Both the position numbers and the translations under genes were made by a program. The notes under the pieces are model-generated. The model saw only the letters and a list, made by a program, of their open reading frames with translations, was not told the DNA's origin and searched no databases. A DNA stretch of 64,000 nt from Dehalococcoidia bacterium (lineage in GTDB: Bacteria > Chloroflexota > Dehalococcoidia > Lucifugimonadales > Lucifugimonadaceae). Positions 1-64,000 of this stretch are shown here, in pieces (the first letter of the stretch is position 1; the number at the start of each line of letters is the position of its first letter). The stretch is from positions 1,568,585 through 1,632,584 of the forward strand of contig OZ247429.1 of the NCBI GenBank assembly GCA_965232825.1, in the 5' to 3' direction.

Positions 1-2994
1 GACGACGATCTCATGCTCGCCGCGCGACATGCTGGGCGGCCAGTAGACGAAACGGTTCGTCTCCCGGTTCGTGAAGTCGTCTTTGATCTCGACGCCGTCC
101 AGCGTCACGCTGTCGAGGATTACTGTGGTCGCCTCGGCGAAATTGATGAAGATGAAGGGACGCAGTTCGGTCGATGTCGAGTCGTCTTCAGGTTGAACTT
201 CACCGCCGCCCGGTCGTAACGGCGACAGGAACTCGGTGTCCAAGGCGAAGTCGGTCGATGCCGCGCCCCAGCTCTGCACGCGCTGACCACCGCGGACGTG
301 CCGCGACCGGTCGCGCGCAAATGCCACGACCCGCAGTCGACCATCTTCGAGCGATGCGCTACCGCTGCTCGCGTTGCGCCACTCGATCTCCCAGTTCTCG
401 CCGGGTCTGGAATTCATCGACCGTTCAGTCAGCTGGAAGGGATCGCCGCGACTGTCTCGGTCGCGGTTGTATCCACAGGTGTAATCGGTGCCGGAAGGTT
501 CGCGGGGCTCGCCGGAGAAGGCGCCGTGACGATTCGCAATGAAATCGTCAATGTCGTACTCGATCGTGCGCCCGTTGACCGTCTCTTCCCAACTCAAGCT
601 TTCACACACCACGACGACCGTCGGCGTTCCCTGCAACGGTTCGTCCGATTCGACGTGGATGTTGATGAAGCCGTTCGTCAGTCGATCCGGCCCTTCGAAT
701 TCATCTCCCCTGCCCGAACCGCCGCTCAATGTGACCGTCAAACGCGGCGCGATACCGTCGTTGGCTTCAAATCGTCGTAACTCGCGGCCCGACGTGATAT
801 TGCCCGCGAAGTCACGGACACTCTCGCCCGCCGAGATGCCGACATACGGCGTCTCATCCGAATCGAGCTCGTCCGCCAACTTCAAGAAGACGTGTTCTTC
901 GTCGACATCGACATCAACGACCTCGGCCTCCGAACCATCGTCCAACTCGACATAGAAGGTGTTTAACCCGACGGACGAAGGATTGATGGGCCCGTCGAAC
1001 ACGATCATTACACCGCGCCGATCGGGCACGGGTTCGTCGTCGCGATCCCGACCGTAGTAACCAGTCGCGGATCGCTCATTGCTAATCTCCGGATCTTTCT
1101 CATCAAGGCCAACGATGTGCGCGGAGAGATATCCCAAAACGTTGGGCTGAATCCGATCACGCGGGTCTTCCTGCCCGAGATCGTCGATGAAGTACGGATC
1201 ATCCCGGTCGGCGTCTGAGAATCCGACATTCCCGGCAATATCGACCACGAAGGCTTGGAAATCGACGCCGAACTCCTGTTCATCACCATCAAGCCGCAAG
1301 CGCACCGAATCGTCGAAACTGCCTGAACTGGCGCCATCGTTGTAGTTGTCAGCTTCGATGTAGCACCGGTCTTGATTGCGACTGCACGAGTCGTCCCCGA
1401 GGTCGAACAGGCGACGCGGGTCGATAACGCCGAACGGGTCGTCGCTCGAGGTGCTGTATCCGACATAGTCATCTCTTCGAGACACGCTTCCGTTCGGGCC
1501 GCTTCCTCGGACATTGAATCTCGGAACGATGCCATCAAGCGCGAAGTTGCGTGAGGAGTCCGAGTTGTTGTCCACGACCAATCGGAATGAGTCTCGAGCC
1601 AGACCGGAGTCGTTGTCTTCAAACGATCCGATGAAGTCTGGCGAATGGTCATCGCTGGAAGATGCGTGGCGTGGCTGATCGATGTCGATGCGCGGCGGTT
1701 CGTAATCGATCGCGATGCGGAGCGTTCGTCGGCGTCCGCCGGAATCGCGATACTCGATAGTTACCGGGCCGCTCGCGACGCCAAGCACCGCCGCATCCGA
1801 CTCACCGCTACCCGCCGCATCGCGCACGCGCGCTCCCCAGTTAGTACTTTGTGTATCGCTTGAGGAGTATCGCCCGTCGCCGTTGGTGTCGGTCAACCGT
1901 ACGTACCCTTCGTACCGGCCCGTGAATAGACCAGTCTCCTCCAGATGGAGATTTACGGCTCGTCGGTCGCCGTCGGAACTCGCCAAGAGCAACAGCTGGT
2001 CGTTGCCGTCGATTTCATTGCTCGTGTATTGAACGTCACCACCGCCGTCCCGTTCGTCCGCTTCGCTGCTTCCGCATCTCCAGACATCGTTCCGCTCGCG
2101 GGTTGGATCATCGCCATTGGTGCAGTAGTAATATGACCGATCGCCGACCATCGCCTCGCGCCCACTAGTCTCGTAAAAGATGGCATGGATCAAGACGTTC
2201 TTGCTCGCCGGCACGCTGGCATTGACGGCCAGCCACGGAGCGACCGACGGGTTAACGCTACCGGATACCCGGTCTTCGTCGACCTCTACTGAACCGCTCA
2301 CATCGGTCAACTTGTCATCGCCGCTACTTGACAGCGAACAAGCAGCAAGACTGGTTACGCAGCCGAAGAAGCGGATATTGCTATCGCCGTCCATCGGCTT
2401 ATAGCTTGAGCCAAATTCAAAGTTGAGCGTTCGGCTGCCCGAAGTTGGAATAGTAGCGACCCCGCTGGAGTCGCGGACCGTCAGTCTCGCTCCCGATTCG
2501 AACTCAGTATCTTCATCGCTGGCAATGAGGTCGCGGTCTCGCAGCAGTCGTCTGATCTCCGCCAAGTCGCCGTCAAATGCGGAATGACCTTCGCCTCTCA
2601 CAAGCACGCCGGTTCGTTTGTCGCGGTCTGGGTCGTAGATGCTGATCTTGAGGAGATCGGTATCTTCAAGGATCGCTCGCGGCTCATCCCAACCCGTCTT
2701 GGGATCGTGAGCATACGTCGCGTAGAGGGTCCGCACTTCTTCGATCTCATCCCGGATATCCCAACCGTCGGACCGGTCGGACAAATGGCATGTATCGTCC
2801 TCGAATACTGAGGCATCTGTGGCCAGACACGTGCCGACGTTTAGAGCATCAATCACACCAGTGGCAGCGTCCGCACGTTGCCCGCCGTATCCGCTCATCT
2901 GCACCCCCAACATGCCGACCGCAATGGATACGATCAGCGCAATTCCCAACAGGTTCCACTTTATGTACTTAGTGTTATGCTGCGGAGTTCTCAT
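1..2994 (-). CDS. Large exported/cell-surface protein, N-terminal ~998 codons (partial; ORF continues past left edge)
   Basis: Own translation of the minus frame. The ATG at 2994-2992 (MRTPQHNTKYIKWNLLGIALIVSIAVGMLGVQMSGYGG..., basic N-terminus plus hydrophobic anchor/signal) stays open to position 1 (...SMSRGEHEIVV). It is missing from the ORF track only because no stop lies in the window; all listed ORFs in 1-2990 are short and in other frames. The sequence is D-rich and has an Ig-like segment (GVMIVFDGPINPSSVGLNTFYVELDDGSEAEVVDVDVDEEHVFLKL) reminiscent of SbsA/Big_5-type surface domains. Confidence 0.7.
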   Translation of the reverse strand, partial: MRTPQHNTKYIKWNLLGIALIVSIAVGMLGVQMSGYGGQRADAATGVIDALNVGTCLATDASVFEDDTCHLSDRSDGWDIRDEIEEVRTLYATYAHDPKTGWDEPRAILEDTDLLKISIYDPDRDKRTGVLVRGEGHSAFDGDLAEIRRLLRDRDLIASDEDTEFESGARLTVRDSSGVATIPTSGSRTLNFEFGSSYKPMDGDSNIRFFGCVTSLAACSLSSSGDDKLTDVSGSVEVDEDRVSGSVNPSVAPWLAVNASVPASKNVLIHAIFYETSGREAMVGDRSYYYCTNGDDPTRERNDVWRCGSSEADERDGGGDVQYTSNEIDGNDQLLLLASSDGDRRAVNLHLEETGLFTGRYEGYVRLTDTNGDGRYSSSDTQSTNWGARVRDAAGSGESDAAVLGVASGPVTIEYRDSGGRRRTLRIAIDYEPPRIDIDQPRHASSSDDHSPDFIGSFEDNDSGLARDSFRLVVDNNSDSSRNFALDGIVPRFNVRGSGPNGSVSRRDDYVGYSTSSDDPFGVIDPRRLFDLGDDSCSRNQDRCYIEADNYNDGASSGSFDDSVRLRLDGDEQEFGVDFQAFVVDIAGNVGFSDADRDDPYFIDDLGQEDPRDRIQPNVLGYLSAHIVGLDEKDPEISNERSATGYYGRDRDDEPVPDRRGVMIVFDGPINPSSVGLNTFYVELDDGSEAEVVDVDVDEEHVFLKLADELDSDETPYVGISAGESVRDFAGNITSGRELRRFEANDGIAPRLTVTLSGGSGRGDEFEGPDRLTNGFINIHVESDEPLQGTPTVVVVCESLSWEETVNGRTIEYDIDDFIANRHGAFSGEPREPSGTDYTCGYNRDRDSRGDPFQLTERSMNSRPGENWEIEWRNASSGSASLEDGRLRVVAFARDRSRHVRGGQRVQSWGAASTDFALDTEFLSPLRPGGGEVQPEDDSTSTELRPFIFINFAEATTVILDSVTLDGVEIKDDFTNRETNRFVYWPPSMSRGEHEIVV

Positions 2995-3146
2995 CGGAGC
3001 CTATTCCAGATTGGTCGCATCAACATGCAACCGCGTCAATACGCGTTCATAAAGATAAACGTTCGCGACGTGGATTTTGTTCCATCGTGCGAATTGAAGC
3101 GGTCTCGATCCGATCCAATCGTGACGATCGAGGAAGACTGCGACCC

Positions 3147-4529
3147 TTATTTCTCGGTAATGCTCCGAAGGAACGACGCGTTGTCCCTTGATCGAGCAAG
3201 GCGTTCCAAGATGCGCTCGGTCGCCTCCGTCGGATTGCCATTCGAAGATTGCTGTTGCAGCAACGCGAGCATCCGACGCAACAACCAGACCTGTCGCAGA
3301 GTGTCCGGGCTTTGCAGCAACTCTTCGTGCCGAGTGCCACTGCGCTCCATGGAGACCGCCGGATAGATCCTGCGATCCGACATCGTGCGGTCAAGGTGGA
3401 GTTCCATGTTGCCAGTGCCCTTGAACTCCTCGTAGATCAAGTCGTCCAAACGGCTTCCGGTCTCGACCAATGCGGTCGCGACGATCGTCAAGCTGCCGCC
3501 CTCTTCACAGTTCCGCGCCGCGCCGAAGAATTGCTTCGGCGGGTAGAGCGCCAACGGGTCCATACCTCCCGACAACGTCTTGCCGCTGCTCGGCAACTTA
3601 ACGTTGAAGGCGCGGGCCAGACGAGTCAAGCTGTCGAGTACCAACAACACGTCCTCACCAGATTCCACGAGCCGTTTCGCGCGATCCAAAGCCTGGTCCG
3701 ATGTCTCACATTGATGCTCGACCTGCTCGTCGAAAGTCGAGGAGTAGACCTCGCCCTTAATCGACCGGCGCATATCAGTCACTTCTTCCGGCCGCTCGCC
3801 GATCAAGGCGACGATGATGTGAATCGCCGGGTAGTTTTCAGCCACCGCGTGCGCGATGTCCTTCAAGATCACCGTCTTGCCGGCCTTGGGCGGAGCCACA
3901 ATTAGTGCGCGCTGACCCTTGCCGATCGGTGCAATGATGTCAATCACACGGCTATTGAGCTTGTTCGGCATCGTCTCCAGCGTCAACTGCTTATCCGGGT
4001 AGACGACGGTCAAATGCTCGAAACGCGGGCGACGGCGAGCGAATTCAACGTCGCGACCGTTAATCAACTCCGGCCACAGCAAAGGATTGTTGCCGCGTCC
4101 ACGCGTGCGTTCACCCTGTGACCGCACCGGACCGGCGATGAAATCGCCCTGCCGAAGACCGCTCTTGCGAATCAGTCCGTTGGGAACGTAGATGTCATCG
4201 TCGCTGCTCCCGCCTCCGGGAGGTCGCAAAAACCCGTAACCCTTGTCATGAACATCCAGAATGCCAGCACCGATTGCGATGCCGGTCGATTCGGATTTGG
4301 CAAGGAGCACCTGCAATGCAAGCTCGGTGCGACGTTCCGGAATATCAACCAGACCGATGCTCCGCGCTTCCACCATCAACTCAGCGTTGGTCATGGTTCC
4401 AAGATTGCCAAGGGCATCCGGACTCAAGCGTTCTGATTGACGTGGAGCCGGTTTCGGGGCAATTGCAACTTGCCTCCGTTGTCCGTTCTGATCAATCGGA
4501 ATCGACGTATCAATAGGGGTACGTGTCAT
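3147..4529 (-). CDS. rho: Transcription termination factor Rho
   Basis: 460-aa ORF. It has an RNA-binding N-domain ([11 protein letters not shown]...[19 protein letters not shown]), Walker [21 protein letters not shown], and the C-terminal [15 protein letters not shown]...RIYPA. A ~45-aa N-terminal extension precedes the canonical fold. Confidence 0.95.
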
Positions 4530-4725
4530 TAAGCACCTTCGCGTTAGGACTCAGCGAATTACTAAAGTGAGGGATCGCTTCTGGGCGATATGTCTCCGAG
4601 TGGAGCGGCTGCCTGCCCGCCAATCGTCCCCATCAACCATCAATTCCACACCTCACCGCGCATGGCAATCCGCGTTCTGCGAGAAAGTCTATATGAATTA
4701 ACAACAGCGAGTCAAATCAAAAACA

Positions 4726-4781
4726 TCCCTCCCCCTTGATGCACAAGGGAGAATTAAGGGGGGTATAAACTCGGCGTCCCG
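4726..4781. repeat. Dispersed intergenic repeat, family C copy 1 (hairpin-containing)
   Basis: tccctcccccttgatgcacaagggagaattaaggggggtataaactcggcgtcccg lies in the rho leader. It aligns with copies at 15827-15881 and, in reverse, 54471-54510. Confidence 0.6.
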
Positions 4782-4803
4782 TTGCGACCGCTCCAAGTCG
4801 ACA

Positions 4804-6552
4804 TCAACTGCCGACAGTTAACGCACTCGCGAAAAGCTGATGCTGCGTGCCTTCTGGCTGGAACTGCCGAGCGGACTGCACGAAGAGATCGAACAGCGGA
4901 TGTGGCTGTTCAGGACGAGACCTAAACTCCGGATGGAATTGACTGCCCAGCATGAACGGGTGGTCAGATAACTCCGCGATCTCGACCAACGACGAATCCG
5001 GATTCATCCCGCTGCTTAGAAGACCTAAACTCTCCAGACGTTCCCGATACGCGTTGTTGTACTCAAACCGATGGCGGTGCCGTTCTCTGATCTTTAACGT
5101 CCCGTTGCTCATCTCACCGCCGTTCTTGGCCATCGAATATGCTTCGTAGGCCCTTGTTCCCGGGGTAAGAACGCAGGAATACTCGCCCAACCGCATCGTC
5201 CCGCCGATCTCGGTAACCTGCTTCTGCTCCTCCATCAGCGCAATGACCGGCTCCGTCGCTGCCGCGTCGAACTCCGTCGAATCCGCCTCTTCGATTCCGG
5301 CGACGTGACGGGCAAACTCGATGATCATCATCTGCAAACCTAGACACAGACCAAGATAGGGTATGCCCTCCTCACGCGCGTACCGAGCGGTCTCAATCAT
5401 CCCCTCCGTCCCGCGCTTGTCGAATCCGCCCGGAACCACAATCCCCTGCGCCTTCGAAAGATAGCGATCTGCGCCGTTCTCCTCGATCAGCTCCGAAGGT
5501 GTCCATTCAAGATCGATGCGGACACCTTGGCTTAGCTCTGCATGTCGTAACGCTTCAACCACCGACAGGTAGGAGTCCTGGAGGCTCGTATATTTGCCGA
5601 CGATCGAGATAGACACTCGTTCCATGTCGCTGTCGTATACAAACGAACCCTCGCCGTTGTTCGCCAAATTCGGAGTATCCGCCAATGCCCTCCACACCGG
5701 AGGCACCATCGGTTCCCGCCGCTCGAAGCCGAGGCGATCCATGATCACCTCCGCCAAACCCTGATTTTCCAACCAACCAGGAACCGCGTAGACATTGCCC
5801 AACGTTGGCAGATAAATGATCGCGTCGCGCGGCACACCGCAATGGAGGCTGATCTTGTCCTTCAGGCTCTCCGCCTCTTCCTCCGAATCCGTTGGGTCGT
5901 TAAGACGACAGAGAATCGCATCCGGTTGGATACCCAACGCCCGGAGCGCGCGAACGCTGTGTTGCGTCGGTTTCGTCTTCAACTCGTTTGTCGGCTTTAG
6001 GAAAGGAACGAACGTGAGGTGGATCGAAAACGAATTTTGACGCCCCTCCATGTCCCGCATCCACCGCACCGCTTCGATGAACGCCTCCGCCTCCATGTCG
6101 CCGACGGTACCACCGACCTCGACGATCACCACATCCGCGTCCTCGCTCTCCGCCAACTTCCTGATCCGCCGAGCGACCACGCTCACCAGATGCGGCACCA
6201 CTTGCACCGTCTCTCCCAAAAACTCCGAACCCAAACGTTCCTTGTCCAACAACTCGTTATAGATCTGCCCCGCCGTCACGTTAGACAGGATCGTGAAATC
6301 CTGGTTCAAGAAGCGCTCGTAATGCCCCAGGTCCAGATCCGTTTCGCTACCGTCCATCGTCACGAACACCTCGCCGTGTTCAAGAGGCGACATCGTCCCT
6401 GGGTCGACGTTCAGATAAGGGTCGAGCTTGAGAATAGTGACCCGGATCCCCCGATTCTTCAACATGCGCCCGATAGATGCACAGGCGATGCCCTTGCCTA
6501 AAGAGCTGGTTACGCCGCCCGTAACGAAGATGTATCGACGGCGCTTACTCAA
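4804..6552 (-). CDS. pyrG: CTP synthase
   Basis: 582-aa ORF with the N-terminal synthetase motif IFVTGGVTSSLGKGI and a C-terminal glutamine amidotransferase domain (YLGLCLGLQ, HRHRFEYN). Confidence 0.97.
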   Translation of the reverse strand: MSKRRRYIFVTGGVTSSLGKGIACASIGRMLKNRGIRVTILKLDPYLNVDPGTMSPLEHGEVFVTMDGSETDLDLGHYERFLNQDFTILSNVTAGQIYNELLDKERLGSEFLGETVQVVPHLVSVVARRIRKLAESEDADVVIVEVGGTVGDMEAEAFIEAVRWMRDMEGRQNSFSIHLTFVPFLKPTNELKTKPTQHSVRALRALGIQPDAILCRLNDPTDSEEEAESLKDKISLHCGVPRDAIIYLPTLGNVYAVPGWLENQGLAEVIMDRLGFERREPMVPPVWRALADTPNLANNGEGSFVYDSDMERVSISIVGKYTSLQDSYLSVVEALRHAELSQGVRIDLEWTPSELIEENGADRYLSKAQGIVVPGGFDKRGTEGMIETARYAREEGIPYLGLCLGLQMMIIEFARHVAGIEEADSTEFDAAATEPVIALMEEQKQVTEIGGTMRLGEYSCVLTPGTRAYEAYSMAKNGGEMSNGTLKIRERHRHRFEYNNAYRERLESLGLLSSGMNPDSSLVEIAELSDHPFMLGSQFHPEFRSRPEQPHPLFDLFVQSARQFQPEGTQHQLFASALTVGS

Positions 6553-6711
6553 CGTGAAAAACGAGCGTTGTTGCGGAGGTTCGGCACATGAAAAGTGTAC
6601 CCAAAATTCAGACTTTTAGTGAGCGTCTCAATCCGAAAACGCGCAGATTTGCTCACATATAGAATCTTCGTTTGTGACACCAATCCAACTGCCATCCGAA
6701 ATGCCAGTCAA

Positions 6712-7008
6712 ATGAACTCTCCATTGCTGACGGAAGACGACGTCCGACACATCGCTCGCCTAGCCGCCCTTCGCATCGATGATGCAGAGGTAGAGACGAT
6801 GCGAAGCCAGTTGTCCGACATCCTCGCTCACTTTCAGACGCTGGCACAACTCGACACCCAAGGAGTGCCGCCAACCGGACACACCACCGACGCGCACTCT
6901 GTGATGCGTGACGACGAAGAAATGGCGGCCCTCGATCGCCAGCAGACTCTCGCCAATGCGCCATTTATAGACGGCGAATTCGTCCGCGTCAGACCCGTAA
7001 TCGAATAA
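6712..7008 (+). CDS. gatC: Glu/Asp-tRNA amidotransferase subunit C
   Basis: Start placed at the internal ATG at 6712 (MNSPLLTEDDVRHIARLAALRIDDAEVETMRSQLSDILAHFQTL...). The product is 98 aa and sits immediately upstream of gatA. The 5' part of track ORF 6595.. is judged non-coding. Confidence 0.9.
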   Translation: MNSPLLTEDDVRHIARLAALRIDDAEVETMRSQLSDILAHFQTLAQLDTQGVPPTGHTTDAHSVMRDDEEMAALDRQQTLANAPFIDGEFVRVRPVIE

Positions 7009-7052
7009 CCGTTGCTGTTGACGCCAACCGCCACCAGATTGCGTTTCCCACG

Positions 7053-8519
7053 ATGACAGAAACCCTTCCCGAAACTAACGCGTCGGCGCGCGAGATGCGC
7101 GCCAAGTACGAATCCGGCCAAGCGACCGTCCGCGACACCGCGCTCGCACACCTAGAACGCATTCAAAAAGTCGATAAACACACGCACGCCTTCCTTACAG
7201 TACTGGACGAAAACCAAATCGTCGCCCAAGCCGACGCCGCAGACGAGATGATAAGAGCTGGGGAAGCCTCAGCCCTCACCGGCATTCCGTTCCTGATCAA
7301 GGACAACATATCAACCGATGGCGTCCGCACCACCGCCGCCTCCAAGATCTTGGACGGATACGTCCCGCCATTCGACGCCACCGTAGTTTCACGGCTCAAA
7401 AAAGTCGGCGCAATCATCCTTGGCAAAGGCAACCTCGACGAATTCGCCATGGGCTCGTCGAACGAAAACTCCGCATTCGGAGCGGTCATCAACCCGTGGG
7501 GCAAAAACCGCGTGCCCGGCGGTTCCAGCGGTGGCGCCGCGGCGGCCGTCGCGGCGGGAGAAGCCGCAATCGCTCTCGGATCGGACACTGGCGGCAGCAT
7601 CCGCCAACCCGCATCGCTCTGCGGCGTCGTCGGTTTCAAACCTACTTACGGCACCGTCAGTCGATACGGCCTCATCGCATTCGGCTCATCGCTCGACCAA
7701 ATCGGACCTATCGCAAGAACCGTCGCCGACTGCGCCGACACTGCGAATACAATTTCCGGCCGCGACTCATTCGATTCAACATCACTAGATCTCGATCTAG
7801 ATTTCACCCAATACCTAGATCGCGACATCGATGGAATGCGGATCGGTGTTCCCCGTGAATACCTCGTCGAAGGCATCGAACCCGGCGTACGATCCGCGTT
7901 CGACGCCTCGATCGCCGTCCTAGAAAATCTCGGCGCCGTCGTCGAAGAGACCAGCCTTCCGCTCACCGACCACGCCCTCGCCGTCTACTACATCATTGCC
8001 CCTTCCGAAGCGTCCGCAAATCTTTCCCGTTTCGACGGCGTCAAATACGGAATGTCGGTCGATGGCGAGCCAAACGCTCGCGAATCGATCGAAGCAACAA
8101 GGGGCGACGGATTTGGCCCAGAAGTGAAACGGCGCATACTCATCGGAACGTATGCACTCTCAGCCGGGTACTACGATGCCTACTACAAGAAAGCGCAGCA
8201 AGTCAGGACTCTCATCCGGCGAGAGTTCCAAGACGCATTCCAAAAGTTCGATGCTCTAGTCATGCCGACTTCACCGACCGTGGCCTTCGAAATCGGCGAA
8301 AAAACGCAGGACCCATTCCAGATGTATCTCAGCGACGTCTGCACCATACCGGTCAACATCGCGGGATTGCCAGGAATATCGGTTCCTTGCGGCCTATCCG
8401 AAGGCCTACCAGTAGGACTGCAAATCGTCGCTCCCCATATGGGAGACCGCACCGCGCTGCAGATCGCGCATGCCTACGAACAATCGGCGAATTGGAAGCT
8501 GACACCTCCAAAACTATGA
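7053..8519 (+). CDS. gatA: Glu/Asp-tRNA amidotransferase subunit A
   Basis: 488 aa with the amidase signature GGSSGGAAAAVAAGEAAIALGSDTGGSIRQPA. It follows gatC. Confidence 0.95.
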   Translation: MTETLPETNASAREMRAKYESGQATVRDTALAHLERIQKVDKHTHAFLTVLDENQIVAQADAADEMIRAGEASALTGIPFLIKDNISTDGVRTTAASKILDGYVPPFDATVVSRLKKVGAIILGKGNLDEFAMGSSNENSAFGAVINPWGKNRVPGGSSGGAAAAVAAGEAAIALGSDTGGSIRQPASLCGVVGFKPTYGTVSRYGLIAFGSSLDQIGPIARTVADCADTANTISGRDSFDSTSLDLDLDFTQYLDRDIDGMRIGVPREYLVEGIEPGVRSAFDASIAVLENLGAVVEETSLPLTDHALAVYYIIAPSEASANLSRFDGVKYGMSVDGEPNARESIEATRGDGFGPEVKRRILIGTYALSAGYYDAYYKKAQQVRTLIRREFQDAFQKFDALVMPTSPTVAFEIGEKTQDPFQMYLSDVCTIPVNIAGLPGISVPCGLSEGLPVGLQIVAPHMGDRTALQIAHAYEQSANWKLTPPKL

Positions 8520-9046
8520 AAATCCTAACCGTCCCAAATCCTTCGTCCGTCAAACTCATCTTGGCGATTGCGATCGTCGCGCTCGCTACGGTCTTCGCCT
8601 GCACGTCGGACTCTGCAGAAGATACACCGACAGCGGACACCGAAGTCGCTGTCAGTAATGCAGATCTGGATTGCCCCGACCTTGAAGAACCGCCTGGCGT
8701 TGGCGATACTCCGTTGGGACCGCCCCCGGGAATGCCTTACATCTTCACTGGCACTGCCTTCATTGACGGTCAACCCGCGCCCGAAGGCGAAATGCTTTAT
8801 GTGAAACTCACCGCGTCACGCTCACACGCAGTCGAGATTCTTGAGAACGGCAAATATCGCGATATCATTCACGGTCCGGTTCACCCGTCTGACAATGACG
8901 TGCCCTTCGTCTTCTGCCTCGGCGACCCCGAAGGTGTCGCAGTCAAATCGAACGAAACCGTTGAATACGAAAACACCGGGACCTTCGAAGAAGTCGAGCT
9001 AGATCTCAACTTCCCTATGGGACCGGGCGAATTGAACGCTCAGTAA
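8516..9046 (+). CDS. Hypothetical exported protein (possible lipoprotein)
   Basis: The ATG at 8516 overlaps the gatA stop (ATGA). The N-terminus is signal-like and ends in Cys (MKILTVPNPSSVKLILAIAIVALATVFAC). No family recognised. Confidence 0.55.
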   Translation: MKILTVPNPSSVKLILAIAIVALATVFACTSDSAEDTPTADTEVAVSNADLDCPDLEEPPGVGDTPLGPPPGMPYIFTGTAFIDGQPAPEGEMLYVKLTASRSHAVEILENGKYRDIIHGPVHPSDNDVPFVFCLGDPEGVAVKSNETVEYENTGTFEEVELDLNFPMGPGELNAQ

Positions 9047-9567
9047 TGCTTCTCGAACTCGACGGCGTCGCGCCGCAAGTCCACGAGACCGCGTTTATAA
9101 GCGCACAAGCTACGCTGATCGGAGACGTGCGCGTCGGACCTCGATCAAGCGTCTGGCCAGGAGCCGTAATCCGAGCCGACAGCGGAACCATCACTATCGG
9201 ATCGGGATCGAACGTCCAAGACAACACCGTAATCCACGCCGACGACGATGCCACAATCGGCGATGACGTGACGATAGGTCATGGCGTCGTCTGCCACGGC
9301 AAGACGATCGGCGACAGCTGCCTGCTCGGAAACGGATCGGTTCTAAACGATGGCGTCGTTTTAGGAAAAGGATGCCTAGTTGCTGCGGGTTCCGTTATCC
9401 CTGAAAACGCTAATTTCGATGACAACCAACTCATCCGCGGCGTCCCCGGCAAAGCCATCGGAAGGTTACGTTCCAGGCACCAACAGTTGCAGCAACGTGC
9501 CGCTCTGAGCTACGTCAACCGTATTGAACGCTACAAACGGTCATCCACCGAAGACAACCCTCTCTAA
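9046..9567 (+). CDS. Gamma-carbonic-anhydrase-like / left-handed beta-helix (hexapeptide repeat) protein
   Basis: 173 aa with the typical YrdA/PaaY-like sequence (VHETAFISAQATLIGDVRVGPRSSVWPGAVIRADSGTITIGSGSNVQDNTVIH). The start overlaps the preceding stop (TAATG). Confidence 0.8.
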   Translation: MLLELDGVAPQVHETAFISAQATLIGDVRVGPRSSVWPGAVIRADSGTITIGSGSNVQDNTVIHADDDATIGDDVTIGHGVVCHGKTIGDSCLLGNGSVLNDGVVLGKGCLVAAGSVIPENANFDDNQLIRGVPGKAIGRLRSRHQQLQQRAALSYVNRIERYKRSSTEDNPL

Positions 9568-9578
9568 CCAACTCGTAC

Positions 9579-11282
9579 TTACATCCGCTCCGGCGCGTTC
9601 ATCCCCATGATGTTGAGCGTGCCCTCAAGCACGATGCGCGCCGCATCAACCAGCAATAATCTGGCCTTTGTCAACTCCGCATCCGCCGGTTCGCTCGAGA
9701 TCACGCGGCACGCTTCGTAGAAGCGCTGCAACTCGCGCGCCACTTCGTATGCAAAGTGCGGCATGTGATGTGGTTCCAACAATTCAGCCGACCGAGCAAT
9801 TACATCCGGCAACTCGTTCAACCGACGCATCAGCGCCATCTCCCGCTCCTCGGTCAATAGTCCCACGTCACCGTCGTCGAATTCGATACCTCGATCCTTC
9901 GCGGCACGGAGCACCGCGCAGAGCCGCGCATGCGCGTACTGCACATAAAACACCGGGTTCTCCGCCGTCTCCGCTTTAGCCAACTCAAGGTCGAACTCCA
10001 TGTGAGTACCGGGTGTTCGCTCCATGAATATGTAGTGGCAGGCATCGGCACCCACCGCGTCCAGCAATTCGTCCGCACCGATGAAGTTGTCAGCCCGTTT
10101 GCTGAAACGAACCGCCTCACCCCCTTCTTTGAAATTAACGATCTGGTTGATGATGATCGTCAGATTGTCGGGTTCGACGCCCAGCGAATCGACCACCGCC
10201 TTCATCCTGGCAACGTGTCCATGGTGATCAGCCCCCCAAACATTGATGACGCGATCGAAACCTCGCTTCACGAATTTGTTGTAGTGGTATGCGATATCGG
10301 TTCCGAAATACGATGGCCCACGCTCCATCGAACGGATGATCACGCTATCGCTCTCGAGACCCACCTTAGTGCCCAGGAACCACAACGCACCCTCGCGCTC
10401 TGAGACGAAACCCCGGTCCTTCAGCAATTCCAACGATTCATTGAAATCTTCACCTTCAATCAACGATTTCTCGCTGAACCACTCGTCATACTCGATCCCC
10501 ATCTTCGACAACGTGGCGCGGATGTTAGCCAAAGTGCGATCCAAAGCCGTTTTCCCTATGACACCAATCGCATCGTCCTCGCTCATCTCAATCACTGTGT
10601 CACCAAACTCAGCGTACAACTCAGCGCCCAAGTCCGCGACGAATTCGCCCGGATAAGACTCCGCACCCAATTCAGCATCTTTTCCGGCTGCCTGCATGAA
10701 ACGAACATAGGCAGATTCCATATAGATGCGCATCTGATTGCCAGCGTCGTTGACGTAATACTCCCGCTGGACATCGAAACCCGCCGCATCCAAGATGTTC
10801 GCGATGCCGTTGCCGATCACCGCGCCCCGCACGTGCCCAATATGCAATGGTCCCGTAGGGTTCACGCTGACGAACTCGACCTGAACCTTCTGACCCGCCC
10901 CGATGTCGGAATGCGCGAACTTCACGCCCTGTTCGCGAATAACGTTAACCTGTGACCGGAGCCATTCGTCATCCAATCGGAAATTAATAAACCCCGGCCC
11001 CGCGATGCTCACATCGCAGACCATCGAGGAATGCTCAACGGATTCCACGATCTGGGCGGCGATCTCGCGCGGAGCCATTCGCATGCTCGAAGCCAAAGCC
11101 AGCGCAATGCTCGTGCTGTAATCCCCGTGCTCCGCGTGTTTCGGACGCTCAACCGTCGGAGTTACCTCCCCGATCTGCGGCAACGCATCCGCTGCAATCG
11201 CCGAATCGAGAGCCGAAACAACCATCTCTGCTATCTGTTTTTGCGGGTGCATAATATCCCAATCTGAAATACGTACGCGCAA
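9579..11282 (-). CDS. argS: Arginine--tRNA ligase
   Basis: 567-aa ORF with the class I HIGH motif (NPTGPLHIGHVRGAVIG) and an anticodon-binding C-terminus ending ...NIMGMNAPERM. The true start may be the internal Met at 11252 (MHPQKQIAEMV...). Confidence 0.95.
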   Translation of the reverse strand: MRVRISDWDIMHPQKQIAEMVVSALDSAIAADALPQIGEVTPTVERPKHAEHGDYSTSIALALASSMRMAPREIAAQIVESVEHSSMVCDVSIAGPGFINFRLDDEWLRSQVNVIREQGVKFAHSDIGAGQKVQVEFVSVNPTGPLHIGHVRGAVIGNGIANILDAAGFDVQREYYVNDAGNQMRIYMESAYVRFMQAAGKDAELGAESYPGEFVADLGAELYAEFGDTVIEMSEDDAIGVIGKTALDRTLANIRATLSKMGIEYDEWFSEKSLIEGEDFNESLELLKDRGFVSEREGALWFLGTKVGLESDSVIIRSMERGPSYFGTDIAYHYNKFVKRGFDRVINVWGADHHGHVARMKAVVDSLGVEPDNLTIIINQIVNFKEGGEAVRFSKRADNFIGADELLDAVGADACHYIFMERTPGTHMEFDLELAKAETAENPVFYVQYAHARLCAVLRAAKDRGIEFDDGDVGLLTEEREMALMRRLNELPDVIARSAELLEPHHMPHFAYEVARELQRFYEACRVISSEPADAELTKARLLLVDAARIVLEGTLNIMGMNAPERM

Positions 11283-11378
11283 GTCGATATTCTCGACCGC
11301 ACATGTATCCTGCTAACACACCAACTTCCGTACATATATAAGGATAAGAAAACGCGTTCGGTTGGCTCAGGTTAATCG

Positions 11379-11633
11379 ATGCCATCTCCTCCCATGACCG
11401 AATCAAAAATACCCCCCAACACAAGCCAACGTGCCGAAGATATCGCCAACGCTGGCGGTCGCGTCGGAATACCGATCTCCGACGAACACGCACAACTCGC
11501 CGCGCAGTGGGGCGACTCGCTCTATCAAGCCGCCAACGTCGTACGCGCCATCAACTACCAAGTCCACGAACCCTCCAACGTGTTCAATCCCATCGGATCC
11601 AACGACGATCTCCGCGAAAGGAACGACCGATGA
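11379..11633 (+). CDS. Small GatC/AtzG-like (DUF4089-like) putative amidase partner subunit
   Basis: 84-aa ORF whose stop overlaps the amidase start (ATGA at 11630-11633). The segment GIPISDEHAQLAAQWGDSLYQAANVVRAINYQVHEPSNVFNP matches the remembered pattern of AtzG-like small proteins (..l.i...w......l......a..v......eP..vF.P). Confidence 0.5.
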   Translation: MPSPPMTESKIPPNTSQRAEDIANAGGRVGIPISDEHAQLAAQWGDSLYQAANVVRAINYQVHEPSNVFNPIGSNDDLRERNDR

Positions 11634-13057
11634 GCAACGAGCGCACACAGTTGGCATTCGATTCGATCCACGAACTGGCTCCGAAAATCAAAGATGGATC
11701 GGTTTCACCGGTCGAGATCGCCGAGATCGCGCTCGAACGCACGGCGGTCCTCAATCCAAAGCTGAATGCCTTCCTCGACATCTGGCATGATGAAGCGCTT
11801 GCGGCAGCGACCAAAGCCGAAAGAGATATTGCGGACGGTCAATACTTGGGTCCGATGCACGGCATCCCGATCGGGCTCAAAGACCTCGTCGATGTCGCCG
11901 GCAAAGTGACCACTGGCGGCTCGAAAGTCCTCCAATCCAACATCGCCGCGCACGACGCAACCGTCACGGATCGTTTGAATCGCGCCGGCGCAATCCCTAT
12001 CGGCAAGACCAACCTTGTAGAGTTCGCGTTCGGAGCGGCTGGCGTGAATCCCTACACCGGAGATGCCCGTAACCCGTGGGACACCGACAAGATTACCGGT
12101 GGCTCAAGCAGCGGGTCCGGTGCTGGTGTCGCCGCCGGCATGGTCTACGCCGCACTCGGCTCCGACACCGGCGGAAGTATCCGGATGCCCGCATCGCTAT
12201 GCGGCATCGCAGGTCTGAAACCCACATACGGACGTGTCCCCCGCACCGGCGTCCTTGACCTCTGCTGGAGTTGTGACCACGTCGGACCAATGACCCGCCG
12301 AACCGCGGATTGCGCCCACATGCTCAACGTAATCGCCGGCCATGACCCGCTCGACATCGCTTCATCCACGCGCCCGGTTCCCGACTTCGCGGCAGATCTC
12401 GACAAGGGGCTCGACGGATTGCGCATCGGCCTCCCCGAACACTATTTCTTCGATCCCGAAATCGTCGATCCCGAAGTAGCCGCCGCAGTCAACACCGCCA
12501 TCGAGTTGCTGGCCAACAACGGCGCCGAGATCGTTTCCGTGCCGATGGATTGGGTATCGAACGGCAGGTCGATCAATATGATCATCACCCTCGCCGAAGC
12601 CACCGCGGTCCACGAAAAAATGCTCGCCGACCACGCCGATGACTACACCCCGGCAGTTCGAAGTCGCATCCAATCCGCGCTCGCAATGCCTGCCGTCGAC
12701 TACGTCCGCGCCCAACGCGCCCGCCAAGCCTTCTCCGTCGCCATGGCCGAGGCAACCAAAGACGTCGACGTCCTGGCTACGCCAACCGTACCGGTCCGCA
12801 CTGACACCATCGCCGAATGCACACCCGCGCCCGGCAAAGCCATCGCCGACAAAGGTGCCGAGATCCCGCTCTTTACATCCATCTTCGACGTCACTGGCGA
12901 ACCATCACTCTCCGTAATGTGCGGATTCGATTCCTCCAACATGCCCATCGGACTAATGATCACCGGCCACGCCTTCGACGAAACAACCGTTGTACGCGTA
13001 GGCCACGCCTACGAAGAGCTTGCCGGCTGGCACGCTCACAGACCTCCGATCTCCTAA
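11630..13057 (+). CDS. Amidase-signature enzyme (GatA/AtzE-like paralogue)
   Basis: Start placed at ATG 11630 (MSNERTQLAFDSIHELAPKIKDGSVSPVEIAE...). It has the amidase signature GGSSSGSGAGVAAGMVYAALGSDTGGSIRMPA and catalytic-Lys context GIPIGLKD. Confidence 0.85.
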   Translation: MSNERTQLAFDSIHELAPKIKDGSVSPVEIAEIALERTAVLNPKLNAFLDIWHDEALAAATKAERDIADGQYLGPMHGIPIGLKDLVDVAGKVTTGGSKVLQSNIAAHDATVTDRLNRAGAIPIGKTNLVEFAFGAAGVNPYTGDARNPWDTDKITGGSSSGSGAGVAAGMVYAALGSDTGGSIRMPASLCGIAGLKPTYGRVPRTGVLDLCWSCDHVGPMTRRTADCAHMLNVIAGHDPLDIASSTRPVPDFAADLDKGLDGLRIGLPEHYFFDPEIVDPEVAAAVNTAIELLANNGAEIVSVPMDWVSNGRSINMIITLAEATAVHEKMLADHADDYTPAVRSRIQSALAMPAVDYVRAQRARQAFSVAMAEATKDVDVLATPTVPVRTDTIAECTPAPGKAIADKGAEIPLFTSIFDVTGEPSLSVMCGFDSSNMPIGLMITGHAFDETTVVRVGHAYEELAGWHAHRPPIS

Positions 13058-13060
13058 CTT

Positions 13061-13088
13061 GTAGGGACAGGTTTCAAACCTGCCCGCC
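13061..13088. repeat. Palindromic intergenic element, family A copy (gtagggacaggtttcaaacctgcccgcc)
   Basis: Imperfect hairpin 4 nt after the amidase stop. Related copies lie at 16871-16899 and 38203-38231. Confidence 0.6.
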
Positions 13089-13174
13089 GGCGACAAGGAG
13101 CGATATCTCGACTGACGACCCAAACGACCAACGCCCATCATTCAAAATCATTCGCATCCTAGTTCGGCACACCC

Positions 13175-13765
13175 ATGCAAACCGAAAACGCATCCGCGCA
13201 CAACACAAAACGCACCCGACACGATCGCCACATCAACCGACCGTCGATGCGTAAAGATCGCGGCTTCGCCTGCATCGGACTCGACCGACCAACAGACCCC
13301 GTCAATGTCGGCCATGCGCTCCGCGCCGCATTTTGTTTCGACGCGAGATTGGTCATCATCGGCGGCGAAACCCCAAATATCCGACTTTCTAAACTGACCA
13401 CCGATCCCATGCGGTCCTACCGACACATCCCAGTCATCAAATCGAAAAACCTGCTCAAAGCAGTCCCTGAAGACACCACCGTTGTCGGTATCGAACTCTG
13501 TGACGACGCCTCAACTCTTGTGGAATTCAAACATCCCGAACGCGCCTGCTACATCTTCGGTCCCGAAAACGGCATCCTTTCCGACGAAATTCTCGACCGA
13601 TGCACACACAAGGTCATGATCCCTACGATGGCATCCCTAAACCTCGGAATGACCGTGAACATCGTCATGTACGACCGACTCGCAAAAGCGTGGCCAAAGC
13701 TGGTTGCGCGGCCCGCATGGGGCGAACCTTCAACTGCGGACGTGGATGTCGGGACCAACCCGTGA
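13175..13765 (+). CDS. SpoU/TrmH-family RNA 2'-O-methyltransferase-like protein
   Basis: It carries the C-terminal SPOUT knot motifs (CYIFGPENGILSDEILDRCTHKVMIPTMASLNLGMTVNIVMYD). The real start is probably the internal Met at 13247 (MRKDRGFACIGL...). Confidence 0.75.
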   Translation: MQTENASAHNTKRTRHDRHINRPSMRKDRGFACIGLDRPTDPVNVGHALRAAFCFDARLVIIGGETPNIRLSKLTTDPMRSYRHIPVIKSKNLLKAVPEDTTVVGIELCDDASTLVEFKHPERACYIFGPENGILSDEILDRCTHKVMIPTMASLNLGMTVNIVMYDRLAKAWPKLVARPAWGEPSTADVDVGTNP

Positions 13766-13774
13766 ATCTCCGCG

Positions 13775-14087
13775 AAAGCCGTCATTCCCGCGAGACTCCG
13801 TCATTCCAGCGCACGCGGGAACCCAGAGGGGCGGTGCAAAACCGCCGCCAATCCGGCGAAACTCCGTCATTCCAGCACACGCGGGAACCCAGAGGGGCGA
13901 TGCAAAACCAACGTCATTCCCGCGAAACTCCGTCATTCCAGCGCACGCGGGAACCCAGAGGGGCGGTGCAAAACCAACGTCATTCCGGCGAAACTCCGTC
14001 ATTCCGGCGCACACGGGAAGCCAGAGGGGCCGTGCACGACCACCGTCATTCCGGCGAAAGCCGGAATCCAGAGGGGCGGAGCATTCG
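13775..14087. repeat. Tandem array of 66-bp units (family B REP-like element), ~4.4 copies
   Basis: Units start at 13798, 13864, 13930 and 13996 (exact 66-bp period), with partial copies at both ends. Unit: ccgtcattccagcgcacgcgggaacccagaggggcggtgcaaaaccaacgtcattcccgcgaaact. Each unit contains the inverted repeat ttccNgcg..cgcgggaa. Confidence 0.9.
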
Positions 14088-14099
14088 CTCAAAATAGCT

Positions 14100-15425
14100 A
14101 TGCGAACAACCCGCATGAAAGGCGTCTACTACGGCTGGTATATGCTGGCCGGCGCATCCTTGATGAATGCCTTCGGTGGCACCATCGTCTGGCAAGGCTT
14201 CGCCGTCTTCTTTATCCCGGTTGCCGAAACGCTTGGGATCACTTATTGGCAGACCTCTCTCGCATTCGCACTCGCCCGCGCCGAAAACGGCGTACTCGGA
14301 CCAATCACCGGATGGGCACTCGACAGATTCGGTTACATGCCCCTCATCTTGGGCGGCACCATCATCACCGGCGTCGGCTACATTATCCTCTCGCAGGCGG
14401 AGACATATATCGCCTTCATGCTCATATATCTCTTCGTCATTTCCATCGGATCGTCAACCTCCTTCATGCAGGCCACAACCGCGGCCCTCAACACGTGGTT
14501 CATTCGATATCGCGGCCTAGTCATGTCCATCAACAGCGCCGCGTTTCGGGCTGGCGGCGCGATCATGATCCCGCTCATTTCCGTTGGCGTCATAAATCTC
14601 GGCTGGCAGACAACCTCTTGGATCATCGGTGCCGCCCTGATCGTCTTCGTCGCACCCCTAGGATTATTGTTCCGACGATCGCCCGAAAGCATGGGTCTGA
14701 AACCCGATGGCGGTGTTTCCCTATTCCACATGCGACGGCGTCTCCGCAGAAACGACAGAACGCAGAAACGGTCATCTGCAACCGAGCAGGACGACCTTTC
14801 GCAATCCTCCGGCTCAAACGCGAACCCGGAACGCAATTTCACCACCAAGCAGGCGTTGAGAACTCCGTCGTTCTGGGTGTTGGTGTTGGCAACCACATTG
14901 CGAATGTCGGTTCACGGCACCATCTTCCTCCACTTCATTCCCATCCTCGTATGGCGCGGCGAAACCCAACAAACATCCGCCAACCTCGTCGGCCTCATAT
15001 CCCTGTCCGCAGTACCAGTAATCCTATTCACCGGCTACATCAGCGACCGCGTTGGACGACCACTATTGCTCACCTTCCTCTACAGCGCCTCCGCCGTCAG
15101 CTTGCTTCTCATGACGCTCGTAGAAGGCACCTGGCCGATATTCATGGCAATGCTGCTCTTCACCGGCTCCGAAGCTGGCAGCTCCCTCAACTGGGCCATC
15201 ATCGGCGACCTCTTCGGACGCGCCCGTTACGCCACCATCCGCGGCATGATGGCACCCATCTACAACCTCGCCCTCATCATCGCCCCCGTAGCCGCCGGCT
15301 ACACCTTCGACCGCCTCGGCACCTACCAACCCGTCCTTGTCGCCGGCACCATCCTAATGTTCATCGCGGCGCTCGTGTTCCTTGTTTTGCAACCAGCAGT
15401 GAAACGGGCGCGGCGACTCGGCTGA
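14100..15425 (+). CDS. MFS transporter (OFA-like subgroup by appearance)
   Basis: Start placed at ATG 14100 (MRTTRMKGVYYGWYMLAGASLMNAFGG...). It has ~12 hydrophobic segments with a central hydrophilic loop. The upstream part of track ORF 13704.. is only a translation of the repeat array. Confidence 0.85.
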   Translation: MRTTRMKGVYYGWYMLAGASLMNAFGGTIVWQGFAVFFIPVAETLGITYWQTSLAFALARAENGVLGPITGWALDRFGYMPLILGGTIITGVGYIILSQAETYIAFMLIYLFVISIGSSTSFMQATTAALNTWFIRYRGLVMSINSAAFRAGGAIMIPLISVGVINLGWQTTSWIIGAALIVFVAPLGLLFRRSPESMGLKPDGGVSLFHMRRRLRRNDRTQKRSSATEQDDLSQSSGSNANPERNFTTKQALRTPSFWVLVLATTLRMSVHGTIFLHFIPILVWRGETQQTSANLVGLISLSAVPVILFTGYISDRVGRPLLLTFLYSASAVSLLLMTLVEGTWPIFMAMLLFTGSEAGSSLNWAIIGDLFGRARYATIRGMMAPIYNLALIIAPVAAGYTFDRLGTYQPVLVAGTILMFIAALVFLVLQPAVKRARRLG

Positions 15426-15464
15426 TCGAAACTTCGCAGTCCTCGGGCGTCATCTAAGACGATT

Positions 15465-15541
15465 GCAAAACTCCGTCATTCCGGCGAAAGCCAGCGCTTC
15501 AGCGGACGGAACGTCCATCCAGACGGGCGATGCAATCGGGG
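15465..15541. repeat. Degenerate family B repeat unit downstream of the MFS gene
   Basis: gcaaaactccgtcattccggcgaaagcc...atccagacgggcgatgcaatcgggg aligns to the 66-bp unit of the 13775-14087 array. Confidence 0.5.
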
Positions 15542-15664
15542 CCCGGCCGCCGAAACAATCACTTCGTCAACCCGATTAAGGGTTTTGCAAAGATCTCCGT
15601 CATCCAAGAGAGAAAATCAGCGCGATATCGCAGACGGGTTGATGCGGAGCGATCACAAAAAGAA

Positions 15665-15741
15665 TGGTCGGGGCAACAGGATTTGAACCTGTGACCTCTT
15701 GACCCCCAGTCAAGTGCGCTACCAGGCTGCGCCATGCCCCG
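15665..15741 (-). tRNA. tRNA-Pro (anticodon GGG), CCA encoded
   Basis: The reverse complement reads CGGGGCATGGCGCAGCCTGGTAGCGCACTTGACTGGGGGTCAAGAGGTCACAGGTTCAAATCCTGTTGCCCCGACCA. This folds as a cloverleaf with a 7-bp acceptor stem, anticodon stem CTTGA/TCAAG, loop CTGGGGG, and T-loop TTCAAAT. Confidence 0.93.
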
Positions 15742-15826
15742 ACGCAGTACCACAAAGTCTATAAAAACGCAGCTCCCCCAACCTATCCGTCACCCCTTCA
15801 CACACGACGTAGAGGATGTGCGCCCA

Positions 15827-15922
15827 ACCCTCCCCCTCGATGCCCAAGCGGGAACTAAAGGGGGTTAGATTCGGCGTGCCGCACAAATCCCGTCATACCC
15901 GCGCACGCGGGTATCCAGAGGG
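15827..15922. repeat. Composite repeat: family C copy 2 followed by a family B hairpin
   Basis: accctccccctcgatgcccaagcgggaactaaagggggttagattcggcgtgccg is family C. It is followed by cccgtcatacccgcgcacgcgggtatccagaggg, which is family B. Confidence 0.7.
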
Positions 15923-16168
15923 AGCAACGAACGTAGAGTCGGTTCGCTCTATTCGCTGATACACACATCCTAGAATAAGAATGGGCGAAGGTCGCCTAGC
16001 AAGCGTAATCGTGTTGCATCAGGAATAGCATTAGGCTTCAACTGAACCCTCGATGCGACATTCGCTTCGCCCTAAAGCCCTATGCTCGGTGTCGGTAAGG
16101 GCTACCACTCATTGTAACCCGCTTGGATCATCCCCATCATTCCCAATCCTTCAAATCCTAGTTCACAC

Positions 16169-16196
16169 TTGACAAACGATACATTAGTGCTAATAT
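16169..16196 (+). promoter_or_regulatory. Near-consensus sigma70-type promoter (TTGACA-N16-TGcTAATAT)
   Basis: ttgaca aacgatacattagtgc taatat gives a perfect -35, a 5/6 -10 and an extended -10 TG. It lies in an ORF-free region pointing toward 16200-17087. Confidence 0.4.
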
Positions 16197-16735
16197 AAGA
16201 ACTGTTAACAACAAACATCGCCGCGCCGACGGGTGCGGATACGACCTCAACTAGACCCTGCCGACAAAAACCCGAGACCCAGCCCAAGACCGTGAACGCA
16301 ACACCACAAGAGCTACACAGTCTAAGACTGATCTCGGCATCCTTGAGCAAACAAGATGCAACGTCGGGAGGGACCGTTAGAAGCGAACGCTGCTACAAGG
16401 TCCAGTCGCGTCGCCAATGGCAGGCGCCGCAACACGAGCCAGACAACCGTACCACGCACGTGGTACCAACGTCCAAGGGCTGGGCGAACGTTCGTGAATC
16501 CGGCAGACGTCGGCCCTCGAAAACAAACAGGGCGCGGCTACAGCACCAGCTCGGGACTAACCGAGCGATGGAGAGCGGCACAGCTCAAGCAGCCGAACTC
16601 CGGGCCCACGGCCTGGCAACGTGGGCAGACGCTGGAATTAAAGGACGGGCCCACGTCCAATCCCCGCAAGCGCGGCGATGAAAAACCATTCGGCTTGCCC
16701 CCGTTAAAAGGGACAACGTCCGAGAACCATCCGGG

Positions 16736-16757
16736 TTTCCCCCGCTAGCGGGGGAAA
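16736..16757. other. Perfect 22-nt palindrome / strong hairpin (tttcccccgc ta gcgggggaaa)
   Basis: It has 10-nt perfectly complementary arms and no flanking U-tract on either strand, so it is not a canonical intrinsic terminator. Confidence 0.5.
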
Positions 16758-16779
16758 TGTCCGAAGGACAAAGGAGGCA

Positions 16780-17040
16780 CACCACCCCCACCAACCAACC
16801 AAAACCTGCCACCCCCCGCAGGCCATACCAACACACCCTCCTCCCCTTCGCAAAGCGAAAGCGACGCGACGTAGGGGCGGGTTTCAAACCCGCCCTCGCA
16901 CGCAGGGGATGCACGAAAACCACCAATCCACCAACCCCACATCCCCTCCATCCTGTCCATCCATGTAAATTCCCCCAACCCATCATTCCAATCATCAAAA
17001 ATCATGGCAATCATAGTTCAAACCGGCCCTCGCCTAAAAT
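16780..17040 (+). promoter_or_regulatory. Extremely C-rich / G-poor tract (rut-like) upstream of hisS
   Basis: Hand counts: 16781-16860 has 42 C versus 7 G in 80 nt, and 16921-17000 has 37 C versus 2 G in 80 nt. The tract is interrupted only by the family A palindrome at 16871-16899. Confidence 0.3.
16871..16899. repeat. Palindromic intergenic element, family A copy (gtaggggcgggtttcaaacccgccctcgc)
   Basis: Same core as the copies at 13061 and 38203. Confidence 0.6.
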
Positions 17041-17087
17041 CCCGCCCATCCCGGTTCAGACAATCGAGAGCATAGAATCGATGACGA

Positions 17088-18389
17088 ATGACTTCGCAAC
17101 AAAACTACCGGGCACCACGCGGCGTCGCCGACATCCTTCCAGACGATCAAACCGTCTGGAACGCGGTCAAGAAAACCGCCATCAACTCCGCACGCCAGTT
17201 CGGATACCAGCAGATCGACACCCCAATCTTCGAAAATACCGGCCTATTCCGCCGCGGTGTAGGCGGTGAAACCGACATCGTCCAAAAAGAGATGTACTCC
17301 TTTGACGACCTCGGCGGCGAGTCTCTAACTCTGCGACCCGAAGGCACCGCGCCCGTTTGCCGCTCGTACATCGAGCACGGCATGCACAACCTCCCGCAAC
17401 CGGTCCGCCTCTTCTACATCGCTCCCATGTTCCGTTACGACCGTCCGCAAGCCGGCCGGTATCGCCAACACCACCAGTTCGGGTGCGAAGCTATCGGTGA
17501 CCCTTCGCCAACCATCGACGCCGAAATCATCGAGATCGGTCTCCACTACATCACCGCACTCGGCCTATCAGACGTCACCGTCCGAATCAACTCCATCGGT
17601 GACCCAGAAACTCGCACCAGCTACAACGACGATCTTCGTAACCACTACGCAAAATACGCCAACGACCTGCCTAAAGTTGACCGCGACCGCCTCGAAAGGG
17701 CCCCACTCCGACTCCTCGACTCCAAAGAACCCGCGACCCAAAAGCTCAGCGCCGACGCGCCGAAATCATTGGATTATCTCTCGGACGAAGCACAAAATCA
17801 CTGGGAAAACCTGTTAGTCCTGTTGGACGGTCTAAAAACCGCCTACCCCAACTTCAGCTACCGTACCGACCACACCCTCGTCCGCGGCCTGGACTACTAC
17901 AACCGAACCGTCTTCGAGTTCGAACCATCCACCGAAGGCAGCCAAACTTCGCTCTTCGGCGGCGGAAGATACGACCCGCTCATCGGCATCCTCGGCGGCA
18001 ACCCAACACCGGGCGTCGGCTTCGGCTCCGGCATCGAAAGAATCATCCTCGAAACTCAACGACAAGAATCACTCGATGTAGCCGAAGCGCCTCGCAACGC
18101 TGTAATGGTCCACGTCGGCGACAACGCCACCATACGCGCTGCCCAACTCGCCGCCGAACTGCGCAACCACGGCATATCCGTCCTCATGGCCCCCGCCGGC
18201 AAGTCAATGCGCGCACAGATGCGTTACGCAAACCGCGCCAACGCAAACTATGCCATCATCATCGGCAACCGTGAAATCGAACAAGGCGTCGCAGCCGTAA
18301 AGCCACTCCAATTCGACGGCGACCAAAATACACTCTCACTCGACTCCACAACAATCGCAAACTTCATTGCCCCTTCGAATAATGCCTGA
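17088..18389 (+). CDS. hisS: Histidine--tRNA ligase
   Basis: 433 aa with class II motifs (LRPEGTAPVCRSY, RLFYIAPMFRYDRPQAGRYRQHHQFGCE, GGGRYD) and a C-terminal anticodon-binding domain. Confidence 0.97.
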   Translation: MTSQQNYRAPRGVADILPDDQTVWNAVKKTAINSARQFGYQQIDTPIFENTGLFRRGVGGETDIVQKEMYSFDDLGGESLTLRPEGTAPVCRSYIEHGMHNLPQPVRLFYIAPMFRYDRPQAGRYRQHHQFGCEAIGDPSPTIDAEIIEIGLHYITALGLSDVTVRINSIGDPETRTSYNDDLRNHYAKYANDLPKVDRDRLERAPLRLLDSKEPATQKLSADAPKSLDYLSDEAQNHWENLLVLLDGLKTAYPNFSYRTDHTLVRGLDYYNRTVFEFEPSTEGSQTSLFGGGRYDPLIGILGGNPTPGVGFGSGIERIILETQRQESLDVAEAPRNAVMVHVGDNATIRAAQLAAELRNHGISVLMAPAGKSMRAQMRYANRANANYAIIIGNREIEQGVAAVKPLQFDGDQNTLSLDSTTIANFIAPSNNA

Positions 18390-19485
18390 AGCCACACCCA
18401 TTGAAAACCGACTCCGGGCCAGCCTGCAAGCTGCTGCCGAACGACAAACTGAACTCGAAACCCAGATGTCGCAACCGGACGTCGCCTCCGATCGTCTCAA
18501 GATGCAACGTCTCGGACGAGAATACTCACGCATCTCCGCGCTAGTCCGTCTCCGCGACGAATTCGATGCCGTCCTCGAAGAGATCGCCGACGCACAAACC
18601 ATCCTCGCCGAAGAAACCGACGACGAAATGCTCGAGATGGCAAGGGACATCACTAGAGATCAACAAGCACGGCACGACGAACTAATCGATGAAATCCAAA
18701 TCGCGCTCATCCCGCGGGACGAAACGGATGACGCCGACGCCGTCCTCGAAATTCGCGCCGGCACTGGTGGCGACGAAGCCGGTCTCTTCGCAAACGAGCT
18801 CTACCGCATGTACCAACGCTTCGCCGAGCTTCACGGTTGGAAAACTTCCGTCCTTTCACTGAACGACACCGGCATCGGAGGCCTAAAAGAGGTCGTCTTC
18901 GAGATCGAAGGCGAGGGAGCTTATCCACGCCTCAAACACGAAAGCGGTACCCACCGCGTCCAACGAGTACCCCAGACGGAGTCTCAAGGGCGCATCCACA
19001 CCTCCGCCGCAACCGTCGCCGTCCTGCCAAAAGCCGAGGACATCGACGTTGCCATCGACGACAAGGATCTCAAGATCGACATCTTCCACGCCGGCGGACA
19101 CGGCGGTCAAAACGTCAACAAAGTCGCCACCGCCGTCCGCATCACCCACGAACCAACAGGCATCGTCGCCCAATGTCAAAACGAGCGCTCGCAGCTACAA
19201 AACAAGATGCAAGCAATGGATATTCTCCGCGCCCGTCTATGGGACATGGAATTGCGCCGCCGCGCGTCCGAACAAGCCGCTAATCGAAAAGCGCAAGTCG
19301 GCTCTGGCGACCGCTCCGAAAAAATCCGCACCTACAACTTCCCGCAATCCCGGGTAACCGACCATCGCATCAACCTCACCAGCCACAATCTCCCGAAAAT
19401 CCTCGACGGCGAGATCGACGAGTTCGTTGATGCGCTACAACAGGTCGAGCAGACTCGCAAAATCCAAGCCGCATCCGCGACATAA
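18367..19485 (+). CDS. prfA: Peptide chain release factor 1
   Basis: It has the GGQ motif (HAGGHGGQNVNKV) and the RF1-type P-x-T tripeptide context RVQRVPQTESQGRIHTS. It overlaps the hisS end; an alternative start ATG at 18382 overlaps the hisS stop. Confidence 0.97.
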   Translation: MPLRIMPEATPIENRLRASLQAAAERQTELETQMSQPDVASDRLKMQRLGREYSRISALVRLRDEFDAVLEEIADAQTILAEETDDEMLEMARDITRDQQARHDELIDEIQIALIPRDETDDADAVLEIRAGTGGDEAGLFANELYRMYQRFAELHGWKTSVLSLNDTGIGGLKEVVFEIEGEGAYPRLKHESGTHRVQRVPQTESQGRIHTSAATVAVLPKAEDIDVAIDDKDLKIDIFHAGGHGGQNVNKVATAVRITHEPTGIVAQCQNERSQLQNKMQAMDILRARLWDMELRRRASEQAANRKAQVGSGDRSEKIRTYNFPQSRVTDHRINLTSHNLPKILDGEIDEFVDALQQVEQTRKIQAASAT

Positions 19486-19499
19486 CTCAGCAATCCAAC

Positions 19500-20363
19500 T
19501 TGCCAACGATAGCGGAAGCGATCCGCACAACCACATCCAAACTCCTTAACGCCGGAATCACTCCCGACGACGCCCCCATCGAAGCTCGCACAATTCTCCG
19601 ACACGCATGCGGCTTAACCCAAGAGAAACTCCTCGCCGGTCACGCGGATCAACTGCCGGAAACCACAATCCAAGAGCTTGATCGCCTCCTAATTCGTCGC
19701 ACAACCCGCGAACCACTCGCCTACATCCTCGGCGAAAGAGAGTTCTATGGTCGAACGTTCAGAGTCGACCAACGCGTTCTGATACCAAGACCCGAAACTG
19801 AGACCCTAATCGACCTTTGCACCGAATTCGTCGCACACAACAACGTCGCACAACCCAACATCTGCGACATCGGCACGGGCTCCGGCATCATCGCCATCAT
19901 GCTAGCCGAGCAACTCCCGAACGCCAACATCACCGCGACCGATATCAGCACCAAAGCGCTCGAACTCGCCAAGATCAACGCAAATCATCACTCAGCCAAC
20001 ATCTATTTCGTCGTCGAAGACGCTACACGAACCGTGACACGCGGCAACTTCGACATCATCGTCTCTAATCCCCCGTACATTCAAACGTACACCCTCGACG
20101 ACCTCCAACCCGAAGTTCGAGATTGGGAGCCACGACGAGCCTTAGATGGCGGCCCTGACGGTATGAACGTCTTGCGTCCATTGATCCGCTCGTTGTCCGA
20201 ACTGTTACGCAAAAACAGCCCAACCGCCGCGTTCATAGAGATCGATCCGACCGTGGTTGCATCCTGCCTCGACGTGGCCCACCAAATTCTGCCTGATGCC
20301 GAGATACAGATCCACCGCGACTTCGCCGGATTGGAACGCTTCCTCGTCATCCTCCGCAACTGA
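19500..20363 (+). CDS. prmC: Release-factor glutamine N5-methyltransferase
   Basis: 287 aa with a TTG start in the track, SAM motif DIGTGSGIIA and catalytic NPPY (VSNPPYI). It lies immediately downstream of prfA. Confidence 0.9.
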   Translation: MPTIAEAIRTTTSKLLNAGITPDDAPIEARTILRHACGLTQEKLLAGHADQLPETTIQELDRLLIRRTTREPLAYILGEREFYGRTFRVDQRVLIPRPETETLIDLCTEFVAHNNVAQPNICDIGTGSGIIAIMLAEQLPNANITATDISTKALELAKINANHHSANIYFVVEDATRTVTRGNFDIIVSNPPYIQTYTLDDLQPEVRDWEPRRALDGGPDGMNVLRPLIRSLSELLRKNSPTAAFIEIDPTVVASCLDVAHQILPDAEIQIHRDFAGLERFLVILRN

Positions 20364-20436
20364 TACACCAAAACGTTAAAATTCTCACGAACCACGCAAT
20401 GCTCGCAACCAACGAGCGAACCAATCGGAGCCCACA

Positions 20437-21960
20437 GTGTCCGAAACCAAAACCCTGAATTCTCTCCTGCAACCGGCATCCGGATCCGATATCGCCATCA
20501 TCGCGCCCGACATCGGATCGTGGACATACGACGAACTCGACACCGAGGTAGACCGCCTTGCGGACATCTTGGCTACCAACGGCGTCGGACCCGGTACCCC
20601 CGTCTCTATCGTTCTCATCAATGGATATGAATTCGTCGCCACGTTCCTCGCCGTCGCCCGAGCCGGCGCGATCGCCGCGCCGCTCAATCCCGCGTACACC
20701 ACCGACGAGTTCAACTTTTTCATGGAAGATGCTGGAGCAAGAGTCGCAATCCTGCCCAACGAACCACACCCTGCTCGCGAAGCCGCCGCAATCATCGGCA
20801 TCAAGACGATCGACGCTGCCCTCACCTCCTCCAACGGTCACCTCCGAGTAACTCTTTCCGCGAACGGAGTCGAACTCACTTCGATGAGCGACGCTTTGCC
20901 CCCTGACGATGCCGACATCGCTCTGTTCCTTCACACCTCCGGCACTACCAGCCGACCCAAGGGCGTGCCGCTCCGCCATCTAAACCTGATGAAGTCCATC
21001 GACAACATCAAAAACACCTACGCCTTGACTCCTGACGACACATCATTGATCGTAATGCCGCTATTCCACGTCCACGGCCTCATCGGCGCGTGTCTGTCGA
21101 CCCTAAACTCTGGCGGCACCGTCGTAGTCCCTCCGAGATTTTCCGCGAGCGCATTCTGGAAACAGCAATCCGATTCGGGATCTACTTGGTACTCCGCAGT
21201 GCCAACTATCCACCAAATTCTGCTAACGCGCGCCGATGACGACGGCGCACCCCACGAATCCCTCCGCATAATCCGCTCCTGCTCCGCCGCCCTCGCTCCC
21301 ACCGTGTTCGACGCTCTCGAAAGTCGCTTTGGCGCACCAGTTCTCGAAGCATACGGCATGACCGAGGCCTCACACCAGATGTCCAGCAGTCCGTTGCCGC
21401 CAGGCTCGCGTATCCCCGGCACCGTCGGACAGGCCACCGGCGTCGAAGTCGCCATCATGGCTGACGAAAACACCGGCAAGTCGGCGGAAAATGGTCAACG
21501 CGGCGAGGTCGTCATTAAAGGCGAAAACGTCATGTGGGGATACCACAACAACGAAGAGGCCAATGCCGACGCATTCGTAAACGGATGGTTCCGCACCGGC
21601 GATCAAGGGTTCCTCGACAACAACGGCTACCTTACGCTGACCGGCCGATTGAAAGAACTCATCAATCGCGGTGGCGAAAAGATCTCTCCGCTCGAAGTAG
21701 ACGCAACTCTTTTGGAGCATCCCGCGGTCGCCGAGGCAGTCTGTTTCGCGGCTCCTGACGATATGTACGGCGAATGTGTCCGGGCCGCAGTAGTTCTCCG
21801 CGACGATTGCGAACAACAAGAAATCCAAGATTTCTGCCGCGAGCGGTTAGCCGACTTCAAAGTACCCGACGTCATCTACTTCGCCGACGAGTTGCCGCGC
21901 ACCGCGACCGGTAAGATCCAGCGTCGCCACGTCGCCACCGCATTTGTCGAAAACAAATGA
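20437..21960 (+). CDS. AMP-dependent acyl-CoA synthetase/ligase (short AAE3/Pcs60-like, possibly oxalate--CoA ligase type)
   Basis: 507 aa with AMP-binding motifs LFLHTSGTTSRPKGV, YGMTEASH, GWFRTGDQG, GRLKELINRGGEKISPLEVD and TATGKIQRR. The length and several blocks (PLFHVHGL, WYSAVPTIHQILL, IRSCSAALAP) recall oxalyl-CoA synthetases from memory. Confidence 0.85.
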   Translation: MSETKTLNSLLQPASGSDIAIIAPDIGSWTYDELDTEVDRLADILATNGVGPGTPVSIVLINGYEFVATFLAVARAGAIAAPLNPAYTTDEFNFFMEDAGARVAILPNEPHPAREAAAIIGIKTIDAALTSSNGHLRVTLSANGVELTSMSDALPPDDADIALFLHTSGTTSRPKGVPLRHLNLMKSIDNIKNTYALTPDDTSLIVMPLFHVHGLIGACLSTLNSGGTVVVPPRFSASAFWKQQSDSGSTWYSAVPTIHQILLTRADDDGAPHESLRIIRSCSAALAPTVFDALESRFGAPVLEAYGMTEASHQMSSSPLPPGSRIPGTVGQATGVEVAIMADENTGKSAENGQRGEVVIKGENVMWGYHNNEEANADAFVNGWFRTGDQGFLDNNGYLTLTGRLKELINRGGEKISPLEVDATLLEHPAVAEAVCFAAPDDMYGECVRAAVVLRDDCEQQEIQDFCRERLADFKVPDVIYFADELPRTATGKIQRRHVATAFVENK

Positions 21961-21966
21961 CGCCAA

Positions 21967-23334
21967 TTAACCGACCAGCCAAGAGAGGAAAATACTCGCC
22001 AAACCCAGGTACATCACGATCCCGCAGATGTCGGTCGCAGTCGTCACAATCACTGCCGACGCCATCGCCGGGTCGATGCGAATCAACCGCATGAACATCG
22101 GCACCAACACTCCCGCCAACGCTGCCAATATCAAGTTCATCACGAGCGACAATGTGACCAAAACCGTCAACGCCCAGTCGTCTTTCCAAAGGTGAACGAG
22201 CACACCAAGAATCCCACCCACGGCTACGCTTTGAACTAATGTCAGGACTAACTCAAACAACAAAAGTTGCCAAACGTTTGACAACGAGCGCTCCCCCAGC
22301 GCCATGGAACGGACGATGATCGTCACGGTCTGAGTTCCTGCGATCCCGGCCTGACCCATCACCACCGGCAAGAACGCCGCCAACAACGTCATCGCATCCA
22401 ACGTCGGTTGGAACAAACTCAAAACAAAACCCGCCGACATCACCGTGAACAAGTTCAACACCAACCAAGGCATTCGGTTGCGCATCGCCTCCCGGACGTT
22501 GTACCCAGTTGCGATGCTACCGCCCACACCAAATAAGCGGAACATGTCCTCGGTGGCTTCTTGCTCCGCAATCTCCACCAAACTGTTCGACGTGATCACC
22601 CCCTGCAGCTGACGACGGGTGTTCGTTACCGGTATGCTCGGCAGCCGATAACGTTGCATCAAACGCACCGCACTCTCCTGGTCCTCCGTCGCCGAGACTG
22701 ATATCACGTCCCGGTTCATCACCTCACTGATCGTCGCATTCGGAGGCGCGAACACTAGCTCCGATAACTCTATCCGGCCCACCAACGTATCGTGCGCATC
22801 AACCGCGAACAACTCCCGCAACATCTCCGGGTCCAACTCCATCTGACGCAACACACGCAACGCGTGACGGACCGTCCAATACTCCCGTAACTTGCCAAAC
22901 GACGGTGACATCAACCCGCCGGCATCGTCGTCATCGTGTATCAGCAGATCACCAATGATGTTGAGGTTCCGCATCCGAACCAGCGTCTGCGCAGCCTCAT
23001 CCCAGGCTATGCGATGCAGCAGATCGGTCGCTATCTCGGGGGAAGTCTCGTCCAAAACCTTTGGTCGTCTCGTCTCTGGAATCGCCTCGAATACGCGCGC
23101 CCCTCGATCCACATCAAGATAATCCAGCACATCCGCGATCGCCTCGTTCGCCATGCGATGCAGAAGCTGCCGCAGATGGTCTTCCGAAAGTTCCGCCACC
23201 ACCGCTGCCAAGTCCGCGTGACGCAGCGGGTCCAACCTTTTCAGCGCAACCGAAACACCACCGACCTCCAGCAGATCGGTTACCTCAGAAAGTACGTCGC
23301 CTAGTTCCCAAGGCTCTGGAACTGTCATGGCCAC
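21967..23334 (-). CDS. mgtE: Magnesium transporter MgtE
   Basis: 455 aa with an MgtE N-domain, a CBS pair and a C-terminal 5-TM channel (..IAGTQTVTIIVRSMALGE.., ..DPAMASAVIVTTATDICG..). The track start is GTG 23334; ATG at 23328 is the likelier start. Confidence 0.93.
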   Translation of the reverse strand: MAMTVPEPWELGDVLSEVTDLLEVGGVSVALKRLDPLRHADLAAVVAELSEDHLRQLLHRMANEAIADVLDYLDVDRGARVFEAIPETRRPKVLDETSPEIATDLLHRIAWDEAAQTLVRMRNLNIIGDLLIHDDDDAGGLMSPSFGKLREYWTVRHALRVLRQMELDPEMLRELFAVDAHDTLVGRIELSELVFAPPNATISEVMNRDVISVSATEDQESAVRLMQRYRLPSIPVTNTRRQLQGVITSNSLVEIAEQEATEDMFRLFGVGGSIATGYNVREAMRNRMPWLVLNLFTVMSAGFVLSLFQPTLDAMTLLAAFLPVVMGQAGIAGTQTVTIIVRSMALGERSLSNVWQLLLFELVLTLVQSVAVGGILGVLVHLWKDDWALTVLVTLSLVMNLILAALAGVLVPMFMRLIRIDPAMASAVIVTTATDICGIVMYLGLASIFLSWLVG

Positions 23335-23513
23335 AGCGTGAACTCAATCACTTGATTTTCGCTTTCCGGCGTGAAGATACCCTTGAACGCGCCATCCCTG
23401 TCGGTACATTGACCGACGTCGAGTCGCCCGATATCTTCGTCGCAGCTGATTGAATCGTACCGAATCCACGCCGAGCCATTCAACACTTCATACAACTTCG
23501 GCGGGGATAACAT
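23325..23513 (-). CDS. Small upstream ORF (62 aa) translationally coupled to mgtE (speculative)
   Basis: ATG start at 23513. Its stop TGA overlaps the mgtE ATG (ATGA at 23328-23325). No recognised family and a weak SD. Confidence 0.25.
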   Translation of the reverse strand: MLSPPKLYEVLNGSAWIRYDSISCDEDIGRLDVGQCTDRDGAFKGIFTPESENQVIEFTLWP

Positions 23514-23569
23514 TGAAGGATAGCCGCGGTCGAATCATCGCCGCGACTCAATGTGAAAGGCGTTGAATC

Positions 23570-24433
23570 ATGCTCCTAGGTGTTGCCGGCTTTGTCAAAG
23601 GCGACTGGCTCAATGTCACTGAAGATCAAGTCAAAATGGTCGCGGATAACGGCTTCGTCTCCGCACTTCTCACAATCTCTGACCCGACTGCGGGCGACGA
23701 CAGAGACGTTGAGAACATCAAGACGCTTTATGCCGCCCATGGCCTCAACATGCCGATGACCCGCGGGGCATATGGCGGCGGCCTCTGCAGCGACGATGAA
23801 GACCAACGCAGATGGACCGTCAAATTCCTCGAGAACACCATCCGGCTCTCTGCCAAGATGGCATGCCCCACCACCTACTTTCGTCCCGGAAGCCACAACC
23901 CCAACGGACCGTGGTTGCCGCATCCCGATAACCGCTCAGAAGCAACCTTTGACAACCTAGTCGCCAGCGCGCAACGAGCATGCGCGGTCGCCGACTCCGA
24001 GGGAATCAAACTCGTCGTCGAGGCAGGTGTTGTGTGCCCCCTTTACACGCCGCAGCGCGTGCGAGATTTTTTCGACGCTGTTGACATGCCGGCACTCGGC
24101 TTCAACGTCGATCCCGTAAACCTGGTTGGGTCCCTAGAAATCGCATACGACACCACGTCGCTGATCAATGAATGCATCGACCTCATGGCCGACGAAATCG
24201 TTGGGTGTGACGCTAAAGACTTCACCATCGTCGACGCACTGTTGCCACATTTCGAAGAAGAAGTGATCGGAGCGCCCAACGCGCTCCTTGACAACGTAAC
24301 TCTCCTCGCTCGCCTTCAAGAAACCGCAGCCGACATCACGGTTACCGTCGAACATTATCCCGACGAAAAGATTCCAGCGGCGGCCGCGGGTATTCGAAAA
24401 GCTGCCCAAATTGCAGGGGTGATTTGGGACTGA
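23570..24433 (+). CDS. Sugar-phosphate isomerase/epimerase family (xylose-isomerase-like TIM barrel)
   Basis: 287 aa with family-like blocks (..IKLVVEAG.., ..LGFNVDPVNL.., ..VTVEHYPDE..). The assignment is by general resemblance only. Confidence 0.6.
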   Translation: MLLGVAGFVKGDWLNVTEDQVKMVADNGFVSALLTISDPTAGDDRDVENIKTLYAAHGLNMPMTRGAYGGGLCSDDEDQRRWTVKFLENTIRLSAKMACPTTYFRPGSHNPNGPWLPHPDNRSEATFDNLVASAQRACAVADSEGIKLVVEAGVVCPLYTPQRVRDFFDAVDMPALGFNVDPVNLVGSLEIAYDTTSLINECIDLMADEIVGCDAKDFTIVDALLPHFEEEVIGAPNALLDNVTLLARLQETAADITVTVEHYPDEKIPAAAAGIRKAAQIAGVIWD

Positions 24434-24483
24434 AACTACCCCACGCGCGACTAGAATCGGTAGTAGTCATTTAGGAGTTGAAA

Positions 24484-25239
24484 ATGCCTGCAGACCTAAC
24501 CGGCAAGAGATGCATCGTTACCGGTGGCGCAACCGGGATCGGTCGAGCCTCCGCCATTCGCCTCGCTCAACTCGGCGCAGAAATCGCGATCTTCGACAAT
24601 AACGAAGACGGCAACAACACCGCGATTGAGATCAACGACAACGGTGGTAACTCGAGATTCTGGAGCTGCGACGTCCGTGATGAAGCAAATGTCTCAGGCA
24701 CCGTAATCGCCGCCAAATCGTGGCTCGGCGACATCGATGTCCTTTGTCACTTCGCCGGTGTCCTCCAAGGTGCGTCTATCCCGCTTGAAGGCTTCCCCGA
24801 AAAGACTTGGGACACGGTGCTCGATATCAACTTGCGAGGCACCTACCTCATTGCCAAATACGTCGTGACCGAGATGCTGAAGAAACCCGGCCCTCATCGC
24901 GGCACGATCATCCTCACCGCATCCGGCGCCGGCGTCAAAGGCGGGTCATCGTCGTATGCTTACGGCGCGAGCAAAGGCGGAGTTCATGGCTTCACAATGG
25001 TCATGCAACAATATCTCGAATCTCAAGGCATCCGCGTCAACGACTTCGCACCGGGTTCTGTCGAAACTCCGCTCAAAGTAGCCCAACTTCGTTCCACCGG
25101 CGCAATTACTGAACAACCAACTGCCGATGTTGAACAAGCCGTTGCTTCCCTTACGAACCCTGATGATGTCGCCGAGATCGTCGCGTTCATGGCTAGCGAT
25201 GAAGCCAACGCTTTACGTGGGATAGTATTTACCGCCTAA
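24484..25239 (+). CDS. Short-chain dehydrogenase/reductase (SDR)
   Basis: ATG at 24484 lies 7 nt after AGGAG (24473-24477). It has TGGATGIGRAS, and the catalytic YGASK. Confidence 0.85.
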   Translation: MPADLTGKRCIVTGGATGIGRASAIRLAQLGAEIAIFDNNEDGNNTAIEINDNGGNSRFWSCDVRDEANVSGTVIAAKSWLGDIDVLCHFAGVLQGASIPLEGFPEKTWDTVLDINLRGTYLIAKYVVTEMLKKPGPHRGTIILTASGAGVKGGSSSYAYGASKGGVHGFTMVMQQYLESQGIRVNDFAPGSVETPLKVAQLRSTGAITEQPTADVEQAVASLTNPDDVAEIVAFMASDEANALRGIVFTA

Positions 25240-25280
25240 CCATTGGCGATTCATCTAGCATCTTCTTTCACTGGGATTCG

Positions 25281-26150
25281 ATGGTGGCATATCAATCATC
25301 GCGCGATGTCGCTAAGGCATTCGCGCCCGGAAACATCTCCGGACTTTTCAAAATCATCGCCCACGACGATCCTAAGAAGATGCATTCGCTCGGCTGGGGA
25401 TTCACCGTCCGAGACGGCGTCAACGTCGAACTGTCACGTTCATCCACCACCTCTACCCAGGTCTATTTCAACGGCAAACCCATTGAATTCCCAACCGTTG
25501 CCAGCGCACTTGCTGATGCGTCCAATGTCCCATTCGACGTTGCCATCACTTCGAACTTGCCACTGAGTAGCGGATTCGGTCTCAGCGGCGCCGCCACGTT
25601 CGCCTCCCTCATCGCCGCCAACGACCTGCTGGCTCTCGGCAATTCCAGAGACCAACTCGCCATGATTGCACACGTCGCAGAGGTCCGAAACCTTACCGGA
25701 CTTGGCGACGTTTGCTCGCAGTACAACGGTGGATGTTTGGTGAAGACCGAGGTCGGACACCCGTTGGCAGCCACTTCAATCGACTTACCGCCGACACCGG
25801 TCCACTGGCGCTACTTTGGGAAGATCAAGACTAGCGAGATACTCGCAGACCACGATAGACACCAACTCATAAACGACGCCGCCGGCCATGCATTGTCCGC
25901 AATCCAAAAAACGATCGACGACGGGTCGACCATCACTTTCGCTGAACTCATCTCCCTGGGGTTGGGTTTTGCCACATCCAGCGGCCTGTTGATGGATGAC
26001 CGCGTGCAAAACTCGATTTCTCAAGCTCGTTCCAATGGTGGCGTTGCAACCATGATCATGTTGGGAAACGCCGTCTTCAGCACCGCTCCCTTTCCCGGCA
26101 GCACCGAAACTATGCTGTCCAAAACCGCCGCGCATCTGATCGACGACTAG
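25281..26150 (+). CDS. GHMP-family kinase resembling archaeal-type pantoate kinase (COG1829-like)
   Basis: 289 aa with APGNISGLF near the N-terminus, GHMP motif II variant LPLSSGFGLSGAA, and AHVAEVRNLTGLGDVCSQYNGG. This combination is what I remember for the pantoate kinase family. Substrate unknown. Confidence 0.55.
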   Translation: MVAYQSSRDVAKAFAPGNISGLFKIIAHDDPKKMHSLGWGFTVRDGVNVELSRSSTTSTQVYFNGKPIEFPTVASALADASNVPFDVAITSNLPLSSGFGLSGAATFASLIAANDLLALGNSRDQLAMIAHVAEVRNLTGLGDVCSQYNGGCLVKTEVGHPLAATSIDLPPTPVHWRYFGKIKTSEILADHDRHQLINDAAGHALSAIQKTIDDGSTITFAELISLGLGFATSSGLLMDDRVQNSISQARSNGGVATMIMLGNAVFSTAPFPGSTETMLSKTAAHLIDD

Positions 26151-26977
26151 CCCGATCCGTTCATCACTTCTATCAACTTGTCATGTGCACGTGGCCATCC
26201 GGCCACCAATATCGGAATTTCATCGTTACGCGACCAATCGATTGGTTGACCTACGCCATTAGTAACCTTCGCACCGAGCATCATCGCCGCGAGCGATCCC
26301 GCAGCAACGTGCATCGGTTCGATCCGATAAAACACCACCGCAGCCATCCGACTGGTGGCCACGAGCAACAATGGATACGCCGCTGACGAGAAACTGTTCG
26401 CCTGACGTACGTGAGTAACCCAATCCAGACCACCGGAATCCAACAGCAAACGCCACACCTCCTGTCCATCCACCTCAAGACCAACCACCGCGTCGCCCAG
26501 ATGTCGATCCCGATCAGTAATCTGCAACGGTTCGCCGTTCAACTTCACCCCGGCACGCATCTCCGCTGTCAACAACGTTCCGCTAGACGGTACAGCCAGA
26601 GCCGACAACACCAACTCTCCTTCGGTTCGCATCGCGATGTTTACGCCCCAGTGATTCATCCCTGTGCTGAACGGAACCGTTCCACACAAGGGATCGATGA
26701 GCCACTCGATCTTCCGCTCAGCTTCGACAACCGCGTCTCCCAAATCGACAGTGCTCTCTTCTGAAAGTATCTCGCCACCGCAACCCGAATCTCTGAGTGC
26801 GGACGCGATCGCTTGATCCGATTCGAGATCCGCCTCCGTCACCAATGCCCCAGGCGATTTTTCCCAACTCTGTAGGTTTTGAATCCCGGCATTGAACCGA
26901 ACCATCAAAACTTCGCTCGCCACGTTCGCAGCCGTTATCGCCGCTTCCATGTGTTCGCTGTATGCGCTGAGTCTCAT
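26147..26977 (-). CDS. Inositol-monophosphatase-fold protein with non-canonical metal-site residues
   Basis: 276 aa with VTEADLESD, ILSEES, WLIDPLCGT (canonical DPxDGT) and PMHVAAGS (canonical WDxAAG). Its stop overlaps the convergent kinase stop (CTAG at 26147-26150). Confidence 0.75.
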   Translation of the reverse strand: MRLSAYSEHMEAAITAANVASEVLMVRFNAGIQNLQSWEKSPGALVTEADLESDQAIASALRDSGCGGEILSEESTVDLGDAVVEAERKIEWLIDPLCGTVPFSTGMNHWGVNIAMRTEGELVLSALAVPSSGTLLTAEMRAGVKLNGEPLQITDRDRHLGDAVVGLEVDGQEVWRLLLDSGGLDWVTHVRQANSFSSAAYPLLLVATSRMAAVVFYRIEPMHVAAGSLAAMMLGAKVTNGVGQPIDWSRNDEIPILVAGWPRAHDKLIEVMNGSG

Positions 26978-27069
26978 GCCATCGTCCAGTCGATTCTCGA
27001 ATGTGTAGTACCATTCTCAATGAATATCGTCCTCGATTCCAACTGGGCGATTAGGAGTGGCCCTACCTA

Positions 27070-27864
27070 ATGTTTGCGACTATCGGACACACTTTCGAAT
27101 TGATGAAGATGAGTTGGAACGTCCTCATGATGGACCGCGAACTCATCCTCTTCCCCGTTCTATCCGGAATTGGTCTACTCATCCTCGGATTCGCGGGTTT
27201 GGCGGTTGGGGTGGCTGATACCGGAAACTTGATCGGTTTCTTGGTGATGATCCTCATCGCATACTTCATAACCACTTTCTTCAACGCCGCACTCATCTCC
27301 GCCGCACTCGAAAGGCTTCGTGGTGGCGACCCTAACGTCATGTCCGGCTTGAACCACGCCGCAAAACACATCCACCACATCTTTCTCTGGTCCGTAATCT
27401 CCGCCATCGTCGGAACCTTATTCCGAGTCCTCAGGTCTCAGACCGACAACTTCCTCGTTCAGATGATTTACAGCATGATCGAAGGCGTTTGGGAATTCAT
27501 GACCTTCTTCGTGATCCCGGTCATGGTCTCCGAGAACGAAGGCCCGATAACCAGCATTAGGCGCTCCGCCAACATCATTCGGCAGACTTGGGGGCGCCAA
27601 ATTACCGCATCCTTCGGCTTCTTCATCGTCTACATCTTGGCAATCGTAGCCGCAGCCATACCGGCGATACTGCTCTTCTTGATTGTGCCGGTGGTTGGAA
27701 TCATCGTCGGGGTATTGCTCGTAGGACTGGCGTTTGCTACTGTGCAAGCTTTGGAAGGCGTCTTCAAAGCTGCGCTCTACGACTTCGCAGTCGGCGAGCA
27801 ACCTGAAGGGTTCGACCTACGAACGCTCCAGACCGCGTACCGCCCCGATTACGCTAGGGCCTAA
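27070..27864 (+). CDS. Integral membrane protein (DUF6159-like)
   Basis: 264 aa with ~6 TM segments. The N-terminus MFATIGHTFELMKMSWNVLMMDRELILFPVLSG resembles the DUF6159 family as I recall it. Confidence 0.5.
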   Translation: MFATIGHTFELMKMSWNVLMMDRELILFPVLSGIGLLILGFAGLAVGVADTGNLIGFLVMILIAYFITTFFNAALISAALERLRGGDPNVMSGLNHAAKHIHHIFLWSVISAIVGTLFRVLRSQTDNFLVQMIYSMIEGVWEFMTFFVIPVMVSENEGPITSIRRSANIIRQTWGRQITASFGFFIVYILAIVAAAIPAILLFLIVPVVGIIVGVLLVGLAFATVQALEGVFKAALYDFAVGEQPEGFDLRTLQTAYRPDYARA

Positions 27865-27944
27865 TCTCCGTTGCACATTCGTGATCGTCTCGGTCGTCGA
27901 TCAAATCTCGCCGCTTCGCCGATCCGCGCCCGATTAAGATTCGT

Positions 27945-29099
27945 ATGTATCCCTGCGCCTTAAGCACTATCCAGCCAAGATCGCCAATGCTCCAAAACAG
28001 TACAACATTCTCGAAGATTCGAACCGGGGCCATCATCCTTGCCGTAGTCGTTGGCATCCTCGCCGGAACGCTAGCAACTCGGGTATCCGCGCACGAGGGG
28101 CGTGACGTAGGTGACTACAACTTCGTCGTAGGCTTCCTGCGTGAACCTGCATATGAAGGCCAACTCAACGCCGTCTCCTTGGTCGTCACCAAAACATCAA
28201 CCGAGGATGCAATGGAAACACATCGCATGGAAGCCGAAGATGGTGACCACGAGATGACCTCGATGATGGAGACCGATGCCGTCGACGTGATCACTCATGG
28301 CGTAGTATTCACCTCCCCACAATTCGGCTCGATGGAGAATTTTGAGTTCGAAGTCACGGAAGAACTGAGCGGCGTCGAAATCCCCTACCATGTGCACCCA
28401 GGCGACCAAGAGGGTATCATCGTAGTCTCTTCGGACGCGTCGCATCAAGGCGAAGACCGGTCCGTCATGATCATTGACGATCATCTAATGCCCGCTAGGC
28501 TCGAAGCGAACATCGGCGACAAAGTTGTTTGGATGAACCATGAGAGCCAAAACGCTGTCGTCATGAGCGGCCCTCTATCGTCTATGACGACGATGATGAG
28601 CGACGAAACTCCATCCGCAACCGCTGAAACCGCCACCACAAGAGTGCGGGTCACGGGCCTCGCATCTACGTTGAAGGTAGAGGTCTACCATCTTCCAACC
28701 GATGCCGCACGCGAGATGTCACTTACGGAGATGTTCGCCGACCCAGGCCACTATGTAGCTGAATTTGTTCCCACCGCACCGGGCGACTACAGCATGAGAT
28801 TCTTCGGCTCCATCGACGGTAATGCCATCGACGAAACTTTTTACTCAGGGCCGAACACTTTTGACACCGTGGTTGCATCCGACGCGATCCAATTCCCGGT
28901 CGTCTTGGAAAGCAATCGTGAGATCCAAAACGCGACCAAAGGGGCGATCGACGCGGTTCAACAGGTTGAAACAGACCTAGAAGCTATCGCATCGACGGCA
29001 AATACTGGAATCATCATTGGGATCATAGGGATTCTGATTGGCATCGTCGCGACTGGCACTAGCGCGTTCGCCATCACCGTTACCAGAAGACGCAACTGA
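27945..29099 (+). CDS. Exported, C-terminally anchored Met/His-rich protein with cupredoxin-like insert (putative copper-binding)
   Basis: It has a signal/anchor (TGAIILAVVVGILAGTLATRVSAHEG) and Met/His clusters METHRMEAEDGDHEMTSMMETD and SSMTTMMSDE. The segment IIDDHLMPARLEANIGDKVVWMNHESQNAVVMSG looks like a cupredoxin strand pattern. There is a C-terminal TM (GIIIGIIGILIGIVATGTSAFAI). The start may be Met at 27987. Confidence 0.55.
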   Translation: MYPCALSTIQPRSPMLQNSTTFSKIRTGAIILAVVVGILAGTLATRVSAHEGRDVGDYNFVVGFLREPAYEGQLNAVSLVVTKTSTEDAMETHRMEAEDGDHEMTSMMETDAVDVITHGVVFTSPQFGSMENFEFEVTEELSGVEIPYHVHPGDQEGIIVVSSDASHQGEDRSVMIIDDHLMPARLEANIGDKVVWMNHESQNAVVMSGPLSSMTTMMSDETPSATAETATTRVRVTGLASTLKVEVYHLPTDAAREMSLTEMFADPGHYVAEFVPTAPGDYSMRFFGSIDGNAIDETFYSGPNTFDTVVASDAIQFPVVLESNREIQNATKGAIDAVQQVETDLEAIASTANTGIIIGIIGILIGIVATGTSAFAITVTRRRN

Positions 29100-29127
29100 C
29101 ACCGAACGTACCTGCGGGACTGACCAT

Positions 29128-29322
29128 ATGACTAAAATCCTGCTTCACGGTGCCGTCGGATATTGGGATGAAATCGGGACCGTTGTCGCCATCATCTCGT
29201 TCGTCATTCTCATGAGTTTCTTGGCATGGTCCAGTGGCAACAAACGACGCAAAGCACAGCAGGAGCGCCGACGGCGGCGACTGCGTCAACTTCGGTCCGA
29301 GAGCGCTAACGACGAGGAATGA
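29128..29322 (+). CDS. Small single-TM protein with highly basic tail (hypothetical)
   Basis: ATG at 29128 gives MTKILLHGAVGYWDEIGTVVAIISFVILMSFLAWSSGNKRRKAQQERRRRRLRQLR... It lies between the two copper-locus genes. Confidence 0.35.
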   Translation: MTKILLHGAVGYWDEIGTVVAIISFVILMSFLAWSSGNKRRKAQQERRRRRLRQLRSESANDEE

Positions 29323-29325
29323 CCC

Positions 29326-31641
29326 TTGCCCATGACCCCTCGGATGCGCAAGTCCCTCAAGCTGATCGTCATTTTTGCGTTCATCGCCTGTTTCGCAACC
29401 ATATTCATTAACCAGTCCGCGTCCGCACACGCCAACCTCCTCGAAGCATCGCCCAAACCTTCCGAAGAACTGGAAATCGCGCCGGAACGCGTGATCATTT
29501 GGTTCACTGAACCCATAGAACCCGCGTTCAGTTCGATTTTGGTCTTGGCCACCTCCGGCGCAACCGTAACCGTCGGCGACACTGAGTTCGATCCCACCGA
29601 ACCCACCGCTATGTGGGTTCCCGTCGCTCCTCTCGAAAATGGCACGTACACCGTCGTATGGCGCAACGTCTCTACGGTCGATGGTCACAAAGTCGCTGGT
29701 TCATTCCTCTTCGCCGTCGGCGAACCGATTGGCGCTGGAACACAGGTCGACATCGCGGAACAACCCCTGATCCAATCTCCCTTGGACCCGATCGTCCGCT
29801 GGATCATCTACGTCGGTATAGCCACATTCGCCGGCGGCCTCCTATTTGATCTCGTCATCGCCACTCGCGTAGCTCGCGCCGCAGACGATAGATCAGTCCT
29901 GCTGTTCACGCAAATCGCGACCATCAGTTTCGGATTCATCGCCATCGCATCTGTTGTTGTCGTAGTACTCGCACAACTCGCACAGTTGGCACTCCAAACC
30001 GCGATCGCATTCGATGTACCAATTCACGCCATCGGCCCCGGCCAAATGGTCGACGTAGCTACTGAAAGCGATTGGGGACGGTACTGGTCGTGGCGTATCA
30101 CCGCCGCCGTCCTAGCGGGATTGGCATTGTTCGCAGCGATTCAACTCAGAAGAGATGATCCGTATACACGGAAGGCCGAAGACCTAGAAGAAATGTCTCT
30201 GATTACGGAGACTCCGATGGGCATCGGCGCAATCGCACTCGGCGCGATATACCTCCTGCTCATCGCTCTCACCAGTCACAACGCCGCTACTCCCGACGAC
30301 ATCCGATGGTTCGCCATCGGGACGGATCTTATCCACGTCGTCGCAGCAACCGTCTGGATCGGCGGGATCGCGTATCTCCTCATGGCATCCGTCATCACTG
30401 CTCGTGTACCCGATTTACGCTCATCCTCGGTGCATCTCGAGTTCGCCGCCCGGTTCGCGCCGTGGGCAATCTTCGCTGTCACCATATTGGTCGCATCGGG
30501 CATCGTTTCATCCCTCATGCAGGTCACGATACCCGAGGCTCTCAACACCCCGTACGGCCGCGTACTTGGCGCCAAGATCTTGCTCCTAGTCGTGTTAATC
30601 GCATTGGCGATTCGCAATAACCGCTCCGTCGCAAAATCCTCGACTGCCGACAAGGCAGCCACGACATCGTTTCGTCGTTTCGTCGCGCTCGAACTCGGAG
30701 TTGCCTTCGTAGTCCTCCTCGCAACAGCGGGCCTCGCCAGCCTGGAACCTGCGAGGCAATACGCTGAACGACAAGGCATCGGCGTCGCCCGCGACGTCAG
30801 GCACTCCGAAACCATCTCGGGCGCAACTATCGAAGCAAAACTAGATCCCGGAAACACGGGCGCAAACACCCTGACGGTTGACATCACCGACGAAGACGGC
30901 TCACCGTTCCTCTTCGCAACCGAGGTTCGCGCTCGCATCAAATACCTCGACGACGAATTCGGAGAATACTTCACCCCGCTCATCGAACGATCGCTCGGTC
31001 ACTGGCGGCTCGATGACATCACCATCGGCATTGCTGGCGCATATCAGCTCGACGTCACCGTCGTCAGATCCGACTCCTTCGATTCCCACATCTCCACCCG
31101 CTTCTCAGCCACATCAACTACGTTCGCGTCGGACCTCATTCGGCCTTCCGTCAAATCGGCCATGGTCGCTTTTGGCGTCCTCATCGCCATCGCCGGGCTC
31201 GCTTATCTTGTCGCCACCGTGATAATCGCCAAACCCGTATCGCTCACCATTCACCCCCACTACAGCGTCTCCGCCGTCGCAATCACCATCGGCATCTTCG
31301 CCATCCTCAACGCATTCATCACCGGGATAGGGATTCCAGCCGAAAGCCAAGGCAACCCATTCCCTCTGAACCAAGAATCCATTCAAACTGGCCAAGCCAC
31401 ATACTCCACCGCCTGCGCCACCTGCCACGGCGACACGGGCAAAGGCGACGGCCCCGCCGGCCTGCTTCTAAACCCGCAGCCAGCCGACCTAGCAGTCCAC
31501 GTCCCCCTCCACTCCGACACCGAACTCTACAACTTCATTTCCGACGGCATCGAAGGCACACCGATGGTCGCCCAACGCGACACCCTAACCCCCGACCAAA
31601 TCTGGCACCTTGTCAACTACATCCGCACGATATCTGAGTAA
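29326..31641 (+). CDS. CopC-CopD fusion with extra Ig-like (YtkA/FixH-like) domain and C-terminal cytochrome c
   Basis: The CopC domain starts at the mature N-terminus (SAHANLLEASPKP...GTYTVVWRNVSTVDGHKVAG). A multi-TM CopD-like region follows, then a soluble beta-rich segment (..TIEAKLDPGNTGANTLTVDITDEDG..) and two more TMs. The class I cytochrome c motif CATCHG sits at 31414-31431. The likely start is ATG 29332 or 29344 (track start is TTG). Confidence 0.8.
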   Translation: MPMTPRMRKSLKLIVIFAFIACFATIFINQSASAHANLLEASPKPSEELEIAPERVIIWFTEPIEPAFSSILVLATSGATVTVGDTEFDPTEPTAMWVPVAPLENGTYTVVWRNVSTVDGHKVAGSFLFAVGEPIGAGTQVDIAEQPLIQSPLDPIVRWIIYVGIATFAGGLLFDLVIATRVARAADDRSVLLFTQIATISFGFIAIASVVVVVLAQLAQLALQTAIAFDVPIHAIGPGQMVDVATESDWGRYWSWRITAAVLAGLALFAAIQLRRDDPYTRKAEDLEEMSLITETPMGIGAIALGAIYLLLIALTSHNAATPDDIRWFAIGTDLIHVVAATVWIGGIAYLLMASVITARVPDLRSSSVHLEFAARFAPWAIFAVTILVASGIVSSLMQVTIPEALNTPYGRVLGAKILLLVVLIALAIRNNRSVAKSSTADKAATTSFRRFVALELGVAFVVLLATAGLASLEPARQYAERQGIGVARDVRHSETISGATIEAKLDPGNTGANTLTVDITDEDGSPFLFATEVRARIKYLDDEFGEYFTPLIERSLGHWRLDDITIGIAGAYQLDVTVVRSDSFDSHISTRFSATSTTFASDLIRPSVKSAMVAFGVLIAIAGLAYLVATVIIAKPVSLTIHPHYSVSAVAITIGIFAILNAFITGIGIPAESQGNPFPLNQESIQTGQATYSTACATCHGDTGKGDGPAGLLLNPQPADLAVHVPLHSDTELYNFISDGIEGTPMVAQRDTLTPDQIWHLVNYIRTISE

Positions 31642-31653
31642 GCGACTCGGAGA

Positions 31654-32874
31654 TTAACCTGCTTGAGCCGCTCCCGAAGCGATCAATTCCTCAATCTCCG
31701 TTTCATTGAACCCCGACTCCGCTAGCACCTCGCGCGTGTGTTGACCCATTAGCGGCGCCGGACTGTGTATCCGCCCTGGCGACCCATACAACTTCGCCGC
31801 CAAACCGATATTCCGGATTGATCCCACCTTTGGATGCTCCAAAGTTACATCCATCCCGCGCGCCTGAACCTGCTCATCCGCCCATACCTGCTTCATGTTG
31901 TATATCGGCCCCGCCGGCACGCCTGACGCGTCCAAAACTTCACACCACGCCCTCGTCGACCGCTTTCCGAATGTCTCCTCCAAGTCCTTCTCCAACGCCT
32001 CTCGATTCAACAAGCGACCAGCATTGTCTGCATACCTCTCATCCTCGAGCAAATCCTCCCGACCAATCGCTTGGCACAACCGCTCCCAATTCGATTGATT
32101 TGGAGCGCCGATCGTGATGTGACCGTCCGCCGTACGCAACGCCTGGTACGGTGCCGACAACCGATGTGCCGATCCCAACGGCGGCGGAACGTTGCCAGTT
32201 GCAAAATAACTCGCCGACTCCCACACCGTGTACGCCAAGGCCGCCTCCATTATGCTGACTTCCAAATACTGCCCCTCGCCCGACTTCAACTTGTGGATGT
32301 ACGCCGACAGTATCCCGTACGCCGAGTACAAACCAGCATTCAGGTCCGCCATCGGGACGCCGACCTTGACCGGAGGCGATCCCGGAATTCCCGTGAAACT
32401 CATCACCCCGCTCATGCCCTGCGCGATCAGATCAAAACCCGCACGCTCCGCATACGGTCCCGTCCGACCAAATCCAGATATCGAGCAGTAGATGATGCCC
32501 GGATTCAACTCACGCACCGAGTCGTAATCCAGACCCAATCGGCCCATTACACCGGCCCGGTAGTTCTCGATAATCACATCAGCATCGGCCAACATCCGAC
32601 GCATCGCCGCAACGCCATCTGCGTGCTTGAAGTCCAAAACCACGCTGCGCTTGTTCCGGTTCATCGCCAGGAACGCAGCCGATTCCCCTTCTAAGAATGG
32701 CGGTCCCATCCGTCGCGTGTCATCACCGCCACTAGGCTTCTCTATCTTCACCACATCCGCACCCATGTCCGCCAACAGCATAGAACAGTATGGACCCGCC
32801 AAAATCTGCGAACAGTCCAGTACCTTGATGCCGTCCAACGGCGTCGGCAACGAACCGACCTTAGGCAATTCCAT
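31654..32874 (-). CDS. Family III CoA-transferase (CaiB/BaiF type)
   Basis: 406 aa with PLDGIKVLDCSQILAGPYCSMLLADMGADVVKIE, ENYRAGVMGRLGLDY and the catalytic Asp context (GFDLIAQGMSG). Confidence 0.88.
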   Translation of the reverse strand: MELPKVGSLPTPLDGIKVLDCSQILAGPYCSMLLADMGADVVKIEKPSGGDDTRRMGPPFLEGESAAFLAMNRNKRSVVLDFKHADGVAAMRRMLADADVIIENYRAGVMGRLGLDYDSVRELNPGIIYCSISGFGRTGPYAERAGFDLIAQGMSGVMSFTGIPGSPPVKVGVPMADLNAGLYSAYGILSAYIHKLKSGEGQYLEVSIMEAALAYTVWESASYFATGNVPPPLGSAHRLSAPYQALRTADGHITIGAPNQSNWERLCQAIGREDLLEDERYADNAGRLLNREALEKDLEETFGKRSTRAWCEVLDASGVPAGPIYNMKQVWADEQVQARGMDVTLEHPKVGSIRNIGLAAKLYGSPGRIHSPAPLMGQHTREVLAESGFNETEIEELIASGAAQAG

Positions 32875-32925
32875 CGCTGCTCATACCCTCAGCTGATTCG
32901 ATCCGAACCCTACCGACCGCGCTAA

Positions 32926-34131
32926 CTACGCCCCGGCCATCTGATAGATCTTGCCTTCCGTCTTGATCGCCGGTGCATACACCATCCGTGCCCCGTGCAT
33001 CCCCCGGAGCGTCTCCGCCCCTACGTATCCCATGCAAACCTGCAAGGCTCCTACCAAATTCAACGTTCCGTCCGATGTCGACGACGGCCCGAACAACAGA
33101 TCCTGCAGCGAATACTGGACGCCCAGATCAATGCGCGTACCCCGCGGAAGTGAATCGTGCCAAGTCGCCATACCCCAATGCATACCGCTTGCCGGCGCTT
33201 CTTCCGTCTTGGCGAAGGGACTCCCGATCATTACCGCATCGGCGCCACACGCCACCGATTTGCAAACGTCACCCCCGGTCCGAATCCCTCCATCCGTAAC
33301 GATCGAAACATACCGCCCTGTCTCCTTGAAATACGCGTCCCGCGCCGCAACACACTCCATCGTCGCGGACACCTGCGGCACGCCGATCCCCAACACCTCC
33401 CGGCTCGTACACGCCGAACCCGGGCCAACCCCAACCAGGATCCCGTGCACTCCCTCTTCCGCCAACTCCTTAGTCACCGAATAAGTCACCGTATTCCCGA
33501 CCACCACCGGAACTCCAACATCCGCCACCAATTCTGCCAGTCGCAATCCTATCGGGCTGTTCTTCGATCGATGCCTTTTCGTGATCACTGTCCCCTGCAC
33601 GACCACCATGTCCGCTCCGGCATCCGCCGCCAACGGTGCATGGCGCTTCGCCGTCTGCGGCACGAACGACACCGCCGCCTTCCCGCCACTCTCTTTGACC
33701 TCAACAACTCGCTGACCCACCAACCGAGGATCTATCGGTTTCGAATAGACCTTCTGCAACAACTCCGTAGCCTCGTCACGCGCAACCGCCGCAATATCTG
33801 CGTAGATCTCATCCGTGTCCTCATAACGCGTATGCAGGCCATCCATGTTCATCACCGCAACGCCACCGGCATCTGACATCTTCACCGCGAATTTTGTGTC
33901 CACCACGCTATCCATCGCCGACGCCATGAACGGAATATCGATACCAAAGCCGTCGAAACTTGTCGACACATCCGTCATGTCCGGATTAACCGTCTCGTCT
34001 CCAGGCACGATCGCTACATCGTCGTAACCGTACGCCGGAGGGAGGGTTTGCGTTCCGATGGGTAACTGCATATCTTCAGAGACTCCTCTGTTGGTGACCT
34101 GTTCGCACACTATCTCCTTTGCCGTCCCCAC
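32926..34131 (-). CDS. IMP-dehydrogenase-related protein lacking CBS insert (GuaB3-like)
   Basis: TIM-barrel IMPDH blocks are present (YGYDDVAIVPGDETVNP, FMASAMDSVV, VGPGSACTSREVLGIGVPQ, DGGIRTGGDVCKSVACGADAVMIGS), but there is no Bateman domain. The start may be the internal Met at 34071. Confidence 0.8.
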   Translation of the reverse strand: MGTAKEIVCEQVTNRGVSEDMQLPIGTQTLPPAYGYDDVAIVPGDETVNPDMTDVSTSFDGFGIDIPFMASAMDSVVDTKFAVKMSDAGGVAVMNMDGLHTRYEDTDEIYADIAAVARDEATELLQKVYSKPIDPRLVGQRVVEVKESGGKAAVSFVPQTAKRHAPLAADAGADMVVVQGTVITKRHRSKNSPIGLRLAELVADVGVPVVVGNTVTYSVTKELAEEGVHGILVGVGPGSACTSREVLGIGVPQVSATMECVAARDAYFKETGRYVSIVTDGGIRTGGDVCKSVACGADAVMIGSPFAKTEEAPASGMHWGMATWHDSLPRGTRIDLGVQYSLQDLLFGPSSTSDGTLNLVGALQVCMGYVGAETLRGMHGARMVYAPAIKTEGKIYQMAGA

Positions 34132-34298
34132 GCTCCAACTCGCCCCGCGCGTCCAAAATTGAAGACGTCCTCGAACGCCTATCGAACCGAGTATGCCTGA
34201 AGCGATCCAAATCTAATGCGATACTGTGATTCAACTCATTATCGCAGAAAACACCTCTCTCCGTGGCATCACCGACACCCGAATCCGAACTCCCATAA

Positions 34299-35183
34299 TT
34301 GGTACTCGAAAACTCCAAGATCGGAATTATCGGCGCCGGCAAACTCGGTTCGTCTCTTGCCGCTACGCTCCTCGCTCACGACCAGAACATCGCCATCTCC
34401 TCAAGACGCGCGGAGCGTCGAGATTGGCTGCGCGACGAGTTTCCCAACCTCGATGTCGTGGATGAATACACTCAGATTACCGAGGATGCCAAGATCGTCT
34501 TCATCACCACCTCCGACTCTGCCATTAAAGAAGTCTGCGACAGTATTGATTGGAAATCTCGCCATTGGGTCATCCACTGCTCCGGTGTTTTAACCCTCGA
34601 CGTCCTTGAAACCGCCAAAAGTGCTGGTGCATCCGTCGCTGGATTCCATCCCCTCCAAACCTTCCCGGTTGACGGCGCCCACAACCTTTTCGATGAAATC
34701 TCATATGCCATAGACTGCAACGACGAAGACCTACATTCATGGCTACAAAACTTCGCCAAGACTCACCGAAGCCGTACCTTCGCGATCGAAGGCGAAACCG
34801 CCCATGCCGCCTACCACGCATCCGCGGTTTTGGCATGTGGACTCCTCGCCGGTCTCATCGGAATCTCCGCCGAACTTTGGGAATCAGCCGGCATCGAACG
34901 CAATCGAGCTCTCAAAATGCTCTCTCCGATGCTCCAATCAACCATCGATGCCATCACCCGAGACGGACTTCCAGACGCCATATCCGGCCCGTACGTCCGC
35001 GGAGACCTCGAAACAATCCGCAAACATCTCCAAACCACCGCACAGATCAATCATGATACCTCCCGCGCCTACGCCGCCCTCGCTCTCGCTCAAATCGACA
35101 TCGCCAACGAAAAAGGCAATCTAAACACCGATACCATCAATGCCGTCAAACACGCGCTGACCGAACACCTGACGTCCCTATGA
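34299..35183 (+). CDS. Rossmann-fold + DUF2520-type oxidoreductase (PanG-like ketopantoate-reductase family candidate)
   Basis: It has the N-terminal dinucleotide fold KIGIIGAGKLGSSLAATL, then VIHCSGVL...GFHPLQTF, and a C-terminal helical domain. The stop overlaps the next start (ATGA). Confidence 0.6.
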   Translation: MVLENSKIGIIGAGKLGSSLAATLLAHDQNIAISSRRAERRDWLRDEFPNLDVVDEYTQITEDAKIVFITTSDSAIKEVCDSIDWKSRHWVIHCSGVLTLDVLETAKSAGASVAGFHPLQTFPVDGAHNLFDEISYAIDCNDEDLHSWLQNFAKTHRSRTFAIEGETAHAAYHASAVLACGLLAGLIGISAELWESAGIERNRALKMLSPMLQSTIDAITRDGLPDAISGPYVRGDLETIRKHLQTTAQINHDTSRAYAALALAQIDIANEKGNLNTDTINAVKHALTEHLTSL

Positions 35184-36388
35184 CTGACTACGACCTCTCA
35201 TTCACCATCCGCGAGATTCGCACCGCGCATCTCGCATTCCCCGACACTCCCGGCTATTGGGAACAATACCGCCGCCAAAGCGAAGCTCGTTCAGCGACAC
35301 CGTCTCAGGCGAGGTACGAATTCAAACCCGGGTGGCAGACCGTCTACGCCACCATGGTCGAAACGCCGCTCGTGCGCGTCGAACTCGCCGACCTCTACAC
35401 CGGCTGGGGCGAATCCAATACCCCCGTCGCACCCGAGATAGTCTGCTTAATGCTCGACGCCGCCATCTCCGAGATGGTTGCCAATCGCGAATTCGCCAAC
35501 CCAACCGCGCTCTGGGACTTCGTTTACGACGCCCAACGCGGGCGTGGCGTCAACTCCGGTTACTGGATGGACGCTTTGGCCGCTCTTGATATCGCCATCT
35601 GGGACGCTTTGGGAAAACGCAACCATGCACCAGTCGCCACGCTTCTCGACACTCAACCACGGACCAACATCCCCGTCTACCTATCTGGCCTCAGACGCGC
35701 TACTTTAGACGAACGCATCACCCAAGCGAAATCCCTCGCAGACCAAGGCATCAGCGGCGCGAAAATCTTCCAATCCGGCGACATCGAAGCCGCACTCCAA
35801 GAACTCGATACCCTCACGCGCGGAGCACCCGACATCGAGCAATGGATGATCGACACCCTCTGGATGTGCACCCTCAAAGACGCCATCAAAGCCAAACGCG
35901 AGTTCGGCGAACGTAACCTTCGCTTCTTCGAGTGCCCACTTCAACCCGAAGACCTCGCCGCGCACCGCACTCTCCACCAAGCTGACGGCTCGCCAATCGC
36001 AATCGGCGAACACTTCCGCACAACCTACCAAATCAACGATTGGTTGAACCCTAAACCGGTTTTCGATGTCTATCAACCAGACATTGGCCGAACCAGCATC
36101 AGCGACTTCATCCGCCAGCGAAACCTCGCATACGCCTCCAACATCCCCGTCACTCCCCACATGGGCAACGGCGTCTCCGTATTCCAAGCCGCAACACTGC
36201 AATGCGCCGCCATATCCTCACCGGAACTCCTCCAGGAATTCCAAGGCGGGCTCTCCAACCTCCTCCAAGACGCATCCGACACCGGTTGGCAACTCAACGA
36301 AGGCGAATTCCTCCTGCCGGACCGCTCCGGGCTAGGTGTATCCATCGACGAAGACGGCATTGAACCATACATCGTCCGCAAACAGTGA
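35180..36388 (+). CDS. Enolase-superfamily enzyme (mandelate racemase/muconate lactonizing type)
   Basis: 402 aa with a capping domain followed by a barrel that has metal-ligand contexts MIDTLW, FFECPL and AIGEHF. Confidence 0.8.
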   Translation: MTDYDLSFTIREIRTAHLAFPDTPGYWEQYRRQSEARSATPSQARYEFKPGWQTVYATMVETPLVRVELADLYTGWGESNTPVAPEIVCLMLDAAISEMVANREFANPTALWDFVYDAQRGRGVNSGYWMDALAALDIAIWDALGKRNHAPVATLLDTQPRTNIPVYLSGLRRATLDERITQAKSLADQGISGAKIFQSGDIEAALQELDTLTRGAPDIEQWMIDTLWMCTLKDAIKAKREFGERNLRFFECPLQPEDLAAHRTLHQADGSPIAIGEHFRTTYQINDWLNPKPVFDVYQPDIGRTSISDFIRQRNLAYASNIPVTPHMGNGVSVFQAATLQCAAISSPELLQEFQGGLSNLLQDASDTGWQLNEGEFLLPDRSGLGVSIDEDGIEPYIVRKQ

Positions 36389-36478
36389 ACGCACATTGGA
36401 CGGCCTGTAAATCATCACCCAATCACAGACGTGGGCGCAATCACTCCGATCTGCGTAATCAGTGGTTCATACAACCTC

Positions 36479-36496
36479 TTTTGAACTTGTTCAAAA
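36479..36496. promoter_or_regulatory. Perfect 18-bp palindrome TTTTGAACTTGTTCAAAA, candidate operator
   Basis: It lies ~50 bp upstream of the CDF-like gene start and is followed by the hairpin gccgcgaaatcgcggc (36504-36519). Confidence 0.35.
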
Positions 36497-36546
36497 CCAT
36501 CATGCCGCGAAATCGCGGCAATACCTCGCGCGTAACATAACCAACC

Positions 36547-37248
36547 ATGTCGCAACACCTCGACACCCTTCGCCGAACCGCACTCATCCTCGTGATTGTC
36601 GGTCTGTTATGGAACTTGGTAGAGGCCGTAGTTGCGCTTTGGGCAGGTACTCAGGCCGGTAGCGTCGCACTCCTAGCATTTGGTCTCGACAGCATTGTCG
36701 AACTTCTAGCCGGGGGCATCCTGGTCTGGCGACTGCGAGCGGATGACGGACACGGAGACGAGGCCGCGGAGCGAAGGGCGCATAAGCTGCTCGGACTAAC
36801 CTTCTTCCTCCTTGCTGCGTACGTTGTCCTACATTCCGGCGCAAACCTCCTCGGCTGGCTGCCCCAACCGGAACCGAGCATCGCAGGCGTCGCTATCGTC
36901 ATTGCCAGCGCAGTCGTGATGAGCATCCTCTACGTAGCCAAGATGCGCATCGCCACCCAGATGCAGTCATGGGCCCTCAGGGCCGAAGCGATGGAGACCC
37001 TCTTCTGCGACATCCAAGACCTCACCATCCTCGTCGGTCTTGCACTGAACGCCCTCCTCGCCTGGTGGTGGGCCGACCCTATCGCGTCTTGGATCCTCAT
37101 CCCCTTCCTAATCAACGAAGGCCGCGAAAACCTCTCCGGGCACGATCACGATCACGAGGAACACGAAAACTACACCCCCCACGTCTGCTTCTGCCCCAAC
37201 TGCCTCTACGGCCTTCGTCGGTGTAGGACGGTGTGTCGCGCGGCATAA
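36547..37248 (+). CDS. Cation-efflux (CDF-like) membrane-domain-only protein with His/Cys-rich tail
   Basis: 233 aa with ~6 TM and a CDF-like TM2/TM5 pattern (AFGLDSIVEL..., FCDIQDL...). The C-terminus is GHDHDHEEHENYTPHVCFCPNCLYGLRRCRTVC. Confidence 0.6.
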   Translation: MSQHLDTLRRTALILVIVGLLWNLVEAVVALWAGTQAGSVALLAFGLDSIVELLAGGILVWRLRADDGHGDEAAERRAHKLLGLTFFLLAAYVVLHSGANLLGWLPQPEPSIAGVAIVIASAVVMSILYVAKMRIATQMQSWALRAEAMETLFCDIQDLTILVGLALNALLAWWWADPIASWILIPFLINEGRENLSGHDHDHEEHENYTPHVCFCPNCLYGLRRCRTVCRAA

Positions 37249-37320
37249 TCTGCTGGCGTCCGGAGCAGGTTAACGTATAGAAAACCGCCCGGCAGCACGA
37301 CACATCAAAAGGAACCCACC

Positions 37321-38148
37321 ATGCCAGACCTCTCAGGAAAAGTCGCCATCGTAACCGGTGCAGGCCGCTATCGAGGCATCGGTCGAGACACCGCCCTAGC
37401 CCTGGCAAAAGCCGGCGCTGACGTCGCAGTTACCGGAACTGGGCGTTTGCCCGACACCTTCCCCGACGACGAAAAGGAGATGGGTTGGCGGGACATCGAA
37501 TCTGTCGCCGACGAGATCCGAGCCATGGGACGCCGCGCCCTGTCCATCGTTGCCGACCTGGGCGATCCTGCGCAGGCCCGAAACATTGTCGAACAGACCG
37601 TCGCCGAACTCGGATCCGTCGACATCCTCGTCAACAACGCCGCATACGCCATGGCCGGCGACCGCGTCCCGGTAGTCGAACTCGACGACGCCATCTGGCA
37701 CCGCGTCCTCGACATCAAGGTCCACGGCTCCTACTACGCCTCCAAAGCGGCGGCACAGGCGATGATCCGGCAAGGAAACGGCGGAAGCATCGTAATGGTC
37801 TCATCCATCGCCGGAAAGATCCACCCCCGCAACTTCGCCGCCTACGTCGTCGCCAACATGAGCCTCCAAGGCCTCACCGGCAGTCTATCCAAAGAACTCG
37901 GCGACTACAACATCAACGTCAACACCGTCTGCCCCGGCGTCATCGACACATCACGTTGGGACAACAAACGCGACAACACTCCCACAGGCCGCGAAGACTG
38001 GGAGCACCTAGAGGCGAACATCCCAATGGGCCGCCCGGGTACTGGAACCGACGTCGCTACCACCATCGTCTTTCTCTGCTCCGAAGAGGCTCACTGGATC
38101 AGCGGGCAATCCATAAACATCGATGGTGGGCAGGTCTCGTCACACTGA
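37321..38148 (+). CDS. Short-chain dehydrogenase/reductase (FabG-like)
   Basis: It has TGAGRYRGIGRD, NNAA, SSIAG and YVVANMS. Confidence 0.85.
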   Translation: MPDLSGKVAIVTGAGRYRGIGRDTALALAKAGADVAVTGTGRLPDTFPDDEKEMGWRDIESVADEIRAMGRRALSIVADLGDPAQARNIVEQTVAELGSVDILVNNAAYAMAGDRVPVVELDDAIWHRVLDIKVHGSYYASKAAAQAMIRQGNGGSIVMVSSIAGKIHPRNFAAYVVANMSLQGLTGSLSKELGDYNINVNTVCPGVIDTSRWDNKRDNTPTGREDWEHLEANIPMGRPGTGTDVATTIVFLCSEEAHWISGQSINIDGGQVSSH

Positions 38149-38202
38149 ACAGGAGTCTCGGTCGCAAGTAGATGCCCCTTTCGGGTGTTGCGCACCGCAT
38201 CC

Positions 38203-38231
38203 GTAGGGGCAGGTTTGAAACCTGCCCCTAC
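38203..38231. repeat. Palindromic intergenic element, family A copy (gtaggggcaggtttgaaacctgcccctac)
   Basis: Perfect 14+1+14 palindrome between convergent genes (SDR stop 38148, ThDP enzyme stop 38286). It may act as a bidirectional terminator-like hairpin, but there is no U-tract. Confidence 0.65.
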
Positions 38232-38285
38232 CACGTTGTTCGGGGTTGGAGGAATTTAAGGAGACTCGCGGTGATATCCGTACGC

Positions 38286-39965
38286 TTAACCGAAGCGTGA
38301 CCTACGGCCTTCCAAGTTAGTATGTACGTCCAGCAGTACTGTGGACCCTTCAGCGTTCAGTTGTTGCGCTTTATTGAGAGATGGAGCTACATCGGACGGG
38401 TCTGTGACGGTAATGCCTACAGCCCCCAACCCCTCGGCGATCTTGGCGTAGTCGCCGGTCATCTCGGTGGCTCCAAAGCGTTCGCGAGCCGTTGGATAAC
38501 CTCCCGGGTAGGTTGCCATTCCACGGTTGTTTAAGAGGACGGTTGTGATTGGGGCTCCGGCTCGAACCGAAGTCTCGATGTCGAGTCCGGACATCCCGAA
38601 AGCACCATCACCCATGAAGTTGAGACAGAACTTGTCGGGTTTCGCCAGTTTGGCACCAATCATCAACGGAATACCGTAACCGAGGTGCGTTGATTTGCCC
38701 CAACCTATGTAGCTGTGAGGCACCGTCGCCGTGTAAAACGGCATTATCGTGTCCCGCGGGGCGCCTGCATCATGGGTGACGATGCTGTTTTCCCGGTCCA
38801 AGGTCTTGTCCAACTCGCCAATAACCCGGTAGGTGTTGATGGGAACTTCATCGGATTCCAATAGCGGCTTCCACTCGGCGAGCCAATGCTCTTTGAGCTC
38901 ATCTATCGCCGCAGACACCCCGTTCCGCTCCTCGCGCCCCGTCTCGCCAACTAGCCCCTTCACCTCGTCAATCATCATCTGCAATGTCAGCTTGGTGTCT
39001 CCGGGAAGACCAACATCTACCGAAAAGTCCTTGTTGATGTCTTCGATGCCTTCGACATTGTGGATGATGGTCTTGCCGTCGGGGATGGGCTGCCCGTAAG
39101 ACGTCCTCGTCATGCTGGATCCGACGGCGAAAAGAACATCGGAATCCTGTAGCCAACGCCAGGCTGGCAAGGTGGTTGCTCCGCTGCCTGAACCTAGAGA
39201 GAGGGGATGGCGTTCATCAAACGAGGACTTTCCGGGCATGGTGCAATACACCGGAATCTGGGTTAACTCGGCCAGCTCTTTCAGCTCCTTGGTGGCATCC
39301 GCAAACAGTACTCCCATGCCGGACCAGATCACTGGCTTCTCGGCGTTCAAGAGCAGTTTGACTGCATCCTTGACGTCGTTGGATGGAGGGCATTGCAGCA
39401 ACCTGCTGGGCGGCTGATATCTAGGCATCCCCTCGGGCACTTCCTGACCACCGATGTCAGCTGGCACCTCAACAATCACCGGGCCGGGAGGTCCGTTGCG
39501 CAGTGCATGAAAAGCCCGGCGCATGACATCGTTGACCTGATTCGGTTGAACTATGACTTCGCCACGTTTAGAGATACCTTGGTAAGCGCGAACCGGCGAG
39601 AACTCGGGGCGTATCGCATACCGGCTCAAAGCTGGGCCCGCAGTGAGGTACAAGACTGGAACGTTGTCGGCGAATGCTTGAGCGATGCCACCCCCGGAAT
39701 TCTCCGAACCGGGACCACCCTGCGTGATTACCACTCCGAACTTTTTGCGATCATTGACGCGACTGAACCCATCTGCCGCCATGATTGCGCCGCGCTCCTG
39801 CCTGAACATTACGGTGCGGATGCCCTCTTTGGCTACCGCTTCGATCAGTTGGTGGGAAGGAAAACACGCAACCCACTCCACCCCTTCCAACTTCAACGTG
39901 CTGGCGACGGCATCTATTACATTCATTTCGTTCCTCGTCAGGGCTCCATGCCACTTTTTGATCAA
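38286..39965 (-). CDS. Thiamine-diphosphate-dependent enzyme (acetolactate-synthase large-subunit-like family)
   Basis: 559 aa with an N-terminal Pyr domain (FRQERGAIMAADGFSRV...QGGPGSENS), a middle domain, and the ThDP motif GDGAFGMSGLDIETSVRAGAPITTVLLNN. Substrate not assignable. Confidence 0.85.
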   Translation of the reverse strand: MIKKWHGALTRNEMNVIDAVASTLKLEGVEWVACFPSHQLIEAVAKEGIRTVMFRQERGAIMAADGFSRVNDRKKFGVVITQGGPGSENSGGGIAQAFADNVPVLYLTAGPALSRYAIRPEFSPVRAYQGISKRGEVIVQPNQVNDVMRRAFHALRNGPPGPVIVEVPADIGGQEVPEGMPRYQPPSRLLQCPPSNDVKDAVKLLLNAEKPVIWSGMGVLFADATKELKELAELTQIPVYCTMPGKSSFDERHPLSLGSGSGATTLPAWRWLQDSDVLFAVGSSMTRTSYGQPIPDGKTIIHNVEGIEDINKDFSVDVGLPGDTKLTLQMMIDEVKGLVGETGREERNGVSAAIDELKEHWLAEWKPLLESDEVPINTYRVIGELDKTLDRENSIVTHDAGAPRDTIMPFYTATVPHSYIGWGKSTHLGYGIPLMIGAKLAKPDKFCLNFMGDGAFGMSGLDIETSVRAGAPITTVLLNNRGMATYPGGYPTARERFGATEMTGDYAKIAEGLGAVGITVTDPSDVAPSLNKAQQLNAEGSTVLLDVHTNLEGRRSRFG

Positions 39966-40045
39966 TCCAAGCCCTATCGAACTCGGTTGATTGACTGTTC
40001 CGGCGTCTGATTCCTAGCGAAGAATACCACTTCTGAAGCGCCCAC

Positions 40046-40143
40046 AACGCGAAGCGGCTACGCCACCTCCAGACATCGACGACGGCGGCATCGTCATGGT
40101 CTCGTCTATCGCCGGAACGATTTACTCCCGCGATTTACCGTAA
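40046..40143 (+). pseudogene. Short remnant of an SDR gene
   Basis: In-frame translation gives ..PQREAATPPPDIDDGGIVMVSSIAGTIYSRDLP*. This matches the GGSIVMVSSIAGKIHPRNF block of the SDR at 37321-38148. No start and no N-terminal Rossmann part. Confidence 0.45.
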
Positions 40144-40202
40144 TGCGTTTCGCATAGCATTACTTCGATTGATTCGCAACACTGCTATACTTCCCACGTA
40201 AA

Positions 40203-40991
40203 TTGGCGGATCAAACCAATCAATCAAGGCGCGCTAAATCTAAACCGAATTCGGAGGCAGTCGTGAGTATCAAATACGCCGGAATCGCAATGATGGTTGG
40301 CATAGTGTTATCTGTCGCGTCTTCCCTGCTGTACCCCGGAAACACGCTGGTAAATGCCGTGGATCAGACCGACTTCCCCGCAGCGCTAGAGGTGATCGCA
40401 GATGCGCCGACTCTTACGCACGTGATGATATTCCTGTCAATACTTGCGATGCTGCTAATTTCTTTCGGAGCTTTTGGTCTCTTCCCACTGGCCACACGCA
40501 TGGGAGGGCTGAGCGGCACTCTTCTCAAGTTTGGGATCATCATCTCGATCATCGAGTGGAGCATCGTCATCATCGGCTTGGGTATGCGGCATTTCGTCAC
40601 GCACCTCATGCAGCGCGCAACCAGTGCCGCCGGATCCGACGATCAAATGTTCTTCGCGGAAACTGCCCTCATCATACACACCACTTTGACGGCCACCTTC
40701 TTGGCATTCATTACGATATACCCGTTCGCCACAATGTTGGTAGGTCTAGGGCTCACCAAGCTCATCCAAACGATGAACGCATTCAAAATCGCGGCGTATG
40801 TTCTCTTGGTGTCGGGCGCGGTAGGATTGCTCACCTATCTCATCGCAATGTTCGCGCCCGGTGACGAACCCGTCGTCTACTTGACTATCTTCAACATCCT
40901 GCTGTTCATCGGATCCATCGGCCTATTCGTTACAGGCCTCGGGATGTACAGAGGCAGTGAAGGACTGGCAGAAGAGGAACCCTCCAGCTGA
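40203..40991 (+). CDS. Hypothetical integral membrane protein (~6-7 TM)
   Basis: 262-aa ORF with a TTG start in the track (GTG at 40263 also possible). It has repeated hydrophobic segments and an acidic C-terminus. No family recognised. Confidence 0.5.
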   Translation: MADQTNQSRRAKSKPNSEAVVSIKYAGIAMMVGIVLSVASSLLYPGNTLVNAVDQTDFPAALEVIADAPTLTHVMIFLSILAMLLISFGAFGLFPLATRMGGLSGTLLKFGIIISIIEWSIVIIGLGMRHFVTHLMQRATSAAGSDDQMFFAETALIIHTTLTATFLAFITIYPFATMLVGLGLTKLIQTMNAFKIAAYVLLVSGAVGLLTYLIAMFAPGDEPVVYLTIFNILLFIGSIGLFVTGLGMYRGSEGLAEEEPSS

Positions 40992-41075
40992 CTCCCCTAC
41001 GGACCGTGGGGCGACGCGTATCCATCCGTCGCCTTACGCAACGTCATCTCAGGACTACCCGGCCGACTACTGACT

Positions 41076-43532
41076 CTATTCGTGGCGCCTGTAAACCGCA
41101 CCGATCTCCAGATCGAGCTCCTCTTCCCACAGTCGCACCATCGAGCGTAGCCGCATGTTCTGGTACGCGCCCCACACGGTCATAGCAGGTGGAACCACCA
41201 GGATTGCAACTATCAGCGAGTAGGCGATAGTTATCGCGGCTGTGATACCGAACTGCTGCAATGCCAACATTGGCGAGGCGATCAAGACCCCAAGCCCGAG
41301 CGCGGTAGTCAAGGCAGAGCCGAGCAACGCCGAACCCGTCGTCGCAAGCGTCCTCACCGCGGCCGTCTGTGGATCACGCACCCGCGTGTACTCCTCACGG
41401 TAACGGTGAATCACGTGAATCGTGTAGTCGACCCCGATACCAATCGATAGCGCCGTGATGATCGAAGTGACAAGCGTGTACGGAATTCCCAAAAGCGCCA
41501 TCGTGCCCAGCACCGAAACCAGAACCAACACCGTCGGCCCTACCGCGATCAGTGCCAATGCGGGTTGTCGAACCGTTACCCAGAAAAAGATTCCCAGCAC
41601 TCCAAGCGCGACCGCGACGGTCGTGCTGATCGACTCCGTCTGCTTGTCTCGGATCGCATCCGTAACCGCAAACGAGATCACTGCCTCAGATGTCACCGTG
41701 ATGGTGTGGTCCTCACCGAACCATCGCGCCTCGATCTCATCCTGAAGATGCTTCGTCGCACCCGGATCACCGGTATACGCCGGGAACTGAAGCAGGATCG
41801 AGTCGATCCCGTGCGGGTTGTTCACCAACACACGGGACAATACCGGATCGATCGCCGCGATATCGTCGAGGATACCTTGCATCGCCAGCGGGTCGACTTG
41901 CACATCGGCAGAGGCTTCCCGGTATCGTCGCGCAATCTCCGGATCGTACTTGTCGCCCGGTTCACCGCTATCCGTGATCCAGTCACGCACCACCAACTCG
42001 TACGACGCCAAGATTGGACCCGCCGCCGCCGCGGGTCGACGCGCAGGGTCCCCGAAGGCCGACGCGAGGTCTCGGATATTCAGCAGCGTCCGCGTCTCCG
42101 TCGCCTCCGCTTTCACTATCACGCTCGCCATCTCCGTCGAGCCACCTACCGCAGTGTCCAGAGTGTTCAAATCCGTCAGCACGCTACCGCCTCTAGGCAA
42201 TAGATCGCGGATGCTGTACTCCGACTCCAGACCCGTGGCCGCGTATCCCAAAGCTGCCGCAATTGCCACCACGACGATTATGTACGGCGCGGGGCGACGA
42301 GTGACACTCCTGCCAAGCGTCCCCGCCAATCTCTCCACACCCGGCAAAGCCGTGGCTATGGGACGTGGCGGTTTCAGGGTGCCGCGCGCCTCGCGTCGTC
42401 GATCCATTATCGTCCTCCCAGCCGGCAGCAACGTCAACATGATGATCAAGGCCAAGCCCACGCCCAAGCCCCCGACGATGCCGAAATCACCGATCATATC
42501 GATCGGTGAGAACAGACCCGCCAGCAGACTCACAATCGTCGTCACTGCCGCGAGCAACAAGGGCAAGGTCACGTTTCGCAGACCTACCCTCACTGCCGGA
42601 ACTACCGATCCGCCAGCAAGACGCTCCTCGCGGTAATGTGAGACGGCCTGTATCGCATAGTCCACTGTCAGACCGATGATGATGATCGGCACCATCGACG
42701 TCAGCGGGTTCGGCGGCCCAACAATCCCTAACCCGTTCGGACCCAGCCAGCCCTCGGCACCGACGATCCAGATGATCGAGACGAACAGTCCTACCAGCGT
42801 CAGCACCAGATCCGATATCGTACGCATGAACAGCAGGATCAATAACGCGATTAGCAAAAGCGCCATTCCTATTAACGGCGCCGCACCCGTCTCAGTACCT
42901 TCTATGTACTCGTCCTCGATCACCGCAAACGACACGCTACTAGCTTGCAACGGGCCCTGACTCGCGATCGTCAATTCGTTGATCTTCCGCTCCACATCCT
43001 TGACATGATCATCGCCTGTGTTCAATAACTGGATACTCGCGATTGCGATCTCTGTGCCATTAGAGTCGGTACCCGTCATCATGTCCAAGAACGGACCAAT
43101 CTCGGGCGCGGCGCGGGCGCCATCGATCTGCGCCTGCGTAACCGAATCGAAGTTTGGCACCTGCAACATGAACTGCAAAATCGAAGACGGTGCCACAATC
43201 GGATTCTCATGCCCCAGCAAAGCTGCCACTTCTGGTTCGCTGGCGATGGCGCCCAAAAGCTCCGACATCTGCGAAAGCCCGCTCGGAGTCAGCGCTTCGC
43301 CCCGGAACAGAAGCGTCACCACCCTCACCTCCGAAGCCCCGAAGCTATCGTCGATCTCAGTTATCGCATTGGTGATCGCGCTCCCCTTAGGCAGCGCCGC
43401 CGCCGTCTCCTGCGGTGCGGTCCGCAAACCCGATCCCATGCCGATCAACACCGTCGCAACCAGTAACGCCACTAGAGTTAGCCACGGCCGAGCCGTAACC
43501 AGCCGACTGAATCCGTCGAGGATATTGTGCAA
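41076..43532 (-). CDS. MMPL/RND-superfamily exporter
   Basis: 818 aa with two 6-TM bundles, each preceded by a large loop, and duplicated GL(T/G)VDY(A/T)I(Q/H)...YREE motifs. Confidence 0.85.
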   Translation of the reverse strand: MHNILDGFSRLVTARPWLTLVALLVATVLIGMGSGLRTAPQETAAALPKGSAITNAITEIDDSFGASEVRVVTLLFRGEALTPSGLSQMSELLGAIASEPEVAALLGHENPIVAPSSILQFMLQVPNFDSVTQAQIDGARAAPEIGPFLDMMTGTDSNGTEIAIASIQLLNTGDDHVKDVERKINELTIASQGPLQASSVSFAVIEDEYIEGTETGAAPLIGMALLLIALLILLFMRTISDLVLTLVGLFVSIIWIVGAEGWLGPNGLGIVGPPNPLTSMVPIIIIGLTVDYAIQAVSHYREERLAGGSVVPAVRVGLRNVTLPLLLAAVTTIVSLLAGLFSPIDMIGDFGIVGGLGVGLALIIMLTLLPAGRTIMDRRREARGTLKPPRPIATALPGVERLAGTLGRSVTRRPAPYIIVVVAIAAALGYAATGLESEYSIRDLLPRGGSVLTDLNTLDTAVGGSTEMASVIVKAEATETRTLLNIRDLASAFGDPARRPAAAAGPILASYELVVRDWITDSGEPGDKYDPEIARRYREASADVQVDPLAMQGILDDIAAIDPVLSRVLVNNPHGIDSILLQFPAYTGDPGATKHLQDEIEARWFGEDHTITVTSEAVISFAVTDAIRDKQTESISTTVAVALGVLGIFFWVTVRQPALALIAVGPTVLVLVSVLGTMALLGIPYTLVTSIITALSIGIGVDYTIHVIHRYREEYTRVRDPQTAAVRTLATTGSALLGSALTTALGLGVLIASPMLALQQFGITAAITIAYSLIVAILVVPPAMTVWGAYQNMRLRSMVRLWEEELDLEIGAVYRRHE

Positions 43533-44141
43533 ATCTAACTCTCCATCTGGTCAAACCGCAACAAGCGCGGTTGTCGAATCCTCAGTGTCCAATTATGGAC
43601 TTATTCCGACGCAGAAGTCCTCTGCTGCGAACAGGTGCGTGGCATTCGTCCCTTTTGGCTCAAAAAGGGGACGCGAGCGCAGCAAGTAGGGATACGCATA
43701 GCCGGAATCATCCCAACCACCACGCATCCGTACTCCCATCGAACGGATGCTGATAAACGAGAACGCCGTTCCGTCCCAAGGCGGGATGGCCACCGCGTCC
43801 CGCATCGGAGTCTTGATGGTCGGTTTCTCCCCCCTCTGCATTATCGTCACTATGGGGTTGAACCACGCGATCGTCCACGTCGCCACACACGGCAACGGTG
43901 TTGAACAATCCGAAGAGCAAATTTAATCCTTCTTCTTGGCCCTTCAGACAGTGAAGTTCGGTCTGAGGTACATTGCAGGCACCGCCGCGGTTCAAGGTTT
44001 TATACCGTTAAGCCTCGGCATGTTGACTAGATTGCCGGCCGGCTTCTACAGGGTCGCAACTCAGGCCGTATTCGTCTGCGCGGTGCTCGGATTCATTCAG
44101 CTCCTGATCGCCGAGAACTTCCACGACTTCGACACGAGTTG

Positions 44142-44294
44142 CGTCTCGACGAGCCGGAAATCGAGTTCGTCCTGCCATGGCTCAAAGTAATCCTCATCTC
44201 CGTCGGCGCCTACATCTTCTCGATCCTCATCACAATCCTCCCGGCCCGGCAAGCCGCCGCAATCGCCCCCGCCGAAGCTCTCAGATACGAATAG
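44142..44294 (+). pseudogene. C-terminal remnant of an FtsX-family ABC-transporter permease
   Basis: The frame ending at TAG 44292-44294 reads ..EFVLPWLKVILISVGAYIFSILITILPARQAAAIAPAEALRYE*, the hallmark last TM plus the PA.rAa...P.eALRYE tail of MacB/LolC-type permeases. Nothing permease-like lies upstream in frame. Confidence 0.5.
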
Positions 44295-44585
44295 CCGTGG
44301 AAGCCGCCGTTTGCGGAGACGCGGCGTTGTATTCATTACCAAGCGAGTGCGCCAATTGATTCACAGTGGCCGGCGACGAACTCAGCGTCGCGCCGCCAGC
44401 GACAAGTCGCACATACGCGTGAACGAATTTCTGGTGGCTCTATTTTGACGGTACAGAGAACCATCTTCGAACTGGGGCTGGGGGTTATGTGATCCTTGGC
44501 GCCGCTACCCCTACAGGCAATTCGAGCCCCTTCCGGTAGGTCGCCCTGCCGCTTTTTGGCGTCTTACCAATCCAGAGCAATCTGA

Positions 44586-47500
44586 TTAGTCGTCGTCCAC
44601 GATGGTCATGGTTCCCACGGACGTGGGCGTGAACCACTCTCCGGGGAGGAACGCCTCCACCGCGAAGTACTCGTCCGGTTCGTCCTTGCTGTCATCATAC
44701 AGCCAGACCTCTCCCGTCAGCGCGGTTACGCCCGGCTCGAACACCATCACCCCGTACATGGCCTGGTATTCGGATGAATTCGCCCGGTCGTCCAGCAGGT
44801 GGTAGGCGGTCCCGGCGTACCAGCTCACCTCGAATTCCTCAGTCAAGGCATGGGAGAGGAGTATCCGGAACTCCACAATGTCGCCCTCCGCGCCCGAGGC
44901 ATCCTCCACTGTGACGCTTAGCTCGGCCTTCTGGTCGTCATCGTCCGATACGCTAACCGTGGCTGCGCCTTGAGCCGCCGACACGGTGTAGCCGGCGTCG
45001 GAGGCCGGAGTGTCCAGCGTAGCTGTAACCGATCCGTCGGCTTCGTCCGCACCGTCGTTGGTCGTGCCCACCGTTAACGTGACGCTACCTGTGGTCGGTA
45101 TGGTCACGGTTTGCTTGCCCGTGGTAGCTCCGTAGTCGCCGCTCTGCGACACCGTCACGCTCACGTCGAGGTTGGCCGCGGGGACCGGACTGGCGGTGAT
45201 GGTAAATGTTGCGTCGCCGCCCTCGGTCACGCCGTCGCCGGCCGTGATCGAGACCTCCGGAACGTCGTCGTCCGAGACCGAGACCGTGGCCGCGCTCTGG
45301 GATGAGGACACCGTGTAGCCGGTGTCGGAGGCCGGAGTGTCCAGCGTAGCTGTAACCGATCCGTCGGCTTCTTCCGCACCGTCGTTGGTCGTGCCCACCG
45401 TTAACGTGATGCTACCTGTGGTCGGTATGGTCACGGTTTGCTTGCCCGTGGTAGCTCCGTAGTCGCCGCTCTGCGACACCGTCACGCTCACGTCGAGGTT
45501 GGCCGCGGGGACCGGACTGGCGGTGATGGTAAATGTTGCGTCGCTGCCCTCGGTCACGCCGTCGCCGGCCGTGATCGAGACCTCCGGAACGTCGTCGTCC
45601 GAGACCGAGACCGTGGCCGCGCCCTGAGATGAGGACACCGTGTAGCCGGCGTCGGAGGCCGGTGTGTCCAACGTCGCCGTTACCGACCCGTCAGCTTCGT
45701 CCGTACCGTCGTTAGTAGTGCCTACCGTCAGGGTGAAACTACCCGTCGTCGGTATGGTCACGGTTTGCTTGCCCGTGGTAGCTCCGTAGTTACCGCTCTG
45801 CGACACCGTCACGCTCACGTCCAGGTCGGCCGCCGGGGACGGGCTGGCCGTGATGGTGAACGTTGCATCTCCACCCTCGGTCACGCCGTTGCCAGCGGTG
45901 ATGCTCACCTCCGGCGTGGTCGGCGGTGCATCGTCATCGTCCGCGACGCTGACCGTGGCCGCGCCCTGGGATGAGGACACCGTGTAGCCGGCGTCGGAGG
46001 CCGGTGTGTCCAACGTCGCCGTTACCGACCCGTCAGCTTCGTCCGCACCGTCGTTGGTCGTGCCCACCGTTAACGTGATGCTACCTGTCGTCGGTATGGT
46101 CACGGTTTGCTTGCCCGTGGTAGCTCCGTAGTCGCCGCTCTGCGACACCGTCACGCTCACGTCCAGGTCGGCCGCCGGGGACGGGCTGGCCGTGATGGTG
46201 AAGGTGGCGTCGCCGCCCTCGGTGACGCCGCTGCCGGCGGTAATGCTCACCTCCGGCGTGGTCGGCGGTGCATCGTCATCGTCCGAGACGCTGACCGTGG
46301 CCGCGCCCTGGGATGAGGACACCGTGTAGCCAGCGTCGGAGGCCGGAGTGTCCAGCGTAGCTGTAACCGACCCGTCGGTCTCGTCCGCATCGTCGTTGGT
46401 GGTGCCTACCGTCAGGGTGAAACTGCCCGTCGTCGGGATCGTCACCGTTTGTTTGCCCGTGGTAGCTCCGTAGTCGCCGCTCTGCGACACCGTCACGCTC
46501 ACGTCGAGGTTGGCCGCGGGGGCCGGACTGGCGGTGATGGTGAACGTTGCGTCGCCGCCCTCGGTCACGCCGTTGCCAGCGGTGATGCTCACCTCCGGCG
46601 TGGTGGTTGGCGGCGTGACGATGACCTTGGAATCTTTCGAATCTCCATCCGCAAGGGTGGACACCTTGATGGAGTAGGTGCCGGTCACTTCGCTGCTGCG
46701 GAATGCAACTACGAAGACCTGGTACCCCGTCTCCGGCTCAAGGTCGGTGATCTGATGCTCGGTCTCTGACGTGAAAGCGTATCGCAGCCTCGGGATGCCC
46801 GAGGTCGGGTACCATCCGACCTGATATTGGGTATTGCCTCCTTGCGATGCCCAGATGATCGTGGCGGTGCTGTCCGTCACCTGTTTGACACCGATCGTCT
46901 CGACCTCTGTCGGCGGTGCATCGTCATCGTCCGCAACGCTGACCGTGGCCGCGCCCTGGGACGAGGACACCGTGTAGCCGGCGTCGGCGGCCGGAGTGTC
47001 CAACGTCGCCGTTACCGACCCGTCAGCTTCGTCCGTACCGTCGTTAGTAGTGCCTACCGTCAGGGTGAAACTACCCGTCGTCGGCATGGTCACGGTCTGC
47101 TTGCCCGTGGTAGCTCCGTAGTCGCCGCTCTGCGACACCGTCACGCTCACGTCGAGGTTGGCCGCGGGGGCCGGACTGGCGGTGATGGTGAACGTTGCGT
47201 CGCCGCCCTCGGTCACGCCGTTGCCAGCGGTGATGCTCACCTCTGGCGTGGTCGTTGGCGGCGTATCGTCATCGTCAGCGATGCTGACCGTGGCCGCGCC
47301 CTGGGATGAGGACACCGTGTAGCCGGCGTCGGCGGCCGGTGTGTCCAGCGTCGCCGTTACCGATCCGTCGGCTTCGTCCGTACCGTCGTTGATGGTGCCT
47401 ACCGTCAGGGTGGCGCTACCCGTCGTCGGGATCGTCACGGTCTGTTTGCCCGTGGCCGCGCCGTAGTCGCCGCTCTGCGACACCGTGACGCTCACGTCAA

Positions 47501-50500
47501 GGTCGGCCGCCGGGGACGGGCTGGCCGTGATGGTGAAGGTGGCGTCGCCGCCCTCGGTGACGCCGCTGCCGGCGGTAATGCTCACCTCCGGCGTGGTCGG
47601 CGGTGCATCGTCATCGTCCGCGACGCTGACCGTGGCCGCGCCCTGGGATGAGGACACCGTGTAGCCAGCGTCGGAGGCCGGAGTGTCCAGCGTAGCCGTT
47701 ACCGACCCGTCAGCTTCATCCGTACCGTCGTTGGTGGTGCCAATGGTCAGAGTGGCACTGCCCGAGGTCGGGATCGTCACCGTTTGTTTGCCCGTGGTAG
47801 CTCCGTAGTCGCCGCTCTGCGACACCGTCACGCTCACGTCGAGGTTGGCCGCGGGGGCCGGACTGGCGGTGATGGTGAAGGTGGCGTCGCCGCCCTCGGT
47901 GACGCCGCTGCCAGCCGAGATGCTGACCTCCGGTGTCTGCACTGGCGTGTCGTCGTCATCTGCGACGCTGACTGTGGCTGTGCCCTGAGACGCTGACACC
48001 GTGTAGCCAGCGTCGGCGGCCGGTGTGTCCAACGTCGCCGTTACCGACCCGTCGGTCTCGTCTGCATCGTCGTTGGTGGTGCCAATGGTCAGAGTGGCGC
48101 TGCCCGATGTGGGGATGGTCACCGTTTGTTTGCCCGTGGTCGCGCCGTAGTCGCCGCTGGCCGAGACCGTCACGCCGACGTCCAGGTTGGCCGACGGGGC
48201 TGGGCTGGCAGTGACCGTGAACGTTGCGTCGCCACCTTCTGTTACGCCGCTACCGGCCGTAACGCTCACCACCGGTTCCGACGGGCTGTCATCGTCCGTG
48301 ATCTTGACCCTGGCCACGTTCTGGGTCGGCGACAGCGTGTAGCCGCTGGCCCTGTTTATGAAGACTGTCACCATGCCATCGGCCTCGTCCTCTTCGTCGT
48401 TGGTGGTGCCCATCGTTAGGGTGGCGCTGCCAGTAGTCGGGATGGTCACCGTCCGTATGCCCGTGCCGATACCGTAGTGGCCGCTGGCGGCGACCGTCAC
48501 ACTCACGTCGAGGTTTGTCGTCGGAGCGGGGTCCGCGGTGAGCGTGAAGCTAGCGTCGCCGCCCTCGGTGATGTCGTCTCCGGCGCTGATCGAGACCACC
48601 AGAATGTCGTCGTCGGAGACGGTCACCGTCGCAGCGCTCTGAGTCGCCGACACCGTGTAGCCGGCATCGACGGCCGGAGCGTCGAGCGTCGCCGTGACCG
48701 ACCCGTTGGCTTCGTCGTCGTCATCGTTAATCGTGGACACCGTGAGCGTGACGCTGCCCGTGGTCGGGATGGTCACCGTCCGCTTACCAGTAGTTGCGGC
48801 GTAGTCGCCGTTGGACGAGACCGTCACACTCACGTCGACAGCTGCCGACGGGGCCGGGCTGGCAGTAACGGTGAAGGTCGCGTCTCCGCCCTCGGTGACG
48901 CCGTCCCCGGCGGTGACGCTTACCTTTGGCCTGTCTGGAGTCGGCGGTTCGTCGTCGTCCGCGACGCTGACCGTGGCCGCACTCTGAGACGACGATACCG
49001 TGTAGCCGCTGCCGGTGTCCAAGGTGGCGGTCACCGACCCGTCGTCCTCGGTCACGTCGTCGTTGACGGTGTCCACCTTCAGGGTGCCCTTGCCGCCAAT
49101 ATCAATGGTCACCTGCACCTGGCGAGGTGTGGCGTCAATCGTCACCGTTCTGGTGCTGCCTGCGCTCGGGATCGTCACTGTTCGTTTACCCGTGGTCGCG
49201 CCGTATTCGCCGGTGGTCGAGACCGTCACACTCACGTCGAAGTCGGTCGGCGGGGCCGGGTCTGCTGTGATGATGAAGCCGGCAGCGCCGCCCTCGGTAA
49301 TACTGCCGCGAACTGCCGTGATGCTCACCTCAGGACCCGGTTCATCGTTATCCACGACGATGACCGTGGCCGCGTCCTGGTTCTTTGGCACCTTATAGGC
49401 GGCGTCGGCGGAGGGAGTATCCAGCGTCGCCGTGACCGACCCGTTGGGCTCGTCGGCCTCGTCGTTGGTTGTGCTCACCGTCATGCCGACGCTGCCCGAG
49501 GGCGGGATCGTCACCGTCCGCTGGCCTGTGGTTGCGCCGTAATCGCCGCTGGCCGACACCGTGACGCTCACGTCCAGGTTGGTCGTCGGAGCCGGGTTGG
49601 CGGTAATCGTGAACCGAGCCCAGTTGCCCTCGGTTGCCTGGCCCGTGCCAACGATGCTGACGATCGGTTTGGGCGGGAGCACTGTGACGGCCACCGCGCG
49701 CCCAACCTTCGATCCGTCATTGGCGGCTTGCGCCTCAACGAGCACGCGGTAGACATTGTCCTCGTCGGCATCTTTCGGATCTTCGAAATCGGGCGAGGAA
49801 GCGAAGCTCAGTACGCCGGCGGCGTTGATTGAGAATATCTCGGCGTCCTGTCCAGATAGCGTCCAGGACACAGGGGTAGTCAGGTGATGCGACGTGAAGG
49901 TAGCCACCGAATCCGTCCGGCCAGTGGAGTACGAGACTGCGTCGGGACCACTCACTCGCGGTGTGGAGGGTCCGAAGACCTGAAGGATGTGGTCCTTGCC
50001 GGGCCCGTTCGATGTCGTGATGTAGAGCACGCCGTCCGGCCCCATGACCGGAGAGCGCAGGCGCCCGTAGTGTTGATAGAGTTCCGGCACCAGAGTTTCG
50101 CTGAGAAGGGTTCCGTTGCTGGCGAACTCAAAGACTTTCAAATATTGCACCTTCAGCAGCGCGACGGCCAGTCGTCCGTTCCACGCGCCCCAGCCCGCGC
50201 CCTCGAGGAACACCGCGCCGCTCGGCGCGATCGCTGGGAACCAGGACTGCCACTTGGCCTCGATCGCCTCTGGGAAGGCTTGCAGGTCCGTCATCGGAAC
50301 GTCCTCGTGGTATGGCGGCGTCGGGTCCCAGCCATAGTTGCCGCCGCTGGTGAGGAGGTTGATTTCGTCGTCGCGATCGGGACCGTGCTCCACCGTCCAT
50401 ACTTGGTTCGTTCCTGGACGGAACGCGAGTCCCTGCGGGTTCCGATGTCCATAGGTGTAGATCCGACTGTCGGACGGGGTGGTGAATGGGTTGTCGGGCG

Positions 50501-51740
50501 CGCCTGCTCCCGTCTGGGCATCAACGCGCAGCACTTTCCCGGCGAGGGAAGTGAGGTCCTGAGGCCCGCTAGCGACGTACCCGTCTCCCGTCGTAATCCA
50601 CAGGTAGCCGTCCGAGCCGAAACGGATTCGGCAACCGCCGTGCCGCAGGTGCCAAGTCAGGGGAATACCGGCGACCAACGGCTCGTCTAGGCGGAGAGCC
50701 TCGCTGTAGTCGCTCTTCATGTCCCACTTGATGACTTGCACCTCCGGCCCGGAATCTCCAGTAACGGCCATGCAGGTGTAGAAGCGCCCGAAGACCGGGC
50801 CAACACCGTCCTCGGTGCTACTGACGCTGAAGGAAGGATCGACGGCGATACCCATCATCCCGACTTCGCGACTGGTGACAATGTCGGTAACGTCCGCCTC
50901 GACCTGCTGCATCTGCCCGTCGGGACGTCGGCTGTAGATCTTGCCCGACCGCTCAGTGAACAGCATCGTGCCGTCTGGAGTGAATGCGATGTCCCAGGGA
51001 ATGCTCAGGCCGGAGACGAGTGGGCGCACGGTCAATTCAGGCAGGGCGGTCGCGGCGGTGATCTGTGTGGTAGAAGTCCACTCCGCCGACTTGTCCAAAT
51101 TCCATGCGTTACCTGTGCTGCGTCGGTCGTGGTAACGGACATTGACTCTGAGGTACTTGCCCACGTGCGTGCTGTCTGGCGTGAAAGTCGCAACCTCGGA
51201 AGCCTCTCTTGTGTAATGACCGGGAACCCCCGTTTTGACACGGGTGAAACGAGTCCCGTCGGTCGAGACGCTCCAGTACCAGATGATCCCGGTGTCTGGA
51301 CGCATCCCGCCATCGGGATCAGTGAGCCGCGCCCGGATCATGGTACCGGCGCGAAGCGTCGTTGGGGCTACGGAGAGGACTCCCGCCTCTTCGATGTCTA
51401 ACACGGAGATCGTAACCGGAATGCTGGCTGTGCCATTGTCATGATTGATATCGACATTGACCGCATAACTATTGCGTACTTCATAGTCCAGCGATACAGC
51501 GGTGCTCAGTTGACCGCTGGCGCTGTCGATGCTGAAGCTGCCAGCGTCCGTGCCTGACAGGGCATGCGTAAGATTGCCGACGAGGTCGGAATTGGTCACC
51601 GGATCGCCAACGGCCGTACCTACTGGCTGATTCTCCAGGACTTGAAGGGTCGCGCTCGACGCATGAACCGTACCAGATATGGGCAACAGCAATAGACCCA
51701 AGAGCATCAGGCCAACAAGAGCCAGCCTGCCGTCAAACAT
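44586..51740 (-). CDS. Giant exported multidomain protein: cadherin-like + PQQ-type (glucose/sorbosone) sugar dehydrogenase beta-propeller + 14 Calx-beta-like repeats with an embedded FN3 domain
   Basis: The track ORF 44586..52016 has a TTG start. I place the start at ATG 51740 (MFDGRLALVGLMLLGLLLLPISGTVHA|SS, a classic signal peptide). The cadherin-like block is LQVLENQPVGTAVG...LDYEVRNSYAVNV. The propeller blocks are GLSIPWDIAFTPDGTMLFTER, RHGGCRIRFGSDGYLWITTGD, LAGKVLRV, YTYGHRNPQGLAF and EHGPDRDDEINLLTSGGNYGWP-like. There are 13 units of PEVSITAGSGVTEGGDATFTITASP...TNDGTDEADGSVTATLD...ATVSVADDD plus a divergent terminal Calx-beta. The FN3 block is VTDSTATIIWAS...YQVFVVAF. No C-terminal anchor motif. 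Confidence 0.9.
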   Translation of the reverse strand: MFDGRLALVGLMLLGLLLLPISGTVHASSATLQVLENQPVGTAVGDPVTNSDLVGNLTHALSGTDAGSFSIDSASGQLSTAVSLDYEVRNSYAVNVDINHDNGTASIPVTISVLDIEEAGVLSVAPTTLRAGTMIRARLTDPDGGMRPDTGIIWYWSVSTDGTRFTRVKTGVPGHYTREASEVATFTPDSTHVGKYLRVNVRYHDRRSTGNAWNLDKSAEWTSTTQITAATALPELTVRPLVSGLSIPWDIAFTPDGTMLFTERSGKIYSRRPDGQMQQVEADVTDIVTSREVGMMGIAVDPSFSVSSTEDGVGPVFGRFYTCMAVTGDSGPEVQVIKWDMKSDYSEALRLDEPLVAGIPLTWHLRHGGCRIRFGSDGYLWITTGDGYVASGPQDLTSLAGKVLRVDAQTGAGAPDNPFTTPSDSRIYTYGHRNPQGLAFRPGTNQVWTVEHGPDRDDEINLLTSGGNYGWDPTPPYHEDVPMTDLQAFPEAIEAKWQSWFPAIAPSGAVFLEGAGWGAWNGRLAVALLKVQYLKVFEFASNGTLLSETLVPELYQHYGRLRSPVMGPDGVLYITTSNGPGKDHILQVFGPSTPRVSGPDAVSYSTGRTDSVATFTSHHLTTPVSWTLSGQDAEIFSINAAGVLSFASSPDFEDPKDADEDNVYRVLVEAQAANDGSKVGRAVAVTVLPPKPIVSIVGTGQATEGNWARFTITANPAPTTNLDVSVTVSASGDYGATTGQRTVTIPPSGSVGMTVSTTNDEADEPNGSVTATLDTPSADAAYKVPKNQDAATVIVVDNDEPGPEVSITAVRGSITEGGAAGFIITADPAPPTDFDVSVTVSTTGEYGATTGKRTVTIPSAGSTRTVTIDATPRQVQVTIDIGGKGTLKVDTVNDDVTEDDGSVTATLDTGSGYTVSSSQSAATVSVADDDEPPTPDRPKVSVTAGDGVTEGGDATFTVTASPAPSAAVDVSVTVSSNGDYAATTGKRTVTIPTTGSVTLTVSTINDDDDEANGSVTATLDAPAVDAGYTVSATQSAATVTVSDDDILVVSISAGDDITEGGDASFTLTADPAPTTNLDVSVTVAASGHYGIGTGIRTVTIPTTGSATLTMGTTNDEEDEADGMVTVFINRASGYTLSPTQNVARVKITDDDSPSEPVVSVTAGSGVTEGGDATFTVTASPAPSANLDVGVTVSASGDYGATTGKQTVTIPTSGSATLTIGTTNDDADETDGSVTATLDTPAADAGYTVSASQGTATVSVADDDDTPVQTPEVSISAGSGVTEGGDATFTITASPAPAANLDVSVTVSQSGDYGATTGKQTVTIPTSGSATLTIGTTNDGTDEADGSVTATLDTPASDAGYTVSSSQGAATVSVADDDDAPPTTPEVSITAGSGVTEGGDATFTITASPSPAADLDVSVTVSQSGDYGAATGKQTVTIPTTGSATLTVGTINDGTDEADGSVTATLDTPAADAGYTVSSSQGAATVSIADDDDTPPTTTPEVSITAGNGVTEGGDATFTITASPAPAANLDVSVTVSQSGDYGATTGKQTVTMPTTGSFTLTVGTTNDGTDEADGSVTATLDTPAADAGYTVSSSQGAATVSVADDDDAPPTEVETIGVKQVTDSTATIIWASQGGNTQYQVGWYPTSGIPRLRYAFTSETEHQITDLEPETGYQVFVVAFRSSEVTGTYSIKVSTLADGDSKDSKVIVTPPTTTPEVSITAGNGVTEGGDATFTITASPAPAANLDVSVTVSQSGDYGATTGKQTVTIPTTGSFTLTVGTTNDDADETDGSVTATLDTPASDAGYTVSSSQGAATVSVSDDDDAPPTTPEVSITAGSGVTEGGDATFTITASPSPAADLDVSVTVSQSGDYGATTGKQTVTIPTTGSITLTVGTTNDGADEADGSVTATLDTPASDAGYTVSSSQGAATVSVADDDDAPPTTPEVSITAGNGVTEGGDATFTITASPSPAADLDVSVTVSQSGNYGATTGKQTVTIPTTGSFTLTVGTTNDGTDEADGSVTATLDTPASDAGYTVSSSQGAATVSVSDDDVPEVSITAGDGVTEGSDATFTITASPVPAANLDVSVTVSQSGDYGATTGKQTVTIPTTGSITLTVGTTNDGAEEADGSVTATLDTPASDTGYTVSSSQSAATVSVSDDDVPEVSITAGDGVTEGGDATFTITASPVPAANLDVSVTVSQSGDYGATTGKQTVTIPTTGSVTLTVGTTNDGADEADGSVTATLDTPASDAGYTVSAAQGAATVSVSDDDDQKAELSVTVEDASGAEGDIVEFRILLSHALTEEFEVSWYAGTAYHLLDDRANSSEYQAMYGVMVFEPGVTALTGEVWLYDDSKDEPDEYFAVEAFLPGEWFTPTSVGTMTIVDDD
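44940..48282. repeat. High-identity tandem coding repeats (periods 327 and 342 bp) inside the giant gene
   Basis: Antisense track ORFs recur at 45111, 45438, 45765, 46107, 46449 ... 47784, 48126 with nearly identical sequences. Adjacent units 45001-45060 and 45328-45387 differ at 1 of 60 nt by eye. The array is interrupted by the FN3-coding segment (~46600-46915). Confidence 0.9.
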
Positions 51741-51901
51741 CCGTAGCCATGTCAGTTGTCGATTCGAGAAATCGAAACTACGACTTGCGCGATCGTTCAG
51801 GGTCATCAGCGTCCGATGCAGAGCATATGGGGCGTCATTCATTGAGAAAATTGGCATCGATATGTCACCCAATATCTTGGGATGTTCGCTGCGCAACCTT
51901 T

Positions 51902-51932
51902 CAATATATAGCAAAAATATGCACAAGATCAA
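51902..51932 (-). promoter_or_regulatory. Candidate promoter of the giant gene (TTGATC-N16-18-TATATA/TATATT) in AT-rich leader
   Basis: The minus strand reads ttgatc ttgtgcatatttttgc tatatattg. It lies ~160 nt upstream of ATG 51740. Confidence 0.3.
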
Positions 51933-52100
51933 TGAAACTCGATTACTGGGACTGTCCCCAGACTTGGCTGTACGTATCTTTTCTTCGTAGAGTCGGCTCG
52001 ATTTCCATTGGGGCAACGCGATGTACTCATCGTGTGGTCAGCATGGTGAGTACATCGATCAGTTCTGTCCTGCAAGAACCATGACCGCCTTTCCCTAGCC

Positions 52101-52248
52101 CTAGTCGGCGTCCACTATCGTCATAGCTCCCACGGCGTCGGCTAGATACGACCCTCAGGGCAAGTACGCCTCCACCGCGAAATACTCGTCCGGCTCGTCA
52201 TTGCCGTCATCCTCCAGTCACACCTCTTCCGTCAGCGGCGGTCACCAC
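52101..52248 (-). pseudogene. Decayed 3'-terminal fragment of a paralogous Calx-beta protein gene
   Basis: It aligns base-for-base with the 3' end of the giant gene (44586-44733). Its translation is TEEV*LEDDGNDEPDEYFAVEAYLP*GSYLADAVGAMTIVDAD*, against TGEVWLYDDSKDEPDEYFAVEAFLPGEWFTPTSVGTMTIVDDD* in the giant gene. There are two in-frame stops. Confidence 0.7.
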
Positions 52249-52401
52249 CAGAGAGTACGCCGACCGCAAGGCTGGTCGGAGCAAGATGCGACTTAGGCTC
52301 GGATTCTGGTTCGTCGGTGCACGCCGAGAACGCGGGCACGGTCTCCGCGGCTAGCAACTCGCGGGGCCTTCCTAGGATTCCGCGTCTACCGAAACGGACT
52401 G

Positions 52402-52477
<76 letters not shown>

Positions 52478-52750
52478 ACCGTGAAGGGATGGGCATGGCG
52501 ACAAAACGTGAAGTTTAAGGTTGTCGCGACGCCGCGCAGCTTTTAATTCTAATGCTGTCAGCGCTCCATTTTCGGACTCCCCTTTATGGATCCCGCCATT
52601 TGGGTCATTGAGGATTCGCAGTTGAGGGATCGCCGCGTTTCAGAGAAGGCTTTGCAACTCAGGTCTGATCACGGGGCCGCAACCTCGGTGACGAACTTAC
52701 CGTTGACTATTACACTTGGTGTGCTTTGTGTTTCTTTGGGTTCCCGCGCC

Positions 52751-52774
52751 CGCGGGAATGACGGTGGCGTTCGC
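52751..52774. repeat. Family B hairpin copy, reverse orientation (ttcccgcgcccgcgggaatgacgg)
   Basis: Reverse complement of the cgtcattcccgcg..cgcgggaa core. It lies between tRNA-Ala and the glpK stop. Confidence 0.5.
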
Positions 52775-52842
52775 GCATTGGTGTACAAAGGATCTGTACT
52801 AAACAAGACGTGACCGAGCAGAAATTTGTTCCGTTGGCGAAA

Positions 52843-54456
52843 TCAACCTCGGAAATTGGTCTTCGTGCGGCGAAGCGCTTCGTTCCAGCCGGCCATGAGA
52901 CGTATGCGTTCGCTTTGGGACATGTCGGGCTCGTATCGATGGGCGCAGCGCCAGAGGTCGGCGAGTTCGCGCTCCGATCGCCATATACCGGCCGCGCGTC
53001 CGGCGAGGAACGCGGCGCCAAGCGCGGTGGTTTCATCGACGGCGGAGACTTCGATTGGACGATCCATAAGGTCAGCCTGGAACTGCATCAGGAATGGGTT
53101 CCGAGTCTGGCCGCCATCGACGCGTATGACGCGTTCCCGGCGATTACCACGCCGCGGCAATCGCAGCCGAGAATCCATGATGTCGACCACCTCCTTGACC
53201 TGGTAAGCGGTCGATTCGAGGGCGGCACGGATGATGTGATCTCTGGTGGTTCCACGGCTGATGCCGGTGATGGATGCTCGGGCATGCGGGTCCCAATGTG
53301 GAGAACCGAGCCCAGAAAATGCCGGCACTAGATAGACTCCAGCGTTGTCTCCGAGCATGACGGCGACATCAGAAGAATCAGCGGCATTGCTGAGGATGCC
53401 TAGGCCATCACGGAGCCATTGCGTGGTCGACCCGGTGTTGAATATCGAAGCCTCGAGAGCGTACGTCTTCGCGCCGCCGGTTTGCCATCCGAGTGTGAAA
53501 AGAAGGCCAGCGTTCGCCTCGTCGAGATCAGCCGTCGACATTTCACCGGAACCCGACGCACCGGTAAAGAGGTCAACGTTTGTTCCTGCGTTGGCGAGCA
53601 GAAACGCACCAGTCCCATAAGTGCACTTCATGTCGCCTCTGATGAAACACACTTGGCCGTAAAGCGCGGCGTGTTGGTCGCCAGCGACGCCAGTGACCGG
53701 GACTTCGCGACCGAAGATTGAAGCGTGGATGGTGGTGAAGGTGCCCGCCGACGGCATGGGAGTCGGCAACGCAGCTTCAGGTATGCCGAAGATGCGCAAC
53801 AAATCCGGGTCCCACGTCAGGTCGTGGATGTTTAGGAGCATCGTGCGCGATGCGTTGGTGACGTCGGTCAGGTGCGGGATGTCATCGCGCGGCGCGTCTG
53901 AAATTCGCCCCGATCGCTCACCGCGTGATAGCTGGTCGATTAGCCAAGCGTCGACGGTCCCGAATCGGACGTCGCCGTTTTCTGCGCGCCCCTGAAGGTT
54001 CGGGATCGGCAGATGGTCGAGCATCCAGCGCATCTTCGTGGCGGAGAAGTACGGATCGACGATAAGTCCGGTGCGCGACCAGATATCGTCGCCCAGCCCG
54101 GCATCGCTGATCTCGTTACAGATTGCAGCGGTGCGATGGTCCTGCCAGACGATGGCATTCGACAACGGCCTCCCCGTGGAACTCTCCCAGACAACTGTGG
54201 TTTCGCGTTGGTTGGCGATGCCCACGGCCGCGACATCGTCAACGGAAGCATTGGCCGTCTGCAACGCTTGCCGTGCGACACCGATGGCCGATTCTGCGAT
54301 CTCGACCGGGTCATGCTCCACCCACCCGGATCGCGGGAAGATCTGCGTCAGTTCTTTCTGCGCGGATCCGAGCGGTTGTGCCGTTTCGTCGAAAACAATG
54401 GCACGCGTCGACGTTGTGCCCTGATCGATGGTGAGGATTACGGATTTTGAGGGCAT
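52843..54456 (-). CDS. glpK: Glycerol kinase (FGGY family)
   Basis: 537 aa with N-terminus ILTIDQGTTSTRAIVFDE...IFPRSGWVEHDPVEI and GDQHAALYGQ. It is ~35 aa longer than typical GlpK because of an internal insertion. Confidence 0.9.
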   Translation of the reverse strand: MPSKSVILTIDQGTTSTRAIVFDETAQPLGSAQKELTQIFPRSGWVEHDPVEIAESAIGVARQALQTANASVDDVAAVGIANQRETTVVWESSTGRPLSNAIVWQDHRTAAICNEISDAGLGDDIWSRTGLIVDPYFSATKMRWMLDHLPIPNLQGRAENGDVRFGTVDAWLIDQLSRGERSGRISDAPRDDIPHLTDVTNASRTMLLNIHDLTWDPDLLRIFGIPEAALPTPMPSAGTFTTIHASIFGREVPVTGVAGDQHAALYGQVCFIRGDMKCTYGTGAFLLANAGTNVDLFTGASGSGEMSTADLDEANAGLLFTLGWQTGGAKTYALEASIFNTGSTTQWLRDGLGILSNAADSSDVAVMLGDNAGVYLVPAFSGLGSPHWDPHARASITGISRGTTRDHIIRAALESTAYQVKEVVDIMDSRLRLPRRGNRRERVIRVDGGQTRNPFLMQFQADLMDRPIEVSAVDETTALGAAFLAGRAAGIWRSERELADLWRCAHRYEPDMSQSERIRLMAGWNEALRRTKTNFRG

Positions 54457-54470
54457 GGCGACGCGTTGTT

Positions 54471-54510
54471 CTAACCCCCCTTATTTCCCCCTTGATCATC
54501 AAGGGGGAGG
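54471..54510. repeat. Family C repeat copy 3 (reverse), with perfect 10-bp-arm hairpin cccccttgat c atcaaggggg
   Basis: The reverse complement cctcccccttgatgatcaagggggaaataaggggggttag aligns to copies 1 and 2. It sits between the SDR stop (54519) and the glpK start (54456). Confidence 0.6.
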
Positions 54511-54518
54511 TTCAGCTT

Positions 54519-55262
54519 CTATCCGAAGAGCGGGTTGTTACCGCCGAATGCATCGATAGCGGTCCCGGTCACCGCGGAAGATTTTTCCGAAGCTAGAAAG
54601 ACGGCCAGATTGGCGATTTCCGACGGAAGCATCAGATTAGGATGATCCTCTCGTCCACGATTGTTGAATGCCTCCCGGTATCCTTCGGTGTCGGTTCCAC
54701 CAGGGCAGATTGCGTTGACATTAATGCCGTGATCGTGCAGTTCGGCGGCAAGGCTCTGGGTGAGGCTGATCAATGCTGATTTTGTAACGCGGTACGCGCT
54801 GCGTCCGCGTGCGCCAGACCGCCCACCGATGCTGGAGATGTTGATAATGTTGCCGCTGCCTTGCTCGATCATTGTCGGCACCGCCGCCTTAGTCAGCATC
54901 GCGGCGGCATTGAGGTTGACTTCAATCACGTCGTACCAGGTGTCATCTCCGAGGTCAACGAGGTCGATTCGAGGATGGATGATGGCGGCATTGTTGACGA
55001 GGATGTCGACCTTTCCAAACTTGGCCAAGACGGTCGGGACGACTCCGGCGACCTGCGCCCGATCGGTGAAGTCAGATTGGCAGACCAGCGCCTCAGCACC
55101 GATTTCACGTACGTGATCTGCAGTGGCCTCCAGCTCGGACACAGTACGCCCGGTTACCGCGACGTTGGCGCCTTCAAGCGCGAAGGCATAGGCGCATGCC
55201 CTTCCGATGCCCTTCGATCCGCCAGTGACAAGCGCTACTTTATCGTCGAATTCGCCGCTCAT
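54519..55262 (-). CDS. Short-chain dehydrogenase/reductase
   Basis: It has TGGSKGIGRA, NNAA, SSIGG and YRVTK. Its start overlaps the kdgK stop. Confidence 0.85.
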   Translation of the reverse strand: MSGEFDDKVALVTGGSKGIGRACAYAFALEGANVAVTGRTVSELEATADHVREIGAEALVCQSDFTDRAQVAGVVPTVLAKFGKVDILVNNAAIIHPRIDLVDLGDDTWYDVIEVNLNAAAMLTKAAVPTMIEQGSGNIINISSIGGRSGARGRSAYRVTKSALISLTQSLAAELHDHGINVNAICPGGTDTEGYREAFNNRGREDHPNLMLPSEIANLAVFLASEKSSAVTGTAIDAFGGNNPLFG

Positions 55263-56284
55263 CGCTGCACCCTTCCGCTAACGTTGCCACCCGCGACGCT
55301 CATCACTTCACTCACCGAGACCAAGTTGAAATCGCCATGGAAGGTGTGAGCTAGCGCGGATGACGCGGCCGCGAATTCCAATGTTTGAGCCGATGTCCAA
55401 CCATCTTGCAAGTTACCGTAGATGAGGCCAGCCGAGAATGCATCCCCACCGCCAACGCGGTCGACGATGCGGACCGAGTATTTCGGAGCCATCAGGATTT
55501 CGTCGCCATCGTAGTAGATAGCCGACCAGTCGTTATCGTCTGCTGACTGCGATTCACGTAGCGTGATGCCAACTTGTTCGAAACCGAACTCCTCGATGAG
55601 GCGGTTCACCACGGGTTCGTAAGCAGTTGCGTCGATCTCGCCACTGGTCACATCCACCCCTTCAGGAGCGACGCCCAAGGACATCTCAGCATCTTCCTCA
55701 TTGCCGATCGCGACATCGACGTATTTCATCATCGGCCGCATCACCGCTTGGGCCTCAGCGGGAGACCAGAGATTTTTCCGGTAGTTCATGTCCGCTGAAA
55801 CGGTGAGTCCCATCGCCTTCGCGATGGACGCCGCTTCGTCGCAGGCCCGGGCCGCCGATTCGGAGATTGCTGGCGTTATACCGGTGAAATGAAACCAGTC
55901 TCTTCCATCGAAGATGCGTTCCCATTCGATCTCGCCCGGTTGTAGTTCGGCTATCGAGGACGCGGCGCGGTCGTAGATTACTTTGGATGCCCTCATGGCT
56001 GCGCCGTTTTCGAGATAGTAGGTTCCGAGGCGTTGGCCTTGCCGAACGATCTCTGATGTGTCGACGCCCCATTGTCGGACGTAGTTGATGCATGCCTGAC
56101 CGATGTCGTTATCTGGCAGTGCGGTGACGTAGATCGATTCGAAACCGAAGTTGGCCAACGAAACCGCGACGTTGCATTCTCCGCCGCCGTACGTGACCTC
56201 AAACTCGCGAGCTTGGGTGAAACGCTCTCGACGGTTCGTCGCGAGACGCAACATAATCTCACCGAACGTTACGACTGATGGCAT
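55259..56284 (-). CDS. kdgK: 2-dehydro-3-deoxygluconokinase (PfkB family)
   Basis: 341 aa with TFGEIMLRL...GGGECNVAVSLANFG...GAAMRASKVIYDRAASS and DRVGGGDAFSAGLIYG. Confidence 0.82.
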   Translation of the reverse strand: MPSVVTFGEIMLRLATNRRERFTQAREFEVTYGGGECNVAVSLANFGFESIYVTALPDNDIGQACINYVRQWGVDTSEIVRQGQRLGTYYLENGAAMRASKVIYDRAASSIAELQPGEIEWERIFDGRDWFHFTGITPAISESAARACDEAASIAKAMGLTVSADMNYRKNLWSPAEAQAVMRPMMKYVDVAIGNEEDAEMSLGVAPEGVDVTSGEIDATAYEPVVNRLIEEFGFEQVGITLRESQSADDNDWSAIYYDGDEILMAPKYSVRIVDRVGGGDAFSAGLIYGNLQDGWTSAQTLEFAAASSALAHTFHGDFNLVSVSEVMSVAGGNVSGRVQR

Positions 56285-56330
56285 TGATTGAATCTCCTCG
56301 GCTCTTACAGCAGGTTGCGGTTGTCAGTTT

Positions 56331-57134
56331 CTAGTAGAAGGTTGCGTTGTCGTCGTCATCTCCCCCGCCGGAACCGGATACGACGTTCGCGAGCTCGGTG
56401 TCAACCGCGGATTTCAGCAGACGGACATCGGAAGCAATAGGGAACCAAGTCATGCCCTGTTGAATACGGCGAGCGGCCTCGTTGCCGTCGATGCAGTGGA
56501 TGCCCGTCGCAACGCCGTGACGTTTGCCCGCAGCGACGACAGTTTCGACCGCTTTGACGTGATCGGGGTGCTTGTTGTCGAGACCAGTGGGGACGCCGAG
56601 GGTGCTTGCCAGATCGTTGGGTCCGACGAAACACACATCGAGATCGGGAACTTCCATAATTTTGTCGATGCGATCGACCGCCCGCCAATCCTCAATCATG
56701 CACACCACCATGATGAGGTCGTTGGCATTTTCGTAGTAGTTGCTGCCATAGACGAGTTGGCCGCGAGTGGAACCGATACCGCGTAAGCCGCGCGGGCGGT
56801 ACTTCGCAGCCACCACCGCACGTTCAGCCTCTTCTTCGTCCTTGACGTCAGGCACCACGATGCCAGTAAATCCGATGTCTAGGACCCGTTTCACCCAGAT
56901 CGGATCGTTGCTCGGAATCCGGGCGAACATTGGTTTGCCTGAGCCATTACCGGCGCGGAGGCAATGCACCGCGGTCGAAACGTCGATCGCGTTGTGTTCG
57001 AAATCGAGCGTAACCCAGTCGAACTCAGTAGTGTGCAACAGCGTCTCGATGACTGAAGGGTCGCCGCTGGCCGACCACGTGCCGAGCGATGGTAAGTTCT
57101 GGGCGAGTTTCGCCTTAACCGGGTTGACGTCCAT
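56331..57134 (-). CDS. HpcH/HpaI-family class II (2-keto-3-deoxy-acid) aldolase
   Basis: 267 aa with DWVTLDFEHNAID, ARIPSNDPIWVKRVLDIGFTGIVVP, MIEDWRAV and FVGPNDLA. Confidence 0.8.
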   Translation of the reverse strand: MDVNPVKAKLAQNLPSLGTWSASGDPSVIETLLHTTEFDWVTLDFEHNAIDVSTAVHCLRAGNGSGKPMFARIPSNDPIWVKRVLDIGFTGIVVPDVKDEEEAERAVVAAKYRPRGLRGIGSTRGQLVYGSNYYENANDLIMVVCMIEDWRAVDRIDKIMEVPDLDVCFVGPNDLASTLGVPTGLDNKHPDHVKAVETVVAAGKRHGVATGIHCIDGNEAARRIQQGMTWFPIASDVRLLKSAVDTELANVVSGSGGGDDDDNATFY

Positions 57135-57255
57135 GTTCTCAAACCTCTCAGGATTCCACGCGAAATGAGACTAACACAACGAGATTATGAGGACGAGACA
57201 GGCAAGCGATAGACTCGGAATCGTTGACGAGAGAAACGGTTCCAGGAGATATGGG

Positions 57256-57930
57256 ATGGCACGGCACACCAAGCTTGAAGCATTGAACGCGATGCATGAA
57301 ATCGGCGTTGTCCCGGTGTTCTACAACGGCGATATCGAGAAAGCCCAGAACGTCGCCCGGGCCTGTGTGGCTGGCGGAATCCGAGTTTTAGAGTTCACGA
57401 ACCGCGGTGATCATGCTTGGGAGGTGTTTTCGAGCTTGGACAGGTTCTGCGCCGCGGAGCTGCCCGACGCGATTTTGGGTGCCGGATCGGTACTCGACGC
57501 GGGAACAGCTTCGATCTACATCAGCAACGGAGCGAGTTTCATTGTTGGACCAGTGACCAATCCCGACGTCGCGAAAGTCTGCAATCGTCGGAAGGTGCCA
57601 TACATCCCGGGCTGCGGCACGGCTTCGGAGATTTCGGCCGCCGAAGAACTGGGAGCAGATATCGTCAAAATCTTTCCCGGCTCGGCGGTTGGCGGACCGG
57701 GTTTCGTCAAAGACGTCCTAGCACCAATGCCGTGGTCTTCGATCATGCCTACCGGCGGTGTCGACATCACCGAGGAATCGTTGCGCCCCTGGTTTGAGGC
57801 CGGAGTCTGCGCCGTGGGGATGGGTTCACGACTCGCTTCAAGCGACGTTGTGGCTAGCGGGGACTGGGACACTCTGGAGACGCGCAGCCGTGATGTGGTG
57901 GCTTTGATCCGGCAGATACGGGCCAACTGA
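57256..57930 (+). CDS. eda: KDPG/KHG aldolase
   Basis: ATG at 57256 lies 7 nt after AGGAG. The sequence VVPVFYNGDIEKAQNVARACVAGGIRVLEFTNR...GAGSVLD...VKIFPG is typical of Eda-family aldolases. Confidence 0.8.
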   Translation: MARHTKLEALNAMHEIGVVPVFYNGDIEKAQNVARACVAGGIRVLEFTNRGDHAWEVFSSLDRFCAAELPDAILGAGSVLDAGTASIYISNGASFIVGPVTNPDVAKVCNRRKVPYIPGCGTASEISAAEELGADIVKIFPGSAVGGPGFVKDVLAPMPWSSIMPTGGVDITEESLRPWFEAGVCAVGMGSRLASSDVVASGDWDTLETRSRDVVALIRQIRAN

Positions 57931-57961
57931 GGCCGCGAAGCGTACGATTCAAGCCACGGAA

Positions 57962-58060
57962 TTGTACACATTGTTGAAACAGTAGCAAGCGGTTGTACAT
58001 GTTGATCGCGATATGTGCAAAACTGGGCGGTTTTTATACATACCAAGTTCATACATCGAT
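57962..58060. repeat. Cluster of TGTACA/ATGTGCA-type heptamers downstream of fic
   Basis: The motifs are ttgtacacattg, ttgtacatgttg, atatgtgcaaaa, tatacatac and catacatcg, all within ~100 AT-rich bp. Confidence 0.5.
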
Positions 58061-59176
58061 AAAGTGAACGATGTTCGCCATATCGTCGGATTGACCGGTC
58101 AGGATATCGATGAGGTCGTGGTTCCTAAAAAGCTGGTGCCGGCCGGATTTGATACGCTCCAACATGCCGGCTCTGGTGAGCGCCTCTAAACGCGAACGCG
58201 CCGTGGCTCGGGTCACGCCTTCGACTTCCTGCACCATCCTCGTGGTTGTGTAAGGGCGCATAAAGAGCAGATCGATCAATTGCTCGGATGCTGCGGTGGG
58301 AGCGTCTACCCGTGCTCTTTCGGCGAACTCCTTGCGCAACTCCCTGATTCTGATCAGATCATTGCGCCCTTCCTCAGCCACTTCTCTTATGCCGGCCAAT
58401 ATGAATCGCACCCACTCTTCCCACGCGCCTGATTCAGTGACGGCACGCAGTCCGGCATAGTATTCGCGGCGGCGGCGCAGGAAATAACGGCTGAGATACA
58501 GGACGGGTTGATCCAATAATCCTTTGTGCATCAGATAGAGGATGTTGATGATGCGGCCTGTCCTTCCGTTGCCGTCCGGGAACGGGTGTATCGCTTCGAA
58601 CTGGTAATGCATGATCGCCATCTTGATGATGGGATCTAAACCGGTCGAGCTCTCGTTAGCGAAATTGATGAGATTCTCCAAGAGGCGGAGCAAGGTGGGC
58701 TTCCCAAACGGCGGCGTGTAGACCACAAACCGCGCGCGCAGATTACCGATGAGGACCGCGGAATCTCTCACATCCGTCTGGGTGCCGAGAATCTGGCTGC
58801 ATATGTCGATGAACAGCTGAGTTTCCAAATCCGGATGAGTCGATAACCGATCGATGGCCGTTGAAAGCGCGGGACGGTAGCGTGCAGCTTCCTTGGTGGC
58901 ATCAGAAGCGCGTTCGTTGCCAACCGCCATGAATCTGAACAGTTCATCGCTCGTGGTGTTGACATTCTCGATCTCCGAGCTGGCCACCGCCTCAGTAATG
59001 GCAAACGCGTCGATCAGCAATTGTGGATTGGGCACACTGAGCGCGGTCCCGTTGAGATTCGCCAACGCGCGGCTGGCCAAGTTGAGCTCCCGCATCACAC
59101 CGATAGTCTCGATTTCGATCGCGGGTGGTAGCTGCGGAAGTTCGTTGTACGGTCGCTTCGGATCATATGTTGACAT
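58049..59176 (-). CDS. Fic-family protein (class II, Fic_N + Fido + C-terminal winged-helix)
   Basis: 375 aa with the Fic motif HPFPDGNGRTGR and the N-terminal inhibitory-helix motif SSEIEN ([ST]xxxE[GN]). The C-terminus RMVQEVEGVTRATARSRLEALTRAGMLERIKSGRHQLFRN looks like a wHTH. Confidence 0.9.
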   Translation of the reverse strand: MSTYDPKRPYNELPQLPPAIEIETIGVMRELNLASRALANLNGTALSVPNPQLLIDAFAITEAVASSEIENVNTTSDELFRFMAVGNERASDATKEAARYRPALSTAIDRLSTHPDLETQLFIDICSQILGTQTDVRDSAVLIGNLRARFVVYTPPFGKPTLLRLLENLINFANESSTGLDPIIKMAIMHYQFEAIHPFPDGNGRTGRIINILYLMHKGLLDQPVLYLSRYFLRRRREYYAGLRAVTESGAWEEWVRFILAGIREVAEEGRNDLIRIRELRKEFAERARVDAPTAASEQLIDLLFMRPYTTTRMVQEVEGVTRATARSRLEALTRAGMLERIKSGRHQLFRNHDLIDILTGQSDDMANIVHFIDV

Positions 59177-59197
59177 GAAACCCGCCTGCCTGATCGC

Positions 59198-59381
59198 AGA
59201 TATGTATAATTTTACCCCTTATATTATACATATCGCTCGCGACATGTACGACCATCGTACCAACTCGCTCCTACATGTACAAATTTTTGCTATTTTTGCA
59301 CACATTGCCAACGACATGTGCAATGGCTATACCTATCCGATTCGATATGCACTATTTTGCGCGTGTTTTTGCACACGTTGA
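59198..59381. repeat. Iteron-like motif cluster upstream of fic (8 copies of [AC]ATGT[AG]CA / TGCACAC[AG]T; two ~36-bp imperfect direct repeats)
   Basis: The motifs are gatatgtataat, ttatacatatcg, gacatgtacg, ctacatgtacaaatttttgc, tttttgcacacattg, gacatgtgcaatgg, gatatgcactattttgc and tttttgcacacgttg. The direct repeats span 59273-59307 and 59345-59380. A TATAAT box for fic lies on the minus strand at 59228-59223. Confidence 0.6.
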
Positions 59382-59401
59382 AATCGAATTACGGCAACCC
59401 G

Positions 59402-60382
59402 TCAATCTTTAGCACATGCCGCTTCAAGGGCGCGGTCGAAATCCACCACCCAAGGGCCGTTGGTATCGATGCGTACCGATGCGCTCATTCCATCCAGCAG
59501 TTCAACCTCACGCTCCCCATCCAACGCGATCGTGCCTCGTGCTGCTCGGATTTTCACCGTTTCGCCGGGGATGATGATCTGCCAATTCTCGATAGGCACG
59601 TCGCGCACCATTCCGGGAGCTATGGGTGCCGTCGATGTCAAGGTGCCGGAACTGCCCGGCGTAGGGAACTGGATGTGGAGCCCGCGCGGTTCGTCCAGTC
59701 CGATCAACGCTAATCTGGCACCGATCGATGCGATGCCTATGCTGGACGCCTCCGCGCGCGTCAGAAACACCGAGTCGAGAGTCCCGACGTCCCATAGTGC
59801 GCGGGCGCCGACCATCGTCTGACGCGAAACGGCGGCATCTACTAGCGCGATATCGCGCAGGTCATCGTTGACGAAAACCTCGATCTTCTTCGAACGGCGG
59901 CACACGCGGTGGCGGCTTGATCGGTCCGCTGCAACAATTGCGGCTGCGATGCCGGCGAGCGTTCCTTCGATCTCCTTGGGGAAGACGTTGTTGGTTCCGG
60001 TCGATATCGGTGCTATCGGCACATCGCCGCATCCTTTGGCGACCAATCGGTTCGTGCCGTCGCCACCGAGGGTAACGATGCAATCTGCGCCGGCGTCGCG
60101 CATTATTCCGGCGGCGAGTGTCGAGTCGTTCTGGCTACCGGATGGAGTCTGTTGTATGAACTCTGAATGCATTTCATCTTGGGTGTCGGCCATCGCGGCG
60201 CGCGCCAATCCGGCCATATCCGGCATGACGATGACTTTGGTCACGCCGTGGGATTGGAGGCCGGCAAAAACCCGGCGAAGCGTGTTCGATTTCTCTTGGT
60301 TGGAGACCACGCGACCCTGCGCAACTAACCGTCGAATGTCTTTGCCGGCTGCGGGGTTTGCGATTATGCCTACTGTTGGCAT
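59402..60382 (-). CDS. ATP-NAD kinase-fold protein (AcoX/COG3199-like)
   Basis: 326 aa with VGIIANPAAGKD, the diacylglycerol/NAD kinase motif TLGGDGTNR and STGTNNVF. Confidence 0.7.
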   Translation of the reverse strand: MPTVGIIANPAAGKDIRRLVAQGRVVSNQEKSNTLRRVFAGLQSHGVTKVIVMPDMAGLARAAMADTQDEMHSEFIQQTPSGSQNDSTLAAGIMRDAGADCIVTLGGDGTNRLVAKGCGDVPIAPISTGTNNVFPKEIEGTLAGIAAAIVAADRSSRHRVCRRSKKIEVFVNDDLRDIALVDAAVSRQTMVGARALWDVGTLDSVFLTRAEASSIGIASIGARLALIGLDEPRGLHIQFPTPGSSGTLTSTAPIAPGMVRDVPIENWQIIIPGETVKIRAARGTIALDGEREVELLDGMSASVRIDTNGPWVVDFDRALEAACAKD

Positions 60383-60402
60383 GTTGAATACGCTCGCGTC
60401 CG

Positions 60403-63315
60403 TTAATGATCAGCGACGGCTGGAGCGAGCACCTCGGCCAGAAATAGGGCCGGACGACGCAACTCATCTTCGATCTGCTGCTTACACGAAACGCCGGTGA
60501 TGGCGAACTGTGTATCTAGGCTGGCCTTACGCAGCGCTGGGAACAGGCGGTCTTCGCCAACTTGCTGTGCAACGTCGTAATGCTCCTTGGCGTAACCGAA
60601 GGAACCGGCCATGCCGCAACATCCCGCATCGATGAGATTGGCGCGGTAGTTAGGTGGCAGGTTGAGAGCGGCAACCGCTTGTGCAGTTCCGATCAGAGCG
60701 CGCTCGTGACAGTGGACATGCAGGAGTATTTCGGCAGCGAAATCGCTCCATTCGATTTGCTGACCTCCGTCGTTGTGGGTGGCAACGAGGACTTCTTGGA
60801 GCATCATCGATGCGTTGGCAACGGTATTCACATTAGGGTCCGAGCCTAGAAGATCGGGATACTCGTCTTTGAGCGTCAAGATACAGCTGCTTTCGCAACC
60901 TACAATTTTGGCTCCAGCATCAACGTATGGCTTCAAGATGGCGACATTTTTCATGGCGTTTTCGATCGCTTGATCCAAGAGCCCCGAAGAAACCATTGTT
61001 CGCCCGCAACATGCGCGGTCAACCAATTGGACGCGGTAACCGAGCGCTTCAAGCAGTTTTACTGCCGCTTTCCCGGATTCCGGGTGGTTGAAGTTCATGA
61101 AGGTATCATGGAACAGCACGATATCGCCGCGCGAGCCTGTTGTGTTGGGTTGCCGACGCCCGAACCATTGATCAAAGGTTTCGCTCATGATTTTCGGCAA
61201 TTTACGCCGTCGATCAACCTTGAGTAATTTCTCCGATGCCCATCTAGCCGGTGCAGATCGATTTATAGCGTTGGCGAGAGGTGCGATCGGGCCAGGCGCG
61301 AGGGAGTTGAGGCGATGGATGTTCGCGACCAACCGCGACCGCAGCGGGACGGAGTGCGTCTGATAGTAGAGATCAAGAAATTCGTACTTTATCTTTGCCA
61401 TGTCAACGTTCGAGGGGCATTCGGATTTACACGATTTGCACTCGAGGCAGAGATCAAGGACCTCGAACATTCGCTCCGAACGGATTTCATCGATGGGCAA
61501 TGCGCCGGACATCGCGGCTCGGAGTGCGTTGGCGCGTCCGCGGGTGGAGTGCTCCTCCTCTCGGGTCGCCATGTACGATGGACACATCGCGCCGGCGTTG
61601 ACTTTTCGGCAAGCGCCGACTCCGTTGCATCGTTCGATTGCGCCGGCAAACCCGCCGTCGGCGCTCCAATCGAGTTTGGTTGTGATGGTTTCGGCGGAAT
61701 AGTCTTTACCGTAGCGGAGGTTCTCACGCATGTCCGGCGTGTCGAAGACTTTTCCGGGGTTCATGATGCCTTCCGGGTCGAACAAGCCTTTTACTTCCCG
61801 GAAATGTTCGACCAACTCGGGCCCGAACATCTTCTCAGCCCACGCTCCACGAACTATGCCGTCGCCGTGTTCGCCGCTCAAGGAACCGCCAAATTCGAGA
61901 ACGAGATCGGAAATCTCGTTGGCGATGTCATACATCCGGTCGATGCCTGCGGACTGCTTAAGATTGACGAGGGGACGGATGTGGAGGCATCCGACGCTGG
62001 CATGCCCGTAGTATCCGGCCTCGGTTCCGTGCCGTTTCACGATCTCGTCGAAACGTTCGACATATTCGGGCAACCGCTCAGGTGAAACTGCGGTGTCCTC
62101 AACGAACGGCAGCGGCTTGGCATCGCCCTCCACGTTCATCATCAGGCCAAGACCCGCTTCACGCATCTCCCATACCTGTCGTTGCTCAGCTGGTTCGAGC
62201 AGAATAGTCACTGCATAGGCCGCAGTTTCGTGCGTGATCGAATTGCCAAAGGCCTCGAGTTTGGATCGGGTTTCGGAGACGTTTTCTCCGGTCATCTCGA
62301 CTACCAGGATGTCCGAAGGGTCTTCTTGCAAGAAGCCGAGACCGCGTGAGAACCCGAGCGATTTACGGGCTTGATTGATGATGATTTCGCCGATATGCTC
62401 CACCGCGCTCACGTCGTGCTCAAGGGTGGCAACGGTGGCCTCCATGGTCTCGCGCAAAGTGCGGAAATGAAGGACCGCTAATCCTTTCGATTTGGGGATG
62501 TCCCAGAGCTTCAATCGAGCATCAGTTACCGCGGCAAGCGTTCCTTCGGAACCGACCATCACTTGTGTTAGGTCGATGATGGGGCCATCTGTGACCGGTG
62601 AGTAGACACGGTCGATGTTGTAGCCACCGACGCGTCGCAATATTTTCGGGAACCGCCGGTCGACTTCGCCAGCTGCGCGGTCGGCGATGCCGGGTATGCC
62701 CCGATATATCTGACCTTCCAAGTTGGAGAGCGACATCTTGCCTTCGAGTTGGGGCGCGGTCAGGGCTTGGAAGGATGCTCGCGAACCGTCCGACAGCACG
62801 ACGGACATCTGCTGGACTTGGTCGACGGTTTTGCCGTAAATGATGGAGTGCGATCCGCAAGAGTTGTTACCCATCGCACCGCCGATGTTGGCGCGCGACG
62901 AGGTGCTTGGATCCGGGGTGAAGTATTTGCCCGTGTGCGCTACTCGGCGATTGAGTTCGTCGATGGTGATGCCGGGTTGGGTGTGTACCCAACCCTCTTC
63001 GCCATTGATCTCGATAACGTCGTGCATGAATTTCGAGAAGTCGATGACGACGCCTCGATTTACGGTCTGGCCTGAAAGACCTGTTCCGCCGCCTCGAGGT
63101 AGGACGGAAACGCCGGCGTTGTTGCAGGTTTCGATGACTGCGCTGACGTCGTTGGCGTCATGAGGGAGGACGACGCCGAGGGGAGTCATCTTGTAGATAG
63201 ACGCGTCGGTGGCGTAAAGCTGGCGAGAGTAGCGGTCGAATCTTACTTCGCCGGCAACCACATTTTTTAGTTCTTCTGCGAGTTGCGATCGCGTCGATCT
63301 GCTCGCGGTTGTCAC
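60403..63315 (-). CDS. FAD-linked oxidase fused to Fe-S / CCG-domain module (GlcD-GlcF fusion, YdiJ-like 2-hydroxyacid dehydrogenase candidate)
   Basis: 970 aa with a GTG start overlapping the TerC stop. It has an FAD_binding_4 N-domain (VLPRGGGTGLSGQTV), 4Fe-4S motifs (CNGVGACRKV...CPS, CLECKSCKSECPS) and two Cys-rich CCG-like repeats near the C-terminus (..CCG..). Confidence 0.88.
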   Translation of the reverse strand: MTTASRSTRSQLAEELKNVVAGEVRFDRYSRQLYATDASIYKMTPLGVVLPHDANDVSAVIETCNNAGVSVLPRGGGTGLSGQTVNRGVVIDFSKFMHDVIEINGEEGWVHTQPGITIDELNRRVAHTGKYFTPDPSTSSRANIGGAMGNNSCGSHSIIYGKTVDQVQQMSVVLSDGSRASFQALTAPQLEGKMSLSNLEGQIYRGIPGIADRAAGEVDRRFPKILRRVGGYNIDRVYSPVTDGPIIDLTQVMVGSEGTLAAVTDARLKLWDIPKSKGLAVLHFRTLRETMEATVATLEHDVSAVEHIGEIIINQARKSLGFSRGLGFLQEDPSDILVVEMTGENVSETRSKLEAFGNSITHETAAYAVTILLEPAEQRQVWEMREAGLGLMMNVEGDAKPLPFVEDTAVSPERLPEYVERFDEIVKRHGTEAGYYGHASVGCLHIRPLVNLKQSAGIDRMYDIANEISDLVLEFGGSLSGEHGDGIVRGAWAEKMFGPELVEHFREVKGLFDPEGIMNPGKVFDTPDMRENLRYGKDYSAETITTKLDWSADGGFAGAIERCNGVGACRKVNAGAMCPSYMATREEEHSTRGRANALRAAMSGALPIDEIRSERMFEVLDLCLECKSCKSECPSNVDMAKIKYEFLDLYYQTHSVPLRSRLVANIHRLNSLAPGPIAPLANAINRSAPARWASEKLLKVDRRRKLPKIMSETFDQWFGRRQPNTTGSRGDIVLFHDTFMNFNHPESGKAAVKLLEALGYRVQLVDRACCGRTMVSSGLLDQAIENAMKNVAILKPYVDAGAKIVGCESSCILTLKDEYPDLLGSDPNVNTVANASMMLQEVLVATHNDGGQQIEWSDFAAEILLHVHCHERALIGTAQAVAALNLPPNYRANLIDAGCCGMAGSFGYAKEHYDVAQQVGEDRLFPALRKASLDTQFAITGVSCKQQIEDELRRPALFLAEVLAPAVADH

Positions 63316-64000
63316 GCCGCGGCCTCGTCTTGGGAATGGTGGTCGTCTTCGGATTTAGGGAGTATTACGGAGGCGATGACGCTGATGATGAGGATGGCTA
63401 TGACGATTGCCAAGGATCCGAGGGTGATGGTGATGGATACCGAGTCGCCGGGAACGCCGATGTCGTGAATGAAGTTGTGGAACTGGTCGTGGATTGCGGT
63501 TTCGACGATGATCTTGACGCCAATGAACGCGAGAATGGCAGCTAGGCCATAGGAAAGGAAACGGAAGAGGTTGACGAGGCCTTCTAGTAGGAAGAAAAGG
63601 GGTCTCATCCCTAGAACGGCCATGGCGTTCGACGACCAGATGATGAATTGGTTCTTTGAGATGCCGACAACGGTGGGGATGGAGTCGATGGCGAAGACAA
63701 CGTCGGTAGACCCGAGCACAATGACGACGAGGGCGAATGGAGTAGCCATGCGGATGCCGTTTTTGACGGTGAAGAAGTTGTGACCGTCGTATTCGTCGGA
63801 AACCGGGTAGATTCGGCGGAACACTCTTGCGACTATGTTCTTGGATGGATCGACGTCATCGCCATGCGACGTGATGAGTTTGTATGCGGTGTAGATGAGG
63901 ATTGCGGCGAGGAGATAAAGGACGGGTTCGAAAACGGCGATGATCCCGACAGCGAAGAATATGAAAATTGCGCGAGCGATGAGTGCGCCAACGATACCGA
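63312..64000 (-). CDS. TerC-family integral membrane protein (partial; start beyond right edge)
   Basis: The frame is open from 64000 down to the stop at 63312. It carries the TerC blocks ..TPFALVVIVLGSTDVVFAIDSIP.. and ..SNAMAVLGMRPLFFLL.. Confidence 0.85.
   Translation of the reverse strand, partial: GIVGALIARAIFIFFAVGIIAVFEPVLYLLAAILIYTAYKLITSHGDDVDPSKNIVARVFRRIYPVSDEYDGHNFFTVKNGIRMATPFALVVIVLGSTDVVFAIDSIPTVVGISKNQFIIWSSNAMAVLGMRPLFFLLEGLVNLFRFLSYGLAAILAFIGVKIIVETAIHDQFHNFIHDIGVPGDSVSITITLGSLAIVIAILIISVIASVILPKSEDDHHSQDEAAA

Follow-up and report, generated by a model that had tools for sequence, protein, structure and literature searches.

A candidate large structured non-coding RNA between tRNA-Pro and hisS in a sponge-symbiont Dehalococcoidia genome

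Introduction

To our knowledge, large and intricately folded bacterial RNAs are rare. Each of the classes found so far (RNase P RNA, tmRNA, OLE, GOLLD, ROOL and HEARO/omega RNA) is associated with unusual biochemistry. The RNA described here shares with the orphan large non-coding RNAs ROOL, GOLLD, OLE and raiA a length of hundreds of nucleotides, a conserved multi-domain fold with invariant junctions, a promoter of its own, the lack of a known partner at discovery and a restriction to a certain lineage or environment. It differs from them in that none of their Rfam models recognises it, that it occurs as multiple, diverged paralogues within one genome, and that it is neither tRNA-adjacent elsewhere in its family nor found in a prophage context. 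Like HEARO, the omega RNA of IscB-IsrB, and other guide RNAs of mobile elements, it is a large structured RNA that a genome carries in several scattered copies, and defence or mobile genes are frequent neighbours of its variable loci. In contrast to HEARO/omega RNA, however, no IscB, IsrB, TnpB or recombinase gene adjoins the family, there was no match to the Rfam HEARO model, and the 5' leader does not look like a guide, being conserved from copy to copy instead of specific to each.

The locus lies in a stretch of 64,000 nt from a Dehalococcoidia bacterium (hereafter the window), to which all coordinates refer. An earlier note on this DNA had singled out the 1.35-kb interval 15742-17087 as a possible RNA locus and had left open whether it held a novel structured non-coding RNA, a very long hisS-prfA-prmC leader or a decayed gene. 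The first of these readings is supported by a conserved promoter, a covarying multi-domain fold, reading frames that are not kept, the absence of an Rfam family and abundant RNA. We consider it likely that 16169-16838 constitutes a self-contained gene cassette, whose + strand transcript is a large structured non-coding RNA that has not been described before.

Content of the tRNA-Pro/hisS interval

The interval is bounded on the left by tRNA-Pro(GGG) (15665-15741, - strand; ARAGORN, and 66.8 bits with the Rfam tRNA model), which lies outside the element, and on the right by hisS (17088-18389, + strand). That it contains no credible gene was confirmed: all open reading frames were at most 170 aa long and overlapped one another in several frames, none of those in 15742-17087 had a Pfam match, and a protein database search yielded no named relative for them. 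Comparison of the tRNA-Pro/hisS spacer with that of the two closest relatives (L001 and L002), by blastn and inspection of the sequences, showed that about 1.29 kb (15767-17053) are missing there, the counterparts of 15663-15766 and of 17054 onward being separated by only about 28 nt. For this insert no match was found by blastn in plasmid and phage collections. Judged from sequence comparison, 15767-17053 is a mosaic of dispersed repeats and one discrete RNA cassette, and the remainder of the 1.35-kb interval, outside of the RNA, is repeat accretion made up of REP-like units, hairpin repeats and promoter-upstream motifs.

Left of the cassette, a REP-like unit (CCGTCATACCCGCGCACGCGGGTATCCAGAGGG; 15885-15922, + strand) of repeat family D2 was recognised, with raised read depth; it belongs to the same family as the 66-nt tandem array at 13780-14109. 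On the other side, the hairpin repeats CTTCGCAAAGCGAAAG and GTAGGGGCGGGTTTCAAACCCGCCC occupy 16840-16941, according to repeat search. ARAGORN called a tRNA-Gly(CCC) at 16868-16941 (- strand), which was not detected by the Rfam tRNA model even at E<=10; as the call overlaps the GTAGGGGCGGGTTTCAAACCCGCCC hairpin repeat, it is most likely false. Two further REP-like hairpin units, defined by blastn, read depth and alignments, follow the RNA body (16684-16783, + strand) and include a perfect palindrome (16736-16757), the hairpin GTCCGAAGGAC and the sequence AAGGAGG (16771-16777). The palindrome had been taken for the end of the RNA body and the orphan AAGGAGG for a sequence following it, but both belong to one dispersed repeat (16733-16778) that was also present in L002, L003, L084 and L090 and showed about 75 times the read depth of single-copy sequence (9676 versus 129). 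Other copies of the RNA carry different GC-rich hairpins at the position of 16684-16783, and the units found here form a separate high-copy dispersed repeat, probably serving as a 3' hairpin or terminator. The 16733-16778 palindrome, the GTAGGGGCGGGTTTCAAACCCGCCC hairpin and the CCGTCATTCC...CCAGAGGG units resemble REP/BIME-type repeats in being short, GC-rich, hairpin-forming, very high-copy and intergenic. They are, however, merely packing around the RNA gene, whereas the RNA body is long, multi-domain and under structural selection.

RNA cassette and promoter

The RNA cassette as a unit (16127-16844, + strand) was delimited by blastn and boundary comparison and consists of an upstream motif, a promoter, the RNA body, hairpin repeats and a CA-rich tail. 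It was 91.7% identical over 721 nt (blastn) to L091 and L092, where it is flanked by unrelated genes. The phased upstream motif AATCC/ATCAT..TAGTTCA (16133-16164, + strand), identified as repeat family D6 and by alignments and regex search, recurs upstream of hisS (16988-17019) and of the ORF at 13175; in most homologues it is located upstream of the promoter. It is followed by a sigma-70-type promoter (16169-16196, + strand) of the form TTGACA-N16-TAATAT with an extended -10 TG, which matched 10 of 12 consensus positions in a motif scan and was the sole + strand match in 2.2 kb. Alignments showed this promoter conserved in 12 of the 13 homologues, with the hexamers kept and the spacer variable; the exception was L093, with TTGAAA..TGCTACAAT at this position. 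The strong rightward promoter proposed in the earlier note was thereby confirmed.

The promoter lies 20 nt upstream of the RNA body, and transcription is inferred to start at about 16204-16208. At this predicted start site an 8-nt palindrome was found in the alignment (TGTTAACA; 16203-16210, + strand), which is replaced at the same place by TGAATTCA or GAAC-CA-GTTC in other copies, so that the sequence differs and the symmetry is kept. A variant with TTAA>AATT was present in the reads. At its other end the cassette carries a conserved C/A-rich tail (16784-16838, + strand; alignments and regex search) with the hairpin CCTGC-N8-GCAGG (16805-16822). The tail occurs only once in the window, and 10 of 13 homologues retain it although their downstream genes differ; on its composition alone, it might be a Rho-type back-up terminator or an insulator.

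Fold of the RNA body

A three-domain fold was predicted for the RNA body (16216-16680, + strand) from inverted repeat I3, from folding, and from RNAalifold and pair counts on 13 sequences (nhmmer E=1e-153). The body of about 465 nt is closed by the 10-bp helix P1 (16216-16225 with 16671-16680), with P2 (16230-16233 with 16663-16666) inside it. This corrects the earlier picture of a ~560-nt body ending in the palindrome, as the end is formed by the closing helix. Both strands of 16197-16780 folded better than shuffled sequences, with z = -4.6 and -4.85.

Domain 1 (D1; 16241-16372, + strand) is lineage-variable and without a consensus fold in the alignments, and was found much shortened in L094. 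Domain 2 (D2; 16374-16503, + strand) is a nearly invariant core according to folds, alignments and pair counts, with the helices 16383-16389/16489-16495, 16400-16407/16478-16485 (containing interior U.G pairs) and 16408-16415/16423-16430 and the invariant strands GUUAGAA and AACACGAGCCAG. Within it lies a variable hairpin site, P8 (16442-16473, + strand), which was recognised from read joints (16444>16840), alignments and pair counts; other copies carry 20-140 nt of differing inserted hairpin repeats at this site, and the base pairs of P8 covary (helix 9, double changes in four of five pairs). Domain 3 (D3; 16509-16634, + strand), supported by folds, RNAalifold and pair counts, comprises a hairpin at 16509-16538 with U.G at 16510:16537 in 13/13 sequences, the helices 16541-16544/16631-16634 and 16569-16579/16592-16602, and the hairpins 16549-16566 and 16604-16626, the last with an A-U to G-C compensatory change. 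Of the local hairpins that had been pointed out in the earlier note, those at 16604-16626 and 16549-16566 held up, being conserved in the 13 homologues with compensatory changes, whereas the one at 16643-16658 was only partly conserved.

The consensus fold of the homologue alignment contains 82 pairs, and 96.5% of pair cells were paired. Across the 13 homologues, compensatory double changes were observed in 13 pairs versus 5.7+-1.5 in shuffled alignments (0 of 500 shuffles reached 13) and only 2-5 pairs in slid controls. The covariation signal is modest (RNAalifold covariation term -1.05) and is limited to about five independent lineages.

Expression and RNA ends

Transcription of the body was seen in sponge metatranscriptomes, the contigs of which cover 16207-16683 at a depth of 25-120 with a depth of 0 for hisS. 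The RNA contigs span 16207 or 16222 to 16683, and in runs P10/P11 there is no coverage to the left of about 16207. Transcripts of at least three types of paralogue are represented. Two size-fractionated runs (X36 and X37) cover the promoter and D1 and not D2/D3. These data are assembled contigs and not reads; depth is approximate, DNA carry-over is possible and the strand is inferred.

Adapter junctions were found on the left at 16208, 16222 and 16264 and on the right at 16362/16366, 16454 and 16674/16676. The ends 16222 and 16676 lie within P1 and would leave a 2-nt 3' overhang if the RNA is on the + strand. RNase III leaves 2-nt 3' overhangs, and from this geometry alone an RNase III-like cut inside P1 might shorten the transcript to ends at about 16222 and 16676; the two junctions come from contigs of different runs, and the junction at 16674 also exists. 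The primary transcript is inferred to continue past P1 into the GC-rich hairpin repeats. In several respects the RNA resembles pre-16S and pre-23S rRNA, where RNase III excises stable RNAs at a terminal helix: its two flanks form a long, irregular duplex of about 20 bp if P1-P2-P3 are counted together, the ends at 16222 and 16676 lie inside this helix and would leave a 2-nt 3' overhang, and a strong promoter is preceded by an upstream motif. The RNA described here differs in that it is not an rRNA (no SSU, LSU or 5S model match was obtained) and in that cleavage is inferred from few contig adapter junctions.

Coding, leader and known-family tests

The location upstream of and co-directional with hisS would be compatible with a cis-acting hisS-prfA-prmC leader (T-box-like or attenuator), and the long stop-free frames, in a sequence that is though T-poor, with a decayed or small protein gene. 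These explanations can practically be ruled out. There was no T-box (RF00230) match, the element is missing from relatives that have the same hisS promoter and an 85-87% identical HisS, homologues precede unrelated genes, and RNA coverage stops before hisS. The -10 box of hisS (TAGAAT, 17073-17078, within 17073-17090, + strand), identified by sequence comparison 9 nt upstream of the ATG at 17088, is conserved in L001-L003, all without the RNA element, which indicates that hisS is transcribed from a promoter of its own with practically no leader. With regard to coding, the ORF 'proteins' switch frame between copies, the invariant nucleotide blocks show no relation to codon position, and variant positions in the reads show no three-base periodicity (8, 5 and 6 by residue). 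Protein searches gave no Pfam match and no named homologue, the database matches of the spurious ORFs being all unnamed and domain-less. Neither the leader nor the decayed gene considered in the earlier note could thus be retained.

A diverged member of a known RNA class that is missed by covariance models (RNase P RNA, tmRNA, 6S, SRP, HEARO/omega RNA, ROOL, GOLLD or OLE) is conceivable, since size, closing helix, abundance and a strong promoter are common to RNase P RNA and tmRNA and the multi-copy dispersal resembles HEARO. Against all loci, however, Rfam 15, which also covers raiA, riboswitches and group I/II introns, returned tRNA-Pro as the only match at gathering score, and even at E<=10 the window copy, L093 and L084, which are 64-70% identical to each other, gave only unrelated weak matches, none of them common to the copies. 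No tmRNA was detected by ARAGORN in the window or in 12 loci, and no GGAAAGUCC / ACAGAA-type RNase P core on direct reading of the sequence. Furthermore, there is no IscB, IsrB, TnpB or reverse transcriptase gene beside any copy. We therefore regard membership in a known class as very improbable, in agreement with the earlier note, in which tmRNA, RNase P, SRP, 6S and T-box signatures had not been recognised by eye. In the literature we found no described sponge or Chloroflexi non-coding RNA of this kind.

Strand of the RNA

The assignment of the RNA to the + strand is well supported though not final. It is based on the direction of the promoter, which points into the body with no conserved promoter to the right of it, on interior U.G pairs (+) at 16401:16484, 16406:16479 and 16510:16537, on the A-rich unpaired positions (39% A and 13% U on +) and on the geometry of the 2-nt 3' overhang. 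Thermodynamics or counts of G.U and A.C on shared pairs were uninformative in this respect; the pairs predicted on both strands include 20 G.U(+) and 20 A.C(+). All 13 adapter junctions had read 1 in + sense, which implies strand-specific libraries. In a dUTP-type library, read 1 in + letters means - strand RNA; the library kit of the metatranscriptome runs could not be identified and the strand is thus inferred and not proven.

The same fold could accordingly be real in a functional - strand transcript that ends at the U-rich run directly after P1 (about 16208), with the + promoter driving an antisense or read-through transcript. The uniform adapter orientation would fit such a transcript if the libraries were dUTP, as would GAUGUUUGUUGUU after P1 with the RNA end at 16208 lying 8 nt past the helix, several helix-end positions that are A.C on + and alternate AC/AU, and the slightly lower energy of the - strand consensus fold. 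However, nothing promoter-like or conserved was found right of P1 in any lineage, whereas the + promoter is conserved in the manner of a promoter. On the - strand, three positions inside helices would be A.C mismatches in most sequences, U would make up 39% and A 13% of the unpaired regions, unlike known large RNAs, and ends at 16222/16676 would leave the overhang on the 5' side. We consider a functional - strand RNA rather unlikely, without being able to dismiss it, and interpret the family below as + strand RNA.

Copies and distribution of the family

Thirteen homologues (64-95% identical) were found in other uncultured genomes, via protein matches of the spurious ORFs (single-frame query) and a core-motif scan. 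Each locus carries one copy, and the gene neighbourhoods are all unrelated. One circular genome of 2.99 Mb contains at least two diverged copies, L084 and L095, which lie 1.06 Mb apart, and in DNA runs the RNA body showed about five times the single-copy depth. Among 80 hisS loci (L001, L002 and 78 others; nhmmer) there was no copy upstream of hisS. No tRNA was found near any other copy, and tRNA adjacency was rejected as a family trait, since the window copy alone adjoins a tRNA. Exact 22-25-mers of the window copy were absent from viral and JGI metagenome contigs, and the invariant-core pattern had no match in viral contigs. The cassette belongs to an undescribed multi-copy family in sponge-symbiont Dehalococcoidia.

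The occurrence of several copies at unrelated loci, the insertion here relative to close relatives, the embedding among other dispersed repeats and the orientation of 8 out of 11 copies toward the next gene might also indicate that this is chiefly a non-autonomous mobile DNA element, MITE-like or a promoter-carrying repeat that drives or insulates the downstream gene, with a functionless RNA and conservation merely from recent spread. We consider this quite unlikely. The family has diverged to 64-70% identity and yet keeps the promoter, the helices (by compensatory changes) and the A-rich junction strands, which argues for selection on the RNA fold and not for recent copying. No terminal inverted repeats or target duplications were found at the cassette ends (window, L092, L081 and L082, with few boundaries comparable), no transposase was found with the cassette, and according to Pfam content the neighbours of 12 copies include no reverse transcriptase, IscB, TnpB or recombinase common to the loci. 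RNA coverage moreover stops at or near P1 without reaching hisS, and the genes behind the cassette, such as hisS, retain promoters of their own. The cassette is inferred to spread by duplication or recombination among the flanking dispersed repeats.

Possible function and significance

The product is inferred to be a stable trans-acting RNA, for which no partner protein or target was identified. Most probably it would serve as RNA scaffold or core within a ribonucleoprotein, or else resemble a ribozyme; its function would reside in D2/D3 and the invariant unpaired A-rich strands, whereas D1 and the P8 hairpin would be peripheral and dispensable. Only tentatively can we go further and suggest that sponge-symbiont Dehalococcoidia, and they alone, possess a new class of large functional RNA, a ribozyme or the RNA core of an unknown ribonucleoprotein. 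It would exist as several diverged paralogues, each with a promoter of its own, which change loci as a cassette of 0.7 kb and are possibly regulated or self-associating through the start-site palindrome.

With about 460 nt, a strong promoter, abundance in natural metatranscriptomes, a fold conserved across paralogues of only about 65-70% identity and an origin in uncultivated sponge symbionts, organisms with a practically unexplored RNA biology, this candidate is worth pursuing. For the annotation of metagenome-assembled genomes it is relevant that gene callers currently place spurious ORFs over this RNA, and that an intergenic region of "empty" appearance turned out to consist of dispersed repeats stacked around a real gene.

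A structured RNA gene inserted between tRNA-Pro and hisS

Between tRNA-Pro(GGG) (15665-15741, - strand) and hisS (17088-18389, + strand) we found a cassette encoding a large, structured RNA of a new family, both stable and abundant. Open reading frames of the interval were at most 170 aa long, Arg/Pro-rich and mutually overlapping in several frames, and a Pfam search of them returned no match, in line with the earlier note, which had seen no credible coding sequence here. Stop-free frames occur on both strands because region 16200-16900 is strongly skewed towards A over T. Elsewhere in the window, one ORF of 2476 aa was observed at 44586-52016 (- strand). A promoter scan recovered the single + strand site that had been noticed by eye, TTGACA-16-TAATAT with an upstream TG (16169-16196). 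Stretch 16197-16780 folded better than dinucleotide shuffles on both strands (z = -4.6 and -4.85), the fold being closed where two distant inverted-repeat arms, 16216-16233 and 16663-16680, pair.

HisS of the window showed 83-87% identity to that of three MAGs and places the window among uncultured sponge-associated Dehalococcoidia. In the two closest relatives (L001 and L002) the tRNA-Pro flank directly adjoins the hisS promoter region and 15767-17053 is missing; the spacer of the third (L003) measures 230 nt and contains only a palindrome repeat in opposite orientation. Judged from these sequence comparisons, the interval is an insertion, with repeats surrounding one discrete unit. On contigs from sponge-sample metagenomes, depth was single-copy on the flanks (~21 and ~129), about 5x that of the flanks over 16213-16683 and ~75x single-copy over the palindrome repeat at 16733-16778; these contigs fragment into short unitigs, for which many different flanks exist.

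The repeat at 16733-16778 is present in very high copy number and combines AAGGAGG with a GTCCGAAGGAC hairpin and a palindrome whose 10-bp arms match perfectly. It is scattered between genes across the clade, facing either way (L002 1719-1761, L003 3816-3861 on the - strand, and L082, L084, L090 and L091). The palindrome and the orphan AAGGAGG, the former previously taken for the end of the RNA body, both belong to a dispersed element. Further dispersed repeats were a GTAGGGGCGGGTTTCAAACCCGCCC hairpin, a CCGTCAT...CCAGAGGG unit (15885-15922) and an AATCC...TAGTTCA motif (16133-16164). The last is one of three phased AATCC/ATCAT...TAGTTCA(A/C)AC motifs (also 13134-13165 and 16988-17019), which immediately precede several promoters (among them those of hisS, the RNA gene and the 13175 ORF) and are found upstream of most RNA copies. 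The motif could be an UP-like element specific to this clade, or an array to which a regulator binds. ARAGORN called a tRNA-Gly(CCC) at 16868-16941 (- strand), which we treated as false, as it was undetected by the Rfam tRNA model even at E<=10 and rests on a T-arm-like hairpin repeat, GGGCGGGTTTGAAACCCGCCC, that is also seen at 13061 and 38203 and whose family may derive from a tRNA. A tandem array of REP-like units with a 66-nt period (CCGTCATTCCAGCGCACGCGGGAACCCAGAGGG; 13780-14109) lies just upstream of, or overlaps, a long ORF for a transporter-like membrane protein (13704-15425), and inflates the called ORFs.

The earlier note had also considered a very long hisS-prfA-prmC leader. We rejected this reading because hisS has its own -10 box, TAGAAT (within 17073-17090; L001 3985-4003), which is conserved in all three relatives (L001, L002 and L003), although these lack the RNA. 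The box lies 9 nt before the ATG without a Shine-Dalgarno sequence, so that the hisS mRNA is apparently leaderless.

Homologous copies

Homologues were recovered by translating the stop-free + frame and searching a protein collection, which returned unnamed ORF calls without domains; the contigs behind these calls carry homologous DNA. A profile of the retrieved ORFs gave further homologues, and a scan for the invariant core motif two additional loci. No homologue was found in plasmid, phage and viral collections, and exact 22-25-mers from the window had no match in JGI metagenomes. The 13 distinct copies are 64-95% identical to each other, each with a different gene neighbourhood and only one per locus; none occurred in 80 hisS loci. 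Two copies of ~70% identity (L084 and L095) lie 1.06 Mb apart on the same circular 2.99-Mb genome, and the copies under ORF entries P0009 and P0015 share one 3.10-Mb genome. Cassette limits were set at 16127-16844 because L091 and L092 have 721 nt in common with the window over this stretch (91.7% identity) and share no flank with it.

Restriction-modification, toxin-antitoxin or other defence genes were frequent near the copies but are common in such genomes anyway, and may simply reflect their density in sponge symbionts. Flanks of L082, L083, L084, L088, L090 and L095 often carried restriction-modification, HicB antitoxin, AAA_15/21, DUF2326/MC6 or NurA/DUF87 genes. No reverse transcriptase, IscB, IsrB, TnpB or recombinase recurred beside the copies, and the few cassette ends compared showed neither inverted repeats nor target duplications. 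That the cassette moves by recombining through the dispersed repeats around it is only a guess.

Conserved features and covariation

The promoter was kept as CTTGACw-N17-TGCTAATAT with a variable spacer in 12 of 13 copies, the most divergent one having TTGAAA-N17-TGCTACAAT. At the predicted start site (16203-16210, with the aligned position in L081, L089 and L091-L093), nine copies carry the 8-nt palindrome TGTTAACA; 3-4 copies have TGAATTCA instead, and L093 has GAAC-CA-GTTC. Symmetry is retained while the sequence changes; a dimeric regulator might use the site as its operator, or the RNA might self-pair there. Every copy has the closing helix P1 (16216-16225/16671-16680). Of the domains, D1 (16241-16372) varies; almost no change is seen in D2 (16374-16503) and D3 (16509-16634), which contain long invariant single-stranded stretches including GUUAGAA, AACACGAGCCAG and GAAUCCGGCAGACGUC. 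Hairpin repeats inserted at P8 (16442-16473) differ from copy to copy. A GC-rich hairpin, from a different repeat family each time, always stands 3' of the body, followed in 10 of 13 copies by a conserved C/A-rich tail (16784-16838 in the window) with the hairpin CCTGC-N8-9-GCAGG.

Since 1-nt indels shift the frame of the ORF 'proteins' between copies and conservation is independent of codon position, the element is not protein-coding. A decayed gene, previously kept as a possibility, is rejected on these grounds together with the absence of Pfam matches.

RNAalifold predicted 82 pairs in 16 helices from 13 sequences, with standard pairs in 96.5% of cells. Both sides had changed at 13 pairs, compared with 5.7+-1.5 after column shuffling (none of 500 shuffles reached 13) and 2-5 in slid controls with partners moved 1-3 columns; the covariation score was 0.111 versus 0.069 and 0.02-0.05, respectively. 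Only ~5 independent lineages underlie these statistics, yet the outcome was consistent from helix to helix. Clear compensatory pairs were 16608:16622 (A-U to G-C), 16550:16565, 16551:16564, 16404:16481 and the base of P8; the first three support two hairpins that the earlier note had picked out by eye (16604-16625 and 16549-16565). As compensatory change preserves the fold across paralogues only 64-70% identical, a mobile repeat at the DNA level alone is a poor fit.

Transcription, RNA ends and strand

The RNA body was present in public sponge metatranscriptomes, with several paralogue types expressed. In small libraries (~35 Mb), contigs spanned 16207/16222 to 16683 at a depth of 25-120, with hisS at depth 0 and nothing left of ~16207; some extended past 16683 into the next hairpin repeat. 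Left ends fused to adapters lay at 16208, 16222 and 16264, right ends at 16362/16366, 16454, 16674 and 16676. Ends 16222/16676 fall within P1 and leave a 2-nt 3' overhang, as RNase III would; this inference rests on a handful of junctions, all from assembled contigs. Two size-fractionated runs (X36 and X37) covered the promoter region and D1 (16210-16370) at high depth and D2/D3 not at all, with adapter junctions at 16362 and 16366, and may reflect a separate ~140-nt 5' fragment released by cleavage.

We place the RNA on the + strand with good, though not full, confidence. The promoter is conserved on this strand, and right of P1 no conserved or promoter-like sequence was seen; U.G occurs at three helix-interior positions in most or all sequences; and the overhang geometry is compatible with the + strand only. 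Among unpaired positions, A makes up 39% and U 13%, a composition typical for large natural RNAs. Pointing to a - strand RNA instead are a U-rich run that comes after P1 on that strand, ending at 16208, and A.C at several helix-end positions of the + strand. At each of the 13 adapter junctions read 1 is in + sense, which would also mean a - strand RNA if the libraries were dUTP-based (kit unknown), and on the pairs predicted for both strands the counts of G.U and A.C (+ strand) are equal.

Relation to known RNAs and possible function

At E<=10 no Rfam model matched the copy in the window or either of two distant ones, none matched the RNA at gathering score in any locus, and ARAGORN found no tmRNA, as the comparison by eye had suggested; literature searches yielded no description of such an RNA. 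Together with the conserved promoter, the fold maintained by compensatory change and the metatranscriptome coverage, this upholds the earlier proposal of a novel structured ncRNA. Its function is unknown. The invariant core with A-rich junctions, dispensable periphery, strong promoter, end-processing at the terminal helix and several diverged paralogues form a pattern that best fits an RNA acting in trans, either as an RNP scaffold or in a ribozyme-like way. The family is new but of a known kind, the large bacterial structured ncRNAs of unknown function; a catalytic, assembling or guide activity, if true, would make it a new RNA class.

Follow-up and report, generated by a model that had tools for sequence, protein, structure and literature searches.

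What kind of protein joins a sugar-dehydrogenase propeller to cadherin, FN3 and Calx-beta-like repeats in a single 7.2-kb gene, and what might it do for a sponge-associated bacterium? In the window (the whole stretch of 64,000 nucleotides analysed here) this gene takes up 11% of the sequence. The answer that we favour, as the probable though not the only reading, is that the gene's product is an extracellular "fibrillar enzyme", exported through Sec and constructed along the lines of a Periscope protein, in which a PQQ-type sugar dehydrogenase is borne on a long, predicted calcium-binding repeat stalk.

The gene and its product

Mechanical ORF calling delimits a frame of 2476 codons on the minus strand (44586..52016), within which the ATG at 51740 defines a gene (44586-51740) for a product of 2,384 residues; the choice of start is ambiguous, alternative upstream ATGs at 51806, 51842 and 51857 giving a product of up to 2,423 aa. 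The frame is uninterrupted throughout, and the 2,384-residue protein is a real, intact gene product, as a sequence-only reading of this DNA had it. After predicted signal-peptide cleavage, the mature protein of about 239 kDa is very acidic (pI about 4). Its domains are ordered as follows, down to a final DDD:

51660..51740, minus strand: start codon (ATG 51740) and Sec-type signal peptide, aa 1-27, cut between MFDGRLALVGLMLLGLLLLPISGTVHA and SS (only hydrophobic 19-mer window)
51396..51659, minus strand: N-terminal cadherin domain, aa 28-115 (Pfam Cadherin PF00028)
51021..51395, minus strand: Ig-like all-beta domain, aa 116-240 (AF2 model)
49995..51008, minus strand: GSDH-type (PQQ-dependent aldose sugar dehydrogenase) six-bladed propeller, aa 245-582 (Pfam, PDB, Foldseek)
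49668..49973, minus strand: post-propeller cadherin-like beta-sandwich, aa 590-691 (homologs and AF2)
46920..49667, minus strand: stalk repeats R1-R8, divergent Calx-beta-like, ~109 aa each, aa 692-1607 (repeat finding, fold, hhalign)
46599..46919, minus strand: single FN3 with linkers, aa 1608-1714, interrupting the repeat array (Pfam fn3)
44934..46598, minus strand: stalk repeats R9-R13, aa 1715-2269 (evidence as for R1-R8)
44586..44933, minus strand: terminal canonical Calx-beta, aa 2270-2384, ending ...TMTIVDDD, with the stop codon (Pfam)

The signal peptide, whose cleavage site is placed by rule and whose VHAS/AHAS motif is kept among orthologs, is the sole hydrophobic segment when the whole protein is scanned in 19-mer windows. 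An extracellular location is supported by this single N-terminal segment and by the fact that the only two cysteines, C323 and C370, are conserved and both lie within the propeller.

The head and its propeller

Pfam recognises the first cadherin at aa 32-113 with 31.9 bits, the threshold being 28.8; Foldseek matches cadherin ectodomains to the head model with low TM-scores and in multi-domain alignments. The Ig-like domain that follows it, kept in more than 50 homologous heads, is all-beta in the AF2 model, mostly with high pLDDT and with one low-confidence loop; Pfam gives it a weak CshA_repeat match only. As for the second cadherin-like module proposed from the sequence, the region is all-beta in the AF2 head model and homologs carry a canonical cadherin at this position, but it has no Pfam match of its own.

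The propeller is a genuine, non-degenerate member of the GSDH family. Pfam GSDH (PF07995) covers aa 245-582 (E=6e-73, 246 bits against a cut-off of 25), PDB sequence searches align it full-length to 2ISM, 3A9G, 7CDY and 2G8S (E about 1e-42 to 1e-44 for 2ISM and 3A9G), and in the AF2 head model (pLDDT 90.7, pTM 0.87) it matches PQQ aldose dehydrogenases in Foldseek with TM-scores of 0.82-0.89 (0.89 and an rmsd of 2.6 A for 3A9G). Its closest known counterparts are the soluble PQQ-dependent aldose sugar dehydrogenases of the Asd/YliI class (3A9G, 2ISM, 2G8S, 3DAS), with which it shares 27-34% identity, the six blades, the catalytic His, HRN(P)QG, EHGP...DDEIN, NYGW and the C-terminal RxR; against the GdhB-type model TIGR03606 (NCBIfam) it scores 139 bits, below the cut-off of 434. 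Whereas the known enzymes of this class, ~350 aa long, occur on their own in the periplasm or cytoplasm, the propeller of the window has a conserved Cys pair and is set between cadherin and Ig-like domains on a stalk of ~1,700 aa. Residues H367, D386, H432-R433-N434, Q436, H452, D458-E459, N461, N468-Y469 and R560/R562 are kept in 42-50 of 50 homologs; they include the counterpart of sGDH's catalytic His144 and the Arg residues that bind PQQ, roles that have been described (PMC6881789). Within the fibrillar-enzyme reading, the head would catalyse PQQ-dependent sugar oxidation.

The main competitor, to which we give perhaps one chance in several, is a pure adhesin, in which the propeller would serve only as a lectin-like or protein-binding module and the cadherin, FN3 and Calx-beta domains would give calcium-dependent attachment to the sponge matrix, for instance to its Calx-beta-rich Aggregation Factor, or to other cells. 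A non-enzymatic precedent exists in the structurally related GSDH-like propellers of Hedgehog-interacting protein (HHIP), and neither PQQ biosynthesis or uptake genes nor a physiological electron acceptor for an extracellular quinoprotein are evident within the 64-kb window. Moreover, the arms of the Aggregation Factor are Calx-beta arrays (PMC11670116), and proteins with cadherin, fn3 and Calx-beta domains, read as attachment factors, are enriched and laterally transferred among sponge symbionts, notably sponge Actinobacteriota and Chloroflexota, in studies that count domains (PMC11706023, PMC8163846). This enrichment makes host or particle attachment by the 2,384-aa protein, as the sequence-only reading suggested, plausible by analogy. 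However, HHIP resembles the propeller far less (E about 5e-5, TM about 0.6) than active dehydrogenases do, and the conservation of the catalytic His and PQQ-contacting residues is more than a mere scaffold requires.

The stalk and its repeats

Motif parsing, TRF and a dedicated repeat search (13 copies) agree on 13 tandem units of ~109 aa, starting at aa 692, 804, 938, 1047, 1156, 1270, 1384 and 1499 and, beyond the FN3 domain, at 1715, 1829, 1943, 2052 and 2161; R2 carries a 20-aa insertion. Both the count, in the sequence as assembled, and the Calx-beta-like fold first proposed for these units hold, whereas the Pfam Calx-beta model recognises none of the 13, their best Pfam match being the LapA domain PF20579 at a sub-threshold 21 bits, and no sequence-level match was found in the PDB. 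The stalk-repeat model (AF2, pLDDT 93.3) finds its best Foldseek matches in the tandem Calx-beta CBD12 of NCX1 and CALX, with both domains of the beta-sandwich pair (CBD1-CBD2) aligned (E=1.8e-11), and hhalign relates the repeat to the terminal Calx-beta domain over its full length (probability 94.2%, E=1.1e-7). Both the predicted fold and the profile-profile match with the terminal domain identify the 13 repeats as divergent Calx-beta-like domains.

An acidic cluster (E13/D42/N68-D69/D72-E73/D75/D106-108), invariant or nearly so, is present in all 13 repeats and coincides in position with the motifs of the terminal domain itself; we take these positions to be those of the CBD1 calcium ligands, and on these residues the repeats are predicted to bind calcium. 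Short Pro-rich linkers join the stalk domains, and the stalk as a whole is extremely acidic (239 D/E against 39 K/R). The FN3 domain that splits the array is recognised by Pfam (aa 1614-1690, 27.4 bits against 25), and the arrays of the three orthologs are broken by a gap of matching size. The terminal Calx-beta, also as anticipated, scores just under the Pfam cut-off of 27 (26.6 bits in the whole protein, 24.5 alone), homologous terminal domains reaching 28.7-46.2 bits.

Proposed orientation and attachment

We picture the protein as a compact N-terminal head (cadherin, Ig-like domain, PQQ-type aldose dehydrogenase propeller, cadherin-like module) atop a stalk of 13 divergent Calx-beta-like domains and one FN3, closed by the canonical Calx-beta. 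Calcium at seawater level would fill the acidic clusters where neighbouring domains meet, stiffening the stalk into a rod of some tens of nanometres. The C-terminal end would be cell-proximal, in place of the SLH or CWB2 wall anchors of shorter relatives, and the head would be projected into the sponge matrix, where it may bind aldose sugars or glycan reducing ends and oxidise them if PQQ is available. The head-outward orientation is suggested by homologous heads: the cadherin-GSDH head is common in metagenomes, and in relatives SLH or CWB2 wall-binding domains follow it on the C-terminal side. Since the protein of the window has no recognisable cell-wall anchor, its attachment to the cell and its orientation are proposed by analogy.

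Motif and hydrophobicity scans of the 2,384 residues found no LPXTG, RTX GGxGxD, PEP (PEP-CTERM) motif or TM segment, as already noted from the sequence, Pfam found no SLH or CWB2 domain, and no sortase, dedicated secretion or T1SS genes are recognised among the adjacent genes. These absences, together with the acidity of the stalk, would suit a protein that is released rather than cell-attached, acting as a diffusible enzyme or a calcium-crosslinked scaffold in a shared extracellular matrix. We hold this to be less likely again than a pure adhesin, because homologous heads are wall-anchored, because a long rigid stalk is of no obvious use to a freely diffusing enzyme, and because 77 of 150 representatives of the repeat family, mostly proteins without the GSDH head, have a terminal Calx-beta as their very last domain, which suggests a common docking role.

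Known designs and relatives

The architecture had been called no textbook one, which overstates its novelty: surface proteins carrying an enzyme on a stalk have been named fibrillar enzymes (Monzon and Bateman, PMC9210967), those with stalks of variable length Periscope Proteins (Whelan et al., PMC8201768; SasG, Rib, Sgo_0707, CdrA), and the cadherin-GSDH head is itself common. Like them, the protein has a functional head at its N-terminus and a stalk formed by many tandem domains that are highly alike and joined by short Pro-rich linkers, with a repeat number that differs between related genomes and homogenisation of repeats within the gene. It differs in having no LPXTG or other known anchor, a stalk of divergent Calx-beta rather than G5/E, Rib or SHIRT domains, a quinoprotein dehydrogenase as head and, as host, an uncultured sponge-associated bacterium, probably of the Chloroflexota, instead of a Firmicute pathogen. 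Giant RTX/T1SS adhesins (LapA, MpIBP, SiiE) are likewise acidic proteins of very large size, whose Ig-like repeat stalks depend on calcium and project ligand-binding domains, and the present repeats match the LapA repeat weakly, below threshold; their polarity and export route are nevertheless opposite, the present protein having an N-terminal Sec signal and head, no RTX nonapeptides and no recognised T1SS alongside. The arms of the sponge Aggregation Factor protein MAFp4, compared here by description, also consist of long tandem arrays of variable number (PMC11670116). With the eukaryote-like proteins of sponge symbionts the protein shares the cadherin, fn3 and Calx-beta domain classes. Neither the architecture with a GSDH head nor the repeat family was described in anything that our literature search returned; the design belongs to a known class, but its pairing of quinoprotein head and Calx-beta-like stalk is so far unstudied.

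Three other genomes carry the same architecture, the number of repeats ranging from about 10 to 14, and its recurrence in independent assemblies at chromosome level makes an assembly chimera unlikely. Two orthologs (L001, ~10 repeats; L003, ~14) keep the domain order in one intact ORF each, on large contigs or chromosomes, and in the third (L002) a frameshift divides the gene. Of the repeat family, which numbers over 4,400 representatives, only 1 among the best 150 carries the cadherin-GSDH head; the gene has probably been exchanged between Chloroflexota and Acidimicrobiia. Within the gene, R5-R13 are 94-95% identical as protein, against only 83-89% to ortholog repeats, which indicates concerted evolution, and recombination among such near-identical repeats could make the stalk differ in length between lineages. 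At the DNA level R6-R13 are 83-94% identical, the longest exact stretch common to two repeats being 143 bp; no two repeats are identical, and synonymous outnumber non-synonymous codon differences by ~3:1. An assembly chimera, a collapsed repeat or a decaying pseudogene, which such similarity, the split ortholog and the relic of another copy just upstream might suggest, is very improbable given the unbroken frame, the mostly synonymous differences among the repeats and the two intact orthologs.

Flanking sequences

Three features lie upstream of the gene:

52402..52477, minus strand: tRNA-Ala(GGC), flanking the relic and the giant gene (Rfam 64.3 bits, ARAGORN)
52102..52245, minus strand: pseudogene relic that preserves the final ~44 codons of a further terminal Calx-beta domain and contains two in-frame stops (DNA identity, tblastn)
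51741..52016, minus strand: AT-rich leader (GC 0.464 against a window mean of 0.579)

In the orthologs, synteny does not extend to the sugar-kinase and aldolase genes that lie upstream here, and these genes therefore lend no functional support. The relic is 81% identical in DNA to 44587-44729 (tblastn E=2.6e-11), the homology stopping at the stop codon; a search of the window for a duplicated tRNA 3' end (att-like repeat) gave none. The leader, whose AT-richness had been remarked on before, ranks in the lowest 0.35% of 276-bp windows for GC, and inside it lies a sigma-70-like promoter match (TTGATC-18-TATATT, 51932..51903), a match to consensus only.

The head of the giant protein

The picture best supported by sequence comparison and structure models is that the giant gene (window 44586-51740, - strand, 2,384 aa) encodes a Sec-exported fibrillar enzyme, in which a stalk that binds calcium and varies in length would carry a PQQ-type aldose dehydrogenase head. 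The sequence-only reading had proposed a giant exported protein combining a GSDH propeller with cadherin, FN3 and Calx-beta-like repeats, and this domain order is borne out overall by Pfam, repeat parsing and structure models. The propeller matches Pfam GSDH (PF07995) at aa 245-582 with 246.4 bits (cut-off 25) over profile positions 1-329 of 332, and its full length aligns in sequence with 2ISM, 3A9G, 7CDY and 2G8S, all PQQ-dependent aldose dehydrogenases. An AF2 model of the head (aa 28-700, 49 homologs; pLDDT 90.7, pTM 0.87) gives the propeller a six-bladed beta-propeller fold, and Foldseek superposes this model on 3A9G with a TM-score of 0.89 and an rmsd of 2.6 A; 2ISM, 2G8S, 3DAS and 7CDY are also among the matches, as are cadherin ectodomains with low TM-scores. 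An NCBIfam scan of the giant protein returned nothing above threshold, TIGR03606 (GdhB-type soluble glucose dehydrogenase) scoring 139.4 bits against a curated cut-off of 434.55, and by its sequence the protein is classed as Asd-like rather than GdhB-like.

The main rival to an enzymatic head is a purely adhesive one, and it is against this rival that the conservation of the catalytic residues speaks. H367, H432-R433-N434 and R560/R562 align with the catalytic His (the equivalent of sGDH His144) and the PQQ-binding residues of the PDB enzymes; the mapping of single positions onto sGDH numbering is in part our assumption. These residues, along with D386, Q436, H452, D458-E459, N461 and N468-Y469, are kept in 42-50 of 50 homologous heads, which shows that the propeller is no degenerate scaffold and, taken with the GSDH score and the fit to 3A9G, upholds it as a genuine member of its type. 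The roles given here to the catalytic His and the PQQ-contacting Arg/Asn/Arg residues follow PMC6881789. Since the active-site calcium of the bacterial enzymes is held by main-chain carbonyls (PMC6881789), PQQ/calcium binding by the propeller cannot be judged from sequence. The 2,384-aa protein contains only two cysteines, C323 (window 50772-50774) and C370 (50631-50633); both lie within the propeller and are conserved in ~47 of 50 homologous heads, a pairing that suggests a structural, extracellular disulfide. As for the two cadherin-type modules of the sequence-only reading, the N-terminal one stands (PF00028, aa 32-113; 31.9 bits, cut-off 28.8), whereas the module at aa 590-691 has no Pfam match, so that the domain searches support one bona fide cadherin.

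Proteins with a head of this type (cadherin, Ig-like, GSDH, cadherin-like) are common: more than 50 match at least 520 of the 673 head residues, mostly with 42-61% identity. In many of them the head is followed by wall-binding domains (SLH or CWB2) at the C-terminus; in one it is followed by fn3 and a canonical Calx-beta domain. Look-ups by exact sequence gave no match for the giant protein or the FGGY kinase nearby, which may also reflect differently called gene starts. Because SLH and CWB2 sit C-terminally, the head would be distal and the C-terminus proximal in the wall-anchored relatives. Literature searches on sponge-symbiont sorbosone dehydrogenase, on cadherin-linked PQQ-dependent sugar dehydrogenase and on Poriferisodalis returned nothing relevant.

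Start codon, export signal and leader

44586..52016, - strand: mechanical ORF of the giant gene
51932..51903: sigma-70-like promoter match in the leader (sequence match)

The 2,384-aa product begins at ATG 51740, which is directly followed by a classic signal peptide (MFDGRLALVGLMLLGLLLLPISGTVHA, then SS), the sole hydrophobic segment of the protein; the mature protein would be ~239 kDa with a pI of ~4.05. Three alternative in-frame ATGs lie upstream (51806, 51842 and 51857). In the closest ortholog, at the locus L001 of another genome, there is peptide-like similarity to this upstream stretch: the translation of window 51741-51860 (…RASRS…TWLRM) is similar to the extra N-terminal residues encoded by the L001 ORF. 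DNA homology between the two starts at 51825; the other orthologs begin right at the signal peptide. The start codon is accordingly ambiguous, and an upstream ATG may be used. The leader is as AT-rich as had been claimed, its GC of 0.464 falling in the lowest 0.35% of windows. Likewise, a motif and Pfam scan of the giant protein agreed that it carries no recognisable anchor: LPXTG, TM, SLH, CWB2, RTX (GGxGxD) and PEP motifs were all absent.

A stalk of divergent Calx-beta-like repeats

TRF, motif parsing and repeat search alike found 13 stereotyped units (R1-R13), laid out as eight units, an FN3 domain and five units; the FN3 domain said to split the array is confirmed by Pfam (PF00041, aa 1614-1690, 27.4 bits against 25). 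The terminal domain scores 26.6 bits with Pfam Calx-beta PF03160 (24.5 when scanned alone) against a gathering threshold of 27, and homologous terminal domains pass that threshold with 46.2, 39.6 and 28.7 bits.

The naming of the stalk units as Calx-beta-like holds for their fold, distant homology and number, but not for Pfam membership. Scanned alone, none of the 13 repeats matched Pfam Calx-beta even at E<=10, their best Pfam match being LapA (PF20579) with 21 bits, under its threshold of 27, and a sequence search with a profile of the 13 repeats against solved structures gave no match (best E-value 0.11); by these searches they fall outside the Pfam Calx-beta family as now modelled. An AF2 model of the last repeat together with the terminal domain reached a pLDDT of 93.3, and its top Foldseek matches were the tandem Calx-beta CBD12 of NCX1 and CALX, with both modelled domains aligned (E=1.8e-11); TM-scores with single CBD1 domains rose to 0.78. 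Moreover, an hhalign comparison of the two domain profiles, repeat and terminal, covered 100 of 109 columns (94.2% probability, E=1.1e-7) and brought their TEG, DY, DDxxDExD and DDD motifs into register. Because of the CBD12 matches and this alignment, the Calx-beta-like name is justified by modelled fold and distant homology. All 13 units carry an acidic cluster (A-B loop Glu, E-F loop DDxxxExxE, C-terminal DDD), in which E13, N68-D69, E73, D106 and D108 are invariant and D42, D72, D75 and D107 nearly so; we take these acidic positions to be those of the calcium ligands of NCX1 CBD1.

These repeats belong to a large family, with 4,458 representatives at E<=1e-3 and proteins that reach 7,836 aa and 47 units. 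Among its 150 best representatives, 77 have a Calx-beta-like domain as their very last part, with ...TMTI[VI]DDD as the typical ending, and a single one (P0206) has a GSDH head. The cassette of repeats and terminal Calx-beta domain also occurs in MAGs labelled Chloroflexota, Acidimicrobiaceae, Gammaproteobacteria and Gemmatimonadetes (proteins P0121-P0199, nearly all with C-terminal ...TI[VI]D[DN]D), and is thus common to several phyla. The analysis thus defines a large, unannotated family of Calx-beta-like stalk repeats (>4,400 representatives); since current Pfam models overlook it, surveys that count the domains of "eukaryote-like proteins" in sponge microbiomes probably arrive at too low a number for it.

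Orthologs and repeat dynamics

The full architecture recurs in three other genomes. The L001 protein (2,054 aa, ~10 repeats) has a head 82% identical to that of the window; the L003 protein is 77% identical, with 2,489 aa and 14 repeats; and that of L002 is 78% identical and broken by a frameshift into ORFs of 1,951 and 588 aa. The L002 frameshift falls inside a repeat (15693-15829) and may reflect a real pseudogene or a sequencing error. As these three assemblies are of contig or chromosome scale, the assembly chimera that the sequence-only reading had allowed for is rejected, the same domain order being found in every ortholog.

Repeat number varies from ~10 (L001) through 13 (window) to 14 (L003). 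R1, R3 and R4 have diverged, and across genomes each of them is most similar to the unit at the same position in L003; R2 is an exception. R5-R13 are 94-95% identical to one another in protein sequence, against 83-89% to any ortholog repeat, and some repeat pairs of L003 are identical in protein sequence. At the DNA level R6-R13 share 83-94% identity, the longest exact stretch common to two repeats is 143 bp, and differences between repeats are synonymous by ~3:1. Judged from these comparisons, the stalk repeats undergo concerted evolution with changing repeat number, and together these amount to a Periscope-type signature.

Genomic context and candidate lateral transfer

52102-52245, - strand: pseudogene relic of 144 bp, 81% DNA identity to the giant-gene 3' end (44587-44729)
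52402-52477, - strand: tRNA-Ala(GGC), directly upstream of both relic and giant gene
52843-57134, - strand: FGGY sugar kinase, SDR, PfkB kinase and HpcH/HpaI aldolase cluster

The genome of L001 is labelled Dehalococcoidia, those of L002 and L003 Acidimicrobiales. The CTP synthase of the window is 96% identical to a metagenomic protein and 84% to database entries filed under the name of the sponge Geodia barretti; its next named relatives are Dehalococcoidia/Chloroflexota (55-57% identity), and Actinomycetota-labelled sequences are absent from its best 120 matches. Because a 7-kb gene 77-78% identical in protein sequence spans Chloroflexota and Acidimicrobiales labels, the evidence points to a candidate cross-phylum transfer. 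The deviating GC of the gene (0.645 against 0.571 in the rest of the window), the flanks, which differ among L001-L003 with no conserved gene neighbours, and the DDE transposase that adjoins the L003 ortholog all fit lateral transfer. Published work agrees with this reading: sponge symbionts show an enrichment in cadherin, fn3 and Calx-beta proteins and pass attachment genes among themselves by lateral transfer (PMC11706023, PMC8163846). The Chloroflexota- and Acidimicrobiales-labelled copies make a clean candidate for the movement of a 7-kb surface-protein gene between phyla. L003 also encodes a second protein ~8 kb upstream of the ortholog (43-2076 and 8011-9714), which combines the same repeats with fn3 and a terminal Calx-beta domain that scores 39.6 bits; the transposase lies between the two.

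The relic sits between the tRNA-Ala(GGC) and the AT-rich leader. Translated (...DDGNDEPDEYFAVEAYLP, stop, GSYLADAVGAMTIVDAD, stop), it contains two stops in frame and corresponds to the final ~44 residues of a terminal Calx-beta domain; its similarity to the giant gene breaks off exactly at the stop codon. Since this is the 3' end of another terminal Calx-beta domain, a second family member once stood here and has since been lost. The tRNA could mark an integration hotspot; within the window we found no genomic-island signature in the form of an att-like direct repeat of its 3' end.

The recognisable neighbours of the giant gene are an MMPL transporter downstream and the kinase-aldolase cluster upstream; none of the adjoining genes could be recognised as a secretion, sortase or PQQ gene. 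The cluster might serve to break down aldonic or keto-deoxy sugar acids, which are the product type of an aldose dehydrogenase. In the absence of synteny in the orthologs its proximity is probably coincidental, and we rejected a functional link as unsupported.

Comparison with known systems and possible function

With Periscope Proteins (PMC8201768) the giant protein shares a long tandem stalk, high repeat DNA identity (83-94%) and variation in repeat number; unlike them, it ends without a C-terminal wall motif or other known anchor. Its enzymatic head and Periscope-type stalk match the concept of the "fibrillar enzyme" (PMC9210967). RTX/T1SS giant adhesins (LapA-like), in contrast, have C-terminal RTX repeats, a T1SS signal and adjacent T1SS genes, and lack a Sec signal peptide; such an adhesin was rejected, the giant protein having a Sec signal, no GGxGxD/RTX motif and no recognisable T1SS genes nearby. 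The kind of surface protein and its ecological setting are already known and the novelty is moderate, what is new being that a quinoprotein head is joined to a divergent Calx-beta stalk in a protein that lacks any known anchor.

For such a fibrillar enzyme, the head would act on a substrate, drawing on a supply of cofactor and passing electrons to an acceptor; the putatively calcium-binding stalk may be rigid, and the terminal Calx-beta domain might serve as a cell-proximal docking module. If the head is active, a PQQ quinoprotein would be displayed extracellularly, on a long stalk, by a cell presumed from its probable phylum to lack an outer membrane, making the source of the cofactor and the destination of the electrons concrete questions, and an oxidative, AA12-like activity would join the known processing of host matrix glycans by sponge symbionts. 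A bolder scenario, to which we attach little credence, has the quinoprotein held tens of nm off the cell on a calcium-stiffened stalk whose units imitate the Calx-beta arms of the sponge Aggregation Factor or dock there, with the symbiont thus entering the host self-recognition matrix, the head oxidising sugars of host glycans and the cassette moving between symbiont phyla as a symbiosis factor.

Some further features of the window may be recorded here: a tRNA-Gly(CCC) called by ARAGORN (16868-16941, - strand) and absent from the Rfam results at gathering threshold, and two unrelated genes, one for a CopC-CopD fusion that ends in a cytochrome c domain (29326-31641, + strand) and one for a Fic/DOC family protein (58049-59176, - strand).
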